DNA of 64,000 nucleotides from Thermoanaerobaculia bacterium (lineage in GTDB: Bacteria > Acidobacteriota > Thermoanaerobaculia > Multivoradales > UBA5704): assembly GCA_044868005.1 (NCBI GenBank), contig JBIOVX010000237.1:3852-67851 (forward strand), read 5' to 3'. A program made the translations under genes and the position numbers. This document shows, piece after piece, positions 1-64,000 of the stretch; position 1 is the first letter of the stretch, and each line of letters opens with the position of its first letter. Below the pieces are notes generated by a model that saw nothing but the letters and a program-made list of their open reading frames with translations, had not been told where the DNA came from and made no database searches.

Positions 1-944
1 ACGTAGTCGCTTGCCACGAGCTGGAGGAAGGACAGAGGATGCGCCATCGCGTCGCGGATCTGCCCGGCGGGATCCGTCGCGACCTCGAAACGGATGGTGC
101 CGACGGCACGCGAGACCGCCACGGCCCAGGCCGTGACGGCCAGCGAGACGGCGGCGTGGAGAAGCAGGAACGCCGCGCGCCTTCCTCGCGGAAAGCGGCT
201 CGCCGGGATCAGCACGGGCAGAAACGCCAGAGGGAAGTACACGGCCTTGGAGGCGCACAGCAAGACCGCGCTCGCCGTCAGCAGAACGAGATCGCTTTTC
301 TTGACGGCTGAGTCCTCGCCCCAGGCCAGCCGGGCAACGCCGGCGGCGAGGAGGAACGCCGCGCCGGTGGAGGCCACGTCCGCCGAGGCCGAAGCGCGTA
401 GGAAGACGGCGATCGGAGTCAGCGCCACCATGACGGCAAACCACTGAAAAGCCGGCAGCCGGCGGACGGCGAAGACGACCATCAGGGTTCCTGCGATCAG
501 ATTGGCCAGGCGGGCCAGGTAGAGCAGGACGAGCGGCGGCGCGCCGAAGACGCGCCCCAGCGCGATCCCCAGCGCCTGCGGCAGGTAGGGCAAGAACGGA
601 TACTGCATGCTGTTGCCGAACCACACCAGGCTTCGCCGTTCCGGCTCCAGGGGCACTCGCAACGCCGCCAGGATCTGCCGCGGCGCGACCTTCTTCTCCT
701 CGTGAAAGGGTATGTCGTCCCGCAGCGTCTCGGCGACCGCCTGGACGCTGAGCGGAAGATCGGCTCCTGAACGCCCGGGCTTCGGGATCAGGTCCAACTG
801 CCCTTCGCTCACCCGGTAGGCGCGGTAGAAGTGGGCCGGCTCGTCGGGGACCTGGAAGGGCGGCGTGACGGCGGTCAGTCCGACGCCGTAGACCAATCCC
901 GCCGCCAGCAGCCAACGGCTGGGCCGCAATAACAGGCCGCGCAT
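1..944 (-). CDS. Polytopic membrane protein, DUF2142-like; 3' end lies outside the window
   Basis: Absent from the ORF track because no stop codon falls in the window. Reverse-strand ATG at 944..942 opens MRGLLLRPSRWLLAAGLVYGVGLTAVTPPFQVPDEPAHFYRAYRVSEGQLDL. The frame continues uninterrupted and mostly hydrophobic to position 1. I associate the PDEPAHFYRAY stretch after the first helix with DUF2142 membrane proteins (from memory). Plus-strand ORFs 39..311 and 94..447 are its shadows. Confidence 0.55.
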   Translation of the reverse strand, partial: MRGLLLRPSRWLLAAGLVYGVGLTAVTPPFQVPDEPAHFYRAYRVSEGQLDLIPKPGRSGADLPLSVQAVAETLRDDIPFHEEKKVAPRQILAALRVPLEPERRSLVWFGNSMQYPFLPYLPQALGIALGRVFGAPPLVLLYLARLANLIAGTLMVVFAVRRLPAFQWFAVMVALTPIAVFLRASASADVASTGAAFLLAAGVARLAWGEDSAVKKSDLVLLTASAVLLCASKAVYFPLAFLPVLIPASRFPRGRRAAFLLLHAAVSLAVTAWAVAVSRAVGTIRFEVATDPAGQIRDAMAHPLSFLQLVASDY

Positions 945-969
945 GGTGCGCGGATTGTTTCACAAGGGC

Positions 970-1533
970 CTACGCCGGCGGCTCTTCGTGGAGCCGGAGC
1001 TTGCGGTAGCCCCGATTCCAGTAGATGAGCGGCGGTGCCTCCTCCGCCGGCACGCGGCTCGCGTGTACCTCACCCACGTAGATGGTGTGGGAACCGGCCG
1101 GATAGCGGGCGTGGATGCGGCAGTCGAGCCAGGCGAGAGCGTCGACGAGGACCGGAGCCCCAGTCACGCCCGTGGACCAATCGCCGAGGGCGAAACGGTC
1201 CTCGTCCTTCACCCAGGCGAAGCGGTTGGAGAGCTCCGACTGCTCTTCCCCCAGGATGTTCACCGCGAAGACCGCATCCGGCTCCTGCAACATCGAGAAA
1301 GCCTTGTGGCGGTTCTCGATGATGACCATGATCAACGGCGGCTCGGCCGATACCGAGGCGAACGCCGAGACCGTGAGACCATGGGTCCGCTCGCCCGTCC
1401 GGATGGTGACGATGGTCACCCCGGCGGGGAAGTGGCGCAGCGCTTTTCGGAACTCCTCAGATGAGATCAAGGGACTCTCCTCAACCAGAACCTCTTCGGA
1501 TACACGCGATTCTCCCACAACCATAGTCTCCAT
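970..1533 (-). CDS. Flavin reductase-like FMN-binding protein
   Basis: ORF 970..1695 (-). The last 187 aa look like the flavin reductase split-barrel family (FRKALRHFPAGVTIVT, GLTVSAFASVS, PPLIMVIIENRHKAF, YPAGSHTIYVGEV). Start trimmed to ATG 1533 (METMVV), which has GGAGGA just upstream. Alternative ATGs at 1554 and 1572. Confidence 0.8.
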   Translation of the reverse strand: METMVVGESRVSEEVLVEESPLISSEEFRKALRHFPAGVTIVTIRTGERTHGLTVSAFASVSAEPPLIMVIIENRHKAFSMLQEPDAVFAVNILGEEQSELSNRFAWVKDEDRFALGDWSTGVTGAPVLVDALAWLDCRIHARYPAGSHTIYVGEVHASRVPAEEAPPLIYWNRGYRKLRLHEEPPA

Positions 1534-1800
1534 AAATCCTCCAATCAATGGCATTTGTCTTGCAGAATCCATAGTGCCGGCCGCGGTCTCAATGAGGACA
1601 ACGGGCCGCATTTTTCGGGAGAAATCGAATATGGGCAAGCTCAAGACCAACGTCAAAGGAGTGCTGAACCAGCGCGTGCGCTTCGGCCTGTTCACCGTTC
1701 CCCTGTGGGTGGTCGGCGCGGTGTTCCTGGCGCGCTGGGTCCGCGACCGCCGCCGCTACGGCCACGCGTGATCCTCCTCACCCCTGATCCCTCCTGAAGT

Positions 1801-1857
1801 AGGGGCGGGGCTTCTCCCCGCCCTGAAACGCTGGGGGCGGGGACAAGCCCCGCCCCT
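1801..1857. repeat. Pair of GC-rich REP-like hairpins in inverted orientation
   Basis: AGGGGCGGGGcttctCCCCGCCCT (1801..1824) and GGGGGCGGGGacaaGCCCCGCCCCT (1833..1857). The reverse complement of the second is almost identical to the first. Intergenic, upstream of the 1951 gene. Confidence 0.75.
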
Positions 1858-1950
1858 ACGAAAACGCCCGTCGGGTCCTCCCTTTACTGCAAACCGGCAT
1901 CCATCTAAGCTACGGTCCAGTTTCGTACCTGCTGGGGGAGGCCAAACCGG

Positions 1951-3339
1951 ATGGCGCTGGGGAGATGTCGGGAGAGGTGCTGTGTCCTGCTGCTGCTCGG
2001 AGCCGGGCTGTGGAGCTCCGCCGTCCATGCCGGCCAGGCGCAGGAAGAAGCAGCGGCGGAGGAAGAGGCCCCGTCGGCCTCAAGTCCGAAGCTGGAATTC
2101 GGCCTGGAGGCGAAGGCCAACTTCCGCCACAGCGAGGACAACCGCTTCCCGGTGAGCCTCCCGCCGCAGTTCCTGCCGCCCGGCCAGCCGGTGGTCTTCG
2201 AAGAAACGGTCAGTGCCGGCTCGCATTTCGAGCTCTCCAACGTCACCCTGTTCGTGGACGCGGCCTGGGGCGACGGCCTCGCCGCCCATGGCAAGGTGGA
2301 TTTCATCGATCTCTACGACCGCAACCCCACGTCGACGGACAAGAAGGTGGACGTGGACGAGGCCTGGATCCGCTTCGGCGTCGAGCCCGAGCCCGCGGTC
2401 CTGGCGACGCGCAGCGGCGTGTACCTCAAGGTCGGCAAGTTCCCGAAGTTCGAGCGCCAGGACGACCGCCACCTGGAGAGCTACGGCCTCGTCTCCACCG
2501 CGTTCAACCGCTTCGAGGACGCCGGCGCCGAGCTCGGGATCAACCTCGGCCGGCATTTCTATCTGAAGGCCTCGGCCACCCAGGGGAATCCGGTCTTCAT
2601 CCGCGATCCGAACGCGCTGGCCGGCGACAACGGCACGCCCGAGCGGCAGCAACAGCCGACCAAGCCGAACACCGCGTTCCAGAGCGGCATCGTCATTCTC
2701 TACGACGCCGAGATCGAGGACGTCGATGTGGATGGCGAGCTGGAGACGGGCGCCGGCGTCGGCTTCCGCCTCGCCGACGAGGAGGGCCGGAACGGCCTCG
2801 ACGTGCTGGCCTGGGGCTACCGGCGGAAGTTGGCGGAGACGGTGGATCTGGAGGGCACCTTCTACGGCGGCGACATCGACGTGCTCAACGGGCCCTTCGA
2901 CGTAGATCCGGCTTTGCCTATCAAGGACGACGACAAACAGGAGGCCGGCGCCAACGTCTGGCTCTACTGGGGAGGCTTCTCCTTCTTCGGGCAGTACGTG
3001 GATCAGGAGCTGGCCGGCCTGCCGCGCACCGGCATCGAAGGGGAGGTCGCCTGGCGCTTCGAGCTGCCGCTCGTCTGGGCGGTGGGCGACCGGCAGCTCT
3101 TCACTTCGGTCGCGCCGGCGGTGCGCTACTCGAAGCTCGACAACGACTTCCGCAACCAGCGTCCGACGTCGGCCCCCAGCCTGGCCTGGGACTGGGAGAA
3201 GATCGACGCCGGCCTGCGCATCGGCGTCTTCTCCGGCGTCGACCTCACCGTCGAATACGCGGACAACCGCTTCATCCTCGGCTCCGGAGCGAAGCGGGAG
3301 AACAACGAGTTTCTGGCGACTTTGCGGTGGAAGATCTAG
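1951..3339 (+). CDS. Putative outer-membrane beta-barrel (porin-like) protein
   Basis: ORF 1951..3339. Signal-peptide-like N-terminus (CCVLLLLGAGLWSSAVHAGQA). Alternating amphipathic strand-like pattern with frequent G/D/N turns and an aromatic C-terminal strand (FLATLRWKI). Family not recognised. Confidence 0.6.
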   Translation: MALGRCRERCCVLLLLGAGLWSSAVHAGQAQEEAAAEEEAPSASSPKLEFGLEAKANFRHSEDNRFPVSLPPQFLPPGQPVVFEETVSAGSHFELSNVTLFVDAAWGDGLAAHGKVDFIDLYDRNPTSTDKKVDVDEAWIRFGVEPEPAVLATRSGVYLKVGKFPKFERQDDRHLESYGLVSTAFNRFEDAGAELGINLGRHFYLKASATQGNPVFIRDPNALAGDNGTPERQQQPTKPNTAFQSGIVILYDAEIEDVDVDGELETGAGVGFRLADEEGRNGLDVLAWGYRRKLAETVDLEGTFYGGDIDVLNGPFDVDPALPIKDDDKQEAGANVWLYWGGFSFFGQYVDQELAGLPRTGIEGEVAWRFELPLVWAVGDRQLFTSVAPAVRYSKLDNDFRNQRPTSAPSLAWDWEKIDAGLRIGVFSGVDLTVEYADNRFILGSGAKRENNEFLATLRWKI

Positions 3340-3340
3340 G

Positions 3341-4204
3341 ATGCTATACGCCGCTTCGATCTTCCTCTCTCTGCGGACCGCCTCGGCTCCGAAGCCCTCA
3401 CCTCCCCTACCCCTCCTCTCCCAGAGGGAGAGGAGGGAGAAAAAAAGAATCTGCCGATTTCCGTCTTTTTTCCCCTCTCTCCCTGTGGGAGAGAGGGGCC
3501 AGGGGAGTGAGGGCTTCGCAGGGCAAACCGTTCTGATCGCCCTCTTCCTCCTCCTCCCCCTCTCCGCCCACGCCGAGGAGATCCGGGGCCGGGTTCAGCT
3601 CCTCGCCCGCGGCGGCCAGGGGCCGGCGCGGGGAAGCGACGTGCGTCAGGCGGTGGTGTACTTCGAGCCCGCGGGCGCGCCGCCGGTGCGGCCGGCCGAG
3701 ACCGCGTTCGAGATGGTCACCCGGCGCAAGACCTTCGAGCCGCGGCTGCTGGTCATCCCGCGCGGCAGCCGGGTGCGTTTTCCGAACGCCGATCCCATCC
3801 TGCACAACGCTTTTTCGGTCTCCTCGCCCAACCAGTTCGACCTCGGCCTCGGCCGGCAGGGGCCGGGCAAGGAGAAGCGCTTCGAGGAGCCGGGCCTGGT
3901 GCGCGTCTTCTGTAACGTGCATCACGACATGGTCGCCTACATCCTGGTGCTGAACACGCCGTATCACGTCTCGCCGGAGGCGAGCGGCGAGTTCGTTCTC
4001 AAGGGGTTGCCGCGCGGGCCGGGGAAGCTGACCGTGTGGCACGAGCAGGCGGACCCTTGGATCGCCGACGTCACGCTGCCGCAGAAGGTGCCGGGACCGC
4101 TCCTGGCCCGCGTCGAGATCGTTCGGCCGCTGATCCCGAGCCATCTCAACAAACTCGGACAGTCCTACTTCCGCTCCCAACGTGACCGCTACAACAACCG
4201 CTGA
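3341..4204 (+). CDS. Periplasmic cupredoxin-fold protein (MauL-like)
   Basis: ORF 3341..4204. The mature part (FEPRLLVIPRGSRVRFPNADPILHNAFS, VRVFCNVHHDMVAYILV) resembles the 'methylamine utilisation MauL-like' plastocyanin-fold proteins. The first ~48 codons are read through the palindromic repeat. The real start is therefore more likely the in-frame GTG at 3485, just before the signal peptide VLIALFLLLPLSAHA. Confidence 0.6.
   Translation: MLYAASIFLSLRTASAPKPSPPLPLLSQRERREKKRICRFPSFFPSLPVGERGQGSEGFAGQTVLIALFLLLPLSAHAEEIRGRVQLLARGGQGPARGSDVRQAVVYFEPAGAPPVRPAETAFEMVTRRKTFEPRLLVIPRGSRVRFPNADPILHNAFSVSSPNQFDLGLGRQGPGKEKRFEEPGLVRVFCNVHHDMVAYILVLNTPYHVSPEASGEFVLKGLPRGPGKLTVWHEQADPWIADVTLPQKVPGPLLARVEIVRPLIPSHLNKLGQSYFRSQRDRYNNR
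3391..3517. repeat. Composite ~127-bp nested palindrome (two REP-like hairpins plus outer inverted arms)
   Basis: Outer arms are GAAGCCCTCACCTCCCCT (3391..3408) and AGGGGAGTGAGGGCTTC (3501..3517). Inner hairpins are CCCTCCTCTCCCagaGGGAGAGGAGGG (3411..3437) and CCCCTCTCTCCCtgtGGGAGAGAGGGG (3472..3498). The centre is AGAAAAAAAGA...TCTTTTTT. The left half and the reverse complement of the right half align along their whole length. Confidence 0.8.
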
Positions 4205-6800
4205 CCGCCGCCGGACCGGCCTGTCGCTGGAGACCCGGATCTTCCTGGTCACCTCGCTGCTCATCGCGCTCCTGGTGGGCAGCGCGGTCGCGGTCACCTA
4301 CGTGCTGCTGCGGCGCATCGCCCGCGAGGCCGCAGCCGACTCCCTGCGGAGCAGCGCCGCGGTGCAGTCCACCTACGAGAAGGAGCGGTACGACCGGTTG
4401 AAGCTGATCTCCGGCCTCTACGTGTCCGATCCGGCCCTCGTCGCGTACCTGGCGGAGGCCGTCGGCACGCGGGATGCGCCGTCGCTGCTCTCCGAGCTCT
4501 CCGACGCCCAGAAGAGGTTGGGCTTCGACTTCGCCATCCTGCTGGATCCCCAGGGCCGCGTGGCGGCGCGCACCGATCACCCCAATGCGGTCGGCGAGGA
4601 CCTCTCGCGGCGTCCTCTCGTCGCCAAGGCGCTGGCGGATTTCGAAGCGAGCGGCGTCTGGCGCGAGGGCAAGCGCCTGTACTATGCGGTCGCCGTGCCG
4701 GTCCAGCAGCAGTTCACCGTCTACGGCTTCCTCATGACCGGCTTCGCTATCACCGACGTCTCCGCGCTGGAGGTGAACCGGGTGAGCGGCGCCGACGTCG
4801 CTTTCGTCGGCGCCGGCGAGCAAGGGCCGGAGATCATGGCGACGACGCTGCCGGCGCAGACGGCCCGCAGCCTGATGGCGGCGCTCTCGGCGAACAGCCG
4901 CGGCATGGGCGACGCCATGCGCGCCGGCAGGGCGATGTCCCAAACGGAGCTCGAGCTCGGGGGGCAGCCCTGGCTCGCTCAGGAATCTCCGCTGCTCGAC
5001 GCGCAGAGCAAGCCGATGGGCGCGACGGTGACGCTGGCTTCGCTCGAGCGCGAGCTCGCCGCCTACCGGCAGATCCAGAACGTGCTGCTCGGCGCCGGCC
5101 TCGCCGCCGTGCTCATCGCGCCGTTCCTCGCCTATGCCTTCGCCCGCCGCGCCATGCGTCCGGTGCGCCGGTTGGTCACCGCCGCCGAGGCGGCGCGGCA
5201 GGGGAATTACGACCAGCAGATCGACTCCGACCGCACGGACGAGGTGGGCCGCCTCGCCCATTCCTTCCACGACCTGCTGGCCGACCTGCGCGAGAAGCGC
5301 GACATGGAGGAGTACGTCACCGAGCTGTCGCGCAACCTGCCGGAGCCCGTGCAGGCGCGCGCCGTGCTGGGGAACGCGCAGAGCCGCGAGGTGCTGCTGC
5401 TCGGCATCGAGCTGCGCCGATACGCCCGCGCCGGCGCCAACGGCGACGCCGGCGAGACGCTGGCGCGGCTGGCGTCCGATCTCGACCGCGTGACCTCGGC
5501 CGTGGCGCGCGGCCGGGGCCTGGTGGAGGGGGTTACGGGCCACCGCGTGCTGGCCCGGTTCGAGGGGGAGGGGAGGGGTTACCGCGCGCTGACGGTTGCC
5601 GCCGGAGTGCTGCAGGCGGAGGGCGGCGAGGCCGGCGGCGGCGACGAGCCGGTGGCGGCGATGGCGGCCGGCAAGGCGATCACCGGTCCGGTCACCTGGG
5701 GAGAGCGCGCCGAGCGGGCCGTCGTGGGCCTGCCCGTGCAGCAGCTCGAGAGCCTGCTGCGCGAGGCCACGCCGGGCGAGCTGCTGCTCTCGCGCGAGGT
5801 GCACGACGAGCTGAAGGACGCCTTCGAGCAGGCCGGCTACCGGCTGGCCCCGCGGCGCGGCATCGTCACGCCGCAGCCGCTCTTCGTCGTCAGCTCGGCC
5901 ATGGCGTCTCGCCTCACCAGCGAGCGCGGCGTCGGCGCCACGGTGGCGCCCGCGGAGCGCACGACGCTCTCCGGCATCGCGCCTGGCGCCCTGCTCGGCC
6001 AGCGCTTCGAGGTCCTCTCCGTCCTCGGCGCCGGCGGCATGGGGATCGTCTACAAGGCGCGGGACCGCGAGCTCGACGACCTGGTCGCCTTGAAGATGCT
6101 GAAGCGCGAGCTGTGGGGCGACACCAGCCAGCTCGACCGGCTGAAGAGCGAGCTCAAGCTGGCGCGCAAGATCACGCATCCCAACGTGCTGCGCACCTAC
6201 GACTTCGGCGACATCGACGGCGTCCCCTACATCTCCATGGAGTACGTGCGGGGAGTGACCCTGCGCTACATGCTCGACCAGACGCGCCGGCTCCCTTACT
6301 CGGCCGGCCTGCGCCTGGCGAAGCAGCTCTGCGCCGGCTTGGGCGCCGCTCACTCGGTGGGCGTGCTCCACCGCGACATCAAGCCGGAGAACCTCATCCT
6401 CGAGCCCACCGGCAACGCCAAGCTGATGGACTTCGGCATCGCGCGGCCCATCGACCGGCTCGCCCCGGGGCAGACCCAGGCCGGCTTCGTGGTGGGCACG
6501 CCGCAGTACCTGCCGCCGGAGATCCTGCAGGGGAAGGACGCCGATCCCCGCTCCGACCTCTACTCCTGCGGCATCGTGCTCTACGAGATCTTCACCGGCG
6601 TGCTGCCGTTCGAGGGACCCACGGCCATGGACGTCATGGTGAAGCACCTGCGGGAGGAGCCGCCGCCGCCGAGCGCGCGCTGGCCCGAGATCCCGCCGGC
6701 GCTGGAGAAGGCCATCCTGCGCTGTCTGGAGAAAGATCCCGAGCGGCGCTACCGCTCGGTGGCGGAGCTGTCGCACGAGCTGGAAGAATTGAGCGCCTGA
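4182..6800 (+). CDS. Transmembrane sensor Ser/Thr protein kinase with HAMP and degenerate cyclase-homology domain
   Basis: ORF 4182..6800. TM (aa ~20-44), ~250-aa extracytoplasmic region, TM (aa ~300-320) and a HAMP-like segment (RPVRRLVTAAEAARQGNYDQ...GRLAHSFHDLLADL). A degenerate class III cyclase-like domain follows (aa ~402-550). The C-terminus is a Hanks kinase (GAGGMGIVYKA, HRDIKPENLIL, DFGIARP, GTPQYLPPE). Confidence 0.85.
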   Translation: MTATTTADRRRTGLSLETRIFLVTSLLIALLVGSAVAVTYVLLRRIAREAAADSLRSSAAVQSTYEKERYDRLKLISGLYVSDPALVAYLAEAVGTRDAPSLLSELSDAQKRLGFDFAILLDPQGRVAARTDHPNAVGEDLSRRPLVAKALADFEASGVWREGKRLYYAVAVPVQQQFTVYGFLMTGFAITDVSALEVNRVSGADVAFVGAGEQGPEIMATTLPAQTARSLMAALSANSRGMGDAMRAGRAMSQTELELGGQPWLAQESPLLDAQSKPMGATVTLASLERELAAYRQIQNVLLGAGLAAVLIAPFLAYAFARRAMRPVRRLVTAAEAARQGNYDQQIDSDRTDEVGRLAHSFHDLLADLREKRDMEEYVTELSRNLPEPVQARAVLGNAQSREVLLLGIELRRYARAGANGDAGETLARLASDLDRVTSAVARGRGLVEGVTGHRVLARFEGEGRGYRALTVAAGVLQAEGGEAGGGDEPVAAMAAGKAITGPVTWGERAERAVVGLPVQQLESLLREATPGELLLSREVHDELKDAFEQAGYRLAPRRGIVTPQPLFVVSSAMASRLTSERGVGATVAPAERTTLSGIAPGALLGQRFEVLSVLGAGGMGIVYKARDRELDDLVALKMLKRELWGDTSQLDRLKSELKLARKITHPNVLRTYDFGDIDGVPYISMEYVRGVTLRYMLDQTRRLPYSAGLRLAKQLCAGLGAAHSVGVLHRDIKPENLILEPTGNAKLMDFGIARPIDRLAPGQTQAGFVVGTPQYLPPEILQGKDADPRSDLYSCGIVLYEIFTGVLPFEGPTAMDVMVKHLREEPPPPSARWPEIPPALEKAILRCLEKDPERRYRSVAELSHELEELSA

Positions 6801-6825
6801 CCGGACCTGACCCATAGGAGGCAGG

Positions 6826-7995
6826 ATGATCGCTTCCCAGGCTGAAGCCCCGGAGCCGTTCGAGCCCGACCGCAGGCTCGCCGAATACGAGATGCTGCTC
6901 GAGATCGGCGTCAAGCTCGCCGGCACTCTCGATCTCCAACGGGTGCTGCAACTGGCTCTCGAGCACGCCGAGCAGGTCTGCCGGGCCGAGACCAGCTCGA
7001 TCTGGGAGCTCGACGAAGAGCGGCGGGAGCTCTTCTTCCGCGTCGTGCGCGGACACGCGGCGGGAGCCATCCGCGGTCTGCGGGTGCCGGTGGGCGAGGG
7101 GATCGTCGGCAGCGTCGCCGAGTCCGGCGAGGCCGCGGCGGTCAACGACGTGACCGCCGATCCGCGCTGGCACGGCGATCCCAAGGGAGCTTTCCAGACG
7201 CGGGCGATCCTCGCCGTGCCCCTGCTCGCCCGCGGCGCCGTCATCGGCGTCGTGCAGCTCCTGAACCCGGTGGACCGCGACCACTTCACGGCGGGCGACG
7301 TCTGGCGCATGCGCCAGTTCGCCGCCATCCTCGCGCCGACGCTGCAGAACGCCCGCCTCTACGCGGCGCAGCGCCGGCAGTTCTTCAACATGGTGACGGC
7401 GCTGGCGGAGACGCTGGAGAAGCGCGATCCCTATACCGGCGGCCACGTCCGCCGCGTCGTCGGCTACTCGTTGCTGCTCGGCGCCGAGATGGGGCTCGGC
7501 CGCGAGGACCTGCGCGAGCTGCGCCTCGCCGCCACGCTGCACGACATCGGCAAGATCACGACGCCGGACCGCATCCTCGGCAAGCCCTCGCCCCTCGATC
7601 CCGACGAGGCGGAGATCATGCGCCGGCACGCGGCGGACGGCGCTTCCATCGCCAGCCACCTCGCCAACCCGTGGGTGCTGCACGGCGTGCGCAGCCATCA
7701 CGAAAGGGTGGACGGCAAGGGATATCCGGACGGTCTGAAGGACGCCGACATCCCGCTCGCGCCGCGCATCATCGCCGTGGCGGACACCTACGACGCCATC
7801 ACCACCAGCCGTCCCTACCGCGCCGGCCTGCCGCCGCAGCGCGCCGCCGCCGAGATCTTCGCCGGCGCCGGCAGCCAATTCTGCCCGCAGGTCGTGGCGG
7901 CCTTCCGCAAGCTGTTCGAGGACGGCCGGTTCCGGCTGGAGACTGCCGATGATCTGCTGTTGTCGGGCGAGGTGCAGGTGTTGGGGACGGCGTGA
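6826..7995 (+). CDS. GAF domain / HD-GYP phosphodiesterase
   Basis: ORF 6826..7995 with AGGAGG upstream. N-terminal GAF-like domain and C-terminal HD-GYP signature (ATLHDIGKI, HHERVDGKGYPDGL). Confidence 0.9.
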   Translation: MIASQAEAPEPFEPDRRLAEYEMLLEIGVKLAGTLDLQRVLQLALEHAEQVCRAETSSIWELDEERRELFFRVVRGHAAGAIRGLRVPVGEGIVGSVAESGEAAAVNDVTADPRWHGDPKGAFQTRAILAVPLLARGAVIGVVQLLNPVDRDHFTAGDVWRMRQFAAILAPTLQNARLYAAQRRQFFNMVTALAETLEKRDPYTGGHVRRVVGYSLLLGAEMGLGREDLRELRLAATLHDIGKITTPDRILGKPSPLDPDEAEIMRRHAADGASIASHLANPWVLHGVRSHHERVDGKGYPDGLKDADIPLAPRIIAVADTYDAITTSRPYRAGLPPQRAAAEIFAGAGSQFCPQVVAAFRKLFEDGRFRLETADDLLLSGEVQVLGTA

Positions 7996-8025
7996 GGACT
8001 GTACTCATTGGCGCGCTACCGAAGG

Positions 8026-8679
8026 TTAGCTATTGTCTCTTGATCGATCAAAAATATCCTCAGCGCTATTACTTGCCTTCAACGTCTTTTGCATACTCCT
8101 GCGGACGATGAAGGCTATGACAATTGGGATAACATAACTCCAGGCTAGAACGAAGTATGCAATCTCCAATTGGCCAGAAGCCCAGAGGAAAGTAGATAAG
8201 AGAGCGGTACCAGAGATCTGAAAGCCGTAAAAGAAAACACGGATCGTTCGAGTTAGCTTGATAGCCAAGTGCTCGCGATACCGAGCTTTCGGATCCTTCT
8301 GACGGAGATTGCTAGCAGTGAAATCTAGCAACGCAAGACTCACATCTTGGCCACCATCTGTATTGCCGTTTATGAAATCTGCGATTTCGATTCTTCTTGT
8401 GCGAAACCGTTGTGCCGCGCGGGCATACCAGGCGTCAAGATAAAGGAAGACAAGAGGTATCAGGCTGCTGGCGGATATGAGCCGTACATCACTCTCAGCC
8501 ACTTCACTGACTCCGAGGCCAACCCCGAGCGTAAGTGTCCACAGAGCCACGGAAAATTGCCTGAGGTGATATTGAACTCCTTCAAGGTGCACGATTCTTT
8601 GCTCAAGTAGCGGTAGCTCAAGCTTGATGATCTCTAGCTGTCTATCTGTGAGTTCTGAGAGATGGTCGCCCTTAGTCAT
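8026..8679 (-). CDS. Small four-helix membrane protein, unknown family (island gene 2, candidate effector)
   Basis: ORF 8026..8679 (-) in the lowest-GC part of the window. A ~40-aa N-terminal amphipathic helix (LSELTDRQLEIIKLELPLLEQRIVHLEG) is followed by hydrophobic helices at aa ~42-58, 67-86, 146-167 and 172-192. They are arranged 2+2 around a ~60-aa charged loop. No signal peptide and no catalytic motif. Confidence 0.75.
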   Translation of the reverse strand: MTKGDHLSELTDRQLEIIKLELPLLEQRIVHLEGVQYHLRQFSVALWTLTLGVGLGVSEVAESDVRLISASSLIPLVFLYLDAWYARAAQRFRTRRIEIADFINGNTDGGQDVSLALLDFTASNLRQKDPKARYREHLAIKLTRTIRVFFYGFQISGTALLSTFLWASGQLEIAYFVLAWSYVIPIVIAFIVRRSMQKTLKASNSAEDIFDRSRDNS

Positions 8680-8882
8680 GGATGAGTTTTACTCCCAAGA
8701 TCGGCTATTCCGAAGTGGGCCTCCGCAGGCGTTACGAAGTCCTCGACCCGGTTGCTGAGAGACGCTGCCAAGCCCGAATCACTCACTCCTGGAAACCTTC
8801 GAGAAGAGTTCCGTTTGTGCAGATGAATCACAGCTGCTCCTCTGGTCCAGCCAACTGCCGTGAGGATAATCCTCGCCCGCCA

Positions 8883-11522
8883 TTATCGGGCGCCTTCCGG
8901 CTGGCGCTCAATATCGACCAGGATAGTGTCTAGATCGACGTGATCCGTCGGGCTTTGCCTAAAACGTAGCTCCCAGGTGGCATCATGCTCGCGTTCGTGC
9001 TTTAGGACATCGCGCAACTCCTCGGGAAGGTTTTCGGCGCGTACCTCTCCATAGCGGATGTTTCGAAACGCTCCCGCGAGCTGTCGAATTTTACGATTCG
9101 AAGTGTCATCCTTCAGGCAGAAGAAAGCCTTCAGGACCTGCGCTGAGACCTTCTTGACGTCAGGATGCTGAAGCTGCAATTGCAAGGCGCCCTGGTAGAC
9201 CATTGAGCGCCGCTGAGCATCACCGCCGCCCTCATTAAGGTGTACCGCGTCAAGACTCAGGCGGGATTTGAAGTCCGGTTCCTTGGAATCGAGTAGTTTC
9301 TGCATTTCCTCGGGAGTGCCGGTAGACCGCAATTCGGTCGTCCCGGCGAATAGCCAGATGCAAGGGTCAAGCTTGAAGAGGTGACCTCCCCGCAGATACG
9401 AGCCGTCCTCCAGCACCGTCAGAAAAAGGTCGTAGACCGGCAAGCCTTCGACATGGGAGTTAATCTCGTCAAAAAAGACGACATGAGTTCGGTTGCGCTC
9501 TTGAGCCTGCGCGCTGGCAAGAGCGTCGAACCAGGAATTAATATTTTGCCGGCTAACGAGTTGGGTAATGTTGAAAAAAAGATGAGGCATGCCAAGAGCT
9601 GCCGCGAGCTTCGACACCAGGAAGGACTTGCCCGACCCAGGGAGGGCGATCAGCATGGCGCTGAAGGAATTCGCGCTGGGCTGGTGAAGGTAATCCTTTA
9701 GCGCCGAGAGCAGACGTGCTATCTCGCGGCGCCGCGAGTCGATAACCTCGATGTACCCGTCTAACTCGTCCATGGCCCGCCACAGCTCAAGGCTATAGCG
9801 CCGCGAGCTTGCATCTCTGGCTATGATGCCAGTCGCCTGTCGCGACGTCTCCCAAAAGTCGCGCTCCTGGGTCCAGCTCAGCGGAAGTACCTGAATGCTG
9901 GGACGGGTTCGCGATGGGAGCACGGTCGCAGTGGCCGTCCTTCGGTAGCTCCCGAAGGAAGTGTCATAGGGGAACTCCCTGTTCTCAAGGCTTCCCGGCT
10001 CTTCACCGAAGGTCTTAAGCGTTTGAATGTTGCCCTGCACGACGTCATAGGCTGCCTTTAGGGCGATCTCGAGCATCTCGGTTCTCCCCGGAGCATCGCC
10101 AACGGCAGCGCCCTTGATCGCATCGCTAACCCCAGCATCCGAAAGGATGATCTGGGAGACAAGCGCGGAGAAGAACATGCTGGCCCGCCCTGAGAGTTCC
10201 TCGCTCACTTCGTCCAAGATGGTCTTGGGCTGGTAGTAGCCAGTCCGTTCCTCTCCATTACCTTCGACGGCGAGGAGGCTTAAACCCTTGGGCATGGCGA
10301 CGACTAGTCGGGGTTGTCTCTCAAGCCCGGGATACCGATCTGAATGTGCGTCCCCGAGGAAGTCTTCGAGTCGGTCCAAGCTTTCCGCGGTGGGCTGCTC
10401 CTCACCGACGAACCACTTGTATATAGGGTGGTCGCTATCTTGGGCGCCTGGAGCAATCCCCTCGCGCTCCATTTGGGCGATGGCCATGGGCGGGAGGAAG
10501 AGCAGGCGCAGCATCCCGTACATCTCTTTTTTTGCCAGTGTATCTAGATAGGTCGGATGGAACTGCTTGCTTGAGATGAACCACTGAGTCTCCCTGTTTA
10601 TGAGGCCCACTGTATGCAACGCTTCGAGCAGAGTAAGTGTGGTTGTGCCCTTGCCGAGATCCTTGACCACGACATAGCGGAAGGGTTTTTGGCTCCCAGT
10701 GGAGTCATTCGTCGCAGGAGGGGCATGGAGTAGGTCCTCGGCGACCGTCGTGAGCGACTCTCGGATGCTCGGGAAGTGCTCTAAGCCGCCTTCGTAATCG
10801 AGGCGTAGCTTCAAGGCCTCGACATCGCGTAGGAGATGCTGCTGCCAAGTAGCGAAGGCGAGCCGTTCCGGATCGAACGGGATCTCAGGGATCTGACGCA
10901 ATAGCTCTTCGAGCCTCGTTAATTCGTAGTCGCGCCCTCCCTGGACTGGTTGGTAACGAAGCTCGAAGTCCACCCGGCGGTCGAGGACCAGCCCGCCCGG
11001 CGTCTCAGCCTGCAGGTTGTAGAGTCGATAGACGCGTGTGGTACCAACCTCCTTCCAGGGGCTGCTGGCCGCTGCCTCGGAATAGGCAGGGGCCAGGTTC
11101 TTCAGATACAAGCCATCGAGCTGTTGATAGTGAATGTGTTGAGGCTTTACACGTCTAAGAGTGAAAGGGTTGATTCCGTCTAAGTAGCGCGGATGGAACA
11201 TTTTGTAGAGTTTGGGCTCGTCATCCTCGGACCAAATACCGATCCCAAGAATCGAGAATGGAGGTGCGTTGACTCGCTCCTGAGGTGGGATCCAGATCTC
11301 TCCTCCGGACTCAGTGGGCTCCCGGAAACGATTCATCCAATAGAGAAAGCGCGCCACCCGTCCGGCGCCGCAGAAGGTCATGACGCGAGAATTGACGTTA
11401 CCCAAGGCTCGCAGGTGTGCCTTGCCCTCCATCGTGCTGAAGCTTGATCTATGCTTGGCTAGCACCCAGTTCTCGTCCACGACCCAGTCGCCGAGCACGA
11501 GGATCTCAATCGGTTTGGACAT
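8883..11522 (-). CDS. PfkB/ribokinase-like domain fused to AAA+ ATPase, unknown family (island gene 1)
   Basis: ORF 8883..11570 (-). Start trimmed to ATG 11522 (MSKPIEILVLGDW) with AAGGAG 6 nt upstream. The N-terminal ~460 aa carry PfkB-like motifs (ILVLGDWVVDENW, FCGAGRVARFL, VVVKDLGKGTTTL). The AAA+ core has Walker A LPGSGKS (nt 9624..9644), Walker B VVFFDE (nt 9465..9482), LFAGTTE and DFKSRLS. Confidence 0.8.
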   Translation of the reverse strand: MSKPIEILVLGDWVVDENWVLAKHRSSFSTMEGKAHLRALGNVNSRVMTFCGAGRVARFLYWMNRFREPTESGGEIWIPPQERVNAPPFSILGIGIWSEDDEPKLYKMFHPRYLDGINPFTLRRVKPQHIHYQQLDGLYLKNLAPAYSEAAASSPWKEVGTTRVYRLYNLQAETPGGLVLDRRVDFELRYQPVQGGRDYELTRLEELLRQIPEIPFDPERLAFATWQQHLLRDVEALKLRLDYEGGLEHFPSIRESLTTVAEDLLHAPPATNDSTGSQKPFRYVVVKDLGKGTTTLTLLEALHTVGLINRETQWFISSKQFHPTYLDTLAKKEMYGMLRLLFLPPMAIAQMEREGIAPGAQDSDHPIYKWFVGEEQPTAESLDRLEDFLGDAHSDRYPGLERQPRLVVAMPKGLSLLAVEGNGEERTGYYQPKTILDEVSEELSGRASMFFSALVSQIILSDAGVSDAIKGAAVGDAPGRTEMLEIALKAAYDVVQGNIQTLKTFGEEPGSLENREFPYDTSFGSYRRTATATVLPSRTRPSIQVLPLSWTQERDFWETSRQATGIIARDASSRRYSLELWRAMDELDGYIEVIDSRRREIARLLSALKDYLHQPSANSFSAMLIALPGSGKSFLVSKLAAALGMPHLFFNITQLVSRQNINSWFDALASAQAQERNRTHVVFFDEINSHVEGLPVYDLFLTVLEDGSYLRGGHLFKLDPCIWLFAGTTELRSTGTPEEMQKLLDSKEPDFKSRLSLDAVHLNEGGGDAQRRSMVYQGALQLQLQHPDVKKVSAQVLKAFFCLKDDTSNRKIRQLAGAFRNIRYGEVRAENLPEELRDVLKHEREHDATWELRFRQSPTDHVDLDTILVDIERQPEGAR

Positions 11523-11639
11523 GATGGACTCCTTGGGAAAGGCGGATGTCGTGGCGGAGACTGCCACCATACGACTTAGAGTAGCCTCGGGTCACTTGTG
11601 CCACCCCTACCTTTCGACAATCTTTGAAATATCGACGAT

Positions 11640-11645
11640 ATTATA
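11640..11645 (-). promoter_or_regulatory. Possible -10 box (TATAAT) for island gene 1
   Basis: Reverse-strand TATAAT at 11645..11640, ~118 nt upstream of ATG 11522. AGACTG lies 17 nt further upstream as a weak -35. Pattern only. Confidence 0.25.
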
Positions 11646-11807
11646 GCGGAGATTGGAAGCCGCAGTCTGGGGCACAAACAGGGGAACCTGAGGTCCTCTC
11701 CCGTACTCGCGGCTCTGCCGAAACACCCGGCGAGTCCATGACTTGCTCCTGTACAGGATTGCCTACTGGCCTGCGCTGGTATCATCTCCCGAAGGACATG
11801 CCACCTC

Positions 11808-13412
11808 ATGCTGCGGTTGCGCTTCGTCGTCAATGGTGAGGATCGCGTCGTTTCGCTGACGGGCAGCGGCCGGGTCCGGCTCGGCCGCGGCAGCGACAAC
11901 GACGTGGTGCTCCCCGACTCCTCCGTCTCCCGCTATCACGCCGAGATCCTCCGCGAGCCCGACGGCTGGTCGGTCCACGACCTCAAGAGCACCAACGGCG
12001 TCCAGGTCAACGGCGTGCCGGTGGAGAAAGCGCCGCTGCGCCCCGGCGACCTGCTGGGCGTCGGCTCGTTCCAGGTCCGCGTCGATGCGGACGAGCCGGT
12101 CTCCGTGCGGCCGCCGAAGCCGGCGGCGCCGGAGAAGGAGGAGGGCTTCGGCAACGCCACGATCATCCGGCCGCTCTCCGCCTTCGCGGCGGACTACGGC
12201 CTCGCCGGCGAGGCGGCGCGGCCCTCTCCGGAGGCCGGGGACGAGGAGTACGTCCGCCGCATGTTCGGCTTCCTCACCCGCCTGGCGCGCATGCTCACCC
12301 TCGCCGAGTCGGTGGACGACGTGCTGTCGCGCGTGCTCGACATGGCCTTCGAGGCCTTCCCGGTGGACCGCGGCTTCATCCTGCTCTCGGACGACTCGGG
12401 CGAGCTGGTCTGCGAGCTGGCGCGCGTCAAGAGCCGCGTGCAGTTCCGCCCCGCCGGCGAGGTGCCGGTCTCCCGCACCATGCTGCAGGCGGTGATGCGC
12501 GAGCGCGTGGCGCTCGTCACCTTCGACGCCCAGGCGGACCAGCGCCTCTCCGGCGGCGAGTCCATCCGCATGCACAAGATCCGCTCGGCGATGTGCGCTC
12601 CGCTGTGGTCGGGCGAGCGCATCATGGGCGTCATCCAGGTGGATTCACCGTTCCAGGTGGGAGCGTTCGGCGAGCGCGATCTCGACGTGCTCACGACGCT
12701 CGCCAACTATGTCGCGGTGGCCGTCGAGCGCATCCGCTACGCGCGCACGGCCGAGCGCGAAAGACTGGCGCGCACGCGGCTCGAGCGCTACCACTCGCCG
12801 GGCGTCATCGAAGAGGTGATGCGCCGCGGCGACGAAGGCGTGCAGAGCCTGCAGAGCGCCGAGGCCACGGTGCTCTTCGCCGACCTCGTGGGCTTCACCG
12901 CCTTCGCCGAGAACGCGCCGCCCGAGAGCGTTGCCGAATCGCTCGACGCCTTCCTGGACCTCTCGGTGGAAGCCATCTTCCGCGCCGGCGGCACCCTCGA
13001 CAAGTTCATCGGCGACTGCGTCATGGCCTTCTTCGGCGCTCCCGTGGCGCAGCCGGACCACGCGCTGCGGGCCGTGCGCGCCGCGATCGAGATCCAGCAG
13101 GGGCTCGCCGCCTGGAACGCCCGCCGGACCGCCGAGGGCCTGCCCGGCTTCAAGGTCCGCATCGGCGTCAACAGCGGTCCGGTGGTGGTGGGGGACATCG
13201 GCAGCTCCCGCCGGGTGGACTACACCGTGCTCGGCAACACCGTCAACGTGGCGGCGCGCCTGGAAGCCCTCGTCGCCCAGCCGGACGACGTCGTGCTCGG
13301 TCCCGAGACCCACCGCCTGCTCAACGGCACGATTCAAACCGAGGCGCTCGGCGAGCTGCAACTGAAGGGACTGCAGCAGAGGATCCGGGCGTATAGGGTG
13401 GCGCGGACGTGA
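11808..13412 (+). CDS. FHA-GAF-adenylate/guanylate cyclase
   Basis: ORF 11808..13412. FHA (GRGSDNDVVLPDSSVSRYHAEI, STNGVQVNG), a central GAF and a class III cyclase domain (ATVLFADLVGFTAF, FIGDCVMAFFGAP, RIGVNSGPVVVGDIGS, YTVLGNTVNVAARLE). Confidence 0.9.
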   Translation: MLRLRFVVNGEDRVVSLTGSGRVRLGRGSDNDVVLPDSSVSRYHAEILREPDGWSVHDLKSTNGVQVNGVPVEKAPLRPGDLLGVGSFQVRVDADEPVSVRPPKPAAPEKEEGFGNATIIRPLSAFAADYGLAGEAARPSPEAGDEEYVRRMFGFLTRLARMLTLAESVDDVLSRVLDMAFEAFPVDRGFILLSDDSGELVCELARVKSRVQFRPAGEVPVSRTMLQAVMRERVALVTFDAQADQRLSGGESIRMHKIRSAMCAPLWSGERIMGVIQVDSPFQVGAFGERDLDVLTTLANYVAVAVERIRYARTAERERLARTRLERYHSPGVIEEVMRRGDEGVQSLQSAEATVLFADLVGFTAFAENAPPESVAESLDAFLDLSVEAIFRAGGTLDKFIGDCVMAFFGAPVAQPDHALRAVRAAIEIQQGLAAWNARRTAEGLPGFKVRIGVNSGPVVVGDIGSSRRVDYTVLGNTVNVAARLEALVAQPDDVVLGPETHRLLNGTIQTEALGELQLKGLQQRIRAYRVART

Positions 13413-14789
13413 TTATTGAAAATATCCGAACACGTCGACGGCGACGTGAACCGGTGAGCTCGCCGCGTTCAGGATCCCGAGCGCTCCGGAGCCGGAGGAG
13501 GCCAGCATGATCAACGCGTTGTTCGCCCGCGTCAGGCCCGCCTTGAAGTTGAGGGTGCTGGTCGAGGACGGGCTCGCGTTGCCGGGGAAGAGCTGCAGGT
13601 AGCCGCCGACGGGCGGATCGATGACCGTGAGGTTGACCGCCAGAGCTTTCGCCGTGCCGGGAATCCCGCACTGGCCCGCGGCGACGAAGATCCGCTGACC
13701 CGGGAGGACGGCCGGACCGCCGTAGGCCCCCGGTGCGTTGCGGGTATCGACCAGCCGGCACGGAGTCAGCGTGTAGTAGTCGAGCGGACCGACGCTGGTG
13801 GCAGGCGTCGGCTTCCAACCGAGCTGGATCACCTCGAAGTCGCTGGCCTTGAGGCTGGCGAAGGCGGGGTTCAGCTCGTCGTTGTTCCAGCGCGTGTCGT
13901 AGGCGCCGGTGACGTACATGTCGGTGCCGTTGTCGGCGATGATGAGCCCGTAGGTCTTCATGGCCTGGAAGATCTTCTGGATATAAGCCGGATAGCCCGC
14001 GAGGCTCTTGCTGCCTTTCAGCCGGAGCCGCGCGCCCAGAGGCGCCGCGTTCGCGTTGGACGAGGTGCTGGCGTCGTGGGAGGCGGGCCAGACGTAGCCG
14101 TTCACCGGGAACACGGTCATGCGGAACGCATGGCGGATCGGGTCCGGACCGAAGGCCTCCTCGTAGCGAATCAGGCCGGGAAGGATGGCGAGGCCGGCGG
14201 CGTCGGCGCTGGTCCAGGTCTCCGGCCGGCGCTCCAGCGAGTCGAGCTTGAAGATGGCTCCCGAGTCCGCCTCCCAGCGCTGGAGGGGGCTGTTCCAGAC
14301 GGCGCGGTACAGCTCGTAGAGGATGCGGTTGTCGCGGTCGACGATCAGCATATGGCGGTCGCCGCCCTGGTCGTCGTTTCCCGCGTAGCCGCCCTCGATC
14401 CACTTGGTCCCGGTCCGAGCTTCGATGGGAATCGGGTAGCCAATCGGCCGGCCCGCTACGCCGTCGTCGCTCTGATTCCCATACGCCGTCCAGGTGATCG
14501 GCTCCAGAGGCTGGGTGCCCGGCACCGTCGTGTAGACCATGCCGTAGATCTCGGGCGGGTCCTCGGCATCGCCGCCGAAGTCCGGGTGGAGCCCGACGTT
14601 GGCGCCGATGAAGTTGATGAAATTCGTGCTGTTGGCATCGACGGGCGCTGCGCTGACGTCGAGGTTCCACCAGTGGTCGGGAGGGTGGATCGGCGGCGGT
14701 GGAGGCAGGGCACCGCCGCGCACGATCTGGCCGCAGACGGAGGCCGGCACGAGAGCTCCGAGGACCGCCACGGCCAGCCACCGCTGCAT
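13413..14789 (-). CDS. Secreted protein of unknown function
   Basis: ORF 13413..14789 (-) with AAGGAGG upstream. Signal peptide MQRWLAVAVLGALVPASVCGQ. A large conserved-looking domain is followed by a C-terminal beta-rich ~110-aa module (PCRLVDTRN...VFGYFQ). The stop abuts the cyclase stop (convergent, no spacer). Confidence 0.7.
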   Translation of the reverse strand: MQRWLAVAVLGALVPASVCGQIVRGGALPPPPPIHPPDHWWNLDVSAAPVDANSTNFINFIGANVGLHPDFGGDAEDPPEIYGMVYTTVPGTQPLEPITWTAYGNQSDDGVAGRPIGYPIPIEARTGTKWIEGGYAGNDDQGGDRHMLIVDRDNRILYELYRAVWNSPLQRWEADSGAIFKLDSLERRPETWTSADAAGLAILPGLIRYEEAFGPDPIRHAFRMTVFPVNGYVWPASHDASTSSNANAAPLGARLRLKGSKSLAGYPAYIQKIFQAMKTYGLIIADNGTDMYVTGAYDTRWNNDELNPAFASLKASDFEVIQLGWKPTPATSVGPLDYYTLTPCRLVDTRNAPGAYGGPAVLPGQRIFVAAGQCGIPGTAKALAVNLTVIDPPVGGYLQLFPGNASPSSTSTLNFKAGLTRANNALIMLASSGSGALGILNAASSPVHVAVDVFGYFQ

Positions 14790-15026
14790 CGACTCCTCCT
14801 TTGATAGTCAAACTTCGATGAGCGGATAAGGTACCGCTGGCGGGCGGTGGATGCAAGGCCTCAACCGCCCGAGGCGATAAGAGAGCATGCTGCCAAGATG
14901 AGATGTGGTTGACGGCCCGGATCTTGCAACCTTTTTGAATCGGTTATCGCTAGCCCCGAAAATCTTTTGCCTATACTGGGTTGACTGATCGGGGTTTGCT
15001 CGAGTGACCGACTAGGAGTTTCCATC

Positions 15027-15401
15027 ATGTCCAACACCACCACCGTAGAGATCCACCCCAACGTCCTATCGACCGCCGCCGTCATCGGCGACAGCGTCGT
15101 CAACCGTATGGGGGAGAAATTCGGCAAGATCGAGGAGCTCATGCTCGACTTGGAGAAGGGGCGCGTCGCCTATGCCGTCCTCTCCTTCCGCGGCGTCCCG
15201 GAGATGAGCGAGAAGCTGTTCGCTATTCCGTTTGAGGCCCTGAAGCTCGACGCCAGCCGTGAGCACTTCACGCTCGACGTCGACCAGAACAAGCTGAAGA
15301 ACGCCCCCGGCTTCGACAAGAATCACCCCCCGCAGGCTTCGGACCGCACCTGGGGCGCCGAGGTCTACAAGTTCTACGGTATCAAGCCCTACTGGCAGTA
15401 A
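15027..15401 (+). CDS. PRC-barrel domain protein
   Basis: ORF 15027..15401 with AGGAG upstream. VIGDSVVNRMGEKFGKIEELMLDLEKGRVAYAVLSFRG is typical of PRC-barrel proteins. Confidence 0.85.
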   Translation: MSNTTTVEIHPNVLSTAAVIGDSVVNRMGEKFGKIEELMLDLEKGRVAYAVLSFRGVPEMSEKLFAIPFEALKLDASREHFTLDVDQNKLKNAPGFDKNHPPQASDRTWGAEVYKFYGIKPYWQ

Positions 15402-15426
15402 GATCGGGGCAGTATCGAGCAGGACG

Positions 15427-15458
15427 GAGGGCGGCCGTACGGCCGCCCTCTTTGTTTT
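15427..15458 (+). terminator. Rho-independent terminator
   Basis: GAGGGCGGCC-gtac-GGCCGCCCTC (15427..15450) followed by TTTGTTTT (15451..15458), 26 nt after the PRC-barrel stop. Confidence 0.75.
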
Positions 15459-15493
15459 GGGCGAGGCCGCGGCGACCGGACGATCGGGACAAA

Positions 15494-16012
15494 TTACATG
15501 TAGGAAATGCCGATCTTGTCCCGCCTGGCGTTATCCCGTCCCTTTGCGGCCACTCCTTTACCTGCTCTCCCCTGGGGCAGCAGAGCCCAAGGGCCCAAGG
15601 CATCCAATGCCTCTTGCTCGCTCAACCTTCTCGCCTGCTCCATAACTCCCGACGGTACCCACTTGGGAAATGGGACTTCCCGGGTAGCATGTCGACCGGA
15701 AGCCGTGTGCTCTTCATGCACCTGCGCTATCTGAACGGCCGGAAATCGCTCCGCCAGGCGCACTAAGGCCGGCCATAACCGCCGGTGTACGAAAGTGATT
15801 TTTCCATTCACGAGACGGCAAACGAGCACATCGTCAGAATCCGTTACTGCCTGAAAGACAGCGAAGATTTGATGGCTTTTGGGATGAGACCACCAGCTTC
15901 CTTTGATGGGCTCGCCGGCAATCGCCTCTGCAAGTCGGAGAACAGGACCTTTAGCGGACGCAAGGACTACACCATGCTTTTGAACAAAGGCGATCGCTTC
16001 GTCGGCGGTCAT
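15494..16012 (-). CDS. Hypothetical protein
   Basis: ORF 15494..16012 (-). It lies 14 nt downstream of the CheB/CheR-HK gene on the same strand. The sequence is non-repetitive and globular-looking (MTADEAIAFVQKHGVVLASAKGPVLRLAEAIAGEPIKGSWWSHPKSH). G+C is somewhat lower than in neighbours. Family not recognised. Confidence 0.6.
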   Translation of the reverse strand: MTADEAIAFVQKHGVVLASAKGPVLRLAEAIAGEPIKGSWWSHPKSHQIFAVFQAVTDSDDVLVCRLVNGKITFVHRRLWPALVRLAERFPAVQIAQVHEEHTASGRHATREVPFPKWVPSGVMEQARRLSEQEALDALGPWALLPQGRAGKGVAAKGRDNARRDKIGISYM

Positions 16013-16025
16013 GGTCCGGTCATGG

Positions 16026-19000
16026 TCAATGCTTGCTTGACCGGGCGAGCAGCGCGTAGATGACCGGAAGGTCGACCGGCTTGGTCAGGTGATGGTCGAA
16101 TCCTGCCTCCCGCGAGAGGCGCTGGTCCTCCTCCTGTCCATAGCCGGTCACGGCCACGAGCAGGGCCCTTGCGGTCCGGCGCCGTTGGCGCAGCCGGCTG
16201 GCGACCTGGTAACCATCCAACCCGGGCAAACCGATGTCGAGCAGGACGACCTCGGGATGGAACGAGCCGGCCTTTTCCAGCGCCGCCGGTCCATCGTGAG
16301 CGGTCTCTACCTCGTGCCCTTTCAAGCGCAGGAGGAGGGCGAGGCTCTCGGCCGAATCCACGTTGTCGTCCACCACCAGGACGCGGCGCGGCGGGGCCGC
16401 GGCAGGGGAGAGCACCGGGCCTACGACGATCCTGTCCCCTGCATGGCCGCGGCGCTCCGGTGCCGTGCTCGCAGGCGCCGAAACGGGCAGGCGCACGACG
16501 AGCTCGCTGCCGTGTCCCAGCCCCGCGCTATGGGCTTCGACGCTGCCGCCGTGCAGCTCGACGAGGCGCTGCACCACCGTCAGGCCGATCCCCAACCCTC
16601 CCCGCGCCCGATCGGAGGAGCGGTCCGCCTGCACGAACAGGTCAAAGACGCGCGGCAGCGTTTCCGGAGCGATGCCGATGCCGTCGTCGCGCACTCGCAC
16701 GACGACCTCGCCGGGGGGCTCGGGCCCGCCGGCCGCCAGCTCGGCCGTCACCCAGAGATGGCCGCCTCTGGGGGTGAACTTGGAGGCGTTGTTCAGGAGG
16801 TTGCCGAAGACCTGTTCCAGCCGGACGGGGTCCGCGTCGAGGTAGACCGGCTCGCGCGGCAGCGACATCGACAGCTCCTGGCCGCGGGCTTCGATGAGAT
16901 GCCGGGTCAGCTCCACCGCCTGCTCGAGGACGACCGCCAGCTCCAACCGCTCTCTGCGCAGGCTGATCTGGCCCCGGTTGATGCGGGACACCTCGAGCAG
17001 GTCTTCGATCAACCGCGTCATGTTCTGAATCTGCCGGGTCATCATCTTCCGCGCCTGCTCGACCGCGGCGCCGTCGGCCCCCTCGGCCTGCAGCACGTGC
17101 GCGGCATTGAGCAGGGGCGCCAAGGGGTTGCGCAGCTCGTGGGCCAGCAGGGCCAGGAACTCGTTCTTGCCGCGGTCGGCCGCGGCCAGCTCCTCGACAC
17201 GCTGGTGTAGAACCTTTTCCAGTTGCTTGAGCTTGTCCACGTCGACGAGCAGGATCACCACGCCCTCGATCTTGTCCTCCAGGGTCCGGTACGGCCGGAC
17301 GCGCAGCGAATACCAGCGCCCCTGGCTGTCCTGGACCTCGCGTTCCCGGGGGCTCGCCGTGGCGATCACCTCCGCCAGGAAGGGCTCCAGATCGGGAACG
17401 CTGAGCTTGAGCTTGATGTCGCCGATCGGCCGGCCGACGTCGGTCGGGATCAGGCTGAAGATCTCTCCCGCCATCGGCGTGAAGCGCCGCACGCGCAGGT
17501 CCTGCCCGAGCATGATGATGGCCATCTCGACGCTGCCGAGGAGGTTGATCAGATCGTTGCTGAGCTGATTCAGCTCCAGGTTGCGGTTCTGCAGCTCGTC
17601 GTTGACCGTGGCCAGCTCTTCGTTGCTCGACTGGATCTCCTCCTTGGAGGTTTCCAGCTCTTCGTTGATGCTCTGCAGCTCCTCGTTGGCCGACTGCACC
17701 TCCTCATTGGCCGACTGCAGCTCTTCATTGGCGGCCTCCTGCTGCTCGATCACCGATTGCAGGTATTCGCCCGTGGCGGCCAGCTCCCGCGCCAAACGGG
17801 CGTTCTCCCGTTCGGCGGCCTCCTCCTCCGCGGCAGCCTTGGTCCGTGGTTTTGCGGCCTTGCCCCTGTCCCTCTTCCCTCGCGGCAGAGAAGCCGGTGC
17901 TGGAACGGGCTCTTCGAACAGGACCAGGAAGCCGCCTTCCCCTGCCGAGCTTCCCTTGACGGGAACCACCTCCAGGTCGACCTCCCGGGTGACGCCGTCG
18001 GCCTCGACCCGCACCCCCTCCTCGCGCACCGGGACGTTGTCCTTCCTGGCCTTGTTGATCGCGGCCCGCAGGGTGACGAGCAACCCTTCCCGCGTCATCC
18101 TGAGCAGGTTCAGGCTGGCCTTGCCCGGCGCCGGCGCCAGATAGGGCCCGGTGTCGCCGCGGAACTGCAGGATCTCCAGCTCGGCGTTGACCAGCACGCC
18201 GGGCGGGGCGTATCTTGCCATGAGGATGCGGTCGGCCTCTGTCCGCACGTCGGATCCGGCTGGCTGCAGGCGGCCCGGGCCGTGGCCGGGCTCTGCTCGG
18301 CCCTGATAGCGGCCGGCAGGCTGGCCGAGGACCGTCCGGTGCGTGCCTGGCTTCTTGGCGTAGATCTTGTGCTTGGCGTCTGCGGCCTCGAACAGGGCGC
18401 GGTAGGAGCCGATCATCTCCGAGCTCCCCAGCAAGAGAAAGCCGGCCGGCTTCAAGGCATAGTGCAGGCGCTCCACGAGCCTCTGTTGCAGCGCCGGCTC
18501 CAGGTAGATGAGCAGGTTGCGGCAACTGATGAGGTCGATCTGGGAGAAGGGCGGGTCGGTCAGCACGTTGTGCCGGGCGAACACGCACATGTCGCGGATC
18601 GGCTTGCTGATGCGGTAGCTGCCGTCCACCTCCGCGAAGAACCGCCGCAGGCGCTCCGGCGAGACGTCGTGCGTGATGTTCTGCGAGTACACGCCCGCGC
18701 GGGCCTTGTCGATGCACTCTACGTTCAGGTCGGTGGCGAAGACCTGGACCGGGAGCTGGCTGCCCCTGGCCGCGGCGAGCTCGGCGATGGCGATGGAGTA
18801 AGCCTCCTCGCCGGTCGAGCACCCCGGCACCCAGACGCGCAGCGGCTCTTGTCCGGAGCGGTTCTTCAACAGCTTGGGCAAGACCTTCGCCTTGAGTGCT
18901 TCGAAGGTCTCCGGGTTGCGGAAAAACCTCGTCACCCTGATGAGGGTGTCCTGGTAGAGGGCCTCCACCTCTCCGGGGTTTTTCCGTAGGAAGCGCGCGT

Positions 19001-19820
19001 AGTCCTGCAAGCCCTCCACTTTGTGCAGGATCATGCGGCGGGTGATGCGGCGGTAGAGGGTGCTCGTCTTGTAGAGGCTGAAATCGACTCCCTTGATCTT
19101 GCGGAGGATCTCCAGGATCTGGCCGAGGTCCGGCTCGCCCGCTGGCGCCTTGCGCCGCTCCGGCGCCACGTAAGGGTGCCGGGCGATGCGTCCGATCTCC
19201 CTGGCGATCTCGTCCGGGGGGAGCACGAAGTCCACGCAGCCGCTGGCGACCGCGCTCTGCGGCATGCTGCTCTGTTGGGCCGTGTTGTCCTGAGCGAAAG
19301 TGATCCCGCCCTCGGCCTTGATCGCCTCCAGCCCCAGAGTGCCGTCGGTGGCGGTGCCGGAGAGGATCACGCCGATCGCTCTGTGTCCCTGGTCTTCCGC
19401 CAGGGAGCGGAAGAAGAAATCGATGGGCCGGTACCGGCCGCGGGCTTCCTCCCGCGGAAGCAGTTTCAGGACCCCGCGCGAGATGATCATGTTGCGGTCG
19501 GGAGGGATGACGTAAACGCGGTTTGGCTTCACCCGCGGCTCCGCCTGAACCTCCGTGACCGGCATCGCGGTCGTCCGGGACAAGATCTCCGCCAACAGGC
19601 TGGCGTGTTTGGGGGCCAGGTGCTGCACCAGGACGAAGGCCATGCCGGTATCGACCGGCAGCGCGCCGAGCATCTGGCTGAAGGCCTCCAGCCCGCCGGC
19701 CGAGGCGCCGACGCCGACGATCGGGAAAGGGGGGCTCGCAGCCTGCGCGCCGGCTTTCTTCGCAGGAGCTTCAGCCACGGCAGGCGGTGCCGGTGCGGTC
19801 TTGGGGCTTCTGCCGGCCAT
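16026..19820 (-). CDS. CheB methylesterase-CheR methyltransferase-PAS-histidine kinase-receiver fusion protein
   Basis: ORF 16026..19820 (-). CheB-like (FPIVGVGASAGGLEAF), CheR-like (RVWVPGCSTGEEAYSIA) and a coiled coil with EELQSANEE repeats. Then PAS, HisKA (FLALLAHELRNPL), HATPase_c and a C-terminal receiver (RVLVVDDNVDSAESL). Confidence 0.9.
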   Translation of the reverse strand: MAGRSPKTAPAPPAVAEAPAKKAGAQAASPPFPIVGVGASAGGLEAFSQMLGALPVDTGMAFVLVQHLAPKHASLLAEILSRTTAMPVTEVQAEPRVKPNRVYVIPPDRNMIISRGVLKLLPREEARGRYRPIDFFFRSLAEDQGHRAIGVILSGTATDGTLGLEAIKAEGGITFAQDNTAQQSSMPQSAVASGCVDFVLPPDEIAREIGRIARHPYVAPERRKAPAGEPDLGQILEILRKIKGVDFSLYKTSTLYRRITRRMILHKVEGLQDYARFLRKNPGEVEALYQDTLIRVTRFFRNPETFEALKAKVLPKLLKNRSGQEPLRVWVPGCSTGEEAYSIAIAELAAARGSQLPVQVFATDLNVECIDKARAGVYSQNITHDVSPERLRRFFAEVDGSYRISKPIRDMCVFARHNVLTDPPFSQIDLISCRNLLIYLEPALQQRLVERLHYALKPAGFLLLGSSEMIGSYRALFEAADAKHKIYAKKPGTHRTVLGQPAGRYQGRAEPGHGPGRLQPAGSDVRTEADRILMARYAPPGVLVNAELEILQFRGDTGPYLAPAPGKASLNLLRMTREGLLVTLRAAINKARKDNVPVREEGVRVEADGVTREVDLEVVPVKGSSAGEGGFLVLFEEPVPAPASLPRGKRDRGKAAKPRTKAAAEEEAAERENARLARELAATGEYLQSVIEQQEAANEELQSANEEVQSANEELQSINEELETSKEEIQSSNEELATVNDELQNRNLELNQLSNDLINLLGSVEMAIIMLGQDLRVRRFTPMAGEIFSLIPTDVGRPIGDIKLKLSVPDLEPFLAEVIATASPREREVQDSQGRWYSLRVRPYRTLEDKIEGVVILLVDVDKLKQLEKVLHQRVEELAAADRGKNEFLALLAHELRNPLAPLLNAAHVLQAEGADGAAVEQARKMMTRQIQNMTRLIEDLLEVSRINRGQISLRRERLELAVVLEQAVELTRHLIEARGQELSMSLPREPVYLDADPVRLEQVFGNLLNNASKFTPRGGHLWVTAELAAGGPEPPGEVVVRVRDDGIGIAPETLPRVFDLFVQADRSSDRARGGLGIGLTVVQRLVELHGGSVEAHSAGLGHGSELVVRLPVSAPASTAPERRGHAGDRIVVGPVLSPAAAPPRRVLVVDDNVDSAESLALLLRLKGHEVETAHDGPAALEKAGSFHPEVVLLDIGLPGLDGYQVASRLRQRRRTARALLVAVTGYGQEEDQRLSREAGFDHHLTKPVDLPVIYALLARSSKH

Positions 19821-19865
19821 ACAGAGACAAGGGTATACCGGATGGCCGGGAGATGAACAGACTCT

Positions 19866-19885
19866 GGCGGCCCTATGTGGCCGCC
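19866..19885. repeat. GC-rich hairpin of the GGCGGCC-N6-GGCCGCC family
   Basis: GGCGGCCctatgtGGCCGCC at 19866..19885. Near-identical units occur at 54787..54808 (GGGCGGCCctctgtGGCCGCCC) and, with a 4-nt loop, in the terminator at 15427. Confidence 0.6.
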
Positions 19886-19899
19886 CTGCCCGCGAGCTA

Positions 19900-19912
19900 G
19901 GTAGAAACTACC
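19900..19912. promoter_or_regulatory. Dyad motif GGTAGAAACTACC in divergent intergenic region (candidate operator)
   Basis: GGTAG-aaa-CTACC at 19900..19912, between the divergent CheB/CheR-HK and MltF-like genes. The same 12-mer GGTAGAAACTAC recurs at 29908..29919 in another divergent intergenic region. Confidence 0.35.
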
Positions 19913-19979
19913 CGATCGGTAGCGAATGCTTGGACGAATGGCAGTCCCGGATGGCGTGCCGGCGCCTCGCCGGTGGATA

Positions 19980-21590
19980 ATGCCGCTCGTGAGGTCGGTG
20001 CTCCCCCTCGCCGCGGTCCTCCTCGCCTGCTCCTGCGGTGGCAAGGCGCCGCGCGAGCAGGCGGCTACCCCCGCCTCCCCGCCCGCCAGTGCCCCCGTTC
20101 CCAAGCCGCTGGAGGCGGCCGCCGCCGCCGCGCCGGCCGGACCTCCGGTGCGGCGCGATCTTCCCCAGATCGCGGATGACCGGACCCTCAACGTGCTCTT
20201 CACCTTCAACTCGACCGGCTATTTCATCTACCGCGGGCAGACGATGGGCTACGAGTACGAGTTGCTCAGCCTGTTCGCCAGCGACTCCAAGCTGCGCCTC
20301 AAGCCGGTGGTCGCCCGCGACAGCCGGCTCCTCTTCGAACGCCTCAACCGTGGCGAGGCCGACGTCGTGGCGGCGCAGCTCGCCGCGTCGGCGACGGAGG
20401 AGGAAGTGTTGATGACCGACTCGCTGTACTCCACGACCCCGGTAGTGGTACAGCGCGGCGCGGGCTCGCCGGCGAGCGGGAAGTCCCCCACGGTCAAGGA
20501 GGCGCGAGCCCGCGAGGAGCGCGAGACGGAGCCTGAAGCGATCACCATCCGGGCGCGGCCGGTCTCCCGCCTCGCGGAGATGGCTGGAAAGCGGGTGCAC
20601 ATGGCGAGGGTGTCGCCCTACCGCCGGCGGCTGCTCGAGCTCAGCACCAAGCTCGCCGACGACATCGAGGTCGTCGAGGTGGACGAGTCGACCGACAAGC
20701 TGATCGAGCGCCTCGCGCAGGGGGACATCGCGTTCACCGTCGCCGCCGAGAACGTGGCCGCGCTACGCAAGGGCGAGTACAGCAACCTGGTGATCATTCC
20801 GGTGATCGGCCCCCGGCACCCGGTGGTCTGGGCGCTGCGCCGGAGCTCGCCCGAGCTCCACGACGCGCTGAACCGCTGGCTCGCCGCCAAGCGCAAGTCG
20901 GGATTGCTCAAAGTCCTCTACCGGAAGTACTTCCTGGACCGCCGCGGTTATCGGACGCGGTCCACGAGCGGCTATCTCACGGCCGAGACCGGGCACCTGT
21001 CGCCCTTCGACGGCGCCTTCCGCGAGCACTCGCGCATCCCCGGCTGGGACTGGCGGTTGATCGGCGCGCAGGCGTACCAGGAGTCGCATTTCGATCCACG
21101 GGCGCGGTCGTGGGCCGGCGCCATCGGCCTGATGCAGCTCATGCCGCGCACGGCCCGCGAGCTACACATCGATCCGCACGATCCCGAGCAGAGCGTGGAG
21201 GGCGCCTGCCGCTACCTGAGAGCGCTCGACGGCCGCTGGAAGGGCGAGGTGGTGCGCCCGGCGGAGCGCATCAAGTTCATCCTCGCCTCCTACAACGTCG
21301 GGCTCGGCCACGTCCAGGACGCCGTCCGCCTGGCGGTGAAGAACGGCGACGACCCGGCATCGTGGGAGGACGTCGCGTACTGGTTGATCGGCAAGTCCAA
21401 GCGGGCCGTGTACAACGACCCCGTCGTCAAGCACGGCTTCGCCCGCGGCATCGAGCCGGTCGGCTACGTCGACGCCATCCTCGGCCGCTGGGAACACTAC
21501 CGGGAGCTGGTCAAGGACGAGCCGCCCGCGCCTACCGGCCAACGGCCTCCTAGAGAGAAAGCAAGCCGCAAACAGCCGCGATCACAATGA
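19980..21590 (+). CDS. mltF: Membrane-bound lytic murein transglycosylase F-like lipoprotein
   Basis: ORF 19926..21590. Start trimmed to ATG 19980, giving the lipoprotein signal MPLVRSVLPLAAVLLAC. A family-3 solute-binding-like domain is followed by an SLT domain (AQAYQESHFDPRARSWAGAIGLMQLMPRTA). Confidence 0.8.
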   Translation: MPLVRSVLPLAAVLLACSCGGKAPREQAATPASPPASAPVPKPLEAAAAAAPAGPPVRRDLPQIADDRTLNVLFTFNSTGYFIYRGQTMGYEYELLSLFASDSKLRLKPVVARDSRLLFERLNRGEADVVAAQLAASATEEEVLMTDSLYSTTPVVVQRGAGSPASGKSPTVKEARAREERETEPEAITIRARPVSRLAEMAGKRVHMARVSPYRRRLLELSTKLADDIEVVEVDESTDKLIERLAQGDIAFTVAAENVAALRKGEYSNLVIIPVIGPRHPVVWALRRSSPELHDALNRWLAAKRKSGLLKVLYRKYFLDRRGYRTRSTSGYLTAETGHLSPFDGAFREHSRIPGWDWRLIGAQAYQESHFDPRARSWAGAIGLMQLMPRTARELHIDPHDPEQSVEGACRYLRALDGRWKGEVVRPAERIKFILASYNVGLGHVQDAVRLAVKNGDDPASWEDVAYWLIGKSKRAVYNDPVVKHGFARGIEPVGYVDAILGRWEHYRELVKDEPPAPTGQRPPREKASRKQPRSQ

Positions 21591-21638
21591 GAAGCCAGCG
21601 TGCCGTAGAGCACGGCGCCTCTCGCGCCAGGCATCGAG

Positions 21639-22970
21639 TCAGAGAGACTTCAAGTATTCGATGAGGCCGAGCCTCTCCTGCTCCGTCAGCCCCAACTTCA
21701 GGCACCGATCGTAGTGCTCGACCACCTCGCGGAGGCTGGCAAAGCGCCCATCGTGGTAGAAGCCGCCCTTCTGGTGCGTCCAGAGTCCGGCCAGCGGAGC
21801 CGTGCGATACATGTGAGTCGGCGAGCGGTCCGCCTGGAAGGAGTCCACGCAGATCTCGCTCGGCGCATGCAGGTTGTTGCCTGGCTCGGTGAAGAGCGGC
21901 GGAACGTGGCAGGTGCCGCACCGCGCTTTGCCGCTGAAGAGCTTGTCGCCGCGCATTGCCGCCGCCTTGTCGAAGCTGCCTTCCGTCGGCTGTGGTGGGG
22001 GAATGGCAAGCTGGTAGAAATGCAGCGCCGCGAGCTTCGCCGTGAGCATGTCGGGCTTGGTCCGCGTATTGCCGGCGCCGCTCTTGGCGGCCACGGGGTA
22101 CTGCGTCTTGTCATTGAACCGGGCGTCGAAGAACGTGCCCTTGCCGTGCATCTCGGTGGCGCCGACATACGCATTCCAGTACGGGACCGAGCCGAAGCCC
22201 GTCCAGGTGTGCAGGTTCACCCCCGCCAAGCCGAACGCCGGTGGTATGAGCGTGCCGGCCTGTCCGCCGTCGGGCCGGAACGCCTTGCCGTCCTTGTCGA
22301 GCACCGCGTCGAAGCGGCCGGGGCCCCAACTGAGGAGCACCTTCTTGACCGTGGCTTCGTCCACGCCGAGAAGGTCGGTGAAGGGCTTGAGGTTCGGAGA
22401 CAGGGCCACGATCGCCCCAACGTTCAAGTCGCGGTTCGCCCAACCATCGAGCCGCTTGCCGATACCGGGTGCCAGGGAGTCGTCGACCGTGGAGTGGCAG
22501 AAGGCACACTGCAAGCCCAGCGAGGTCATGTTTCCTTTGCCGTCGACGAAGCCCTTGAGACCGACCACCGCGTCCAACTCGAGCAGAGCGATCGTCGTCG
22601 CGGGATCGTCGAGATTGACCTTGCCGGCCTTGAGCTCAGCCTGCAACGGTGCGGGCAGCGCGTCGACATCCACTTTCAGTCCGACGGCAAGCGCCGTCTT
22701 CGGGCTCACTCCGCCGCCCACCCCGCCGTGTTTTTCACCCGCGATGGCTTTGTGCAGCTGGAGGGCGTCACCCCAGAATGCCTCGCTGCCGAAGGTGTCG
22801 AAGCGAAAAATGCGGCGGCCCTCCTGGATCATCTGCTGCGCGTGGGCGCCGATCAGACGATCGTTGGCGGAAAGGGCCTTGTCTTGATCGTCGGCGCTGG
22901 TTCGGGAGCCGGCAAGCAGACCGATTGCGGTCAACAGCGCTACCACAGAGAGGGCTGCTCTGTATCTCAT
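21639..22970 (-). CDS. Di-haem cytochrome c peroxidase-like protein
   Basis: ORF 21639..23048 (-). Start trimmed to ATG 22970 (MRYRAALSVVALL, GGAGGA upstream). Two CxxCH sites (CAFCH, CGTCH). The C-terminal pattern CGTCHVPPLFTEPG...YRTAPLAGLW...FYHDGRFASLREVVEHYD is typical of CCP/MauG-type proteins. Confidence 0.7.
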   Translation of the reverse strand: MRYRAALSVVALLTAIGLLAGSRTSADDQDKALSANDRLIGAHAQQMIQEGRRIFRFDTFGSEAFWGDALQLHKAIAGEKHGGVGGGVSPKTALAVGLKVDVDALPAPLQAELKAGKVNLDDPATTIALLELDAVVGLKGFVDGKGNMTSLGLQCAFCHSTVDDSLAPGIGKRLDGWANRDLNVGAIVALSPNLKPFTDLLGVDEATVKKVLLSWGPGRFDAVLDKDGKAFRPDGGQAGTLIPPAFGLAGVNLHTWTGFGSVPYWNAYVGATEMHGKGTFFDARFNDKTQYPVAAKSGAGNTRTKPDMLTAKLAALHFYQLAIPPPQPTEGSFDKAAAMRGDKLFSGKARCGTCHVPPLFTEPGNNLHAPSEICVDSFQADRSPTHMYRTAPLAGLWTHQKGGFYHDGRFASLREVVEHYDRCLKLGLTEQERLGLIEYLKSL

Positions 22971-23101
22971 GGGTTCCTCCTGTCGGTGAGCTTTGGGCGG
23001 TCGAGTCTCCGCATCGCGGGGTGCGGCCTCGTTGAGTATGTCCCGCAACCGCGATGCGAGGTTTCCACGCTGGCCGAGGAGATTGCGCGCCGCGGAGCGC
23101 T

Positions 23102-23170
23102 GCCGCGGGCGCCGTCAAGTCGGCCGAGGCACAGGCCCTCACCAAGGGTGATGTCTGTCTCCCTGGCCCT
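23102..23170 (+). pseudogene. 69-nt relic copy of the 3' part of the 25398..25844 gene
   Basis: 23102..23170 aligns with 25713..25777 (GCCGCGGGCGCCGTCAAGTC.GCCGAGGC.CAGGCCCTCACCAAGGG.GA.GTC...TCCCTGGCCCT). There are a few substitutions and a 4-nt insertion (tgtc). It encodes AAGAVKSAEAQALTKGDV, then goes out of frame. Confidence 0.7.
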
Positions 23171-23173
23171 AGA

Positions 23174-23995
23174 CTACGCCGCTTGCCTGCGCAGCGCTGG
23201 CCGCACCAGCAGGAACCCTCCCAGCAGGAGGATCCACGAGTTGAGGTAGGCCCAGATCAGGAACAGTACCATGCTGCCCAACGCGCCATAGAGCTGCGTG
23301 GCGCTCCACAGAACTGCGACGGCCCAGGAGAAACCCAGGCCGGCGCCGATCCAGCCCAGCGCGGCCAGCAGTGCAGCAAGAGCCAGCCGGAGCGCGCCCA
23401 CCCGCCGGCCCGCCACCACACGGTAAGTCAGGCAGATGGCGCTGAACAGCACGCCGGCGGAAAGGGATGCACGCAGCGCCACAAAGGCCGACAGGGACAG
23501 GGCCGACAGCGCGGGGAGACGTAACAGTCCCCTCTCGATGGCCGGCGCCAAGAGGAGGAAGCACGCCGTCGCCACCAACGCCACGCTCCAGACCAGCAGC
23601 AGCAGCAGCGAGCGAGCCGCCCCGCGCCAGCCCTGCGCCGGTGGGGTGACGTCGCCGGCGATCGTCGTGCCCAGCGTGCCTACGCACAGCGACATGAAGC
23701 GAAATGAGGTCCACAGCGCGAACAGGAACCCGGCCGTCAGCCACCCCTGGCTGGCCGACGAGCGCGCCCAGCGCACCATCTCGCCCACGTCGGCGTGCGA
23801 CTCCGTCGGCATCACGCCGCGCAGCACCTCCTCGATCGATGTGCTCAAGTCGAGGGGAATCCAGCGGCTGACCAGCGCGATGGAGATGCCGACGAAGGGC
23901 ACCAGCGACAGCGCCAGGAAGAAGGCCATCTTAGCGGCGCCGCTGTCGGCCAGCGCCAACCTCGCCGCCGCAGCCTTGGGCTTGGCCCAGTCCAT
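23174..23995 (-). CDS. YihY/BrkB family inner-membrane protein
   Basis: ORF 23174..23995 (-). Six-TM pattern and N-terminal AAKMAFFLALSLVPFVGISIAL, typical of the YihY (formerly RNase BN-like) family. Confidence 0.8.
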   Translation of the reverse strand: MDWAKPKAAAARLALADSGAAKMAFFLALSLVPFVGISIALVSRWIPLDLSTSIEEVLRGVMPTESHADVGEMVRWARSSASQGWLTAGFLFALWTSFRFMSLCVGTLGTTIAGDVTPPAQGWRGAARSLLLLLVWSVALVATACFLLLAPAIERGLLRLPALSALSLSAFVALRASLSAGVLFSAICLTYRVVAGRRVGALRLALAALLAALGWIGAGLGFSWAVAVLWSATQLYGALGSMVLFLIWAYLNSWILLLGGFLLVRPALRRQAA

Positions 23996-24141
23996 GATTG
24001 GCGAGGTATAGCACGCCGCGCCGATTGGCGCGCTTCTTGCGGTGAAACGACTTAGCAGCTCTCCCTGAGCCCTGTGTAGAACTGCGGTTCTCTTGACGAC
24101 GGCGAGACGACCAGTTGCGGGGCAGATCAGGGCCGCGACCT

Positions 24142-25278
24142 ATGCTGGATCCAAAACCATCTGAGCCCGTCCCGGAGCAACGCGAGTGGCGGCTCGCCGG
24201 CCTCATCGCCTTCGGGCTGTTGGCTCTCCTGGTGCTCGCGGCCGCCTTCCTCATCCTCTGGCCCTTCCTCTCCGCCATCGTGGTAGGGGCGATCCTCGTC
24301 ATTCTGACCTATCCGAGCTACCGACGCCTCCTGGCGCGGTTGCATGGGCGGTCCCAACTGGCGGCGCTCCTGATGCTGGTCGGTGCCACCTTCCTGCTGG
24401 TCCTGCCGACCGTGCTCATCGTCATCCTGGTGATCGGCCAAGCCAAGCTGCTGATCGACAAGCTGCAAAGCGGCGAGGCCCAAGCGATGCTCGCCTCGTT
24501 CGACCTGGCCGGCCGGCTGAGCTTCCTCACCCGTCGTATCCCAAGCTTCGATCCCGCCACGCTCAGCCCCGAGCGGATGATCCTGCCGCTCCTGCGGCAG
24601 GTGCCCGGCTGGGTCCAGCAACACGGCCAGGCCGTCCTTGGCGGACTCGCCGGCTTGGTGGTCGGCATCTTCCTCGTCCTGCTTTCGGCGTACTTCTTCT
24701 TCGTCGAGGGAGAGGGCATCCTGCGCGAGCTCGAGGCCCTGTCGCCGCTGCCGCGCCGCTACGGCCGCCAATTCGCGGCGAGGCTCGAAGCGGTCATCGA
24801 GGCGACCTTTCGCGGCCAACTGATGACCTCCCTGGCGCAGGCGATCGCCATCACGGTCGGTCTGGCGATCGCGCGGGTACCCGGGGCGCTCCTCTGGGGA
24901 GCGGTCGCTGCGGTCCTCTCGCTCTTGCCGATGGTGGGCGCCGCGGTCGTGTGGGTGCCGGCTACGATCTACCTTGCGGTCGCGGCCTCCCTGGGCCACC
25001 GCAGCTACGGCTGGGCTATCTTCCTCGCGCTATGGGGGCTGCTCGTGGTGTCGACGATCGACAACGTGATCCGTCCCTGGGCGATGAAGGGAAAGGCGCA
25101 ACTGCCTGCCATTCCTCTACTCTTCGCCGTCCTCGGCGGCTTACAGGCCTTCGGCTTCGTGGGTCTGGTCATCGGGCCCCTCGTCTTCTCGCTGCTCAAA
25201 TCGATCCTCGACATCTACAAGGAGTCGCTCCAGCCGGCGCCTCCCGACACGTCCGCGGACGCTGCCACCGGCGCTTGA
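24142..25278 (+). CDS. AI-2E family transporter (PerM-like permease)
   Basis: ORF 24115..25278 begins at TTG. First ATG at 24142 (MLDPKPSE). Multi-TM with the characteristic C-terminal part VVWVPATIYL...TIDNVIRPWAMKGKAQLPAIPLLFAVLGGLQAFGFVGLVIGP. Confidence 0.85.
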   Translation: MLDPKPSEPVPEQREWRLAGLIAFGLLALLVLAAAFLILWPFLSAIVVGAILVILTYPSYRRLLARLHGRSQLAALLMLVGATFLLVLPTVLIVILVIGQAKLLIDKLQSGEAQAMLASFDLAGRLSFLTRRIPSFDPATLSPERMILPLLRQVPGWVQQHGQAVLGGLAGLVVGIFLVLLSAYFFFVEGEGILRELEALSPLPRRYGRQFAARLEAVIEATFRGQLMTSLAQAIAITVGLAIARVPGALLWGAVAAVLSLLPMVGAAVVWVPATIYLAVAASLGHRSYGWAIFLALWGLLVVSTIDNVIRPWAMKGKAQLPAIPLLFAVLGGLQAFGFVGLVIGPLVFSLLKSILDIYKESLQPAPPDTSADAATGA

Positions 25279-25397
25279 CGTGGCTCGCTTCGTGCAATGA
25301 ATCAATTTGGCTTCACATTAGAGTTCCGGCCCTCTCTCGCGGCAGGTGTTGCGCGCCAGAGCCCTCCGAGAACTAACACCTACTGGAAGGATCGCTC

Positions 25398-25844
25398 ATG
25401 AAACGACAAATGATTCTGGGTCTCTCGGCCCTCTTACTCTCCCTGATCGCGGTGGCTCCGGCCGCCGGCGACGTGGGCAAGACGACGATCTGCCGGATGG
25501 ACTACACGCTCAAGGGTTGGTCGGCTTTTTACAAGACGTCGCGCGGATCGGGAACGATCACCTGTGACAACGGTCAGACGGCGAGAGCGAAGATCTCCGC
25601 CAAGGGTGGCGGCCTGACGGCCGGCAAGTCCGAGATCCGCGACGGTCACGGCCAGTTCTCCGAGGTCGCCGACATCAAGGAGCTGTTCGGCAGCTACGCC
25701 ACCGCCACCGCCGCCGCGGGCGCCGTCAAGTCTGCCGAGGCGCAGGCCCTCACCAAGGGAGACGTCTCCCTGGCCCTGGCCGGCAACGGGACGGGTATGG
25801 AGCTCGGCGTGAGCTTCGGCAAGTTCAAGATCACCAGACGGTGA
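25398..25844 (+). CDS. Small secreted protein, unknown function
   Basis: ORF 25398..25844 with GGAAGGA upstream. Signal peptide MKRQMILGLSALLLSLIAVAPAAG. Gly/Ala-rich beta-like mature region. Family not recognised. Confidence 0.7.
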   Translation: MKRQMILGLSALLLSLIAVAPAAGDVGKTTICRMDYTLKGWSAFYKTSRGSGTITCDNGQTARAKISAKGGGLTAGKSEIRDGHGQFSEVADIKELFGSYATATAAAGAVKSAEAQALTKGDVSLALAGNGTGMELGVSFGKFKITRR

Positions 25845-25986
25845 TCCCCTCGGCCGGCCGCCGCGCCTGCACGAGCGGCGGCCGTGACGCGAGCTTGAAG
25901 TCCCCGGACCGGAGGGCGGAACCGCCAGCCGGCCGGGGTTTTCGGTTGATAGAGTCCGAGTCCGTCACACCCGTGAGGAAGGTCTG

Positions 25987-27696
25987 GTGAGGAAGTCGCC
26001 GGAACCGCCAGGAAAGACGAACGGCCGCAGCGGTGAAGTTACCGCGCTGCTGGCGGCGGCGCGCGCGGTGCTGGAGGACGGCGCCTTCGCCGACGCGGCG
26101 CGAGTGGTCCTGGGGGCATGCAAGACGATACTCGGCGCCGACGCCGGCCTCGTCGCCGTGCGCGCGGCGGACGGCAAGGGCCTCGAAGTCGCCCTCCTCG
26201 ATCCCGGCAGCCTCGAGCTCGGCTCCGCCGCCGGCTTGCCCGCGCCGCTCCGCCGCCTGAGCGCCCGCGCCTCCAAGGGCCGCCCCGTCTTCGCCAACGG
26301 CCTGTCGAAACGCACGGCGAAGAAGGCCCCTGCCGGCCGCCGCTCGGTCCCGGAGAGCGCGCTGCTCGCACCGATCATCATCGCCGGCGACGTGGCAGGG
26401 CTCCTCGGCCTGATCGACAGGCCCGGGGGCTTCTCTGCGGCCGACTGCGAGCTCGCCGAGGCCTCTGCCGAGATGATCGCCGTGGCGATGCTCAGGGACG
26501 AGGCCGAGCAGCGCGCCCGGCACGTCGCCGACGCCCTGCGCGAAGCGACCGTGGCGCTCACCCGCAGCCTCGACCGCGAGACCGTGTTGACGACCCTGCT
26601 CGACCGGCTGCGGCGGATGGTCCCTTTCGACCGCGCCAGCGTCATGCTCGTCGAGGAGGCGTCGCGGGTTTCCATCCGCGCCGTCTTCGACGGCGACCGC
26701 GTCGTTCCCCTGACGCCGGAGGTGCGGCCGGAGTTCGATCCCTCCGATCATCCGATCGTCCACGGCATCTTGACGACCGGCACGGCGGTTCTGATTCCCG
26801 ACCTCCGCGCCCATCCCGAGTGGAGCCTGCCGACGGATCGCTCGTCCGAAGCGAGCTGGATGGGGGTTCCGCTGTTCGCGCGTGGCGAAGTGGCCGGCTT
26901 GTTCTCGCTGTCCAAGCGCGAGCCCGGCTACTTCAACGACGAGCACGTAAGGCTGGCCGAGGCGATGTCGTCCCAGGCTTCGGTGGCCGTGGAGAACGCG
27001 GTTCTCTTCGAGCAGATGCAGGCCTCGACGGTGCGCATGCAGGCGCTCTCGCGCCGGCTCGTCGAAGTGCAGGAAAGCGAGCGGCGCCACATTGCCCGCG
27101 AGCTTCACGACGAGGCGGGCCAGGCCCTGGTATCGCTGCGCTACGGACTCCGCTTGCTGGAGAGGGAGATCGGCGAGGGCGGCAGCGTTACCGAACGTGT
27201 GGCGGAGCTCGTGCAGAGGACCGATACCGTCATCGACAGCCTGCACCGTCTGGCCGCGGACCTGCGGCCGGTGAGCCTCGATCATCTGGGGCTCGAGGCG
27301 GCCCTCCGCCAGTACTCGCGGTCGGCGGGGTCCGAGCTCGGCCTCGCGGTCCGCTTCAAGTCGCGCGGGTTCACCGGCGCGCGTCTCCCGGCGGTGGTGG
27401 AGACGGATCTCTACCGCGTGGTCCAGGAGGCGATGACCAACGTCGTGCGCCACGCCCGCGCCACCCGGGTCGACGTGTTGGTGGAGCATCGCGGCGACCG
27501 GGTCATGGTGATGGTCGAGGACGACGGCGTCGGGTTCGCACCGGACCAGGTCCAGCGCGGGGATCACTTCGGTCTCCTGGGCATCAGGGAGCGAGCCGAG
27601 GCTCTGGGCGGCACCCTGACGCTGGAAAGCGCGCCCGGGGCAGGGACCACGGTCGTGGTGGAGGTGCCGAGTGCCGATCCGCATCCTGATCGCTGA
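25987..27696 (+). CDS. GAF-domain sensor histidine kinase (NarL-class, HisKA_3 type)
   Basis: ORF 25987..27696 (GTG start, GAGGAAGG upstream). Two GAF-like regions. Dimerisation/phosphoacceptor box SERRHIARELHDEAGQAL. HATPase_c (VQEAMTNVVRHA, DDGVGF, GLLGIRERAEALGG). Confidence 0.9.
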   Translation: MRKSPEPPGKTNGRSGEVTALLAAARAVLEDGAFADAARVVLGACKTILGADAGLVAVRAADGKGLEVALLDPGSLELGSAAGLPAPLRRLSARASKGRPVFANGLSKRTAKKAPAGRRSVPESALLAPIIIAGDVAGLLGLIDRPGGFSAADCELAEASAEMIAVAMLRDEAEQRARHVADALREATVALTRSLDRETVLTTLLDRLRRMVPFDRASVMLVEEASRVSIRAVFDGDRVVPLTPEVRPEFDPSDHPIVHGILTTGTAVLIPDLRAHPEWSLPTDRSSEASWMGVPLFARGEVAGLFSLSKREPGYFNDEHVRLAEAMSSQASVAVENAVLFEQMQASTVRMQALSRRLVEVQESERRHIARELHDEAGQALVSLRYGLRLLEREIGEGGSVTERVAELVQRTDTVIDSLHRLAADLRPVSLDHLGLEAALRQYSRSAGSELGLAVRFKSRGFTGARLPAVVETDLYRVVQEAMTNVVRHARATRVDVLVEHRGDRVMVMVEDDGVGFAPDQVQRGDHFGLLGIRERAEALGGTLTLESAPGAGTTVVVEVPSADPHPDR

Positions 27697-28309
27697 CGAC
27701 CATGCCGTCGTCCGGTCCGGTCTCCGGGCCCTGCTCCGCGCCGATCCCGAGCTCGAGGTTGTCGGCGAGGCGGAAGATGGTGTGGAGACGCTGCGCCTCG
27801 CCGAGACGCTGCACCCCGACACGGTCCTGCTCGACATCACCATGCCCCCCGAGAACGGCATCGAGACGGCGAAGCGGCTGAAGGAAAAGCACCCGGAGCT
27901 CATCGTGCTGTTCCTCACCATGCACGAGGACGAGAGCCTGCTGCACGAAGCGCTGCGCGCCGGCGCCTCCGGCTACGTGATCAAGCGGGCCGAGGAGTCC
28001 GAGATCATCCAGGCGATCCACGCGGCGAGCCGCGGCGACATCTACGTGCATCCCGCGATGACCCGTGCGCTCCTTCACCAGCCCGTCACGACGGAGCACC
28101 GGCGCGGGTCGCCGGTGGATGCGCTGACCCCCCGCGAGCTCGACGTCCTGCGCCTGCTCGCCAAGGGCAACACCAACCGGCAGATCGCCAGCCTGCTCGG
28201 CCTCTCGGTGCGCACCGTCGAGAACCACCGCGCCAACCTGATGGGCAAGCTCGGGCTGGTCAGCCGGGTCGAGCTGGTGAACTACGCCGAGGAGCACAAC
28301 CTGCTCTGA
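27671..28309 (+). CDS. NarL/LuxR-family response regulator
   Basis: ORF 27671..28309 (GTG), overlapping the kinase stop by 26 nt. Receiver (IRILIADDHAVVRSGL, DTVLLDITMP) and a LuxR HTH (LTPRELDVLRLLAKGNTNRQIASLLGLSVRTVENHR). Confidence 0.9.
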   Translation: MPIRILIADDHAVVRSGLRALLRADPELEVVGEAEDGVETLRLAETLHPDTVLLDITMPPENGIETAKRLKEKHPELIVLFLTMHEDESLLHEALRAGASGYVIKRAEESEIIQAIHAASRGDIYVHPAMTRALLHQPVTTEHRRGSPVDALTPRELDVLRLLAKGNTNRQIASLLGLSVRTVENHRANLMGKLGLVSRVELVNYAEEHNLL

Positions 28310-28363
28310 ATACACGGAGAGTCGAGTATGATTTCTACGCAACCCCCGAAGGGAGGATCCAAA

Positions 28364-29188
28364 ATGAAGCGAACGCACTTCGGTCTCCTGGGCGTATTCG
28401 GCGGATTCGCAGCGCTTCTCTACGGCCCTTTCCCGGCGGTAGCCCAGACAGCACCGCCACTGGGCGTGGCGCAGCAGTTTTCGGTCTTGGGCAACTCGGG
28501 AGTGACTGGCTCCACCGGCGTGGGCACCGTGGTCGCTGGAGACGTCGGTTCTTCTCCAACTGCCTCGATCTCGAACTTTCCACCTTCGAGCGTGACTCCT
28601 CCGTTCACCCTGCACCTCACGAATGACTTGATCGTGCAGCAGGCTCATACCGATGCCATCGCCGCCTACACCTTTCTCGCCGCTCAGGGGCCCGGCACGG
28701 TGCTCGCCGCGCAACTGGACGGAGCCGTGCTCACCTCAGGCATCTATTCCTTCGCGGGAGGAGCGGCCGATCTGGCGGCCCTCGGAACCCTGACTCTCAA
28801 CGGTCCAGGGGTCTTCGTTTTCCAGGTGGACAGCGCGCTCACCGCCAACGTCGGCTCGAATGTCATTGGTACGGCTGACCCTTGCAACGTGTTCTGGCGG
28901 GTTGGCACTTCCGCTACCCTCAATGGAATCAGCTTTCGTGGCAACGTCATCGCGGATGCAAGCATCACCGTGGGGTCCGGTTCCAACGTAACCGGTAGGG
29001 CCCTAGCAGGCACAGGTCCGACGGGTGCGGTGACGATGGCGGGCGCCGGCGGCAACACGATCGGGGGCTGCGCCTCCGCCGCGGCTGCGCCCGTTCTCAT
29101 TCCGGCGCTCGATCTGGCCGGAATGGCGATTCTCATCGTCCTGCTCGCCGGAGCCGGCCTGTTTGTTGTGCACAGGCTCTCCGTCTAG
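28364..29188 (+). CDS. DUF3494 (ice-binding-like) secreted protein with IPTL-CTERM-like sorting tail
   Basis: ORF 28328..29188. ATG 28364 (MKRTHFG) has GGGAGGA upstream. Signal peptide, then APPLGVAQQFSVLGNSGVTGSTG...VAGDVGSSP, typical of DUF3494. The C-terminus IPALDLAGMAILIVLLAGAGLFVVHRLSV has motif + TM + basic tail. Confidence 0.8.
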   Translation: MKRTHFGLLGVFGGFAALLYGPFPAVAQTAPPLGVAQQFSVLGNSGVTGSTGVGTVVAGDVGSSPTASISNFPPSSVTPPFTLHLTNDLIVQQAHTDAIAAYTFLAAQGPGTVLAAQLDGAVLTSGIYSFAGGAADLAALGTLTLNGPGVFVFQVDSALTANVGSNVIGTADPCNVFWRVGTSATLNGISFRGNVIADASITVGSGSNVTGRALAGTGPTGAVTMAGAGGNTIGGCASAAAAPVLIPALDLAGMAILIVLLAGAGLFVVHRLSV

Positions 29189-29200
29189 CGAGAAGCCAGC

Positions 29201-29228
29201 GGCCCGCCCGGGTTGCCCCGAGCGGGCC
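29201..29228. terminator. Possible bidirectional hairpin between convergent genes
   Basis: GGCCCGC (29201..29207) and GCGGGCC (29222..29228) with a 14-nt loop, between the stops at 29188 (+) and 29259 (-). No clear U-tract. Confidence 0.35.
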
Positions 29229-29258
29229 CTATATCCTGCACGCCCTCGCAAGGAAGAC

Positions 29259-29813
29259 TCAAGCCTTGTGAACGGCGAGAACCTTGGTCACGCCTGTGAC
29301 GTATTTGATGGCCTCGGCCGCCTTTGCGCGTCGCGCGGCGGTGAAATCTGAGCCGAACCTGAGCGTCACCACGCCGTTGGCGGCCTCGGTACCGATCTTG
29401 AATCCGTCCTCGCCCATCTTTCTGACCAACGCAAGACGGACCCGCGTCGCGAGGACGGCATCCTTCACCTCGGCCTCGGCTTCACCGGCTGCAACACCCG
29501 CCTTGTCGGGATTCTCCACGCTGGCTTCGAGGAGGATGTCGTTCTGCACGCTGGCCACGCCGTCGACCGACTTGGCGATCGTCCCGGCGAGCTCGCGGGT
29601 CTCGCGCTTGTCGACCGTACCTTTGAGCATCAGGGCTCCGGCGTTGGAATCGACGTCCACGTGCAAGCCGTCGGTGCCCAGTTTGTTGAGCAGAGCGAGC
29701 TTGACGTTCAGCGCAGTGGTCCAATCCGCCTGGTTGTCCGCGGCGTTCGCCGCGGTGCCACCGATCAGCACCGCGCCGATCAAAACTGCCTTTAGAAGCG
29801 TCTTCATTTTCAT
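29259..29813 (-). CDS. BON-domain (OsmY-like) periplasmic protein
   Basis: ORF 29259..29813 (-). Signal peptide MKMKTLLKAVLIGAVLIGGTAANA and two BON-like repeats (VKLALLNKLGTDGLHVDVDSNAGALMLKGTV; RVRLALVRKMGEDGFKIGTEAANGVVTLRF). Confidence 0.9.
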   Translation of the reverse strand: MKMKTLLKAVLIGAVLIGGTAANAADNQADWTTALNVKLALLNKLGTDGLHVDVDSNAGALMLKGTVDKRETRELAGTIAKSVDGVASVQNDILLEASVENPDKAGVAAGEAEAEVKDAVLATRVRLALVRKMGEDGFKIGTEAANGVVTLRFGSDFTAARRAKAAEAIKYVTGVTKVLAVHKA

Positions 29814-30013
29814 GAGCTACCGTCCTTTCAGGAACGGTCTCCAATTTAGCCCTTTGATCTCCGAACGGTAAGAGCACTTACTACCCGGGAGCACCCGCCG
29901 CAAAGCGGGTAGAAACTACGGGCGCCGGCATCCCGAGTCCCGCGTAGTAAGTGCTCTTCCCGGCGAGGGATCAAAGGACTAGGTTGAGGACGTTGGTGAA
30001 AGGACGGTACCGC
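29814..30013. promoter_or_regulatory. Divergent control region built from two inverted ~70-nt homologous leader copies
   Basis: Read 5'->3' toward each gene, the arm 29884..29814 (reverse strand) and the arm 29944..30013 (plus strand) are alignable end to end (71 vs 70 nt). Both run GTAGTAAGTGCTCTT-N-CC..GGATCAAAGG.CTA..TTG.AG.AC.GTT..TGAAAGGACGGTA.C..ATG. Confidence 0.7.
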
Positions 30014-30286
30014 ATGAGACGAACTGCAATGTTGGCCCTGCTGGCGGCAATCGTCGCCGGCGCGGCTTATGGCCAGGCTGACCGCTATGGCGGTCCGCCC
30101 GGCGCCCGCGACCCGAACGACGCCTACTGGCCCCAGCCGGACGCTTCCTACGATCGTCAGCCGGACTATGTCTACGACCGCGACGGGGCTCTAGGCATCG
30201 ACGTCGGCTTCTTCTACGGCTGGACGTTGTTCGAAACGCAGTCCACGGCCGTCAGGCCGCCCATGGTGGCGCCGCGACCGTTCTGA
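30014..30286 (+). CDS. Small secreted protein, unknown function
   Basis: Within ORF 29951..30286. ATG 30014 (MRRTAMLALLAAIVAGAAYGQ) has AAGGACGG upstream and a signal peptide. It shares its leader sequence with the BON gene. Confidence 0.55.
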   Translation: MRRTAMLALLAAIVAGAAYGQADRYGGPPGARDPNDAYWPQPDASYDRQPDYVYDRDGALGIDVGFFYGWTLFETQSTAVRPPMVAPRPF

Positions 30287-30322
30287 TTCGGTTCACCAGC
30301 GGGCCGGGCTGTCGACGCCCGT

Positions 30323-31153
30323 CTACCGGCTCGGGATCGCCAGGTACTGCCCCGCCTTCACGCGGGAGGAGCGCAAGCCGTTGGCCTGCTTGAGACGGCT
30401 GACGCTCACGCCGTTGCGCCGGGCGAGGTCCCAGAGGGTGTCGCCGCGCCCGACGCGCACCTTCCGGCTGCGGCTCGAGGCGAGGACGGTCTTGCTCTTG
30501 CTCGACCGGCTGCTCGTCGCCCTGGTGATCTGGATGGTCTGCTCCTTGCCGATGTACCGCATGTAGGGATCGGGATAGAGCGTGACGTGGTAGTGCGGCG
30601 GATGCTGCTCGCGCGTGGCCTCCAGGACCTGCCGGCCCTCGAGGTACAGCAGCGTCTCTTCCAGCCATCGCCGGCAGGAGGCGCGGGAGCTGCGCCGCAG
30701 GTCCGCCGCCATTCCCGTGGGATGGACCGAGAGATGCGAGGCGTTCGCCGGCTGGCGCGAGATCGGACGGGTGAGGCTGGTGACGACCAGGCGCTCGCCG
30801 CAGGCGCTGTGGTACTGGTCTCCCAGCCGCTCGACGAACACCTTGACCTCGGGCCGCGCGTAGGGGAAGGAGACGGAACCTTTGGAGCCGGAGGCCAGCG
30901 CGTAGTCCGAGTTGCCGAGCAGGCGCACCAGCAGGCCGCGCTCGGCGAACTCCTGGACGCCCGAGGACGTGCGCAGATACGTGAAGTCGTGCTCGCGCGC
31001 CGCTTCGTTCTGGCGCAGCAGCGAGGAGCGCGAGCCCTTGAGGCTCTGGGCGTTGAGGATCGGTGTGGCCGCTAGGACCAGGATGAGGAACGGGACCGCG
31101 AGGCGGCGACGGCGAGCAGCAGCGTCTCTTTGCATGGGCGTGAGATACTCCAT
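30323..31153 (-). CDS. LysM-domain protein with M15/VanY-like (DUF5715-type) N-terminal domain
   Basis: ORF 30323..31153 (-). C-terminal LysM (VRVGRGDTLWDLARRNGVSVSRLKQANGLRSSRVKAGQYLAIP). Central LVVTSLTRPISRQPANASHLSVHPTGMAADL resembles peptidoglycan-peptidase-fold proteins. An N-terminal TM/signal is present. Alternative start ATG 31135. Confidence 0.7.
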   Translation of the reverse strand: MEYLTPMQRDAAARRRRLAVPFLILVLAATPILNAQSLKGSRSSLLRQNEAAREHDFTYLRTSSGVQEFAERGLLVRLLGNSDYALASGSKGSVSFPYARPEVKVFVERLGDQYHSACGERLVVTSLTRPISRQPANASHLSVHPTGMAADLRRSSRASCRRWLEETLLYLEGRQVLEATREQHPPHYHVTLYPDPYMRYIGKEQTIQITRATSSRSSKSKTVLASSRSRKVRVGRGDTLWDLARRNGVSVSRLKQANGLRSSRVKAGQYLAIPSR

Positions 31154-31266
31154 TCCAGTTGTGGCCCCATGCGCCTACGGCGCGTCAATGTAAGGTAATC
31201 GCCATTCCGGCCCGGAGAGGGTAGCATAATTTTCCTCGATTTCAAGCCCCTTTACGCCCTTTTTTC

Positions 31267-32856
31267 TCAAATCCCCTGCAGCCGCCATCTTCGCCCCGCC
31301 ACCGCGGCCGCGGCGAGCAGCGCGGTGACGGCGAGATACACCAGCGGCATGCCCTGCGCGAGGCCGGCCTCCGTCGATCCCAGGTAGTCCATGGCCGGCA
31401 CGTGGTTCATCGGCCCGATGTACCAGACCACGAGGTAGAGGATCTCGAACAGCTTGCTCGTGCCGCTCCAGACGCCCAGCGCCAGCGCGAAAGTCGGGAT
31501 GAACAGCGCGCCGACCAGCCAGGCGCCGACGCCGGCCAAGTCGCCCTTGACCAGGAAGTGGAGCGCCGCGCCGGAGCCGGTGAGCATGGCGAGGACCACT
31601 CCCGCCGCCCACGTCGCCGGGAGCTGGCGCAGCAGCGGGCGCGGCGCCGAGAAGAGGAGGCCGCCGGTGTCGAAGCGCGACTCCCGCGTGCCCAGCGGCG
31701 ACCAGACCAGGATGGGCCAGATCCAGGCGAGCGGCAGGGCGATCTGCTTGACGGCGGGGAGCGGCGCCGCGAGGGTGGCGATGAACGTCCCGGCCGCTCC
31801 CGCCCACCACCACCAGCGCAGGCCCTTGAGCGCCAGCCTGAGCTCGGCGGCGAGCACGGCGACGAAGCGGAAGCGCATCGCTCCCGCCGGCACCGGCGTC
31901 AGGGTGGCGTGCGGCAGGGGAGCCGCCGGCGGCGCGGCCTCGACCGCTCCGCCGTTGGCGCCGCGGACCGCCTGCCGCCGCCGCCCGCCGCGCGATGGAT
32001 CGAAACGGTCGAAGAGGAGCGCGGCGGCGAAGATCAGGCCGACCGCCACGAGAACCCAGGCGGCGCGGCCGGTCAAGGTGGCGGCCGTCCAGTCCATGCC
32101 CTCCCAGACGAACCGGCCAGCCTTGTCGCTGTGGTCGATGCCGCCCAGGACGAAGCCCTTCGGCTCCTGGCCGTAGGTGTGGCGGAAGGCGGCGGTCATG
32201 CTCCGGAAGACGGGTCCGAGCCCGAAGGCGTCCTGAACGGCGCTATGGCCGGTCTTGTCCGGAATGCCGATGGCCATCACCCCCGTCCAGGCGAAGAACC
32301 ACACGACGTTGCCGAAGCCGCGGCGCAGGAACGGCACGGTCTCGAAGAGCACCGCCGCCGCGGAGACCAGGGCCATCACCGGCAGCGAGAGGAAGAGGAA
32401 CGGCAGCAGGAGTTTTCCAAGCCGCAAGTGCGAGTCCTCGGCCGCCGTGAGCTGGATCACCACCGCCGCCGCCGCCAGCACGGCCACCATCGCCGCCAGC
32501 ACCGCGAAGTTGCTCGCCGCCTTGCCCGCGGCGTAGAGCGGCTTCGTCATCGGCGTCGTGGCCAGGATCTGACCCACGCCCGTCTGGCGGTCGCGGTCCA
32601 CCGAGCCCTTGACGACATAGAAGCCGGCCAGGGAGAGGAACGTGTTGATCACCATCGCCATGGTGGTGCCGATCCAGGCGGAGTTGAAGACGCCGCGCGC
32701 GTCGCCCACCCAGATGCCGAGCTTGCCGGTGCCCACGAGCCAGCCGAGCCACACGGTGGCCGCCAGGGTCACCAGGAAGCTGTAGCGCCGCAGCCGCTCC
32801 AGGAAGTCGGCGCGCATCAAATGCCAGAACGCCTGTCCCCGAGGGAAAGGATTCAT
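31267..32856 (-). CDS. ABC transporter permease-like polytopic membrane protein
   Basis: ORF 31267..33075 (-). Start trimmed to ATG 32856 (MNPFPRGQAFWHLMRADFLERL), which overlaps the upstream ATPase stop as ATGA. At least 10 hydrophobic helices. Confidence 0.7.
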   Translation of the reverse strand: MNPFPRGQAFWHLMRADFLERLRRYSFLVTLAATVWLGWLVGTGKLGIWVGDARGVFNSAWIGTTMAMVINTFLSLAGFYVVKGSVDRDRQTGVGQILATTPMTKPLYAAGKAASNFAVLAAMVAVLAAAAVVIQLTAAEDSHLRLGKLLLPFLFLSLPVMALVSAAAVLFETVPFLRRGFGNVVWFFAWTGVMAIGIPDKTGHSAVQDAFGLGPVFRSMTAAFRHTYGQEPKGFVLGGIDHSDKAGRFVWEGMDWTAATLTGRAAWVLVAVGLIFAAALLFDRFDPSRGGRRRQAVRGANGGAVEAAPPAAPLPHATLTPVPAGAMRFRFVAVLAAELRLALKGLRWWWWAGAAGTFIATLAAPLPAVKQIALPLAWIWPILVWSPLGTRESRFDTGGLLFSAPRPLLRQLPATWAAGVVLAMLTGSGAALHFLVKGDLAGVGAWLVGALFIPTFALALGVWSGTSKLFEILYLVVWYIGPMNHVPAMDYLGSTEAGLAQGMPLVYLAVTALLAAAAVAGRRWRLQGI

Positions 32857-33761
32857 CACGCCACCTCGCGGATGGCCGGCGTTGCGGCCGGAACGCGGCT
32901 GCCTTCGAGCACGGCGAGATAGGCGTCCTCGAGCGTCGGCGCGAGCGGCGTGGCCGCGGGGTCCGGCGGCACCGCCGAGACCACCCGCGCGTGCACGCCG
33001 TCGCTCCGGCGCACCGTGTTGCCGATCTTCCAATTCTCCCGCGCCGCCGGCAAGTCGGCGCTGGGCAGCACCCACTCCCAGACCGTTCCTTCGACGCCCG
33101 CGAGCAGCGCCTCGGGCTCGGCGTGGGTGAGCAGCCGGCCGCGGTCCAGGATCGCGATCTCGTTCGCCGCGGCCTCGACGTCCGACACGATGTGGGTGGA
33201 GAGGATGACGATGCGCTCGCCTCCCAGCTCCGAGAGGAGGTTGCGGAACCGCACGCGCTCCTCGGGATCGAGCCCCACCGTCGGCTCGTCCACGATCAGC
33301 AGCTTGGGATCGTTGAGCAGCGCTTGGGCGATGCCGATGCGCTGCTTCATGCCTCCCGAGTAGCCGCCGAGCGGGCGTTTGCGCGCCTCGGTGAGGTTGA
33401 CCAGCACGAGCAGCTCGTCGATTCGCCGCCGCGCGGCGCCGCCCGGCAGGCCTTTGACCGCCGCGAGGTACTCCAGGAACTCGACCGCCGTCAGGTTCGG
33501 ATAGACGCCGAAGTCCTGCGGCAGGTAACCGAGCACCGAGCGCAGACTGTCCGGCGCCTTGGCGATGTCCTCGCCGTTCCAGCGCACGGTGCCTTCGGTC
33601 GGTTTCGTGATCGTCGCGAGGATCCGCATCAGCGTGGACTTCCCCGCGCCGTTCGGGCCGAGCAGGCCGAGCACGCCGGGGCCCAGCTCGAGCGTGAAAT
33701 CGCGCAGGCCCCAGAAATCCCCTTTGTACCGCTTTCCCACTCCCTCGATCGTGAGCTTCAT
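32856..33761 (-). CDS. ABC transporter ATP-binding protein
   Basis: ORF 32856..33860 (-). Start trimmed to ATG 33761 (MKLTIEGVGKRY, GAGGAGG upstream). Walker A GPNGAGKST, signature YSGGMKQR, Walker B LLIVDEPT. Confidence 0.9.
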   Translation of the reverse strand: MKLTIEGVGKRYKGDFWGLRDFTLELGPGVLGLLGPNGAGKSTLMRILATITKPTEGTVRWNGEDIAKAPDSLRSVLGYLPQDFGVYPNLTAVEFLEYLAAVKGLPGGAARRRIDELLVLVNLTEARKRPLGGYSGGMKQRIGIAQALLNDPKLLIVDEPTVGLDPEERVRFRNLLSELGGERIVILSTHIVSDVEAAANEIAILDRGRLLTHAEPEALLAGVEGTVWEWVLPSADLPAARENWKIGNTVRRSDGVHARVVSAVPPDPAATPLAPTLEDAYLAVLEGSRVPAATPAIREVA

Positions 33762-33852
33762 GGCAAGGCCTCCTCGTCCAGGGACTTTACGCGAGGGAGC
33801 GATGGAAGTTACATTCCTGGGAGCGCCAGCGTCCTCGCCGGCTCTTTCTCCC

Positions 33853-34287
33853 ATGTTCAAAGTCCACCACCTCGATCACGTCGAGCTCTTCGTGCCGGAC
33901 CGCCGCGCGGCCGCCGGATGGTATGAGCGGACGCTGGGCCTCGCCGTCGTGCCGGAGTACGAGCACTGGGCGGAGGACCCGCGTGGCCCGCTGATGATCT
34001 CCAGCGACGGCGGCGGCACCAAGCTGGCTCTCTTCACCGGCGAGCCGCGCGGCGCCCGGCCCACCGCGGGCTTTCACCTCGTGGCGTTCCGTGTGGACGG
34101 ACCTGGATTCCTGAGCTTTCTAGACCACGTCGAGAACGCGCCGGTCTTCGACGAGGCGGGCGAGGAAACGCGGACGCTGCAGCCGCGCGATCACGGCCAG
34201 GCCTTCTCGGTCTACTTCTGCGACCCTCATGGACACCGCCTGGAGGTGACGACGTACGACGCGACGTACGTGCGCGAGAGACTGTAG
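33853..34287 (+). CDS. VOC (glyoxalase/bleomycin-resistance/dioxygenase) family protein
   Basis: Within ORF 33559..34287. ATG 33853 (MFKVHHLDHVELFVPDRRAAAGWYERTLGL) is a typical VOC N-terminus. HLVAFRV and YFCDPHGHRLEV lie in the second half. Confidence 0.85.
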   Translation: MFKVHHLDHVELFVPDRRAAAGWYERTLGLAVVPEYEHWAEDPRGPLMISSDGGGTKLALFTGEPRGARPTAGFHLVAFRVDGPGFLSFLDHVENAPVFDEAGEETRTLQPRDHGQAFSVYFCDPHGHRLEVTTYDATYVRERL

Positions 34288-34444
34288 GGGCGGAGCTAGC
34301 TTGCCCTTTACGCGAAATCTCCCGGCGCGCAATGAAGCTTGCGGAGAGAGCTGGCCTGCGCGAAACCCTTTTTGCAAGGCCCAGCATCTTGGGCCGGCCG
34401 GCTCGAAGGAAAACGTGGCAGGTCCGAGTCCTACCTAGGTAGGT

Positions 34445-35824
34445 TTATTTACGGATTCGAGGGCGAGCTTTTCCGGCTCCTCCGTGCGATCTCTTCCCGG
34501 CTCCTCTTGCGCGGCCTGATTCGGCCTCTCTTGTGTGAGGTGCCGGAGACTTGAACTGCTCCAGCTCTGCGAGGGCTGATTCGGCGTAGGTCACAATCTC
34601 GTTTAGGGCGCTGCGTCGAACGGTGTCACGGACGCTCGCGTCCAACACTAGGTCGGCTGCTCTGTAAGCCACCAGTTGCTTGAGGATGCGGAACGTTGGT
34701 TCCTTAATCGGCAGCCCGATATCGCCGTCGATGCCAAACTGGCTGCCAAGATCGACCAGCCGGACGATCTCCTCGATGAAGCGCTCAATCGGCGGTCTGG
34801 GTCGGGGACGAAGCGAGCGAGGCCATGGCCATATCGTATCCGGAAAGACAATCGGCCTATAACTTACTCGTATCGTGGCCCTCTGTTCTTCTGGGTTGAT
34901 GTTCACAACCTCTACACGCTTATATGGCCGGTGTGATACGTTCGAAGAGTCGCCATACTCAAACACACTGCCCTCAACAAAGTCATTTGCGTCCTTGCTG
35001 CCTAGCAGGTAGGAGTGATTGTCCCAAAAGTAGTGCATCAGGATCGCGGCGCGTGGGATGGCCGCATCCCATCCGGCTGTTGTTCGGAACTCGATCAAGG
35101 TGCCGCCGGGCAGCTCTGCCGCGAGGAGTCCGGGCAGGTCGCGCCGGTGTAGCGGTCGCAGCTCAACGACCTCCTCGCTGAACCCTTGCGAAGTTGAGCT
35201 CCATACGCGCGACTCGTCCAACCAACCAAGCCGGCGCATATTGGCGGCGTTCATGCCAGGTCCGATCTCGGTGTAGTTGCTGTCCGGTGCGATATGGCAA
35301 GTATTCCAGGTACTCATGATGTCCCAGGGGTCTTGGTAGTCCTCCGTTGAGCCCTCGCGTCGGGAGTGGTCTAGGCCGTACCCGTGCGCCATTTCTTGTC
35401 CTAGCGCGGTCGGTCGAAACGATCCCGGGTCGCAAACAACAGCCCGACCCCCCAATATGCCGAACAGATCGGTTAGGACGTTCATGCAGACCACGACCCC
35501 GTAGAAGGCGTTCAAGTCAACCCCCTGCCCTGCCGCAGTGCGCTTGGCGAGGTCAACCAGCGCCCCGCGGTCGACCTGGCCCGTGGATGGCGTCGCATTG
35601 CCGACGTATGCGCTTAGGCTTTGGGGCAGCGTGAACCAGCCGAAGACCTGAGAGCCCGTCAAGTCTAGGTTGCCGTGCGACATGTGATCGAAGAACTCGA
35701 CCATATTTCTAGTTCCCGCACCCGCCGGCGTGAATAGCTTCTCGAAGAAGCTGCGTGGTCGCGGCTCCGCGTTCTGATCGTTCCACTTGCAGAGAAGCAC
35801 CGCCCAAGGCGTTTTCTTGGCCAT
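34445..35824 (-). CDS. Cytoplasmic metzincin/M6-like peptidase-fold protein with variant zinc motif (QEMAHGYGLDH)
   Basis: ORF 34445..35824 (-) in a low-GC islet, with GGAGG upstream. The N-terminus AVLLCKWNDQ...FFEKLF...MVEFFDHMSHGNLDLTGSQVFGWFTLPQS resembles the M6 (InhA-like) metalloprotease domain. nt 35366..35398 encode QEMAHGYGLDH where HExxHxxGxxH is expected. No signal peptide. The C-terminus is helical with an Arg/Lys-rich tail. Confidence 0.6.
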   Translation of the reverse strand: MAKKTPWAVLLCKWNDQNAEPRPRSFFEKLFTPAGAGTRNMVEFFDHMSHGNLDLTGSQVFGWFTLPQSLSAYVGNATPSTGQVDRGALVDLAKRTAAGQGVDLNAFYGVVVCMNVLTDLFGILGGRAVVCDPGSFRPTALGQEMAHGYGLDHSRREGSTEDYQDPWDIMSTWNTCHIAPDSNYTEIGPGMNAANMRRLGWLDESRVWSSTSQGFSEEVVELRPLHRRDLPGLLAAELPGGTLIEFRTTAGWDAAIPRAAILMHYFWDNHSYLLGSKDANDFVEGSVFEYGDSSNVSHRPYKRVEVVNINPEEQRATIRVSYRPIVFPDTIWPWPRSLRPRPRPPIERFIEEIVRLVDLGSQFGIDGDIGLPIKEPTFRILKQLVAYRAADLVLDASVRDTVRRSALNEIVTYAESALAELEQFKSPAPHTREAESGRARGAGKRSHGGAGKARPRIRK

Positions 35825-36003
35825 CGCTACCTCCTATCGCTAAGTATCGACAGGTGACTTGCTCGGACCCTTCACTCGGCGCCATCTCGGACTGCGTTCG
35901 GCCACTGTTCCTCAGGTCGGTATATTGTGTCAATGTTATGAAGTAGTTTGCAAGTGATTATGGAGACGGCCGGTGTTCGACCTGTGCGAGGAGCCGGACA
36001 GCT

Positions 36004-36972
36004 TCATCTCGGCCGTTCGCCCACTCGTGACTCAGGATGTCTCCGGCCCACCCCCACCTCTTCCAACACCTCCGACAGCTTCTCGCCGCCGCTACGCACC
36101 GCGAAGTCGAGCGTGCGGATGGGGAAGGGAATCGTGATGCCGTTCTCGTCGAAGGCGCGCTTCAGCCGTTCGATCGCCTCGCTGCGGGCCGCGAGATAGT
36201 CCGCCTGCTTGAAGGTGAAATCGATCCAGAAGCGCACCACGAGATGGATAGAGCTGCCTCCGAATTCCTCGAAGAAGAGCTCCACGTCCGTATCCGCCTT
36301 GCGCGTCGACACCTGCCTGACGGCGCGGGTCGCGACCCGCCTCACCTTCTCCAGATCGTCGCCGTAGGAGACCCCGACCTCGAGATCGATCCGCCGCGTC
36401 CCTGTCGTGCTGTAGTTGGTGATCGGGTTTTCGAACACCTGCTTGTTGGGGATTAGCAGGACCTGTCCCTGCTGGGTCCGCAGCTCCGTCCAGCGCAGGT
36501 GCACCCGCTTCACGATGCCGAGGAAGTCCTGGCTCTGGATGAGATGGCCGGTGCGGAAAGGACGCTGGATCGAAAGGTAGATCCCCGCCATGAAATTGGT
36601 GGCGATGTCCTGGAAGGCGAGGCCGAGCGCGAGGCCGAGGATGCCGGCGCCGGCGAGCAGCGAGGCCACCGTCTTCTGCAAGCCGAGGATGCCGAGGGAG
36701 ACGAAGAAGCCGGCGGCGACGAAGGCCAGGTACACCGTCTGGCAGATCAGGCGGTTGACCTGCTCGCTGTGCGAGACGCGCCGCAGCAGGCGGGCGGAGA
36801 GATTCCGAGCGAGCCGGGCGAACAGCCAGAAGGCGAGGAGGACGAGCACCGCGACGACCAGGTTCGGCAGGGCCAGGATGAAGCTCCGGACCCATCCAGT
36901 CAGCTTGGCGGTGAGCAGGCTCCACGCCTTGGAAATACCCATGCCGGGAGTTTTTTGCAACCTTCGCGCCAT
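36004..36972 (-). CDS. Mechanosensitive ion channel (MscS family)
   Basis: ORF 36004..36972 (-). Three N-terminal TM helices. The conserved beta domain is FRTGHLIQSQDFLGIVKRVHLRWTELRTQQGQVLLIPNKQVF. Confidence 0.9.
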   Translation of the reverse strand: MARRLQKTPGMGISKAWSLLTAKLTGWVRSFILALPNLVVAVLVLLAFWLFARLARNLSARLLRRVSHSEQVNRLICQTVYLAFVAAGFFVSLGILGLQKTVASLLAGAGILGLALGLAFQDIATNFMAGIYLSIQRPFRTGHLIQSQDFLGIVKRVHLRWTELRTQQGQVLLIPNKQVFENPITNYSTTGTRRIDLEVGVSYGDDLEKVRRVATRAVRQVSTRKADTDVELFFEEFGGSSIHLVVRFWIDFTFKQADYLAARSEAIERLKRAFDENGITIPFPIRTLDFAVRSGGEKLSEVLEEVGVGRRHPESRVGERPR

Positions 36973-37027
36973 TCCTGCGTCTGATCTACGTTATCCTTTG
37001 ATTCCTCGGGACTTACAGGAGGCTGAA

Positions 37028-38158
37028 ATGGAGAAAACCCTTCACCGCCGCGCTCCGGCCGTGATCCTTGCTGCCGCCTTGGCCGGTCTGGCGCCATCCG
37101 CGCCGTCCGCCCAGGAAAGCCAGGAGCCCACCGCGGAAAAGGAGTTCAAGAACATCCAGGTCCTCAAAGACATGCCCGCTTCGCAGCTCATGCCGGTCAT
37201 GCATCTGATGCGGTCCTCGCTCGGCGTTCACTGCGACTTCTGCCACGTGGCGGAGAACGGCAAATACGACCTGGACACCAAGAAGAACAAGGAAACGGCC
37301 CGCAAGATGATCCGCATGGTGATGGCGATCAACCGCGAGAACTTCGAAGGCCAGACTCGGGTCACCTGCAACACCTGTCACCGCGGCCAGGAGCATCCCG
37401 TGCGCGTGCCCCCGATCGGCCAGGGACTGTTCGTCGACACGACGCGGAGCGACCTGGAGCCGGCGCCGGAGAAGCTGCCGGAGGTGACCGCGGTGCTCGA
37501 CCGTTACATTGCCGCGCTCGGCGGCCGCGCGGCGCTGGAGGCGGTCACCAGCCGGGTGTCGCGCGGCACTCTCCTGCGCCCCGCCGTGGTGGACTCGGGC
37601 ACGCCGAAGGCGCGGGCGGTCAACCGCGGCCGGGAGGATCCGCTGGAGATGGTCCAGGAGGCCCCCGGCAAGCTGACGCTGATCGTCGGCCCGCCTGATC
37701 GGCGGATCGTCCAGACGTTCGACGGCGTTTCCGGCACGCTCAAGACTCCCGACGGCGAGCGTCCCTTGGCGCCGGAAGAGATCGCCCGCGCCGCCGCGCT
37801 GGCCGATCTGCGCAAGGAGCTGACGCTGCGCGACCGGGCGGTCAAAGGCAGGGTGACGGGGAAGGACAAGATCGACGGGCGGGACGTGATCCTGGTGCGA
37901 GACACCGCGGCCGACGGCAATCCCGAAACCCTCGCCTTCGACGCCGAGACCGGCCTGCTGCGGCGCCGGATCGTCTACCAGCCGATCTTCCTGGGACCGG
38001 ACCCCGAGCAGACCGATTACGAGGATTACCGCGACGTCGGCGGCGTCAAGGTGCCGTTCATCGTGAAGACGTCGTACCTCGACGACAACCATCTGGGGAC
38101 GACGCGGAAGCTGGCCGAGGTGCGGAACAACGTGGCCGCCACTGGGGAGCCGAAGTAG
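37028..38158 (+). CDS. c-type cytochrome (reaction-centre cytochrome-c-subunit-like, 2 CxxCH)
   Basis: Within ORF 36590..38158. ATG 37028 (MEKTLHRRAPAVILAAALAG) has GGAGG upstream. FKNIQVLKDMPASQLMPVMHLMRSSLGVHCDFCH and RVTCNTCH match the PRC cytochrome c family pattern. The C-terminal ~250 aa are unassigned. Confidence 0.65.
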   Translation: MEKTLHRRAPAVILAAALAGLAPSAPSAQESQEPTAEKEFKNIQVLKDMPASQLMPVMHLMRSSLGVHCDFCHVAENGKYDLDTKKNKETARKMIRMVMAINRENFEGQTRVTCNTCHRGQEHPVRVPPIGQGLFVDTTRSDLEPAPEKLPEVTAVLDRYIAALGGRAALEAVTSRVSRGTLLRPAVVDSGTPKARAVNRGREDPLEMVQEAPGKLTLIVGPPDRRIVQTFDGVSGTLKTPDGERPLAPEEIARAAALADLRKELTLRDRAVKGRVTGKDKIDGRDVILVRDTAADGNPETLAFDAETGLLRRRIVYQPIFLGPDPEQTDYEDYRDVGGVKVPFIVKTSYLDDNHLGTTRKLAEVRNNVAATGEPK

Positions 38159-38164
38159 CGAGGC

Positions 38165-38629
38165 CTACTCGGCCAATGTCGCCAGATCAATGATCTCGAT
38201 CTCGGATGCAAAGCGAGCGAAGTCGGCGGTGTTCGCTGTAACCAGCTTCGTCACTCCGGAAGCAAGAGCCGTCGCAACTACGTTGGCGTCGTGAATCTGC
38301 TTGCCGAGACAGCCATAGGATGCGATCAAGCCGCGCAGGCGATCCCATACGGACTCGCCTTCCACGAGCAGGCGCATCCGCCCGCGAAAGGCCTCGACGT
38401 TCGCAAGAGCGTCGGTGGGGCCAAGGTCCAGGCCATTTACCTCGACCGGCCGGGTGGCGACGACGAGGTATTCGCGCAATACCTGGCTGCTGGCCGCCAG
38501 AACGACTCCACGGTTTGGCCACTCGTTGAGCACGGTCAACGCGGCGCGGTGGAGGGGGCGAAGCGGAGCCGTTGCGGACAGCAGGACGTTCGTATCGACC
38601 AGAACCACCCTATCGTCCATCATCGCCAT
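38165..38629 (-). CDS. vapC: PIN-domain toxin (VapC-like)
   Basis: ORF 38165..38629 (-). VVLVDTNVLLSA at the N-terminus and later acidic residues (IHDANVVATA) fit a PIN fold. It overlaps the upstream antitoxin gene by 20 nt. Confidence 0.8.
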   Translation of the reverse strand: MAMMDDRVVLVDTNVLLSATAPLRPLHRAALTVLNEWPNRGVVLAASSQVLREYLVVATRPVEVNGLDLGPTDALANVEAFRGRMRLLVEGESVWDRLRGLIASYGCLGKQIHDANVVATALASGVTKLVTANTADFARFASEIEIIDLATLAE

Positions 38630-38840
38630 AGATATCCTCGCGTCGCCAACGGGCCGGCGGCGAAGCCTGGGACAGCCTCAGGTCGAGGGGAGGTAGGGGC
38701 GCAGAGGGAGGTTCCTCTCGGGCGACTGCGGCGAGGATGTAGCGGAGCTCGCCTTCCAGAGAGCGCTCGTGTCTGGCCGCTCGCCGCTTGAGGGCAGAAA
38801 CGACTTCAGGCGGAACATCTCGAATCTGAAGGGCTGGCAT
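38610..38840 (-). CDS. Ribbon-helix-helix antitoxin (FitA/VapB-like)
   Basis: ORF 38610..38840 (-). MPALQIRDVPPEVVSALKRRAARHERSLEGELRYIL is the typical Arc/MetJ-type antitoxin N-terminus. Confidence 0.75.
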   Translation of the reverse strand: MPALQIRDVPPEVVSALKRRAARHERSLEGELRYILAAVAREEPPSAPLPPLDLRLSQASPPARWRREDIYGDDGR

Positions 38841-38846
38841 AGACGG

Positions 38847-38872
38847 ATGCTAGCACATGCAAAATGCTAGCG
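38847..38872. promoter_or_regulatory. Candidate TA operator/promoter: direct repeat ATGCTAGC(A/G) x2
   Basis: ATGCTAGCA (38847..38855) and ATGCTAGCG (38864..38872); each contains the palindrome GCTAGC. On the reverse strand, TAGCAT lies 6 nt before the antitoxin ATG (38840), with no Shine-Dalgarno. Confidence 0.4.
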
Positions 38873-38986
38873 CCAATAGCTCCGCCAACTCCAGCGCCAT
38901 GCCGCGGGCGCCGATGCACAGCCCCGCGCGTGAGGAGCTCGCGGCGCGAGGGCAGCCGGACGCAAGACCCTGTCGGAGCACGTCGG

Positions 38987-39727
38987 TCATGAAGGCAACT
39001 TCCTTGCCGGCACCAGCGCTTCCCAGAAGCGGACCTCGTTCATCACGCCGATCTCGGGATCCTCGGCGAACTGCTCCAGACCGGCGAAGACCCGCAATCG
39101 CCCGTCCCGCAGGTGGGCGAAGCGGTCGCCCATGAGGATCGCCTCCTTGAGGTCGTGCGTGACGAACAGGGAGGTGATGCGGTAGGCGGCGGCCACGCGC
39201 TTGAACAGCGCCTGCATGCCGGCGCGGGTCTCGGCGTCGAGGTTGCCGAAAGGCTCGTCGAGCAGGAGCAGAGCCGGCTGCACGATCAGGGCACGGCCGA
39301 AGGAGACCCGCTGCCGCTGGCCGCCGGAGATCTGGTGCGGCCGCTTGCGGGCGTGGGGCTCCAGCTCCAGGCTGGCGATCATCTCCGCCACCCGCCGCTC
39401 CAGCTCGCCGCCGCGCACGCCGCGCAGGCGCAGCCCGAAGGCGACGTTCTCCCAGACGTCCAGGTGCGGGAAGAGCAGCGGCTCCTGGTAGAGGTAGACG
39501 ACGCCCCGGCTCTCGGGCGGCACGCCGTCGAGGCGCCGGCCGTCGAGCAGCAGCTCGCCGCGGTCGGCAGGCTGCAGGCCGGCGATGATCTTCAGCAGGG
39601 TCGTCTTGCCGGTGCCCGAGCGGCCGAGCACGCTCACCGTCTCGTCATGCGACAGATCGAAGGAGACGTCCTCCAGGACCGGCTCGGAGCCGAACGATTT
39701 CGAAAGGCCGCGGATCTCGAGGAACAC
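38987..39727 (-). CDS. ABC transporter ATP-binding protein
   Basis: ORF 38987..39727 (-). Walker A GRSGTGKTT, signature ISGGQRQRV, Walker B LLLLDEPF. Confidence 0.9.
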   Translation of the reverse strand: MFLEIRGLSKSFGSEPVLEDVSFDLSHDETVSVLGRSGTGKTTLLKIIAGLQPADRGELLLDGRRLDGVPPESRGVVYLYQEPLLFPHLDVWENVAFGLRLRGVRGGELERRVAEMIASLELEPHARKRPHQISGGQRQRVSFGRALIVQPALLLLDEPFGNLDAETRAGMQALFKRVAAAYRITSLFVTHDLKEAILMGDRFAHLRDGRLRVFAGLEQFAEDPEIGVMNEVRFWEALVPARKLPS

Positions 39728-39729
39728 GC

Positions 39730-40488
39730 CTATACCGCCCGGAAGAGGAACCGCTTGTTGAGCCAGAGCACCAGCACCGGCGGCACGACGAGCAGGCAGC
39801 TCGCGAGAGCGGCGTAGAACACGTTGGCCTCGCCGATGAAGTCGTAGACCTTGAGGGGTAGCGTCTTCACCCGTCCGCTACCGACGAGAACCGTGAGGCC
39901 GTACTGGAACCACGAGATCAGGAAGGTCTGGAAGAAGCCGAGCAGCAGCGTGCCGCGCGAGAGGGGGATGAGGACGCGCCGGTAGACCTGCCAGGTGCCG
40001 CCGCCCAGGGTGCGCACGAGGTCCTCCAGCGCTCGCATGCGCGGGCTCCACAGCGACTGGAAGAGGACGATGGCGAAGGCGTAGGCGAAGATCGTCTGCG
40101 CCAGCACCACGCCGGCGACGGTGCCCGAGAGCCCCGCCTGGATGGCTACGTAGAGCAGGCAGACCCCCAGGATGACGGGCGACAGCGCGAAGGGGACATA
40201 GGCGAGGAAGAGCAGCAGTCGCCGCCGCGGGTGGTAGGCCACGTGCTTCGAGGTGACGTAGCCGCAGACGGTGGAGAGCAGGGCCACGGAGGCCGAGATC
40301 AGCACCGAGACGCCGAGGCTCGCCGCGAGCCCGCCGCGCCCGGAGAGGACGGCCGTCCAGCGCGCCGCCGTCCAGCGCGACGGCAGCACGTGCGGAAACG
40401 GCCACGCGCCGGCGAAGGAGAGCGCGGCGAGGACGATGAAAGGCAGCAGGCAGAGGAACACCACGAGGGCGGCGAGGAGCCTCTTCAC
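39730..40488 (-). CDS. ABC transporter permease
   Basis: ORF 39730..40752 (-). Start trimmed to GTG 40488 (VKRLLAALVVFLCLL), overlapping the upstream permease stop as GTGA. Six-TM binding-protein-dependent permease pattern (EDLVRTLGGGTWQVYRRVLIPL). Confidence 0.8.
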   Translation of the reverse strand: MKRLLAALVVFLCLLPFIVLAALSFAGAWPFPHVLPSRWTAARWTAVLSGRGGLAASLGVSVLISASVALLSTVCGYVTSKHVAYHPRRRLLLFLAYVPFALSPVILGVCLLYVAIQAGLSGTVAGVVLAQTIFAYAFAIVLFQSLWSPRMRALEDLVRTLGGGTWQVYRRVLIPLSRGTLLLGFFQTFLISWFQYGLTVLVGSGRVKTLPLKVYDFIGEANVFYAALASCLLVVPPVLVLWLNKRFLFRAV

Positions 40489-41330
40489 CCATCCATCCTC
40501 GACCTGCGGAACAAGCCGGCGACGAGCGCCATGACGGCGGCGGTGTAGAGCAGGGCCACTACGAAGGCCTCGGGCTTCTGCGCCAGGTCGAACGAGGCGA
40601 ACTTGCGCATCGTCAGCACGGAGAGCATCTGCGGCGCCTGGCGGCCGAGGAGCAGGGGGATCTCGTAGGAGCCCAGCACCAAGACGAAGAGGAGCGCCAG
40701 GTTCGTGCCCGCGGCGTGCAGCAGCAGCGGCACCGCCACCCGCCACCGGCACTGGCGCGAGCTGGCGCCGAGCGAGCGGGCGAGGGCCGCCAGCTCCTCC
40801 ACCCGCTCGCTCTCGTAGAGCCTGGCGAAGAGCAGGGCGAAGAAGGGAGCGGCGAGGGCGGTGTGAGTCAGCACGATGCCCACCGCCCAGCGGTCCTGTA
40901 CCAGGGGGATGAAGCCCGCCGGCCCCCGCAGCAGCCCCAGCCGCAGCAGGGCCCGCGCCACGACCCCGCCGCCGGTGAGCATCTGGAAGGTGAAGAACGC
41001 CGCCACGGCGCCCGGCAACGCCAGCGGCAGGTAGAGGGCGTGCCCGAGCAGGCCGCGGTCCAGCCGGCCCGGAAAGGCGAGGGTCAGGGCGAGGCCGAGG
41101 GCTGCCGTGAGCGCCACCACCGCCGCGGCCACGGCGGCGCTCAGGGCCACGGATTCCCAGATCTCCCGGCTGCCCAGCACGGCGAGCCAGGAGCGGGCGG
41201 TGAGCCCCTCGCGCAGCAGGCCGGCGAGCCCGAGGCTGTAGAGCAGGGCGTAGAGGAGGCTCGCCGCGATCGGCAGCACGGCGAGCGCGAGGAACAGCAA
41301 CAGCCCCAGCGTGCCCGACCTACTTCTCAA
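40485..41330 (-). CDS. ABC transporter permease
   Basis: ORF 40485..41330 (-). Multi-TM with the EAA-like loop EELAALARSLGASSRQCRWRVAVPLL. It overlaps the SBP gene end by 11 nt. Confidence 0.85.
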   Translation of the reverse strand: MRSRSGTLGLLLFLALAVLPIAASLLYALLYSLGLAGLLREGLTARSWLAVLGSREIWESVALSAAVAAAVVALTAALGLALTLAFPGRLDRGLLGHALYLPLALPGAVAAFFTFQMLTGGGVVARALLRLGLLRGPAGFIPLVQDRWAVGIVLTHTALAAPFFALLFARLYESERVEELAALARSLGASSRQCRWRVAVPLLLHAAGTNLALLFVLVLGSYEIPLLLGRQAPQMLSVLTMRKFASFDLAQKPEAFVVALLYTAAVMALVAGLFRRSRMDG

Positions 41331-42558
41331 GGACCTCTTTCCGGAAGTCGTCGAACATGCGGATCATGTACTCGGCGGCGGGCTCGCGCAGCGCCTTCGG
41401 CAGGATCTCGGACCGCTTCGGCGAGAACCGCCGCTGCGGCACGTTCTCGAACTTCGTTCGCCACTCGGCGGGCAGGCGGGCGAGGTCGAGCGCCGTGCCG
41501 TCTCCCCACACGACCGGCTTGTGCTTCTCGTACTGCGCCTCGGGCGAGATGAAGAAGTTCAGCGTCACCAGCGCGCCGGCGAGGTGCGGCGACCGCCTGG
41601 CGATCCCCATGTAGTGCGAGTTCAGGATCGTCCCAGAGTCGAGCACGTAGGCGCGGGAGGTCTCCGGCAGCAGCCCCTGGATCACCTTGTTGTCCACCTC
41701 GCCGTCGTTGTTGCTCATGGTGAAGTCCACCTCGCCCGCCGCGAAGAGCTGGTGGAGCTGGGCGACGCTCGCCGGGAAGGTCTCGCCCCGCTTCCAGAAG
41801 TATGGCTTCAGGCCGTTCACCCACTCCCAGAGCTCCGCCGAGACGCGCTTGTACTTGGCCTCGTCGAACGGCCCGTCGAGCGAGCCCGGACCGCCGGCCA
41901 TGTCGATCATCAGCGACTTCAGGAAGGTCATGCCGCAGAAGGAGGTGTCGAAGGTGAAGCGGCCGGGATGCGCCTTCACCCAGGCGGCGAGCTGCCGGCG
42001 GTCGCGGGGCGGCTCCTGCACGCGCGCGCCGTCGTAGATGAGCGCGAGCTGGACGTTGCCCCACGGGCACTCGTATCCTTTCACCTCCTGCTGGAAGTCG
42101 TAGCGGATGAAAGGGTTCGTGAAGTCGATGTAGCGGGCGTTGGGGAGCTTCGCCGTGAACGGGCCGAAGAGGGCGTCGATCTGGCGGAGCTGATAGAAGG
42201 TCTCGCCGTTGATCCACATCAGGTCGGTGCCGCTCTGCTCCTTGCCGGCCTCCATCTCCGTCATCAGCGTGGAGACGATCTGGCTCCCCTGGCCGCTGAC
42301 GACGTCGAGGTCGATGCCGTGCCGCTGCTTCAGGCGCGGCGACACCCAGTCGTTCATGTAGGCGTTGATGAACGGGTCGCCCATCCACATGGTCAGCGTG
42401 ACCTTCTGCCCGCGCGCCTCGCGCTCGATCTCCGCCCAGGGGCGCGAGAGGAGATCCGCTGCAGTCTTTCCCTTCTCAGGCGCGCTCGGGCCACAACCGG
42501 AACAACCGGCGAGGAGGCCGAGGAGGACGGCGAAGGACAGGATGGCAGGGCGTGTCAC
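41320..42558 (-). CDS. ABC transporter substrate-binding lipoprotein (YnjB-like)
   Basis: ORF 41320..42558 (-), GTG start. Lipoprotein signal MTRPAILSFAVLLGLLAGC. Periplasmic-binding-protein-like sequence (VTLTMWMGDPFINAYMNDWVSPRLKQRHGIDLDVV...). The YnjB resemblance is from memory. Confidence 0.8.
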   Translation of the reverse strand: MTRPAILSFAVLLGLLAGCSGCGPSAPEKGKTAADLLSRPWAEIEREARGQKVTLTMWMGDPFINAYMNDWVSPRLKQRHGIDLDVVSGQGSQIVSTLMTEMEAGKEQSGTDLMWINGETFYQLRQIDALFGPFTAKLPNARYIDFTNPFIRYDFQQEVKGYECPWGNVQLALIYDGARVQEPPRDRRQLAAWVKAHPGRFTFDTSFCGMTFLKSLMIDMAGGPGSLDGPFDEAKYKRVSAELWEWVNGLKPYFWKRGETFPASVAQLHQLFAAGEVDFTMSNNDGEVDNKVIQGLLPETSRAYVLDSGTILNSHYMGIARRSPHLAGALVTLNFFISPEAQYEKHKPVVWGDGTALDLARLPAEWRTKFENVPQRRFSPKRSEILPKALREPAAEYMIRMFDDFRKEVLEK

Positions 42559-42564
42559 GCCTCG

Positions 42565-42695
42565 CTACTCTACAGCCAAGGCGATCTGATTGGCGAACGC
42601 CTCCAGAAGGTGGAGCTGCTCGGGGGAGACGAGCCACTGCGGGTCCGCCGGATGGACGCCGAGCACGCCGACGCCGGTGAGGTGCGCAAAGCCTC
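42565..42695 (-). pseudogene. kdpD: kdpD fragment (end of GAF-like region only)
   Basis: Reverse-strand frame reads RGFAHLTGVGVLGVHPADPQWLVSPEQLHLLEAFANQIALAVE-stop. This matches the KdpD segment recalled as ...GVL.V.......L.PEQ..LLETF...IA.ALER. No start, no TM region and no kinase core are attached. Confidence 0.7.
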
Positions 42696-42697
42696 TC

Positions 42698-43000
42698 TTA
42701 CTGGGTGATGCGGATGACTAGCCAGTCGGAGAGGACTCGGGCGCCGCCGGCGACCGAGCCGTGGTCGCTTCCGCGCTCGCAGATCACCGGCGTGCTCTCG
42801 CCGCCGACCGCGGGCTCGTTGACCAGGGCGACACCCTCGATCACCTCGCCGTCTCCCGGCACGACGTCGCCCGCTTCGACGAGTACGTAATCTCCTTGGT
42901 ATAGATCAGTCGAGGCAATCGGCGTGTAGGTGGCATCGTGCCGCGGCTCCCAGAGCTGCTTGGCGATCCTGGTACGGCGGGTCGTGGCTGGCATACCCAA
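42698..43000 (-). pseudogene. kdpB: kdpB fragment (actuator-domain region of the K+-transporting P-type ATPase)
   Basis: ORF 42698..43000 (-). DLYQGDYVLVEAGDVVPGDGEVIEGVALVNEPAVGGESTPVICERGSDHGSVAGGARVLSDWLVIRITQ parallels E. coli KdpB [65 protein letters not shown]. Only ~90 of ~680 residues are present, and TGES has degraded to GGES. Confidence 0.85.
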
Positions 43001-43103
43001 AGCATCGAAGACCGCGCCTTAGGAAGTCCGCAGGAAGATCGAAAGATTTTCTAAAGATTTTTCCGCTTGGGCTGAAAACGATTGACGTTGGCTCGGCCTG
43101 CGC

Positions 43104-45125
43104 ATGAGGATTCCCCTACAGATGATCGAAATGGAGACAGACCTAAGGCTGCAGGAAGAAAAGCTCACGGATCGGGTCAAACGGGCGATCCTGGGCGCCC
43201 CGCGCGACGTCGCCGACACCTCCCACCTGCACAAGATGTCGCTCATCGCCTTCTTGGCCTGGGTGGGCCTGGGCGCGGACGGCCTCTCCTCTTCGGCCTA
43301 CGGTCCGGAAGAAGCGTTCCTGGCGCTCGGCGAGCAGACCTACCTCGCCGTGGGTCTCGCCATCGCCACGGCGCTGACCGTCTTCATCATCTCCACGTCC
43401 TATACGCGCATCATCGAGCAATTCCCCACCGGCGGCGGCGGCTACGTGGTGGCCTCGCACCTGCTCGGACCGCGGATCGGCGTCGTCTCCGGCTGCGCGC
43501 TGGTGGTGGACTACGTGCTCACCATCACCGTCTCCATCGCCGGCAGCGGCAACGCCATCTTCAGCTTCCTGCCTCCGCACGCGGCGGTCTGGAAGCTGCC
43601 GGCCGAGTTCGCGGCCATCGCCCTGCTGATCACGCTCAATTTGCGCGGCGTCAAGGAGTCGGTGCAAGCGTTGCTGCCGGTCTTCCTGGTCTTTCTCGGC
43701 ACTCACGCGCTGCTCATCGGCTGGGCGGTGCTCAGCCATGCGAACGACGTTCCGGAGGTCTCGCACCGGCTGCACCAGGGCTTCTCCTCGGGGCTCACGA
43801 CGCTGGGCCTGGGAGGCATGGCGCTGCTGCTGATACGCGCCTACGCCCTCGGCGGCGGCACCTACACGGGCATCGAGGCGGTGTCGAACGGCTTGCAGAT
43901 CATGCGCGAGCCGCGGGTCGCCACCGGCAAGCGCACGATGGCCTACATGGCGCTCTCCCTGGCGCTGACGGCGGGAGGCATCCTGATCGGCTACCTGTTG
44001 CTCAACGTACAGCACGTGCCGGGCAAGACCATGAACGCCGTGCTCTCCGAGCGGGTCTTCGGGAGCTGGCAGCTCGCCGGGATGCCCGCGGGCTACTGGC
44101 TGGTGCTGACGACTCTGATCTCCGAAGGGCTGCTGCTGGTGGTGGCGGCGCAGGCGGGGTTCATCGACGGTCCGCGGGTGATGGCGAACATGGCGGTGGA
44201 TTCCTACCTGCCGCACCGCTTCGCCGCCCTCTCCGAGCAGCTCACCATGCAGAACGGCGTGGTGCTGATGGGGCTCGCGGCGCTGGCCATGCTCGCCTAT
44301 ACCCGCGGCAACATCCAGATCCTCATCTACATGTATTCCATCAACGTGTTTCTCACCTTCTCGCTGTCACAGCTCGCCATGACCCGCTTCTGGAAGCGCC
44401 ACCGCGCGGCCCCGGACCGCAAGCGGAACCTGGGCGTGCACCTCGTGGCGCTGGTGCTGTGCGCGTCCATCCTGGTGATCACGGTGATCGAGCGCTTCAC
44501 CCACGGCGGCTGGGTCACCGTCCTGCTGACGTCGCTCTTCGTGCTGGTCTGCTACGCCATCCACCGCCACTACCGCAAATCCGCCGAGGGCCTGCGGCAG
44601 CTCGACGACATCCTCGCCACGCTGCCGCAGACCGGCGAGACGAGCCCCAAGAGCCTGGATCCCAAGGCGCCCACGGCGGTCCTGCTGGTGAGCTCCTACA
44701 GCGGCTTCGGCATCCACACGCTGTTGTCGATCCTGCGCTTCTTCCCGGGCCTCTACAAGCAGTTCATTTTCGTCTCGGTGGCCGTGGTGGACTCCGGCTC
44801 GTTCAAAGGCAAGGAGGAGATCGAGGACCTGCAGCGGAGCACGGAAGCCGATCTCGCCAGGTACGTCGAGGTGGCGCGCCGCATGGGCTTCGCCGCGGAC
44901 GCCGTCTGGAGCGTGGGCATCGAAGTCGTCGCGGAGGCCGCGGCCCTCTGCCAGCAGATCGCCAAGCTCCACCCGCGCGCGACGTTCTTCACCGGCAAGC
45001 TGGTCTTCCAGCGCGAGCGGTTCTTCTACGGCCTGCTGCACAACGAGACGTCGAAGATCATCCAGCGCCGCCTGCAATGGGTGGGCGTGCCGATGGTGGT
45101 GCTGCCGATCCGGGCGAAGGTTTAA
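43104..45125 (+). CDS. APC-superfamily permease with C-terminal cytoplasmic domain
   Basis: ORF 43104..45125. Twelve-TM APC pattern (LGADGLSSSAYGPEEAF, FPTGGGGYVVAS, GIEAVSNG) followed by a ~200-aa soluble domain. Confidence 0.8.
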   Translation: MRIPLQMIEMETDLRLQEEKLTDRVKRAILGAPRDVADTSHLHKMSLIAFLAWVGLGADGLSSSAYGPEEAFLALGEQTYLAVGLAIATALTVFIISTSYTRIIEQFPTGGGGYVVASHLLGPRIGVVSGCALVVDYVLTITVSIAGSGNAIFSFLPPHAAVWKLPAEFAAIALLITLNLRGVKESVQALLPVFLVFLGTHALLIGWAVLSHANDVPEVSHRLHQGFSSGLTTLGLGGMALLLIRAYALGGGTYTGIEAVSNGLQIMREPRVATGKRTMAYMALSLALTAGGILIGYLLLNVQHVPGKTMNAVLSERVFGSWQLAGMPAGYWLVLTTLISEGLLLVVAAQAGFIDGPRVMANMAVDSYLPHRFAALSEQLTMQNGVVLMGLAALAMLAYTRGNIQILIYMYSINVFLTFSLSQLAMTRFWKRHRAAPDRKRNLGVHLVALVLCASILVITVIERFTHGGWVTVLLTSLFVLVCYAIHRHYRKSAEGLRQLDDILATLPQTGETSPKSLDPKAPTAVLLVSSYSGFGIHTLLSILRFFPGLYKQFIFVSVAVVDSGSFKGKEEIEDLQRSTEADLARYVEVARRMGFAADAVWSVGIEVVAEAAALCQQIAKLHPRATFFTGKLVFQRERFFYGLLHNETSKIIQRRLQWVGVPMVVLPIRAKV

Positions 45126-45820
45126 TCTTCCAACTCCGCCAGAAACCGATACCCCACCCAAGGCTCGGTGCCGATATACCGCGGGTTCGCCGGATCGGGC
45201 TCCAGCTTGCGGCGCAGCGAGCCGACGTGCACGCGGACGGTGTCGTTGGTGGTGGCGGGCGCTCCCTTCCAGACCGTGTCGATGATCTGGCGCAGGGTCA
45301 CCGGCCGGCCGGCCTGGCTCGCCAGCAGCTCGAGGATGGCGAGCTCGGTCGGCGTCAGGTGGATCTCCTGGCCGTCGCGGATCACGGTGCGGCGGCCGCG
45401 GTCGATGTCGAGGCCGGGAAAGCGGAGCACCTCGGGCGCCGTTCCGGCGCCGCTGCGCCGGAGCTGCGTCCGCACGCGGGCGAGCAGTTCGCGGAGGGAA
45501 AAGGGCTTGGTCACGTAGTCGTCCGCGCCGAGATCGAGGGCGCGCACCTTGTCCTCCTCCTCGCCGCGCACGGAGAGGACGAGCACCGGCGTCGCGTCCA
45601 CCCGGCGCACGGCGGCGAGGAGCGCGAAGCCGTCCGCCCGCGGCATGGCGAGATCGGTGATCACCAGGTCCGGCCGCCGCTCCTCGAAGAGGGCCTTGCC
45701 TTCGATGCCGTCCGCAGCCGAGATCGCGTCGTAGCCGGCGAGGGCCAGTTCGCGGCTCAGCGCCTGGCGGATGGACGGATCGTCGTCGACGACCAGGATC
45801 AGCGGAGTGCCTCGGCTCAC
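45122..45820 (-). CDS. OmpR-family response regulator (KdpE-like)
   Basis: In frame within ORF 45122..46810 (-). GTG 45820 overlaps the kinase stop as GTGA. Receiver (LILVVDDDPSIRQAL, DLVITDLAMP, DYVTKPF) and a winged helix (LTPTELAILELL, VGYRF). Confidence 0.9.
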   Translation of the reverse strand: MSRGTPLILVVDDDPSIRQALSRELALAGYDAISAADGIEGKALFEERRPDLVITDLAMPRADGFALLAAVRRVDATPVLVLSVRGEEEDKVRALDLGADDYVTKPFSLRELLARVRTQLRRSGAGTAPEVLRFPGLDIDRGRRTVIRDGQEIHLTPTELAILELLASQAGRPVTLRQIIDTVWKGAPATTNDTVRVHVGSLRRKLEPDPANPRYIGTEPWVGYRFLAELED

Positions 45821-46956
45821 GCGGTTACCTCTTCCCGCTCCGGCGCGGCGGGCAGCTCCAGACGCGCGATGGTGCCGCCGTCCGGATGGTCGAGCAGCGC
45901 CAGCGAGCCGCCGTTGGCTTCGGCGAAGCTGGCGGCGATGCGCAGGCCCAGGCCGCCCGAGACGCTGTCGCCCGTTCCACGCTCGGCGGGCCGCAGGTCG
46001 CGCGGACTTTCGAGCATACGGCGGATCGCGGACGGCACGCCCGGACCGCGGTCCCGCACCTCGAGGCGGACTCGCCCCGGCGCCTTGGGATCGGCGGCGG
46101 CGGCGAGCTCCAGCGGCTGATCCGCGGGCGTGAAGCGCGCCGCGTTCTCCAGCAGGTTGACGACGATCTCCAGCGCCAGCGAAGGATCCGCCCAGGCGTC
46201 GGGGCAGTGCGGCTCCACCTGCACCTTGACCGGCCGGCCGGCGAGGATCAGCGACAGTGCTTCCTGCGCGGCGCGGAACAGCGCCGACGGCGGAACTTCC
46301 TCGGGATGTGGCCGCGCGAGCCCGGCTTCCAGGCGGGCCAGGGCGAGAAGGTTGTCGATCCGCCGCGCCAGGCGGGCATGCTCCAGCGACAGCACCCGCA
46401 CGCTGGCGAGGGCCTCCGGCCGGTCTCCGAGCTGCCAGTCGAGACTTTCGATCTCCAGGCGCATGGCCGTCAGCGGCGTGCGCAGATCGTGCGAGACGGC
46501 CCGCAGCAGCGAGGTCTTGAGCGCGTCGCTCTCGCGCACGGCCGCGAGGTGCGCCGCTTCGTTGACGAGGCGCGCGCGTTCCTCGTAGAGGGCCTCCACC
46601 TCGCGCTGCCGCCGCTGCGCCTCCTCGGCCCTGCGGCGCGCGGTGGTCACCAGGCGGCTGGCGAACGTGGAGGCGACGAGGAAGGAGAACAGCGCGACCC
46701 AGTTGGCGGGCTCGGCGATCGCCAGCGTGCCGTGGGGCGGAAAAAAGTAGTAGTTGAAGCACAGCGCCGCCGCCACCGAGGCGACGGCCCCCACGGCCCA
46801 GCCTCCCCACGCAGCGAGCGCCAGGACGGCCAGCAGATAGAGAAACCCCGCCGTCGTGGCGTTCGCGCCGCTGGCCTTACCGACCAGGGTGACCAGGGTG
46901 ACGGCGAACGGCAAGGCGATCCAGGGGAGGGCGCGCTGGCGGCGGTTCGAGGCCAT
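45817..46956 (-). CDS. DUF4118-type sensor histidine kinase (KdpD C-terminal-half-like)
   Basis: Within ORF 45817..47424 (-). ATG 46956 (MASNRRQRALPWIALPFAVTLV). Four TM helices as in the KdpD membrane domain, then HisKA (LLRAVSHDLRTPL) and HATPase_c (DRGPGVP, GGLGLRIA). No KdpD N-terminal/Usp or GAF region. Confidence 0.85.
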   Translation of the reverse strand: MASNRRQRALPWIALPFAVTLVTLVGKASGANATTAGFLYLLAVLALAAWGGWAVGAVASVAAALCFNYYFFPPHGTLAIAEPANWVALFSFLVASTFASRLVTTARRRAEEAQRRQREVEALYEERARLVNEAAHLAAVRESDALKTSLLRAVSHDLRTPLTAMRLEIESLDWQLGDRPEALASVRVLSLEHARLARRIDNLLALARLEAGLARPHPEEVPPSALFRAAQEALSLILAGRPVKVQVEPHCPDAWADPSLALEIVVNLLENAARFTPADQPLELAAAADPKAPGRVRLEVRDRGPGVPSAIRRMLESPRDLRPAERGTGDSVSGGLGLRIAASFAEANGGSLALLDHPDGGTIARLELPAAPEREEVTA

Positions 46957-47007
46957 GATTCGCAGCAGTCTACTCCCGACTTTCGGTGATACCCTCTTGC
47001 CGCAGCC

Positions 47008-47520
47008 ATGCCCGTCTCGGCGACCAATTCGCAGATCGTCTACGACACCCTGAAGGCCTGCGGGATCCGGCTGCTCTCCGTGCTGCCCGAGACGTGGCTC
47101 GTCCATCTGGTGGGTCTGGCCGAGGAGGATCCCGAGATGGTCCTCGTGCGGCTCGCCAAGGAAGAGGAGGGCGTGGGTATCTCGGCCGGGGCGCATCTTT
47201 CCGGCGTCAAGTCGGCCATGCTGATGCAGAACCACGGCCTGCTGGCGAGCATCAACGGCATCGTCTCGCTCGCCCAGCTCTACCGCATTCCGCTCCTCAT
47301 GCTGGTGAGCCACCGCGGCGGCTTCGGCGAGGAGCATCCCTGGCAGACCGAGGGCGGCGGCGTCACCGAGCACGTGCTCGACGCGCTGCGCATCCCGTAT
47401 CTCATGCTGGACGCTCCGGGGCACGTGGCCGAGCGCATGCGCCAGGCCCAGGTGCTGGCCGAGGCGAGCCTGCGGCCCGTGGCGCTGCTGCTCTGCCGCA
47501 GCCTGATGTGGGAGGAGTGA
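47008..47520 (+). CDS. Thiamine-diphosphate decarboxylase alpha subunit (sulfopyruvate/phosphonopyruvate decarboxylase-like)
   Basis: ORF 47008..47520. TPP-enzyme N-terminal (pyrimidine-binding) domain pattern (LPETWLVHL, EEEGVGISAGAHLSG, MQNHGL). Its size and split organisation resemble ComD. Confidence 0.7.
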   Translation: MPVSATNSQIVYDTLKACGIRLLSVLPETWLVHLVGLAEEDPEMVLVRLAKEEEGVGISAGAHLSGVKSAMLMQNHGLLASINGIVSLAQLYRIPLLMLVSHRGGFGEEHPWQTEGGGVTEHVLDALRIPYLMLDAPGHVAERMRQAQVLAEASLRPVALLLCRSLMWEE

Positions 47521-48101
47521 TGCTTCGCGTCGACGCCATGAAGGCCATCTATCCGGAGCTCTCCTGCTGCGTGGTGGTGACCAACATGGGAGCCGCTCCG
47601 GCCGAGCTGTTCTCGCTGGGTCACCAGCCGGGCTTCTTCTACCTCTGGCACTCCATGGGCCTCGCGTCTTCGGTGGGGCTGGGCATCGCCCTCAGCCGGC
47701 CGGAGCTGCAGGTGATCGTGATCGACGGCGACGGCTCGCTGCTGATGAACCTGGGGAGCCTCACCACGCTCGCCCGCCACAAGCCCGCGAACCTCATCCA
47801 CGTCGTCTTCGACAACGAGGTCCTGCTCTCCGTGGGCCGCAGCTTCACCACCGCCACGGCCACGGGCAGCGATCTCGCCGCCATGGCCGCCGGCGCCGGC
47901 ATTTCACGTACGGGCACCTATCGCACGGAAGAGGAGCTCCGCCGCGGCTTCCTCGAAGCTCTCGCCGCGCGCGAGTTGGCGCTGCTGGTGGCCAAGGTGG
48001 AGCCCCAGGGGCCGGCGAGCTATTTCATCGACCTGCACTTCCTCGAGAGCCGCTTCCAGTTTCAACGCCACTTGCGCAGCCTCGCCGCGGCGCAAGGATA
48101 A
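47520..48101 (+). CDS. Thiamine-diphosphate decarboxylase beta subunit
   Basis: In frame within ORF 46986..48101. ATG 47520 overlaps the alpha stop (TGATG). TPP/Mg-binding motif VIDGDGSLLMNLGSLTTLA...VVFDNE. Confidence 0.7.
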   Translation: MLRVDAMKAIYPELSCCVVVTNMGAAPAELFSLGHQPGFFYLWHSMGLASSVGLGIALSRPELQVIVIDGDGSLLMNLGSLTTLARHKPANLIHVVFDNEVLLSVGRSFTTATATGSDLAAMAAGAGISRTGTYRTEEELRRGFLEALAARELALLVAKVEPQGPASYFIDLHFLESRFQFQRHLRSLAAAQG

Positions 48102-48113
48102 GGAGACCACCCG

Positions 48114-48890
48114 ATGAGCATCCTCCAGCAGCTCGTCGCCGAACTCGACGCCGGACGCGTCAAGGTCGTCGATCTCACCCAGCCGCTCGGTCCGGACACG
48201 CCGGTGATCGGCCTGCCGCCGATCTTCGCATCCTCGCCCGGCGTGACGATGGAGGTGATCTCCCGCTACGACGACAAGGGTCCGGCCTGGTACTGGAACA
48301 CCCTCCATCTCGGCGAGCACACGGGCACGCACTTCGACGCGCCCATTCACTGGATCACCGGCAAGGACCTGCCGGACAACGCCTGCGACACCATCCCGGC
48401 CCACCGCTTCATCGGTCCCGCCTGCGTGATCGACGTCACCGCCGACGTCGAAGCGAACGCGGACTTCCTCCTCACCCGCGAGCGCATCCTCGCCTGGGAG
48501 CAGAAGCACAGCCGCATCCCTCGCGGCGCGTGGGTGCTGCTGCGCACCGGCTGGAGCCGGCGCACCGATCCAAAAGAATTCCTCAACGTCGGCGCCGACG
48601 GTCCGCACAGCCCGGGGTTTCACAAGGATGCAACGATTTTTCTCGCCGAGGAGCGGGACATCCTCGGCGTCGGCGTCGAGACCGTAGGCACGGACGCCGG
48701 ACAAGCCGGCGGCTTCGATCCACCCTTTCCCAATCACACCCTGATGCACGGAGCCGGCAAGTTCGGCCTCGCCAGTCTGCGCAATCTCGACCAGCTCCCG
48801 GCGACGGGAGCCGTCGTCATCGCCGCGCCGCTGAAGATCGTCAACGGCAGCGGCAGTCCGCTGCGGGTGTTGGCGCTGGTGGGGGAGTAA
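48114..48890 (+). CDS. Cyclase-family protein (kynurenine formamidase-like)
   Basis: ORF 48114..48890. The HLGEHTGTHFDAPIHW metal-binding motif is typical of the putative cyclase/arylformamidase family. Confidence 0.85.
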   Translation: MSILQQLVAELDAGRVKVVDLTQPLGPDTPVIGLPPIFASSPGVTMEVISRYDDKGPAWYWNTLHLGEHTGTHFDAPIHWITGKDLPDNACDTIPAHRFIGPACVIDVTADVEANADFLLTRERILAWEQKHSRIPRGAWVLLRTGWSRRTDPKEFLNVGADGPHSPGFHKDATIFLAEERDILGVGVETVGTDAGQAGGFDPPFPNHTLMHGAGKFGLASLRNLDQLPATGAVVIAAPLKIVNGSGSPLRVLALVGE

Positions 48891-48952
48891 ATCCGGCCGG
48901 CGACGCTTGCTAAAGAAGTGACCTCCGCGATCGGTGATACCCTGTCGTAGCC

Positions 48953-49363
48953 ATGGAAAGCGTCACGGACCGCCAACTCTCCAGCCTCGATATAGCGCGC
49001 AAGCTTCACGTAGTCGCGGCGGGTGATCCCCGTATCCTGGCGCTATATTTGTTCGGCTCGCGGAGCCGTGGCGACGAAACAGACTATTCCGATGTCGATG
49101 TTGGCATTCTCTTTCGGCAAGCGCAGACTCTGCAGGATGTCCTGGTCCTTGAGGACGAACTCGAACGGCGGCTCGGAGTAGCTGTCGATCTGGTAGATGC
49201 AGGGCGGGCAAACGCGTTTTTGGCTCTCGACATCATCCGCGGCGAACGCGTCTTTTGCTCCGATGAAGATCGTTGCGATGAATTCGAGCTTTACGTGATG
49301 CGCCGTGCGGGTGATCTCGCGCCGTTCGAGAGGGAACGCCGGCGGCTCTTGCTTCAGCCATGA
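48953..49363 (+). CDS. mntA: Nucleotidyltransferase antitoxin (MntA-like)
   Basis: ORF 48953..49363. LYLFGSRSRGDETDYSDVDVGILF is the minimal nucleotidyltransferase GSxxRGxxxxxSDxD motif. Confidence 0.85.
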   Translation: MESVTDRQLSSLDIARKLHVVAAGDPRILALYLFGSRSRGDETDYSDVDVGILFRQAQTLQDVLVLEDELERRLGVAVDLVDAGRANAFLALDIIRGERVFCSDEDRCDEFELYVMRRAGDLAPFERERRRLLLQP

Positions 49364-49818
49364 CGCCCAGCAAGATTCGACTCAAAACGGTGACGGCCAA
49401 GGCGGAAGCCATCCGTTCGATGATGGCCGGGATCGAGACACTCCCGCTGACCTCTGAGGCCGCATTCTCGGCGGATGCGCGCATGGTTGCGGCCGGCGAA
49501 TCGTTCCTGCGGCGATCTCTGGAAGCTCTACTTGACCTGGGACGCCATGTGCTCGCGAAAGGCTTCGGTAAGGTGATCCCGGACTACGCCGCAGTGGCAG
49601 ACGAGCTGGGGACACAGGGGCTTCTCTCGCCGGAGAGCGTGGCCAAACTACGGCTGATGGCACGCTACCGCAACCGGATGGTGCACTTCTACGACGAGGT
49701 CACCGCGCCGGAGCTCTATTCGATCCTGACCGAGAAGCGCAGAGACCTGGAAGAGATCCTCACCGCCCTCCAAAGCTGGCTGGCTGCTCATCCCGAGCTA
49801 TGCGACGAGGAGCTGTGA
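49360..49818 (+). CDS. hepT: HEPN (DUF86) toxin (HepT-like)
   Basis: ORF 49360..49818, with a 4-nt overlap onto mntA. RYRNRMVHFYDEV contains the HEPN RxxxxH motif. Confidence 0.85.
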   Translation: MTPSKIRLKTVTAKAEAIRSMMAGIETLPLTSEAAFSADARMVAAGESFLRRSLEALLDLGRHVLAKGFGKVIPDYAAVADELGTQGLLSPESVAKLRLMARYRNRMVHFYDEVTAPELYSILTEKRRDLEEILTALQSWLAAHPELCDEEL

Positions 49819-49836
49819 GGAGCTACAGCACATAAA

Positions 49837-49899
49837 GCACGGCGCCGGCAAGTTCGGCCTCGCCGGCCTGCGCAATCTCGATCAGCTCCCGCCGACGGG
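49837..49899 (+). pseudogene. 63-nt relic of a cyclase-family gene 3' region
   Basis: 49837..49899 aligns without gaps to 48746..48808 inside the intact cyclase gene, with about 57 of 63 identical by eye. It reads HGAGKFGLAGLRNLDQLPPTG versus HGAGKFGLASLRNLDQLPATG. Confidence 0.75.
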
Positions 49900-49963
49900 G
49901 TGCGAGGAGAACCTGGCGGACTGGCTCGGCTATGGGCGCGTTTGAGTCCGGCAGGCCACGCGC

Positions 49964-50272
49964 TCACCAGCAAGGCTGACAGAAGCAAAAGTAACCGCAG
50001 GGATTCTGCGGATCACATTGGTAGGAATAGATACAGTAATCGCCGCCACAGCCGAAGGCGCACTCGAGGTAGCCGTCCCAGCAGGTGTCGCAACTCTTCT
50101 GCTGGGCGCCGAACAGCGGATCGAGTGGGAGACGCGGAGACATGGCCGGTGGCTCCGGCGCGGCCGGTCCGGTATCCAACGAGGGGGCGGCGGCCGGCGC
50201 CTGTGCCGCGAGCGTCCCCGGCAGAGCCAGGACACAGACCAATCCGACAAGAAGCACGATCTTCGTCTTCAT
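49964..50272 (-). CDS. Secreted cysteine-rich mini-protein (10 Cys in the last 43 aa)
   Basis: ORF 49964..50272 (-) with AAGGAGG 5 nt upstream. Signal peptide MKTKIVLLVGLVCVLALPGTLAA, a Pro/Ala-rich linker, then SCDTCWDGYLECAFGCGGDYCIYSYQCDPQNPCGYFCFCQPCW. Confidence 0.7.
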   Translation of the reverse strand: MKTKIVLLVGLVCVLALPGTLAAQAPAAAPSLDTGPAAPEPPAMSPRLPLDPLFGAQQKSCDTCWDGYLECAFGCGGDYCIYSYQCDPQNPCGYFCFCQPCW

Positions 50273-50359
50273 GGGATCCTCCTTAGAGGGTGACGATCCT
50301 GCGGGCGATGGCCCTCTATTTAAGAAGGTGCGCCGGATGCGGTTCGTGGCGCCCTGGCG

Positions 50360-51115
50360 TCATGCAGGACCGGCGCCTTCCGCCCGCTCGCGGATGGCGC
50401 GCAGCCACATGCGCCGGATCAGCGCGCTGCCGGGATAAATCACGCGCCAGTAGCGGGCGAAGATCCGTCGCGACTTAGCATCCGTCGCGTAGACCCGCGT
50501 CTCTGTGGTGACGCGGCAGGCGTTCGGACCGGCGTCTTCCAGGCGGAAATTCATCGCCGCCAGCGCGAAGCCGGGCTCATGCAGGCGCTTGAATCCTTCC
50601 GGCGTGGGGCGGTGCCGCGGACGCCATCCGCGCGGCGCGACCACCGCCGTGCCGATGACGATCTCGCGTCCGGGATCTTCCGCCAAGAGGAGGAAACCGG
50701 TGCGCGTCGCCACTTCCAGCAACGGCAGACGCTCGGGCGCGTTCAGGATGCCCTCCGGACCGGGACGGCCGAAGCGCCGGATCGCGGTCAGCGTCCGAAA
50801 CAGAAGGATTTCACCGGCGGTGACATTCTTGAGCGCATGGTAGGACTGATCGCAAGGCGCCGCCATGCGGGCCGCGTGGAATTCGTCGAACTGATAGACC
50901 GGCACGAACTCGTCGAGCCGCGTCCGGGGGGTGGCGATCCGCTTCTCCGGCGCCGGCAGAGCCATACCGGCGACGGTCACCAGGACGCCGATGACGAGGA
51001 TCAAAGCGCCGCGAGCCCGGCTGCGGATCTTGAGAAATCTCAACGGCCAGAGGATCGATACGAAGCCCAGGAAGGCGAGGGCGAGGCCGGCATCGACGAG
51101 AAGGACGGGAATCAT
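50360..51115 (-). CDS. Hypothetical membrane-anchored protein
   Basis: Within ORF 50360..51337 (-). ATG 51115 (MIPVLLVDAGLALAFLGFVSILW) overlaps the upstream gene's stop as ATGA. Two N-terminal TM helices and a ~190-aa soluble domain. Family not recognised. Confidence 0.6.
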   Translation of the reverse strand: MIPVLLVDAGLALAFLGFVSILWPLRFLKIRSRARGALILVIGVLVTVAGMALPAPEKRIATPRTRLDEFVPVYQFDEFHAARMAAPCDQSYHALKNVTAGEILLFRTLTAIRRFGRPGPEGILNAPERLPLLEVATRTGFLLLAEDPGREIVIGTAVVAPRGWRPRHRPTPEGFKRLHEPGFALAAMNFRLEDAGPNACRVTTETRVYATDAKSRRIFARYWRVIYPGSALIRRMWLRAIRERAEGAGPA

Positions 51116-51693
51116 GAATGGATCTTCTCGTGCCGCTCCAGCATGGCGACGAACTGCTGGATGCGCCTGGCGCGCGTCTCGGGCTTCTTGGCGTTGTGAA
51201 TGCGGAAGACGATCGCGTAGCGGTTGACGCTGTTCAGCGTGGCGAAGAAGGCCTTGGCTTTGGGGTTGCGGTCGAGCGCCGCCTGCAGGTCGTCCGGCAC
51301 CGAGGCGCGGCTCTGCGACTCGTAGGCCTTCTCCCATTGTCCGTTCTCTTTGGCGCGTTCGATCGCCGCGAGGCCGGACGGTTTCATCTCGCCGCTCGCG
51401 ATGAGCGCTTCCGCCTTCTCGCGGTTGATCTTCGACCAGATGCTCCGCGGGCCGCGCGGCGTGAACTTCTGCAGCCAGAAGGACTCGTCATGCGCCTGCT
51501 TCTGCCCGTCGATCCAGCCGTAGCAGAGCGCGGCTTCGAGGGCCTCGGGGTAGGTTACGGATTGGACATGGGAGTCCTTCTTTGCCAGCTTGAGCCAGAC
51601 GCCCGGCGACTTCGCGTGGTTCTTGGCGAGCCAGGCGGACCAGGCCTTTTTGTCTTTGAACGGCAGCACCGGCAGGTCGGTATTCTGCGCCAT
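51112..51693 (-). CDS. YdeI/OmpD-associated family protein
   Basis: Within ORF 51112..51792 (-). ATG 51693 (MAQNTDLPVLPFKDKKAWSAWLAKNHAKSPGVWLKLAKK). CYGWIDGQKQ and the C-terminal FFATLNSVNRYAIVFRIHNAKKPETRARRI are typical of this family. Confidence 0.8.
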   Translation of the reverse strand: MAQNTDLPVLPFKDKKAWSAWLAKNHAKSPGVWLKLAKKDSHVQSVTYPEALEAALCYGWIDGQKQAHDESFWLQKFTPRGPRSIWSKINREKAEALIASGEMKPSGLAAIERAKENGQWEKAYESQSRASVPDDLQAALDRNPKAKAFFATLNSVNRYAIVFRIHNAKKPETRARRIQQFVAMLERHEKIHS

Positions 51694-51929
51694 CCCTATC
51701 CTCCCCGAAGAAGCGCAGTCTATCCTCCGCCGCGACCCGCTTGACGCGGAAGCCGCGACATTCTTCAAATAGCGATAAGAGTTGATAAACAAAAGATGTG
51801 CGGATTAGATCGAAATAAAACAGAATCTGAACCGCTAGGGCGATTGAATCTTTGAAAAGAAAGATCTTGACAGGCCGCCGCCGCGGGAGCATGCTGTTCT
51901 CAGCCAATCTTTGCCAAGGGAGGCTCACG

Positions 51930-54767
51930 ATGCGCAAGCTCGCCCCCGCCGCTGTCCTCTGTTTTTCACTTCTTATTCCATCCAGCGGTGCCGCCGTGCC
52001 GCTCGTGCATGACAACGGCGACGGCACGATGACGGATCAGGGAACCGGGTTGACCTGGGTGGCCGAGCGCGGCGCTCCGGTGCTGCCGCGGGCCGAGGCC
52101 CTGCGGCTCATCACGGCGATGAATGCCGGCGAGGCCGAGAACTTCGGCCGCACGGATTGGCGCCTGCCCAGCGACCGCGAGCTGCGGCGGATCTCCGGAC
52201 TGCTCAGCCTGCCTCGCCAGCTCCACGGCGCCGGGCGTTCCGGCCCGGGCCTCCCGAGAACCGGCGTCAATCAGGCCGTGCTCTGGCCGGTCTCCGGCTC
52301 GTCGGTGGTGGCGGACCTTCCGGCGGCGGCCATCGTGGCCACCAACAGCGTGCTGATCAGGAAGAACTCGCACATCACCGGCGACGTGGTGGTCAACGAC
52401 GCCAGCCCGGGACCGACGCTCTCCTCCGGCTTCGAGCTCGCCATCCACCAGAACACCGTCGTGCAGGGCAACCTCAAGGCGGACAGCACCGCTCTCGACA
52501 ACCACGCCAGCATCTCCGGCGAGGTCGCCTATAACAATCTGTCGAACAGCGGCGCCACCACCGGCTCGCTCTCCACGCCGCTGCCGCTGCCGGTGTTCTC
52601 CATGCTGCCGGCGTTCCACACGGCCGTGCCACGGCCGGGAGCGGCGGACGTCACCGTCGGCGCCTCCCAGACCGTGACGTTGCCGGCCGGAGACTATGGA
52701 CTGATTCAGGTGGCGGGAACCGGCACGGTCGTCTTCACCGGCGGCATCTACAACGTCGGCGCCATCCAGACCGGTCCCGGCTCCTGCGCCGTGCCCTGCC
52801 GCACTTTGAGCTTCTCGGCGCCGGCGGACGTGCGGGTGGCTGAGCGGCTCGACCTCGGCAGCGACGCGTTCGTCGGTCCCGCGGCCGGCTCCGGCGTCAC
52901 GGCGGCGCAGATCATCCTCTACATCGGCGGTATCGACGGCGCGACGGGTGCTCTCGGATCGCTGCCGCGGGCGGTGAATTTCGGCCGCGGCAGCACCGTC
53001 CAGGCCAACGTCTACGCGCCCAACGGCACGATTTCGCTGGGGAGAGATTCGAGCGTCACCGGCGCTTTCCTGGCCCGCGACGTCCTCATCGAGCAGGGCT
53101 CCACCATCACGGCCGCCAGCTATTTCGCCAACCGGCCGCCGGTGGCCCATCCGCAGACGGTGATCACCAACGGCGCGGCGGCCGTCGTCATCACCTTGAC
53201 CGGCAGCGATCCCGAGAACGGCGACCTGACGTTTTCGATCGTCAGCGGACCCACCCAGGGCAGCCTGGGAACGGTGACGCCGAATCCGCCCACGACGCCG
53301 CCGGCCGAGCCTGGCCGCCCGCCCGGCCCGCCTTCGGTCAACAGCGCCACCGTCACCTACACGCCGGCCACGGCGGGGAACCTGGAGGACTCGTTCGTCT
53401 TCCAGGTGCAGGACCCGCTGGGCGCCATCGGCCAGGCCACCGTGCGCATCAATCCCGAAACGCCGGACGGTCCGCCGGCTCCGCCGCCCACCACCGTGGT
53501 GGCGAACGACGTCTCAGACACCACCTTCCAGGACCGGCCGACGACGCTGAATCTCACCGGCGGCGCGCCGGCGGGCGTGGCGCTGACGTTCTCGATCGTC
53601 GCCGGCAGCGGACCGGCGCACGGCACTCTCGGACCGTTGACGCAAGGCACGGAGGTGCCGCAGCGCACGGCCACGGTGGTCTACACGCCGGGCAGCGGCT
53701 TCACCGGCTCGGACGGTTTCCAGTTCGAGGCCTGCGGCGTCATCGCGAGCGCCACGGTGTGCGACACGGCGAGCGTGGCGGTGGAGGTGCTGCCGACGCC
53801 GACGGAGCCAGGCGAGCTGGCGGAGGACCAGACGGTCACCACGCCGCAGGACCGGGCGGTGCAGATCACGCTCCTGGGAACGGTCCCCAGCGGCTCGGAG
53901 CCGCTCTCCGTCACCACGTTCGCCGCGTTCCTCGACGGCGCGGAGATCGCCGGCAACGTCGCCGACGCCGACACCAACGGGGCCGGCGACAACCACAACG
54001 ACCTGCCGGGAGCGAGCCCGATCTTCATCAGCGCGGGCGTCGGCCAGACCGGCGGCGCGGGGTCGAACGGCACGAAGCGCATCCACATCGAGTGGGACCT
54101 CTCGGGTCTCCAGGGGCTCGGCACCATCAACAGCGCTAGCGTGACCCTCAACACCCACCGCGGCACCAGCGACTCGCTCGACACGTTCTTCTACGCGGTG
54201 GCCGGCGGCGACGGCCTGTTGACGGACTCGGATTTCGAAGCTTCCGGAGAGCCGATCGCCGGCGCGGTGATGCCGGTGCCGTCGCTCTCGGTGCAGCCGG
54301 TGGGCGCCGACGGCACCTACAGCTTCGACGTCATCGGGCAGTTGCGCGCGGCGATCGCCGCCGGAGCGCCGTTCTTCTCGATCCAGGGGCGGGTGAACGA
54401 GACCACGGCGGGGCCGGCCCGCGGCCTCGAGGTGCGCTCCACTGCGGACGACAACCTGGCGAGCTTCCTCGAGCCGCAGCTCGAGATCACCACGCCGGGC
54501 GTCACGGCGGCGCCGGACTTCGAGATCCTGAGCCTGCCGGCGAACGGCACCTTGCGCAACTCGCTGGGCGACCCGATCACGGCCGTGCCGGCGGCGCTGC
54601 CCGACAACCGCGTGAGCTATACGCCGATCGCCAGCTTCGTCGGCACGGTGAGCTTCACCTTCCAGGCGACGTTCAGCACCTTCACCGACACCGGTGTGGT
54701 GACGATCAACGTGATCTCGGCGAGCTGCGCGACCAACCCCGACGCCTGCGACGACGGGCGCGACTGA
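51930..54767 (+). CDS. Large secreted beta-helix / Ig-like-repeat protein with N-terminal DUF1566-like domain
   Basis: Within ORF 51852..54767. ATG 51930 (MRKLAPAAVLCFSLLIPSSGAA, GGGAGG upstream). DNGDGTMTDQGTGLTWV...TDWRLPSDRELRRI resembles DUF1566 (Lcl C-terminal type). A long Gly/Thr/Val beta-helix-like region follows. Then at least three Ig/cadherin-like repeats (VVITLTGSDPENGDLTFSIVSGPTQGSLG; TLNLTGGAPAGVALTFSIVAGSGPAHGTLG). Confidence 0.75.
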   Translation: MRKLAPAAVLCFSLLIPSSGAAVPLVHDNGDGTMTDQGTGLTWVAERGAPVLPRAEALRLITAMNAGEAENFGRTDWRLPSDRELRRISGLLSLPRQLHGAGRSGPGLPRTGVNQAVLWPVSGSSVVADLPAAAIVATNSVLIRKNSHITGDVVVNDASPGPTLSSGFELAIHQNTVVQGNLKADSTALDNHASISGEVAYNNLSNSGATTGSLSTPLPLPVFSMLPAFHTAVPRPGAADVTVGASQTVTLPAGDYGLIQVAGTGTVVFTGGIYNVGAIQTGPGSCAVPCRTLSFSAPADVRVAERLDLGSDAFVGPAAGSGVTAAQIILYIGGIDGATGALGSLPRAVNFGRGSTVQANVYAPNGTISLGRDSSVTGAFLARDVLIEQGSTITAASYFANRPPVAHPQTVITNGAAAVVITLTGSDPENGDLTFSIVSGPTQGSLGTVTPNPPTTPPAEPGRPPGPPSVNSATVTYTPATAGNLEDSFVFQVQDPLGAIGQATVRINPETPDGPPAPPPTTVVANDVSDTTFQDRPTTLNLTGGAPAGVALTFSIVAGSGPAHGTLGPLTQGTEVPQRTATVVYTPGSGFTGSDGFQFEACGVIASATVCDTASVAVEVLPTPTEPGELAEDQTVTTPQDRAVQITLLGTVPSGSEPLSVTTFAAFLDGAEIAGNVADADTNGAGDNHNDLPGASPIFISAGVGQTGGAGSNGTKRIHIEWDLSGLQGLGTINSASVTLNTHRGTSDSLDTFFYAVAGGDGLLTDSDFEASGEPIAGAVMPVPSLSVQPVGADGTYSFDVIGQLRAAIAAGAPFFSIQGRVNETTAGPARGLEVRSTADDNLASFLEPQLEITTPGVTAAPDFEILSLPANGTLRNSLGDPITAVPAALPDNRVSYTPIASFVGTVSFTFQATFSTFTDTGVVTINVISASCATNPDACDDGRD

Positions 54768-54786
54768 TCGGCTCCGCTGGCTGTAG

Positions 54787-54808
54787 GGGCGGCCCTCTGT
54801 GGCCGCCC
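54787..54808. terminator. GC-rich hairpin between convergent genes
   Basis: GGGCGGCCctctgtGGCCGCCC at 54787..54808, between the stop at 54767 (+) and the stop at 54808..54810 (-). It belongs to the same hairpin family as 19866..19885. Confidence 0.5.
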
Positions 54809-55299
54809 TAGTCGAACTCGCCGTGCGGCGGGGACTGCTCGGGGCCGACGCGGCCGGCGGCGATGTCGGCCTTGAAGAAGTATTCGCTGCGCACGGGCGC
54901 GCCGGCCAGACGGCGGAGCATGGCGAGCTGGCCGACGTGCGTGAAGGCGTCGGCGATGGGGCCCTGGAGGAGCTGCTCCGGCGGAGACCCCAGCGGCGTC
55001 TCCGACGCCAGGAAGGCGTCGAGGCGGGCGAGGCCGTCGAAGAACCTCGCGGTCCCTTCCTCCCAGGTCCCGGCGGGCGCCTCGCGCCAGACGAGCTCGC
55101 CTTTCAGCAGGTGGTGCGCCCAGTCGAAGAGATCCCCGAGGTGCGCCAGGATCTTGCCGGGCGCGCGGGTGGACCCTCCGGCGCGAAACGTGGCGAAGCC
55201 TTCGGGCACGTCGCGCAGGACCTTGCCGCCGCGGTAGGCCAGGGTCGCCAGGGCGTGGCGGAGGATCTCGCGTTTTCCAGACAGATCGCTCATCGCCAT
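54808..55299 (-). CDS. DinB-family protein
   Basis: ORF 54808..55299 (-). Four-helix-bundle-like sequence with His residues spaced as in the DinB superfamily (ILAHLGDLFDWAHHLL, FTHVGQLAMLRR). Confidence 0.75.
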   Translation of the reverse strand: MAMSDLSGKREILRHALATLAYRGGKVLRDVPEGFATFRAGGSTRAPGKILAHLGDLFDWAHHLLKGELVWREAPAGTWEEGTARFFDGLARLDAFLASETPLGSPPEQLLQGPIADAFTHVGQLAMLRRLAGAPVRSEYFFKADIAAGRVGPEQSPPHGEFD

Positions 55300-55302
55300 A
55301 GT

Positions 55303-55887
55303 CTATCTCGCCTCCGCCAGCCGCTCAGCCAGCCTCGCCTTCACCTGCGGCCACTCCTCGGCGAGGATCGAGTACATCACCGTATCGCGCACGGTGCCGT
55401 TGGAGCGCATCTGATAGCGGCGCAGCACACCCTCGCGGGCCGCGCCGAGCTTTTCGATGGCGCGCTGGCTGTGGAGGTTGTTGAGGTCGGTCTTGAACTG
55501 CACCCGCACGGCACCGAGGTCTTCGAAGGCGTGGCGCAGCAGGAGGTACTTGCTCTCGGGGTTCACCCGCGTGCCTTGATAGGCGCGCGCGATCCAGGTG
55601 CGGCCGATCTCGAGCCCCTGATGCTGGGGCCGGATGTCCAGATAACCGGTCATGCCCGTCGCCTCGCCCGTCTCCCGCACGAAGATGGTCCACAGCAGGG
55701 AAGCGGGCATCTCCAGACAGTAGCGGACCCAGTCATCGAACCCCTCGGCGCTCCAGTCCCGTGGCCACTCCAAGGTGTAGCGGAAGATGTCCGGCTCGCT
55801 GTGAGGCCAGAGCAGGGGAGCGTGCTCGGGCACGAGCGGCTCCAGGCGGATGGTGGAGCCTTCGAGGGTCACCGGCCGGACGTCCAT
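55303..55887 (-). CDS. GNAT-family N-acetyltransferase (RimJ/RimL-like)
   Basis: ORF 55303..55887 (-). TIRLEPLVPEHAPLLW at the N-terminus and the acetyl-CoA motif region AYQGTRVNPESKYLLLRHAFEDLGAVRVQFKTDLNNLHSQRAIEKLGA. Confidence 0.85.
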   Translation of the reverse strand: MDVRPVTLEGSTIRLEPLVPEHAPLLWPHSEPDIFRYTLEWPRDWSAEGFDDWVRYCLEMPASLLWTIFVRETGEATGMTGYLDIRPQHQGLEIGRTWIARAYQGTRVNPESKYLLLRHAFEDLGAVRVQFKTDLNNLHSQRAIEKLGAAREGVLRRYQMRSNGTVRDTVMYSILAEEWPQVKARLAERLAEAR

Positions 55888-55897
55888 GGTCGGGCGG

Positions 55898-55907
55898 ATG
55901 ATACCCT
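55898..55907. promoter_or_regulatory. Shared bidirectional -10 region for two apparently leaderless divergent genes
   Basis: ATGATACCCT at 55898..55907. On the plus strand, TGATACCCT ends 6 nt before GTG 55914. On the reverse strand, TATCAT lies 10 nt before ATG 55887. The whole intergenic gap is 26 bp with no Shine-Dalgarno on either side. Confidence 0.4.
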
Positions 55908-55913
55908 GTCGCC

Positions 55914-56390
55914 GTGCGACCCAACGAGCTCGCCCGCCTCCTCAGGGCGGGTATCGGCATCGGCGCGCTGGCGGTGCTGATCGGCGTCGGTACGGCGAAG
56001 ATGCTCCACCGGTCCGCCGCCCTTTTCTCCGAGGCCCGGCGTTGGGTGGCTCTCGATTCCCGGGAAGCTCGCCGCCTCGCCTTCGGAGCCGCTTACAGCG
56101 ATGCCATCGAGGCCATACGCCGCGCGCTGCCGGACGACGCGTGGTATCTCCTCGTGCCGCCGCGGGAGACGGCCGCGACCGGCTGGGAGCAGTGGGTGCG
56201 CTACGACCTCGCTCCGCGCCGGCCGATCCTGGTCCAGCCGCACGGCGGACACCGGGTGCGCGGGCCCAAGGGCGCAGTCGTGCCGGAGTGGGTGCGATGG
56301 GCGGTCCTGCCGGACGCGGACGGCACGCCCCGGCTGGTGCCGCGCCGGCAGCTGCGCGCCGAGCTGAAAGCTCTCGATGGCCGCAAATAG
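55914..56390 (+). CDS. Hypothetical membrane-anchored protein
   Basis: ORF 55914..56390 (GTG). One N-terminal TM (LLRAGIGIGALAVLIGVG) and a soluble domain. It overlaps the next gene by 14 nt. Confidence 0.55.
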   Translation: MRPNELARLLRAGIGIGALAVLIGVGTAKMLHRSAALFSEARRWVALDSREARRLAFGAAYSDAIEAIRRALPDDAWYLLVPPRETAATGWEQWVRYDLAPRRPILVQPHGGHRVRGPKGAVVPEWVRWAVLPDADGTPRLVPRRQLRAELKALDGRK

Positions 56391-57846
56391 CATAGCGGGA
56401 GCCCTCGACGCGATCTCGCTGTTTCTCGGCGCCGGGCTCGGGTTGACGCTGTGCCTGCCGGGACTTCCGCGCATGGGCCTGGCCGGCCGAATGGCCTTCG
56501 GCTATCTCCTGGGCGTGGCCTGGATCGGGCTGTCCCTCTACCTCGCGTCGCACTTCGGCGGCGTGACGATCGACGGGCCGCTGGTCTTCATCGCGGCGTT
56601 CGTGCCGTTGGCGGCGGGAGCGGCGGTGGCCGTTGCCATGCTGGTGAAGAAGAGGTGGCGCGCGCCCGCGGCGCGGCGTCCCCGGCGTCTGCTCCAGACC
56701 CTCGGTTGGCTGGCGTGCGCTCTGCTCACCGCGGTTTTTACCGCTGCGGTCCTGGGGAACGCGCTGACTCGGCCGCTCACGGATTGGGACGGCCGGATGA
56801 CATGGGCCGCGCAGGCGGTCTTCATCCGCGAAGCGGGCACCGTGGATGCGGAGGTCCTGCGGTCTGCCGAGAGCTTCATCAACCATCCGCGCTATCCGCT
56901 CCTCATGCCGCTCGCGCAGAACGCCGCCCTCGCGGCGGCGGGGCGTGAGGACGAACGCATTTTTCGCGCGATGTACGCGGCGTTCTATCCGGCCCTGGTC
57001 TTGCTCGTCGCCGAGGCTACCCGGCGCTGGGCGGGCGCGCGCGCGGCGCTCGTCGCGACCCTCGTCCTGCTGACGATCCCGTGGATCCCTTTCGATTCCG
57101 AAGGAGGCGCGACCGGCGCCTACAGCGATCTTCCCCTGGCCTGTTTTTTCGGCGCGGCGCTCGCGTTGCTCGTGCGCGGCCGTCCGCGGGCTTCCGCCGG
57201 CTTGGCCGCCGGCCTGTTGCTCGCCGCGGCGGTGCTGACGAAAAACGAAGGATTGCCCGCAGCGGCGGCTACGCTCGTCCTGGCCGGCGGCGGTGCGGTC
57301 CTCGCCCTCCGCCGTCGCCGGAGATCGGCGAGGGCCCGCCTGCTCGCGACGGCCGCCGCGCTCGGCGTGGCGATGGTCGCGCTCGCGCTCCTGCTCGACT
57401 GGCGCGCGTCCATTCCCCCTCGCTACGACGAGGCCTACTTCGAAACCGCGTCCCTGCCTGCGTTGGTTTCCGACCTGGCGTCCGCGCGGGCCTTCTCGAC
57501 CCTGCCCGTCATCGCGAGACGCATGTTCGACACTGGGCTTTGGGGCCTTTTCTGGTGGCTGGCTCCCGTCGTCTTCCTGGTCGCCTTGCCGCGTCTCCGC
57601 CGCCCTCCCACGGCCGTGCTGGCGCTCGCCGCGGCCACGCCGCTGATGGTGGCCTGGGCCGCCTATTCGCACCACTCGCAGGGGCCGACGGCGGACTTCT
57701 ACGCCGAGGTCACCTGGAACCGGATGCTGCTGCAGGCCGCGGTGCCCCTCTTCGGTCTTCTGGCGCTGGCGGTCCGGCGGCTCCTCGCAGGTTTCCCGTC
57801 TACTTCGCCGCCGTGCCCGCCTTCTCCCGCTCCACCCAGGCCTTGA
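56377..57846 (+). CDS. Polytopic membrane protein, GT-C/ArnT-like glycosyltransferase fold suspected
   Basis: ORF 56377..57846. At least 11 hydrophobic helices with one ~60-aa loop (TDWDGRMTWAAQAVFIREAG...) in the position of GT-C periplasmic loops. The assignment is weak. The Pro/Ser-rich tail overlaps the convergent DUF885 gene by 47 nt. Confidence 0.55.
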   Translation: MAANSIAGALDAISLFLGAGLGLTLCLPGLPRMGLAGRMAFGYLLGVAWIGLSLYLASHFGGVTIDGPLVFIAAFVPLAAGAAVAVAMLVKKRWRAPAARRPRRLLQTLGWLACALLTAVFTAAVLGNALTRPLTDWDGRMTWAAQAVFIREAGTVDAEVLRSAESFINHPRYPLLMPLAQNAALAAAGREDERIFRAMYAAFYPALVLLVAEATRRWAGARAALVATLVLLTIPWIPFDSEGGATGAYSDLPLACFFGAALALLVRGRPRASAGLAAGLLLAAAVLTKNEGLPAAAATLVLAGGGAVLALRRRRRSARARLLATAAALGVAMVALALLLDWRASIPPRYDEAYFETASLPALVSDLASARAFSTLPVIARRMFDTGLWGLFWWLAPVVFLVALPRLRRPPTAVLALAAATPLMVAWAAYSHHSQGPTADFYAEVTWNRMLLQAAVPLFGLLALAVRRLLAGFPSTSPPCPPSPAPPRP

Positions 57847-59632
57847 CGTTCTTCTCCAGCAGGTCGAGCGGCAGGGCGCCGTTGCCGAGGACCTGGTCGT
57901 GGAAGGCGCGGACGTCGAACTTCGTTCCCAGCTCCTTCTCGGCTTCGGCACGCAGCTCCTTGAGCTTGAGCTCGCCGATCTTGTAGGCGAGGGCCTGGCC
58001 GGGCCAGACGATGTAGCGGTCCACCTCGACCTCGATGTCGTGCTCGGCCTTGCCGGCGTTGGCCTTGAAGTAGTCGATCGCCTGCTGGCGCGTCCAGCCC
58101 TTGGCGTGCATGCCGGTGTCCACCACCAGGCGGACGGCGCGCCACATCTCGTAGGTGAGCTGGCCGAATTTCGAGTAAGCGTCCTTGTAGAGGCCGATCT
58201 CGTCGCCGAGGCTCTCGGCGTAGAGGCCCCAGCCCTCGACGAAGGCCGTGTAGTCGTCGTAGCGGCGCCACTGCGGCACGTCCTCGAGCTCCTGGGCCAG
58301 CGAGAGCTGCAGGTGGTGGCCCGGCACGGCCTCGTGCGCGGTGAGCGCCTCCATTTCCCACTTCGGACGCGACTTGAGGTCGTAGGTGTTGGCATTGAAC
58401 CAGCCGGGCCGGCCGGCGGCGAGCGAGCCGTTCTCATAGTAGGCGGTGGTCTGCGACTTCTCGGAGTACGACGGCACCGGCGTGACGCCATAGGGCAGCC
58501 GCGGCAGCTTGCCGAAGAGCTTCACCAGCTCGGGATCGATGCGCTTGGCGATGTCGCGGTAGCCGGCCAGCAGGTCCTCGGGCTTGTCGTAGAAGAACCG
58601 CGGATCGGTGCGCAGGAAGGTGAAGAACTCCGGCAGGCTGCCCTTGAAGCCGGTCTTGGCCATCAGCGCTTCCATCTGCTCGCGGATGCGCTTGACCTCG
58701 GCGAGACCGATCTGGTGGATCTGCTCGGGCGTCAGGCTCGTTGTCGTCTGCTGCCGCACGTTGAAGGCATACCAGGCCTTGCCGTCCGGCAGATCGCTCA
58801 TGGCGATGGACTCGCGGGCGGCGGGGACGTAAGTGTTCGCGAGGTAGCCCTGCAGCTTGCGGAAGGCGGGCGCGACGCGGTCGCGGAAGGCCTCGGCGGC
58901 CGCGTTCTTCAGCCGCTCCTGCTCGGCGGCGGCGATGGTGGACGGGAACTTCTGGAAGGCCTTGAGCATCGGGCTCGTCAGCGGATCGTCGACGACCAGA
59001 TTGCCGACCTGCGCCGCGACCTCTCCGAGGGTGACGCGCGGCGGCGTGATACCCGTCTGCAATCCCTTGTCGAGGAGAGCGATCACCTGATCGATGACCG
59101 CGGGGATGCCGCGCAGGCGGGAGAGGAGATCTTCGTAATCCTTGACGTTGCGGGCGGGCGTGTACGAGAGGAGCTGCGGAATGCCCTGGTGCACGCCGCC
59201 GACCTGCGTGATCACCATGTATTCGCCGTGGAACCGTTCGCCTTCGATATCCTGCTCGATCCGGCGGCGCGCCAGGTCGTAGTTGACCTGCTCGGAGGGC
59301 TTGAGCTGCGCGCGGTCGATGGAGAGCAGCGCCTCGCGCATCTTGTGCGAGGTGGCGCGTCCGAACTCGATGGCCTCGAACGAGGAGTCGGACCAGCGGT
59401 CGTTGAGGCCCGGATAGCCGATGGAGGTGGCGAACTCGGGGGAGGAGTGCATGATGTAGTCCCAGGCCAGATCGAACAGCTTCTGCAGCCGCTCGCTCTC
59501 GCTCCCCTGCCCTTTGGTGGCGGGGAACTGCTCGAACTTGCGGGCGAATTCGACGAGATCCGGCGCCACGGCTGCCTGGACGACGGCGGCGGCCAGCAGG
59601 AGCGCGGCGAAGGCGAGAGCGGGTTTCTTCAT
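57800..59632 (-). CDS. DUF885-family secreted protein (copy 1)
   Basis: Within ORF 57800..59680 (-). ATG 59632 (MKKPALAFAALLLAAAVVQA). A long helical protein with AHEAVPGHHLQ and the C-terminal EVDRYIVWPGQALAYKIGELK, typical of DUF885. Confidence 0.85.
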   Translation of the reverse strand: MKKPALAFAALLLAAAVVQAAVAPDLVEFARKFEQFPATKGQGSESERLQKLFDLAWDYIMHSSPEFATSIGYPGLNDRWSDSSFEAIEFGRATSHKMREALLSIDRAQLKPSEQVNYDLARRRIEQDIEGERFHGEYMVITQVGGVHQGIPQLLSYTPARNVKDYEDLLSRLRGIPAVIDQVIALLDKGLQTGITPPRVTLGEVAAQVGNLVVDDPLTSPMLKAFQKFPSTIAAAEQERLKNAAAEAFRDRVAPAFRKLQGYLANTYVPAARESIAMSDLPDGKAWYAFNVRQQTTTSLTPEQIHQIGLAEVKRIREQMEALMAKTGFKGSLPEFFTFLRTDPRFFYDKPEDLLAGYRDIAKRIDPELVKLFGKLPRLPYGVTPVPSYSEKSQTTAYYENGSLAAGRPGWFNANTYDLKSRPKWEMEALTAHEAVPGHHLQLSLAQELEDVPQWRRYDDYTAFVEGWGLYAESLGDEIGLYKDAYSKFGQLTYEMWRAVRLVVDTGMHAKGWTRQQAIDYFKANAGKAEHDIEVEVDRYIVWPGQALAYKIGELKLKELRAEAEKELGTKFDVRAFHDQVLGNGALPLDLLEKNVKAWVEREKAGTAAK

Positions 59633-59729
59633 GGATTGGTCCTCTCGAGAAATGAAGGCGCAGAAGGCCCTTCCCATCATACGGGTTCCGTGAGGTGAAG
59701 GTTACGTGAATCGGACCGAGCGGACCGAT

Positions 59730-61577
59730 CTACTTCGCCGCCTCCATTCCCGCCTTCTCCTGCGCCACCCACGCCTTGATGCTCTTCTCCAGCAGGTCGA
59801 GCGGCAACTGGCCGTTGCCTAAGATGCGGTCGTGGAAGGCGCGGATGTCGAACTTCGGTCCCAGCTCCCTTTCGGCGTAGGCGCGCAGCTCCTTGATCTT
59901 CAGCTCGCCGATCTTGTAGCAGGGCGCTCCTCCCGGGTTGACGATGTAGCGGTCGACCTCGGCCTCGATCTCGTGCTCGGTCCTGGCGGAGTTCGCCTTG
60001 CAATAGTCGATTGCCTGCTGGCGCGTCCATCCCTTGGCGTGCAGGCCGGTATCGACCACCAGACGGATGGCCCGCCAGATCTCCAGGGTGAGCTGGCCGA
60101 ACTTGGAGTAAGGGTCCTTGTAGAGGCCGAGCTCGCCCCCCAGGCTCTCGGCGTACAGTCCCCACCCTTCGGAGAAGACGGGATAGACGTCCCACTTGCG
60201 CCACGCGGGCAGCTCGCCGAGCTCCTCGACGAGGGAGTATTGGAGGTGGTGCCCCGGCACGGACTCATGGGCCGTCAGCGCCTCCATGCCCCACTTCGGA
60301 CGGGATTTCAGGTCGTAGGTATTGACCAGGAACCAACCCGGCCGGCCGGCGGCGAGCGAGCCGTTGTTGTACAGCGCCGAGGGCGCCGATTTCGTATCGC
60401 CTTCCATGACCTTGACGCCGTAGGGCAGCCGCGGCAGCCGGCCGAAGAGCTTGATCAGCTCGGGATCGATGCGTTTCGCGATGTCGCGGAAGCTGGCCAT
60501 CAGGTCCTCGGGCTTGTCGTAGAAAAAGCGCGGATCGGTGCGCAGGAAGTTGCAGAACTCCTCGAAGCTGCCCTTGAAGCCGGTGGCGGCGATGACCTCA
60601 TCCATCTCGCCGCGGATGCGCTTGACCTCGGCGAGGCCGAGCTGGTGGATCTGCTCGGGGGTGAGGTCGGTCGTCGTGTAGGTCCGGAGCCTGTAGGCGT
60701 ACCAGGCCTTGCCGTTGGGCAGGTCGCTCATCGCGATCGACTCCCGGGCGCCGGGGACGTAGGTGTCGGCGAGATAGTCGCGCAGCTTGCGGAGAGCCGG
60801 CGCCACCTGTTCCCGGAAGACCTGGGCCGCGGCGCGCCGCAGGCGGTCGCGCTCCGCCGCGGGAATCGTCTCGGGGATTGTCTTGAACGGCGCCAGGACG
60901 GGGCTCTGCAGCGGATCGTCGGCGAGCAGCGCCTCCACCTGCCCGGGCACGTTCCGCAAAGTCACGCGCGGCGGCGTGATGCCCTTCGCGCGCCCCTGGT
61001 CGAGCAGCGCCATCGTCTGCTCGACCGCGGCCGGATAGGCGCGCAGGCGGGTGAGCATGTTCTCGTAGTCGTGGGCCGTGCGGTTCGGCATGGCCGGCAG
61101 GAGGTCCAACAGGTCCGAGTGGATGCCGCCCATCTGATTGACCAGCAGGTATTCCCCTGGGAACGTTTCCCCTTCGATCGCCTGCCGGAGGCGCCGGAGC
61201 GCCAGGTCGTAGCTCACCTGCTCGGCCGGTGCCAGCCGCGCGCGGTCGATCGAGGAGAGGGCGGTCAGCTCCAGGCGGGTGATCCGCCGGCTGAGCGCGA
61301 TCGTCTCGGGCGAGAGGTCGCTCAGGCGGTCGTCGAAGCCTGGGGCTCCCACGTAGGTGGCCCACTCGGGGGCTTCGCGCAGCATGGTGAGCCAGTAGAG
61401 GTCGAAGAAGGTCTTCAGGCGTTCGCTCTCGCTCCCTTGCCCGTTCGTGGCGGGAAAGTGCTCGAGCTGCCGCGCCGATTCGGTGAGGTCGGGGGGCAGG
61501 GCGGGGAGGGCGGGGGAAGCGGAAACAAGGATGAAAAGGACGACAGGGACAGCAAGGACGGGGAACGATTTTTTCAT
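59730..61577 (-). CDS. DUF885-family secreted protein (copy 2, tandem paralog)
   Basis: ORF 59730..61577 (-). Collinear with copy 1 over its whole length (for example AHESVPGHHLQ, EVDRYIVNPGGAPCYKIGELK). Signal peptide MKKSFPVLAVPVVLFILVSA. Confidence 0.85.
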   Translation of the reverse strand: MKKSFPVLAVPVVLFILVSASPALPALPPDLTESARQLEHFPATNGQGSESERLKTFFDLYWLTMLREAPEWATYVGAPGFDDRLSDLSPETIALSRRITRLELTALSSIDRARLAPAEQVSYDLALRRLRQAIEGETFPGEYLLVNQMGGIHSDLLDLLPAMPNRTAHDYENMLTRLRAYPAAVEQTMALLDQGRAKGITPPRVTLRNVPGQVEALLADDPLQSPVLAPFKTIPETIPAAERDRLRRAAAQVFREQVAPALRKLRDYLADTYVPGARESIAMSDLPNGKAWYAYRLRTYTTTDLTPEQIHQLGLAEVKRIRGEMDEVIAATGFKGSFEEFCNFLRTDPRFFYDKPEDLMASFRDIAKRIDPELIKLFGRLPRLPYGVKVMEGDTKSAPSALYNNGSLAAGRPGWFLVNTYDLKSRPKWGMEALTAHESVPGHHLQYSLVEELGELPAWRKWDVYPVFSEGWGLYAESLGGELGLYKDPYSKFGQLTLEIWRAIRLVVDTGLHAKGWTRQQAIDYCKANSARTEHEIEAEVDRYIVNPGGAPCYKIGELKIKELRAYAERELGPKFDIRAFHDRILGNGQLPLDLLEKSIKAWVAQEKAGMEAAK

Positions 61578-61581
61578 TGGT

Positions 61582-64000
61582 TTACCGCCTCGTGCTCGTC
61601 CCGAACGTCACCTCCACCGGCACCTTTTCGCCTTCGCGCACCACCACGGCCGTGGCCTTCTCGCCGGGCTTGGCGCGCTGGAGCACGAACATGAAGTCGT
61701 GGATGTCGCGGATGGGGGTGCCCGCCAGCTCGACGAGGAGATCGCCGCGCTTGAGGCCGGCCTGCTCGGCGGCGCTGCCGGGCCGCACGCCGGCCAGCAG
61801 CACGCCGGGCCGGCCGTCGCCGGCGTAGTCGGGCACGGTGCCGAGGGAGGCGCCGTAGGAGCGTGTGTCGCCGCGCGGCGCGGGAGCCGGCGCGCTCTTG
61901 TAGGTCGGCCGCTGCGGCCGGCCGGCGATCTCCATCGCGAGGTCCGCCACCAGGCCGGCGACGCGGGCGCCGCCGGCGGCGTTGATCTTGTCGGCGTCGT
62001 CCGACGGCTTGTGGTAGTCCGGGTGGGCGCCGGTGAAGAAATGCAGCACCGGCACGCCCGCGGCGTAGAAGGGGCTGTGATCCGAGGGACCGTACCCGTC
62101 GCCGTTGAGCGCACAGGCGAGGAGATCCCGGTCGCAAGCCGCCGGTACGATCTCCTTCCATTCCTCCGCCGACTCGGTGCCGAACACGGTGAGCTTGTTG
62201 TCGCGCAGGCGGCCGACCATGTCCATGTTGAGCATGGCGGCGAGGTCCGCGGTCTTCACCCCGCCGGGCGGCCGCCGCGTGAAGGCGGTCGAGCCGAGCA
62301 CGCCCGCCTCCTCGCCGGCGAAGGCGACGAAGTAGACGTCGCGGCGCAGGCTCTCCCGCTGGCCGGCCAGCCGGCGGGCCACGGCGAGCAGCGCGGCGGT
62401 GCCGGAGGCGTTGTCGTCCGCGCCGTTGTGCACGGCGTGGGAATCCGGATCGAGGGAGCCGTTGCCGCCGAGGCCGAGGTGGTCGTAGTGCGCGCCCACC
62501 AGGACGGCGCCGGGAAGGCGGTCCGCGGCGCCGGCGCGCACGACCCCGACGACGTTGAGTGCGGCCGCGGTCTTGCGCTCGAGATCGATCCGCAGCTCGG
62601 CGTGGTGCGCGCCCTCGAACAGCCTGCCGCCCGCGGCGCGCTTGACGGTCGCCACAGGAATCCCCACGTCCCCGCCCGCGTCGAACGTATCGATGGCGAG
62701 GCCCGGCAGCGGCGCCTCTTCGCCGGGCGCGCCCGCGGGCTGATCCACCACGATCAACGCCCGCGCGCCGTGCTCGCGGGCGTTGAAGGCCTTGTAGCGC
62801 AGATCGCCGTAGCGCCGCTCGGCGTCCTGGCCGGCGAAGGGTCCGCCCTCCGGCGTGAAGCGGCGGACGGCGACGATTTTCCCCTTGGCGTCGAGATCCT
62901 TGTAGTCGTCGATCCCCAGCTCCGGAGCCGTGATGCCGTAGCCGGCCGCCACCACCTCGCCCGCGGCTTCGCCGTTGCCGGAGAACGAAGCCGGACGGAA
63001 GTCGTCCGCCCCCAGGGCCGCGCCGTCGATCGCCACCGCGGTGCCGGAGCGCGCCTCCACGGCCACCGGCACGTCGAAGCTCTCGAACCAGCCGCCGTCC
63101 TCCCCGGCCGGCGAGAGGCCCGCTTCACGGAAGCGTTCGGCGAGCCAGCGCGAGGCTTCCTGAAGCCCGGCGGTGCCGATGCCGCGACCCTCGCGGGCGT
63201 CGTCCGCCAGCCAGCTCACGTCGTCGCGGAAGCGGCCGGCGTCTGCCGTCTCGGCCGCCGGCGCGGCTTTGCCGACGCCGTCCATCCAGCGCGCCACGAA
63301 GACGTTGGTCTCGCCCGGCGCGCTCTGGTTGCGGTTGGAGGCGAAGGCCAGGCGGGTGCCGTCCGGCGAGAACATGGGGAAGCCGTCGAAGCCGGGTGTC
63401 CAGGTGAGGCGCTCGAGATCGCTACCGTCGGCGTCGATCGCCCAGAGGTCGAACTCCCGGCCCTTGGGATCGCCGTAGTTGGAGGAGAAGACGATGCGCT
63501 TTCCCGACGGGAAGAACGACGGAGCGAAGGAGGCGGCGCCGAGGTAGGTGACCTGGCGGGCGTCGCTACCGTCGGCGTTGGCCGTCCAGATCTCCAGCCG
63601 CGACGGCCGCACCAGCCCGCGCGCGAGCAGGCGCTGGTAATCCTCCAGCTCCGCTCCCGCCTTCGGCCGCGAGGCCCGCCAGACGATGCGTGAGCAGTCG
63701 GGCGAGAAATAGGCGCCGCCGTCGTAGCCGGCCGTGCTAGTCAGCCGGCGGACGTTCTTGCCGTCGGCGTCCATGCGGTAGAGGTCGAGGTCGCCGTCGC
63801 GTGTGGAGGTGAAGATCAGCGAGCCGTCCCGTGGGCAGACGGTGGTCTCGGCGTCGTAGGCCTGGTTGTCGGTGAGGCGGACGAGGTCCGAGCCGTCGGG
63901 CCGGGCGGTGAAGATCTCGTAGCCGGGCTCGATGGACCACACGTAGCCCTGCGAGCGGTCCGGAGGCGCCGGGCACGCCTCGCTCGCCAGGTGGGTGGAG
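61582..64000 (-). CDS. TolB-like beta-propeller / M28 aminopeptidase / PDZ fusion protein; 5' end outside the window
   Basis: ORF 61582..63942 (-), but the frame stays open to 64000 (…STHLASEACPAPPDRSQGYVWSIEPG). PD40/TolB-like repeats (IFTSTRDGDLDLYRMDADG, IVFSSNYGDPKGREFDLWAID). M28 motifs (NVVGVV, GAHYDH, GADDNASG, FVAFAGEEAG). C-terminal PDZ (LLAGVRPGSAAEQAGLKRGDLLVEL). Confidence 0.8.
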   Translation of the reverse strand, partial: STHLASEACPAPPDRSQGYVWSIEPGYEIFTARPDGSDLVRLTDNQAYDAETTVCPRDGSLIFTSTRDGDLDLYRMDADGKNVRRLTSTAGYDGGAYFSPDCSRIVWRASRPKAGAELEDYQRLLARGLVRPSRLEIWTANADGSDARQVTYLGAASFAPSFFPSGKRIVFSSNYGDPKGREFDLWAIDADGSDLERLTWTPGFDGFPMFSPDGTRLAFASNRNQSAPGETNVFVARWMDGVGKAAPAAETADAGRFRDDVSWLADDAREGRGIGTAGLQEASRWLAERFREAGLSPAGEDGGWFESFDVPVAVEARSGTAVAIDGAALGADDFRPASFSGNGEAAGEVVAAGYGITAPELGIDDYKDLDAKGKIVAVRRFTPEGGPFAGQDAERRYGDLRYKAFNAREHGARALIVVDQPAGAPGEEAPLPGLAIDTFDAGGDVGIPVATVKRAAGGRLFEGAHHAELRIDLERKTAAALNVVGVVRAGAADRLPGAVLVGAHYDHLGLGGNGSLDPDSHAVHNGADDNASGTAALLAVARRLAGQRESLRRDVYFVAFAGEEAGVLGSTAFTRRPPGGVKTADLAAMLNMDMVGRLRDNKLTVFGTESAEEWKEIVPAACDRDLLACALNGDGYGPSDHSPFYAAGVPVLHFFTGAHPDYHKPSDDADKINAAGGARVAGLVADLAMEIAGRPQRPTYKSAPAPAPRGDTRSYGASLGTVPDYAGDGRPGVLLAGVRPGSAAEQAGLKRGDLLVELAGTPIRDIHDFMFVLQRAKPGEKATAVVVREGEKVPVEVTFGTSTRR

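What the first reader, a model, noticed from the sequence alone, without database searches (positions are those of the whole stretch)
10131..11522. N-terminal domain of the island ATPase resembles a catalytically dead HldE/RfaE-type PfkB sugar kinase
ORF numbering from 11570, aa 17 to ~480. Three stretches parallel PfkB sugar kinases such as HldE domain I, as I recall it.
- ILVLGDWVVDENW...(about 30 aa)...TFCGAGRVARFL parallels the HldE N-terminus VMVVGDVMLDRYWYG...ERPGGAANVAMNI.
- TTRVYRLYNL...LDRRVDFE parallels the lid strand TKLRVLSRNQQLIRLDFEE.
- VVVKDLGKGTTTL parallels the hhVThGxxG strand.
PfkB kinases carry the catalytic TGAGD anion-hole/base motif. At the best-aligned position this protein reads ELSGRASMFF (nt 10179..10193 encode SGRAS), so the Asp is absent. 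A kinase fold kept as a sugar- or nucleotide-binding sensor rather than an enzyme would suit a sensing role upstream of the AAA+ motor. This rests on motif-level similarity recalled from memory.
Basis: inference. Interest (0 to 1): 0.65.

Follow-up and report, generated by a model that had tools for sequence, protein, structure and literature searches.

The report
Dead sugar-kinase domain on AAA+ ATPase
The front half of this horizontally acquired ATPase is a sugar-kinase (PfkB/HldE-like) fold that keeps its sugar-side pocket and lid but has lost every residue needed to transfer phosphate, so it most likely acts as a ligand-binding switch for the ATP-driven motor behind it, and it defines an unannotated family of several hundred proteins.

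Summary
The ORF 8883..11570(-) really starts at M17 (11522) and gives an 879-aa protein. It contains every quoted motif at the stated coordinates. Sequence libraries see only a C-terminal AAA+ domain.

An AlphaFold model of aa 1-590 has the PfkB topology: a 9-strand core plus a 4-strand lid. In the PDB its top ~42 Foldseek hits are all ribokinase-superfamily kinases (E down to 4e-5; RbsK TM 0.56-0.58). A viral structure library gave nothing.

Against an HldE profile, three separate segments each find their best match in colinear order and beat all shuffles. They are β1 GDW..D..W, the lid R-V-D-F-E, and β8 VVKDLGKG = HldE LVLSDYAKG. The ATP/catalytic half has no signal.

Across 128 family members the GAGD Asp is Ser/Thr and never Asp. 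NXXE and the Thr loop are also lost, while D28, D32, GAG, lid Arg/Asp/Glu and K303-D304 are near-invariant.

The family has about 460 clusters at 50% identity. All that were examined share the same N-domain + MoxR-like AAA+ architecture, with no conserved neighbour and no effector domain. The sensor role is inferred, not shown.

The parts
8883..11522 (-). CDS of the 879-aa protein. The true start is M17 of the 895-codon ORF 8883..11570.
   Evidence: ORF list and translation. An AAGGAG sequence lies 6 nt upstream of the ATG at 11522. The identical database protein P0001 is 879 aa.
10011..11516 (-). PfkB/ribokinase-fold pseudokinase domain (aa 19-520). It has a nine-strand alpha/beta core plus a four-strand lid.
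   Evidence: AF2 models. Foldseek against PDB: all ~42 top hits are ribokinase-superfamily kinases, with RbsK 1rk2/1rka at TMt 0.56-0.58. Foldseek against the viral library found nothing.
11466..11510 (-). Strand beta1 and the start of the lid, IEILVLGDWVVDENW (aa 21-35). G27, D28, W29, D32 and W35 are near-invariant. D32 is equivalent to the sugar-binding Asp (RbsK D16).
   Evidence: hhalign to HldE 11-32, z 7.4. Conservation.
11349..11375 (-). Gly-rich motif FCGAGRVAR (aa 66-74). It is equivalent to HldE PGGAANVAM and RbsK GGKGANQA.
   Evidence: hhalign alignment. In 128 members G68 is found in 109, A69 in 124 and G70 in 121. It sits at the N-terminus of helix 69-77 in the model.
10959..11042 (-). 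Lid beta-hairpin TTRVYRLYNL...LDRRVDFEL (aa 177-204). T177 and D201 are invariant; R182 and R199 are near-invariant; R179 and E203 are conserved in about 85% of members.
   Evidence: Strands 178-186 and 194-203 in the model. LDRRVDFE aligns to HldE QLIRLDFE 115-122, z 3.0. Conservation.
10683..10958 (-). Three-helix insertion (aa 205-296) in place of PfkB helix alpha3. It is specific to the window's subclade.
   Evidence: Helices 217-225, 234-259 and 267-282. The insertion is absent from P0009-P0012.
10647..10676 (-). Strand beta8 and following loop YVVVKDLGKG (aa 299-308). It is equivalent to HldE LVLSDYAKG, and D304 sits at the position of RbsK E143 (sugar-binding).
   Evidence: hhalign to HldE 143-159, z 3.2. 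In 128 members K303 is found in 105, D304 in 119, K307 in 108 and G308 in 121.
10473..10508 (-). Degenerate NXXE region, RLLFLPPMAIAQ (aa 355-366). The Asn position is P361 (Q/P/E in the family) and the Glu position is I364 (Ala in the family).
   Evidence: Strand 353-359 followed by helix 361-370. Extended hhalign alignment. Column counts.
10272..10304 (-). True equivalent of the hhVThGxxG ATP-loop strand, VVAMPKGLSLL (aa 423-433). The Thr is replaced by Met/Leu.
   Evidence: Strands 421-425 and 432-438. Extended hhalign alignment. Column counts.
10179..10190 (-). G-R-A-S (aa 461-464) at the N-cap of helix 462-478. It replaces the GAGD anion-hole/catalytic-base motif, with the Asp changed to Ser.
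   Evidence: Model helix start. hhalign register. In the family, position 464 is S113 T10 G3 E1 A1 and position 463 is A102.
9771..10010 (-). Linker / pre-AAA+ region (aa 521-600), containing W573 and G581 (near-invariant in 128 members) and W566 (conserved in the 12 close homologues).
   Evidence: Alignments A1 and A4. Low-to-moderate pLDDT.
9051..9770 (-). AAA+ ATPase module (aa 601-840). Walker A is PGSGKS 644-649 (nt 9624..9641). Walker B is VVFFDE 697-702 (nt 9465..9482). Putative sensor-1 is T744, putative Arg finger R770 and putative sensor-2 R826.
   Evidence: Pfam AAA PF00004, E 1.2e-6. G647, K648, D701 and R770 are invariant; E702, T744 and R826 are near-invariant. Foldseek hits to ClpA/B/X, RuvB, Vps4 and a sigma54 activator. 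Relatives hit AAA_5, AAA_3 and bpMoxR.
8026..8679 (-). 217-aa hydrophobic protein gene in the same low-GC island, 204 nt downstream. It may have been co-acquired, but it is not a conserved partner.
   Evidence: GC 0.46-0.52. Weak PADLOC PDC-M50A hit, 8e-5. No homologue sits next to family members in 16 other loci.

Best explanation
The gene encodes a two-module protein. The N-terminal ~500 aa are a PfkB/ribokinase-fold domain descended from, or closest to, HldE/RfaE-type heptose-phosphate kinases.

This domain keeps the substrate-side half of the fold:
- beta1 G-D-W..D;
- the Gly-rich CGAG motif;
- a four-strand lid carrying conserved T177, R179, R182, R199, D201 and E203;
- beta8 K303-D304..K307-G308.

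It has lost all three phosphoryl-transfer elements:
- NXXE;
- the Thr/Gly ATP loop;
- the GAGD catalytic Asp, which is Ser here.

It is therefore a pseudokinase. It is fused through a ~80-aa linker to a MoxR-like AAA+ ATPase with intact Walker A/B, Arg finger and sensor residues.

The most likely mechanism is inferred, not shown. The pseudokinase pocket plus lid would bind a small, probably phosphorylated sugar or nucleotide-sugar ligand. Lid closure, or lid-mediated dimerisation as in ribokinases, would be transmitted to the AAA+ module. That would gate its oligomerisation or ATPase/remodelling activity.

The gene sits in a two-gene low-GC island. It belongs to a sporadically distributed, horizontally mobile family of about 460 clusters. 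The family has no conserved partner gene, so the protein acts as a self-contained sensor-motor unit.

Confidence by step:
- ribokinase fold, about 0.85;
- no canonical kinase activity, about 0.8;
- HldE-like origin, about 0.6;
- ligand-gated control of the AAA+ module, about 0.4.
For: Fold.
- AF2 model, pTM 0.80, reproduced in the full-length run. It has 9 core strands and 4 lid strands in the PfkB order described in PMC12621476.
- Foldseek against PDB: ranks 1-42 are all ribokinase-superfamily kinases, E 4e-5 to 4e-2, with RbsK TMt 0.56-0.58.
- Negative control: the viral library gives nothing.

HldE-like sequence signal.
- Only HldE scores above noise among 9 E. coli paralogues.
- Against the HldE profile, E is 0.0014 and z is about 7.5.
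- Three colinear segment matches each beat all 40 shuffles.

Loss of catalysis.
- Column counts in 128 members.
- No PfkB Pfam hit in any member tested.
- The C-terminal segments give no HldE signal.

Retained pocket and lid: near-invariant D28, D32, A69, G70, T177, R182, R199, D201, D304, G308 and K335.

Intact AAA+.

Family size and constant architecture: 460 clusters, mostly 700-850 aa; no extra domains.

Mobility.
- Island GC 0.46-0.62 against about 0.70 in the flanks.
- Transposases or an integrase next to relatives.
- Relatives occur in several phyla.

No conserved neighbour.
Against: - No standard profile method reaches significance for the whole domain. Pfam, NCBIfam and PDB HMM searches were negative. 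hhalign against an E. coli PfkB paralogue profile gave E 0.05-0.08. An HMM built from PfkB paralogues does not separate the family from shuffles.
- The fold call therefore rests on a model built from only 10-12 sequences (mean pLDDT 69-72).
- I could not superpose coordinates. The register at NXXE and GAGD is inferred from secondary structure and a low-confidence alignment extension.
- The large number of invariant polar residues could indicate catalysis of another kind rather than mere binding.
- No ligand, no phenotype and no partner are known.
- The conserved lid could serve protein-protein contacts instead of ligand binding.
Confidence: 0.6

Rival explanations
1. The N-domain is still an enzyme, but with non-canonical chemistry. 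It could be a phosphotransferase, a hydrolase or a nucleotide-sugar-modifying enzyme. It would use the conserved Ser464, K303/D304, His40/His52 and the lid arginines. The AAA+ module would deliver or remodel its macromolecular substrate.
For: An unusually large set of polar residues is conserved in at least ~75% of members: D28, D32, H40, R41, S42, H52, R54, D117, T177, R179, R182, R199, D201, E203, K303, D304, K307, K335 and S464. The position of the catalytic base is itself conserved as Ser/Thr in 123 of 128 members rather than drifting.
Against: The whole ATP-binding and Mg/phosphate-handling apparatus of the superfamily (NXXE, Thr loop, GAGD Asp) is missing. The ATP-side half of the domain is the least conserved part and has no HldE signal. 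To my knowledge the Asp is near-universal among ribokinase-superfamily enzymes.
Confidence: 0.15
2. The pseudokinase domain binds no small molecule. It would be a scaffold that dimerises through the lid (the beta-clasp of ribokinases). Alternatively it recognises protein clients, like the N-domains of Cdc48 or ClpA, for a constitutively active remodelling ATPase.
For: In PfkB kinases the four-strand lid is the dimer interface (PMC12621476). The most conserved residues of the family lie on the lid strands. AAA+ unfoldases commonly carry N-terminal adaptor domains (established knowledge).
Against: Pocket residues that are not on the lid are also retained, which is hard to explain by an interface alone: D32, the G68-A69-G70 helix N-cap and D304 at the RbsK E143 position. 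The charged Arg/Asp/Glu pattern is shared with HldE, whose substrate is a sugar phosphate.
Confidence: 0.2
3. The PfkB resemblance is spurious. On this reading the region is a generic Rossmann-like domain, the AF2 model or Foldseek hits are artefacts of a shallow alignment, and the motif matches are chance.
For: No significant Pfam or PDB sequence hit. Whole-domain hhalign is not significant. The model's mean pLDDT is only 69-72.
Against: All 42 top hits belong to one superfamily and none to other Rossmann folds. The 9+4 strand topology, including the lid, is specific. Two model runs agree. Three independent sequence segments match HldE colinearly above all shuffles, with an N-terminal z of 7.4.
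Confidence: 0.05

Closest known systems
HldE/RfaE domain I and HldA (D-glycero-beta-D-manno-heptose-7-phosphate kinase; PfkB family)
   Same: It is the best-scoring PfkB paralogue. Shared features, in colinear order:
- beta1-beta2 'VVGD..D..W';
- the Gly-rich motif, 'GGAANVA' in HldE versus 'CGAGRVA' here;
- the lid motif 'R-[LV]-D-F-E';
- 'SDYAKG' in HldE versus 'KDLGKG' here.
   Different: - There is no GAGD motif; GRAS replaces it.
- There is no NXXE motif and no Thr/Gly ATP loop.
- There is no adenylyltransferase domain II.
- It is fused instead to an AAA+ ATPase.
- It carries 6- to 90-residue insertions.
- It is not recognised by Pfam PF00294.
E. coli ribokinase RbsK (PDB 1RK2, 1RKA) and other lid-bearing PfkB kinases (M. 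jannaschii nucleoside kinase 2C49, Mtb ribokinase 3GO6)
   Same: These give the highest structural similarity (TMt 0.54-0.58). They share the nine-strand core, the four-strand lid and the same order of secondary-structure elements.
   Different: Sequence identity is 7-10%. The catalytic residues are absent. The lid residues that are hydrophobic in RbsK are Arg/Asp/Glu here.
Plant FLN1/FLN2 fructokinase-like proteins (PfkB-family pseudokinases of the plastid RNA polymerase complex); cited from my own knowledge, not checked here
   Same: They are a precedent for a PfkB-fold protein that has lost kinase activity and serves a non-catalytic role.
   Different: They are eukaryotic and plastid-located, are not fused to an ATPase, are still recognised by the PfkB profile, and work in a different functional context.
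Ligand-gated AAA+ ATPases: bacterial enhancer-binding proteins (NtrC/XylR/DmpR class) and red-type Rubisco activase CbbX (activated by ribulose bisphosphate); cited from established knowledge
   Same: They follow the same logic: a regulatory, ligand-binding element controls the assembly or ATPase activity of an AAA+ module. The AAA+ module here has the 'LL..LE.G.y.R.G' pre-sensor-1 hairpin region typical of the NtrC/MoxR superclade. Foldseek hits the sigma54 activator 1ojl.
   Different: - There is no GAFTGA loop and no HTH DNA-binding domain.
- The sensor domain has a different fold.
- The target of the motor is unknown.
MoxR-type AAA+ ATPases (Pfam AAA_3, AAA_5, bpMoxR)
   Same: Relatives hit AAA_5, AAA_3 and bpMoxR. 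The best PDB sequence hits are midasin AAA modules, with 'FNITQ...D' after strand beta2.
   Different: No VWA-domain partner gene is present. The scores are below or near the Pfam cut-offs, so the AAA+ clade assignment remains approximate.

Membership tests
PfkB / ribokinase family (Pfam PF00294) | Rossmann-like alpha/beta core with a nine-strand sheet, plus a four-strand beta lid formed by beta2-beta3 and beta6-beta7 | tested here: met
   AF2 secondary structure gives core strands 21-27, 105-111, 154-158, 299-304, 329-334, 353-359, 421-425, 432-438 and 441-447. The lid strands are 29-38, 64-68, 179-186 and 194-202. The family definition is from PMC12621476. This test is based on a model, not an experimental structure.
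PfkB / ribokinase family (Pfam PF00294) | N-terminal Gly-rich (GG) signature at the N-cap of helix alpha1 | tested here: inconclusive
   C67-G68-A69-G70 lies at the start of helix 69-77. G68 is found in 109, A69 in 124 and G70 in 121 of 128 members. The first Gly is Cys, and the sugar-binding Asn is Arg/Gln.
PfkB / ribokinase family (Pfam PF00294) | C-terminal signature DTxGAGD, with the anion hole and the catalytic Asp | tested here: not met
   The equivalent is E-L-S-G-R-A-S. Position 464 is S113/T10/G3/E1/A1 in 128 members and is never Asp. No other GxGD motif occurs in the domain.
PfkB / ribokinase family (Pfam PF00294) | NXXE motif (Mg2+/phosphate coordination) after strand beta10 | tested here: not met
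   Here the positions are P361..I364. In the family they are Q56/P28/E21 and A77/V12/I11. The register comes from the model and the extended hhalign alignment.
PfkB / ribokinase family (Pfam PF00294) | Significant match to the family profile | tested here: not met
   There is no PF00294 hit at E<=10 for the window protein, for 10 N-domains or for 10 further relatives. hhalign against an E. coli paralogue profile gave E 0.05-0.08.
HldE/RfaE-like subfamily of PfkB | Subfamily-specific motifs VVGD..D..W, R-L-D-F-E and S-D-Y-x-K-G in colinear order | tested here: met
   Segment-wise hhalign against an enterobacterial HldE profile gave z 7.4, 3.0 and 3.2. Each exceeded 40 of 40 shuffles, at HldE 11-32, 115-122 and 143-159. 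HldE was the only paralogue above noise. The HldE profile was shallow (sequences 84-100% identical).
HldE/RfaE-like subfamily of PfkB | Heptose-7-phosphate kinase activity, or genomic linkage to LPS-heptose genes (gmhA, gmhB, hldD) | tested here: not met
   No heptose-pathway genes were seen among the neighbours scanned in the window and in 16 relatives' loci. Enzyme activity is not testable with these tools.
AAA+ ATPases | Walker A GxxGxGK[ST] and Walker B hhhhDE | tested here: met
   PGSGKS is at 644-649 and VVFFDE at 697-702. G647, K648 and D701 are invariant in 128 members. Pfam AAA scored E 1.2e-6, above its cut-off.
AAA+ ATPases | Sensor-1, arginine finger, sensor-2 and the alpha-helical lid subdomain | tested here: inconclusive
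   T744 (118 of 128), R770 (128 of 128) and R826 (122) are conserved at the expected places. The model has a helical C-terminal subdomain, and Foldseek matches ClpX, RuvB, Vps4 and NtrC-type modules. The residue roles are assigned by analogy only.
Known anti-phage defence systems (PADLOC-DB v2) | Significant match to a defence-protein model and/or a conserved system partner | tested here: not met
   The only hits are weak P-loop-level matches (RmrA 2.7e-3, IetA 0.03). There is no conserved neighbour. Some relatives lie near SIR2-NACHT, Roc-COR-TIR, PIN_8 and PDC-S01 genes, but this is anecdotal.

The most novel reading that the evidence does not exclude
The family may be a self-contained, horizontally mobile sensor-motor of a conflict or stress-response type. 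A pseudokinase derived from the LPS-heptose kinase HldE would detect a heptose phosphate or nucleotide-sugar metabolite, such as heptose-1,7-bisphosphate or ADP-heptose, or a phage-induced analogue. Detection would switch on a MoxR-like AAA+ remodelling ATPase. This would be a bacterial counterpart of ALPK1-type sensing of heptose metabolites, built from the biosynthetic enzyme's own fold.
Probability: 0.1. Interest if true: 0.8.

Novelty: new variant of a known kind. Interest (0 to 1): 0.55.

Why it matters
It gives a fold and a testable hypothesis to the unannotated ~500-residue N-terminal region of a family of about 460 protein clusters. Databases currently label these only 'AAA ATPase' or 'hypothetical protein'.

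As far as I could find, a ribokinase-fold pseudokinase fused to an AAA+ motor has not been described. If the pocket binds a sugar phosphate or nucleotide sugar, the family would be a new class of metabolite-gated AAA+ machines. It would also be a bacterial example of a metabolic enzyme fold recycled as a sensor.

The conserved pocket and lid residues (D32, R179, R182, R199, D201, K303, D304, S464) give direct targets for mutagenesis.

Tried and rejected
- Pfam, NCBIfam and PADLOC scans of the protein found only the AAA+ domain.
- Pfam scans of 10 N-domains and of 10 further relatives found no PfkB hit.
- phmmer and profile hmmsearch of the N-domain against PDB sequences found no kinase hit.
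- hhalign of the family against single RbsK or HldE sequences and against a profile of 9 E. coli PfkB paralogues gave E 0.03-0.5, which is not significant on its own.
- An HMM of the E. coli paralogues run against 128 N-domains and shuffles gave no separation.
- The search for homologous proteins with alignment A1 returned the same 12 proteins, so that search was wasted.
- The HldE search returned only enterobacterial sequences 84-100% identical, so the HldE profile is shallow.
- The search for related loci with the 128-sequence alignment failed because no conserved stretch was available.
- A search for a conserved partner gene found none. All-against-all BLASTP of 135 neighbours from 17 loci gave no cross-locus hits, and the neighbours' Pfam and PADLOC profiles were heterogeneous.
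- The idea that the 217-aa membrane protein is a CyanoTRADDas_TM-type partner was rejected. BLASTP was not significant and there was no Pfam hit.
- A mobile-element origin for the island could not be shown. There is no tRNA gene, no convincing flanking repeats and no integrase in the window.
- No family member was found on viral contigs or on plasmids.
- Literature searches for a ribokinase/PfkB-AAA+ fusion or pseudokinase found nothing relevant.


Full report
**What is there**

The finding lies in ORF 8883..11570 on the minus strand (895 codons).

The real start is almost certainly M17. It is an ATG at 11522 with AAGGAG 6 nt upstream, and the identical database protein P0001 has 879 aa.

The gene and a downstream 217-aa hydrophobic-protein gene (8026..8679, minus strand) form a low-GC island. 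Its GC is 0.46-0.62, against about 0.70 in the flanks. The island is inserted between a GAF-HD gene and an FHA-GAF-cyclase gene. No tRNA gene or convincing flanking repeats mark its borders.

**What standard annotation sees**

Pfam, NCBIfam and PADLOC detect only an AAA+ module, from about aa 600 to 840.
- Pfam AAA scores E 1.2e-6 at aa 639-707.
- Walker A is PGSGKS at 644-649.
- Walker B is VVFFDE at 697-702.

The first 590 residues match no Pfam family and no PDB sequence, whether searched as a single sequence or as a profile of 10 homologues.

**Fold**

An AlphaFold2 model of aa 1-590 was built from the 10-sequence alignment A2. It has mean pLDDT 69 and pTM 0.80. It predicts two sets of strands:
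- nine core strands: 21-27, 105-111, 154-158, 299-304, 329-334, 353-359, 421-425, 432-438 and 441-447;
- four lid strands: 29-38, 64-68, 179-186 and 194-202.

The order is exactly the PfkB arrangement of a Rossmann-like nine-strand core plus a four-strand beta2/beta3/beta6/beta7 lid, as described for ribokinase in PMC12621476. A second, full-length model gave the same elements.

Foldseek against the PDB returned only ribokinase-superfamily kinases in ranks 1-42. These were pyridoxal kinase, myo-inositol kinase, E. coli ribokinase, adenosine kinase, guanosine kinase and M. jannaschii nucleoside kinase. E-values ran from 4e-5. TM-scores normalised to the target were 0.54-0.58 for the lid-bearing ribokinases. 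As a negative control, the same model gave no significant hit in the viral structure library.

A three-helix insertion (aa 205-296) replaces helix alpha3. It is confined to the window's subclade.

I fetched the real E. coli HldE and eight other E. coli PfkB paralogues.

The exhaustive representative search with the N-domain profile found 460 clusters at E<=1e-3, of which 388 were at E<=1e-10. Most are 700-850 aa long. I aligned 128 full-length members.

Whole-domain hhalign against the nine-paralogue profile is not significant (E 0.05-0.08). Its extended alignment is colinear over 290 columns and reproduces the motif map given below. The real score of 21.2 exceeds all 60 column shuffles, which averaged 13.7 with SD 2.0.

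Among the nine paralogues only HldE scores above noise: 26.6 against 12-18 for the others. Against a profile of enterobacterial HldE sequences the score is 32.8. The pairwise E-value is 0.0014, and 80 shuffles gave 14.9 +/- 2.4 with a maximum of 20.9.

Taken segment by segment, three segments match and two do not.
- aa 21-42 aligns to HldE 11-32 (z 7.4).
- LDRRVDFE aligns to HldE QLIRLDFE 115-122 (z 3.0).
- PFRYVVVKDLGKGTTTL aligns to HldE SIGALVLSDYAKGALAS 143-159 (z 3.2).
- The beta10 segment gives no signal.
- The beta11-to-helix segment, which is the ATP/catalytic half, gives no signal.

Each of the three matching segments beat all 40 shuffles.

The hhVThGxxG equivalent is VVAMPKGLSLL (aa 423-433).

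**Catalytic status**

I combined the model's secondary structure with the hhalign register, then read off residues in 128 members.
- GAGD anion-hole/base motif. This sits at the N-cap of the long helix 462-478 and reads G461-R462-A463-S464. Position 464 is Ser in 113 members, Thr in 10, Gly in 3, Glu in 1 and Ala in 1. It is never Asp.
- NXXE positions, after strand 353-359. These are P361 and I364 here. In the family they are Q/P/E and mostly Ala.
- Thr of the ATP loop. This is Met or Leu.

No other GxGD motif exists in the domain.

By contrast, the substrate side of the fold is conserved in most or all members:
- G27, D28, W29 and D32 (D32 corresponds to RbsK D16);
- the G68-A69-G70 helix cap;
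- lid residues T177, R179, R182, R199, D201 and E203;
- K303 and D304 (D304 corresponds to RbsK E143), K307 and G308;
- W330, S333 and K335.

The domain is thus best described as a PfkB-fold, HldE-like pseudokinase. It keeps its sugar-side pocket and lid and has lost the phosphoryl-transfer machinery. The register in the C-terminal half is inferred, because I could not superpose coordinates.

**The rest of the protein and the family**

The AAA+ module has invariant G647, K648, D701 and R770 and near-invariant E702, T744 and R826. It also has a predicted beta-hairpin before sensor-1 (strands 724-733).

Relatives hit Pfam AAA, AAA_5, AAA_3 and bpMoxR. PDB sequence hits are led by midasin and Cdc48-type modules. 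Foldseek hits include ClpA/B/X, RuvB, Vps4 and a sigma54 activator. I call the module MoxR-like, but the clade assignment is approximate.

No member examined carries an additional effector domain.

In the window plus 16 other loci the neighbours share no homologue. They range from transposases and an integrase to PIN_8, PDC-S01, SIR2-NACHT and Roc-COR-TIR genes, and to plain housekeeping genes.

Relatives occur in Acidobacteriota, Gammaproteobacteria, Desulfobacteraceae, Syntrophomonas and Ignavibacteriaceae. None was found on viral contigs or plasmids. No source gives the proteins an informative name.

**Mechanism**

Shown:
- the two-module architecture;
- an intact ATPase motif set;
- a degenerate kinase motif set;
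- a conserved pocket and lid;
- mobility and the lack of a fixed partner.

Inferred:
- The pseudokinase binds a small ligand, probably phosphorylated and sugar-like. The pocket Asp residues and the Gly-rich cap are kept. The lid carries the same Arg/Asp/Glu pattern as HldE, whose substrate is a heptose phosphate.
- Lid closure or lid-mediated dimerisation gates assembly or activity of the AAA+ module. This resembles the way N-terminal regulatory domains gate bacterial enhancer-binding proteins, or ribulose bisphosphate activates CbbX (established knowledge).

I put the confidence for each step as follows:
- the fold, about 0.85;
- loss of canonical kinase activity, about 0.8;
- the HldE-like origin, about 0.6;
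- the ligand-gating mechanism, about 0.4.

Three rivals remain:
- a non-canonical enzyme (0.15), suggested by the many invariant polar residues and the conserved Ser at the base position;
- a purely protein-binding or dimerising scaffold (0.2);
- a spurious fold call (0.05).

**Comparison and novelty**

The domain works like, and is structurally homologous to, PfkB kinases. It fails three defining sequence features of the family: the DTxGAGD signature, the NXXE motif and a match to the PF00294 profile. I therefore do not file it as a PfkB kinase. I file it as a new, degenerate branch of the ribokinase-like superfamily in a new architecture.

Catalytically inactive PfkB proteins are known in plants (FLN1/FLN2; my own knowledge). 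I found no report of a ribokinase-fold domain fused to an AAA+ ATPase.

I rate the novelty as a new variant of a known kind and the interest as moderate (0.55). The family is sizeable and unannotated and the hypothesis is directly testable, but no function, ligand or phenotype is yet known.

Noticed in passing
window 8026..8679 (-): A 217-aa hydrophobic protein gene lies 204 nt downstream of the ATPase, in the lowest-GC part of the island (0.46-0.52). It has no Pfam family and only a weak PADLOC PDC-M50A match (8e-5). It may have been co-acquired, but no homologue lies next to family members elsewhere.
   Followed up: partly
L004 413..982, L005 1522..2091, L006 877..1446: Loci of the distant relative P0009 carry a 189-aa PF20712 (CyanoTRADDas_TM) membrane protein about 550 nt upstream on the same strand. 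BLASTP against the window's membrane protein is not significant (E 3.2).
   Followed up: partly
window 10683..10958 (-), aa 205-296: A three-helix insertion of about 90 residues replaces helix alpha3 of the kinase fold. It is present only in the window's subclade (P0002-P0008) and absent from P0009-P0012 and most of the family. Its role is unknown.
   Followed up: no
window 11408..11453 (-), aa 40-54: The lid loop between beta2 and beta3 carries a strongly conserved basic/hydroxyl pattern (H40 R41 S42 .. R/M47 . G49 .. H52 . R54). It is predicted with very low confidence (pLDDT below 50). It could be a flexible phosphate-binding or interface loop.
   Followed up: no
window 6826..7995 (+), 11808..13412 (+), 16026..19820 (-): The island is embedded among multidomain signalling genes: GAF-HD phosphohydrolase, FHA-GAF-adenylate/guanylate cyclase, and a CheB-CheR-PAS-histidine kinase-receiver hybrid of 1264 aa.
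   Followed up: no
window 4146..7328 (-) and 4182..6800 (+): Two very long ORFs (1060 aa and 872 aa) overlap on opposite strands in a 70-73% GC stretch. The minus-strand ORF has no Pfam hit; the plus-strand ORF was not scanned. Which of them, if either, is a real gene was not resolved.
   Followed up: no
L003 1..1357 and 3684..6875: The closest relative with context (P0002, 66% identical) lies between a SIR2-NACHT-HEAT gene and an LRR-Roc-COR-TIR gene. These are domain types typical of conflict or immunity islands.
   Followed up: no
L029 5821..7777 and 10633..12768; L020 4905..6101 and 10200..11396: Relatives in a Desulfobacterium and an Acidobacteriota genome are flanked by mobile and defence-type genes: an IS91 transposase plus a tyrosine integrase, a 711-aa P-loop/SMC-like protein, a DDE transposase, and a PDC-S01 (AAA_14-DUF4143) gene.
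   Followed up: partly
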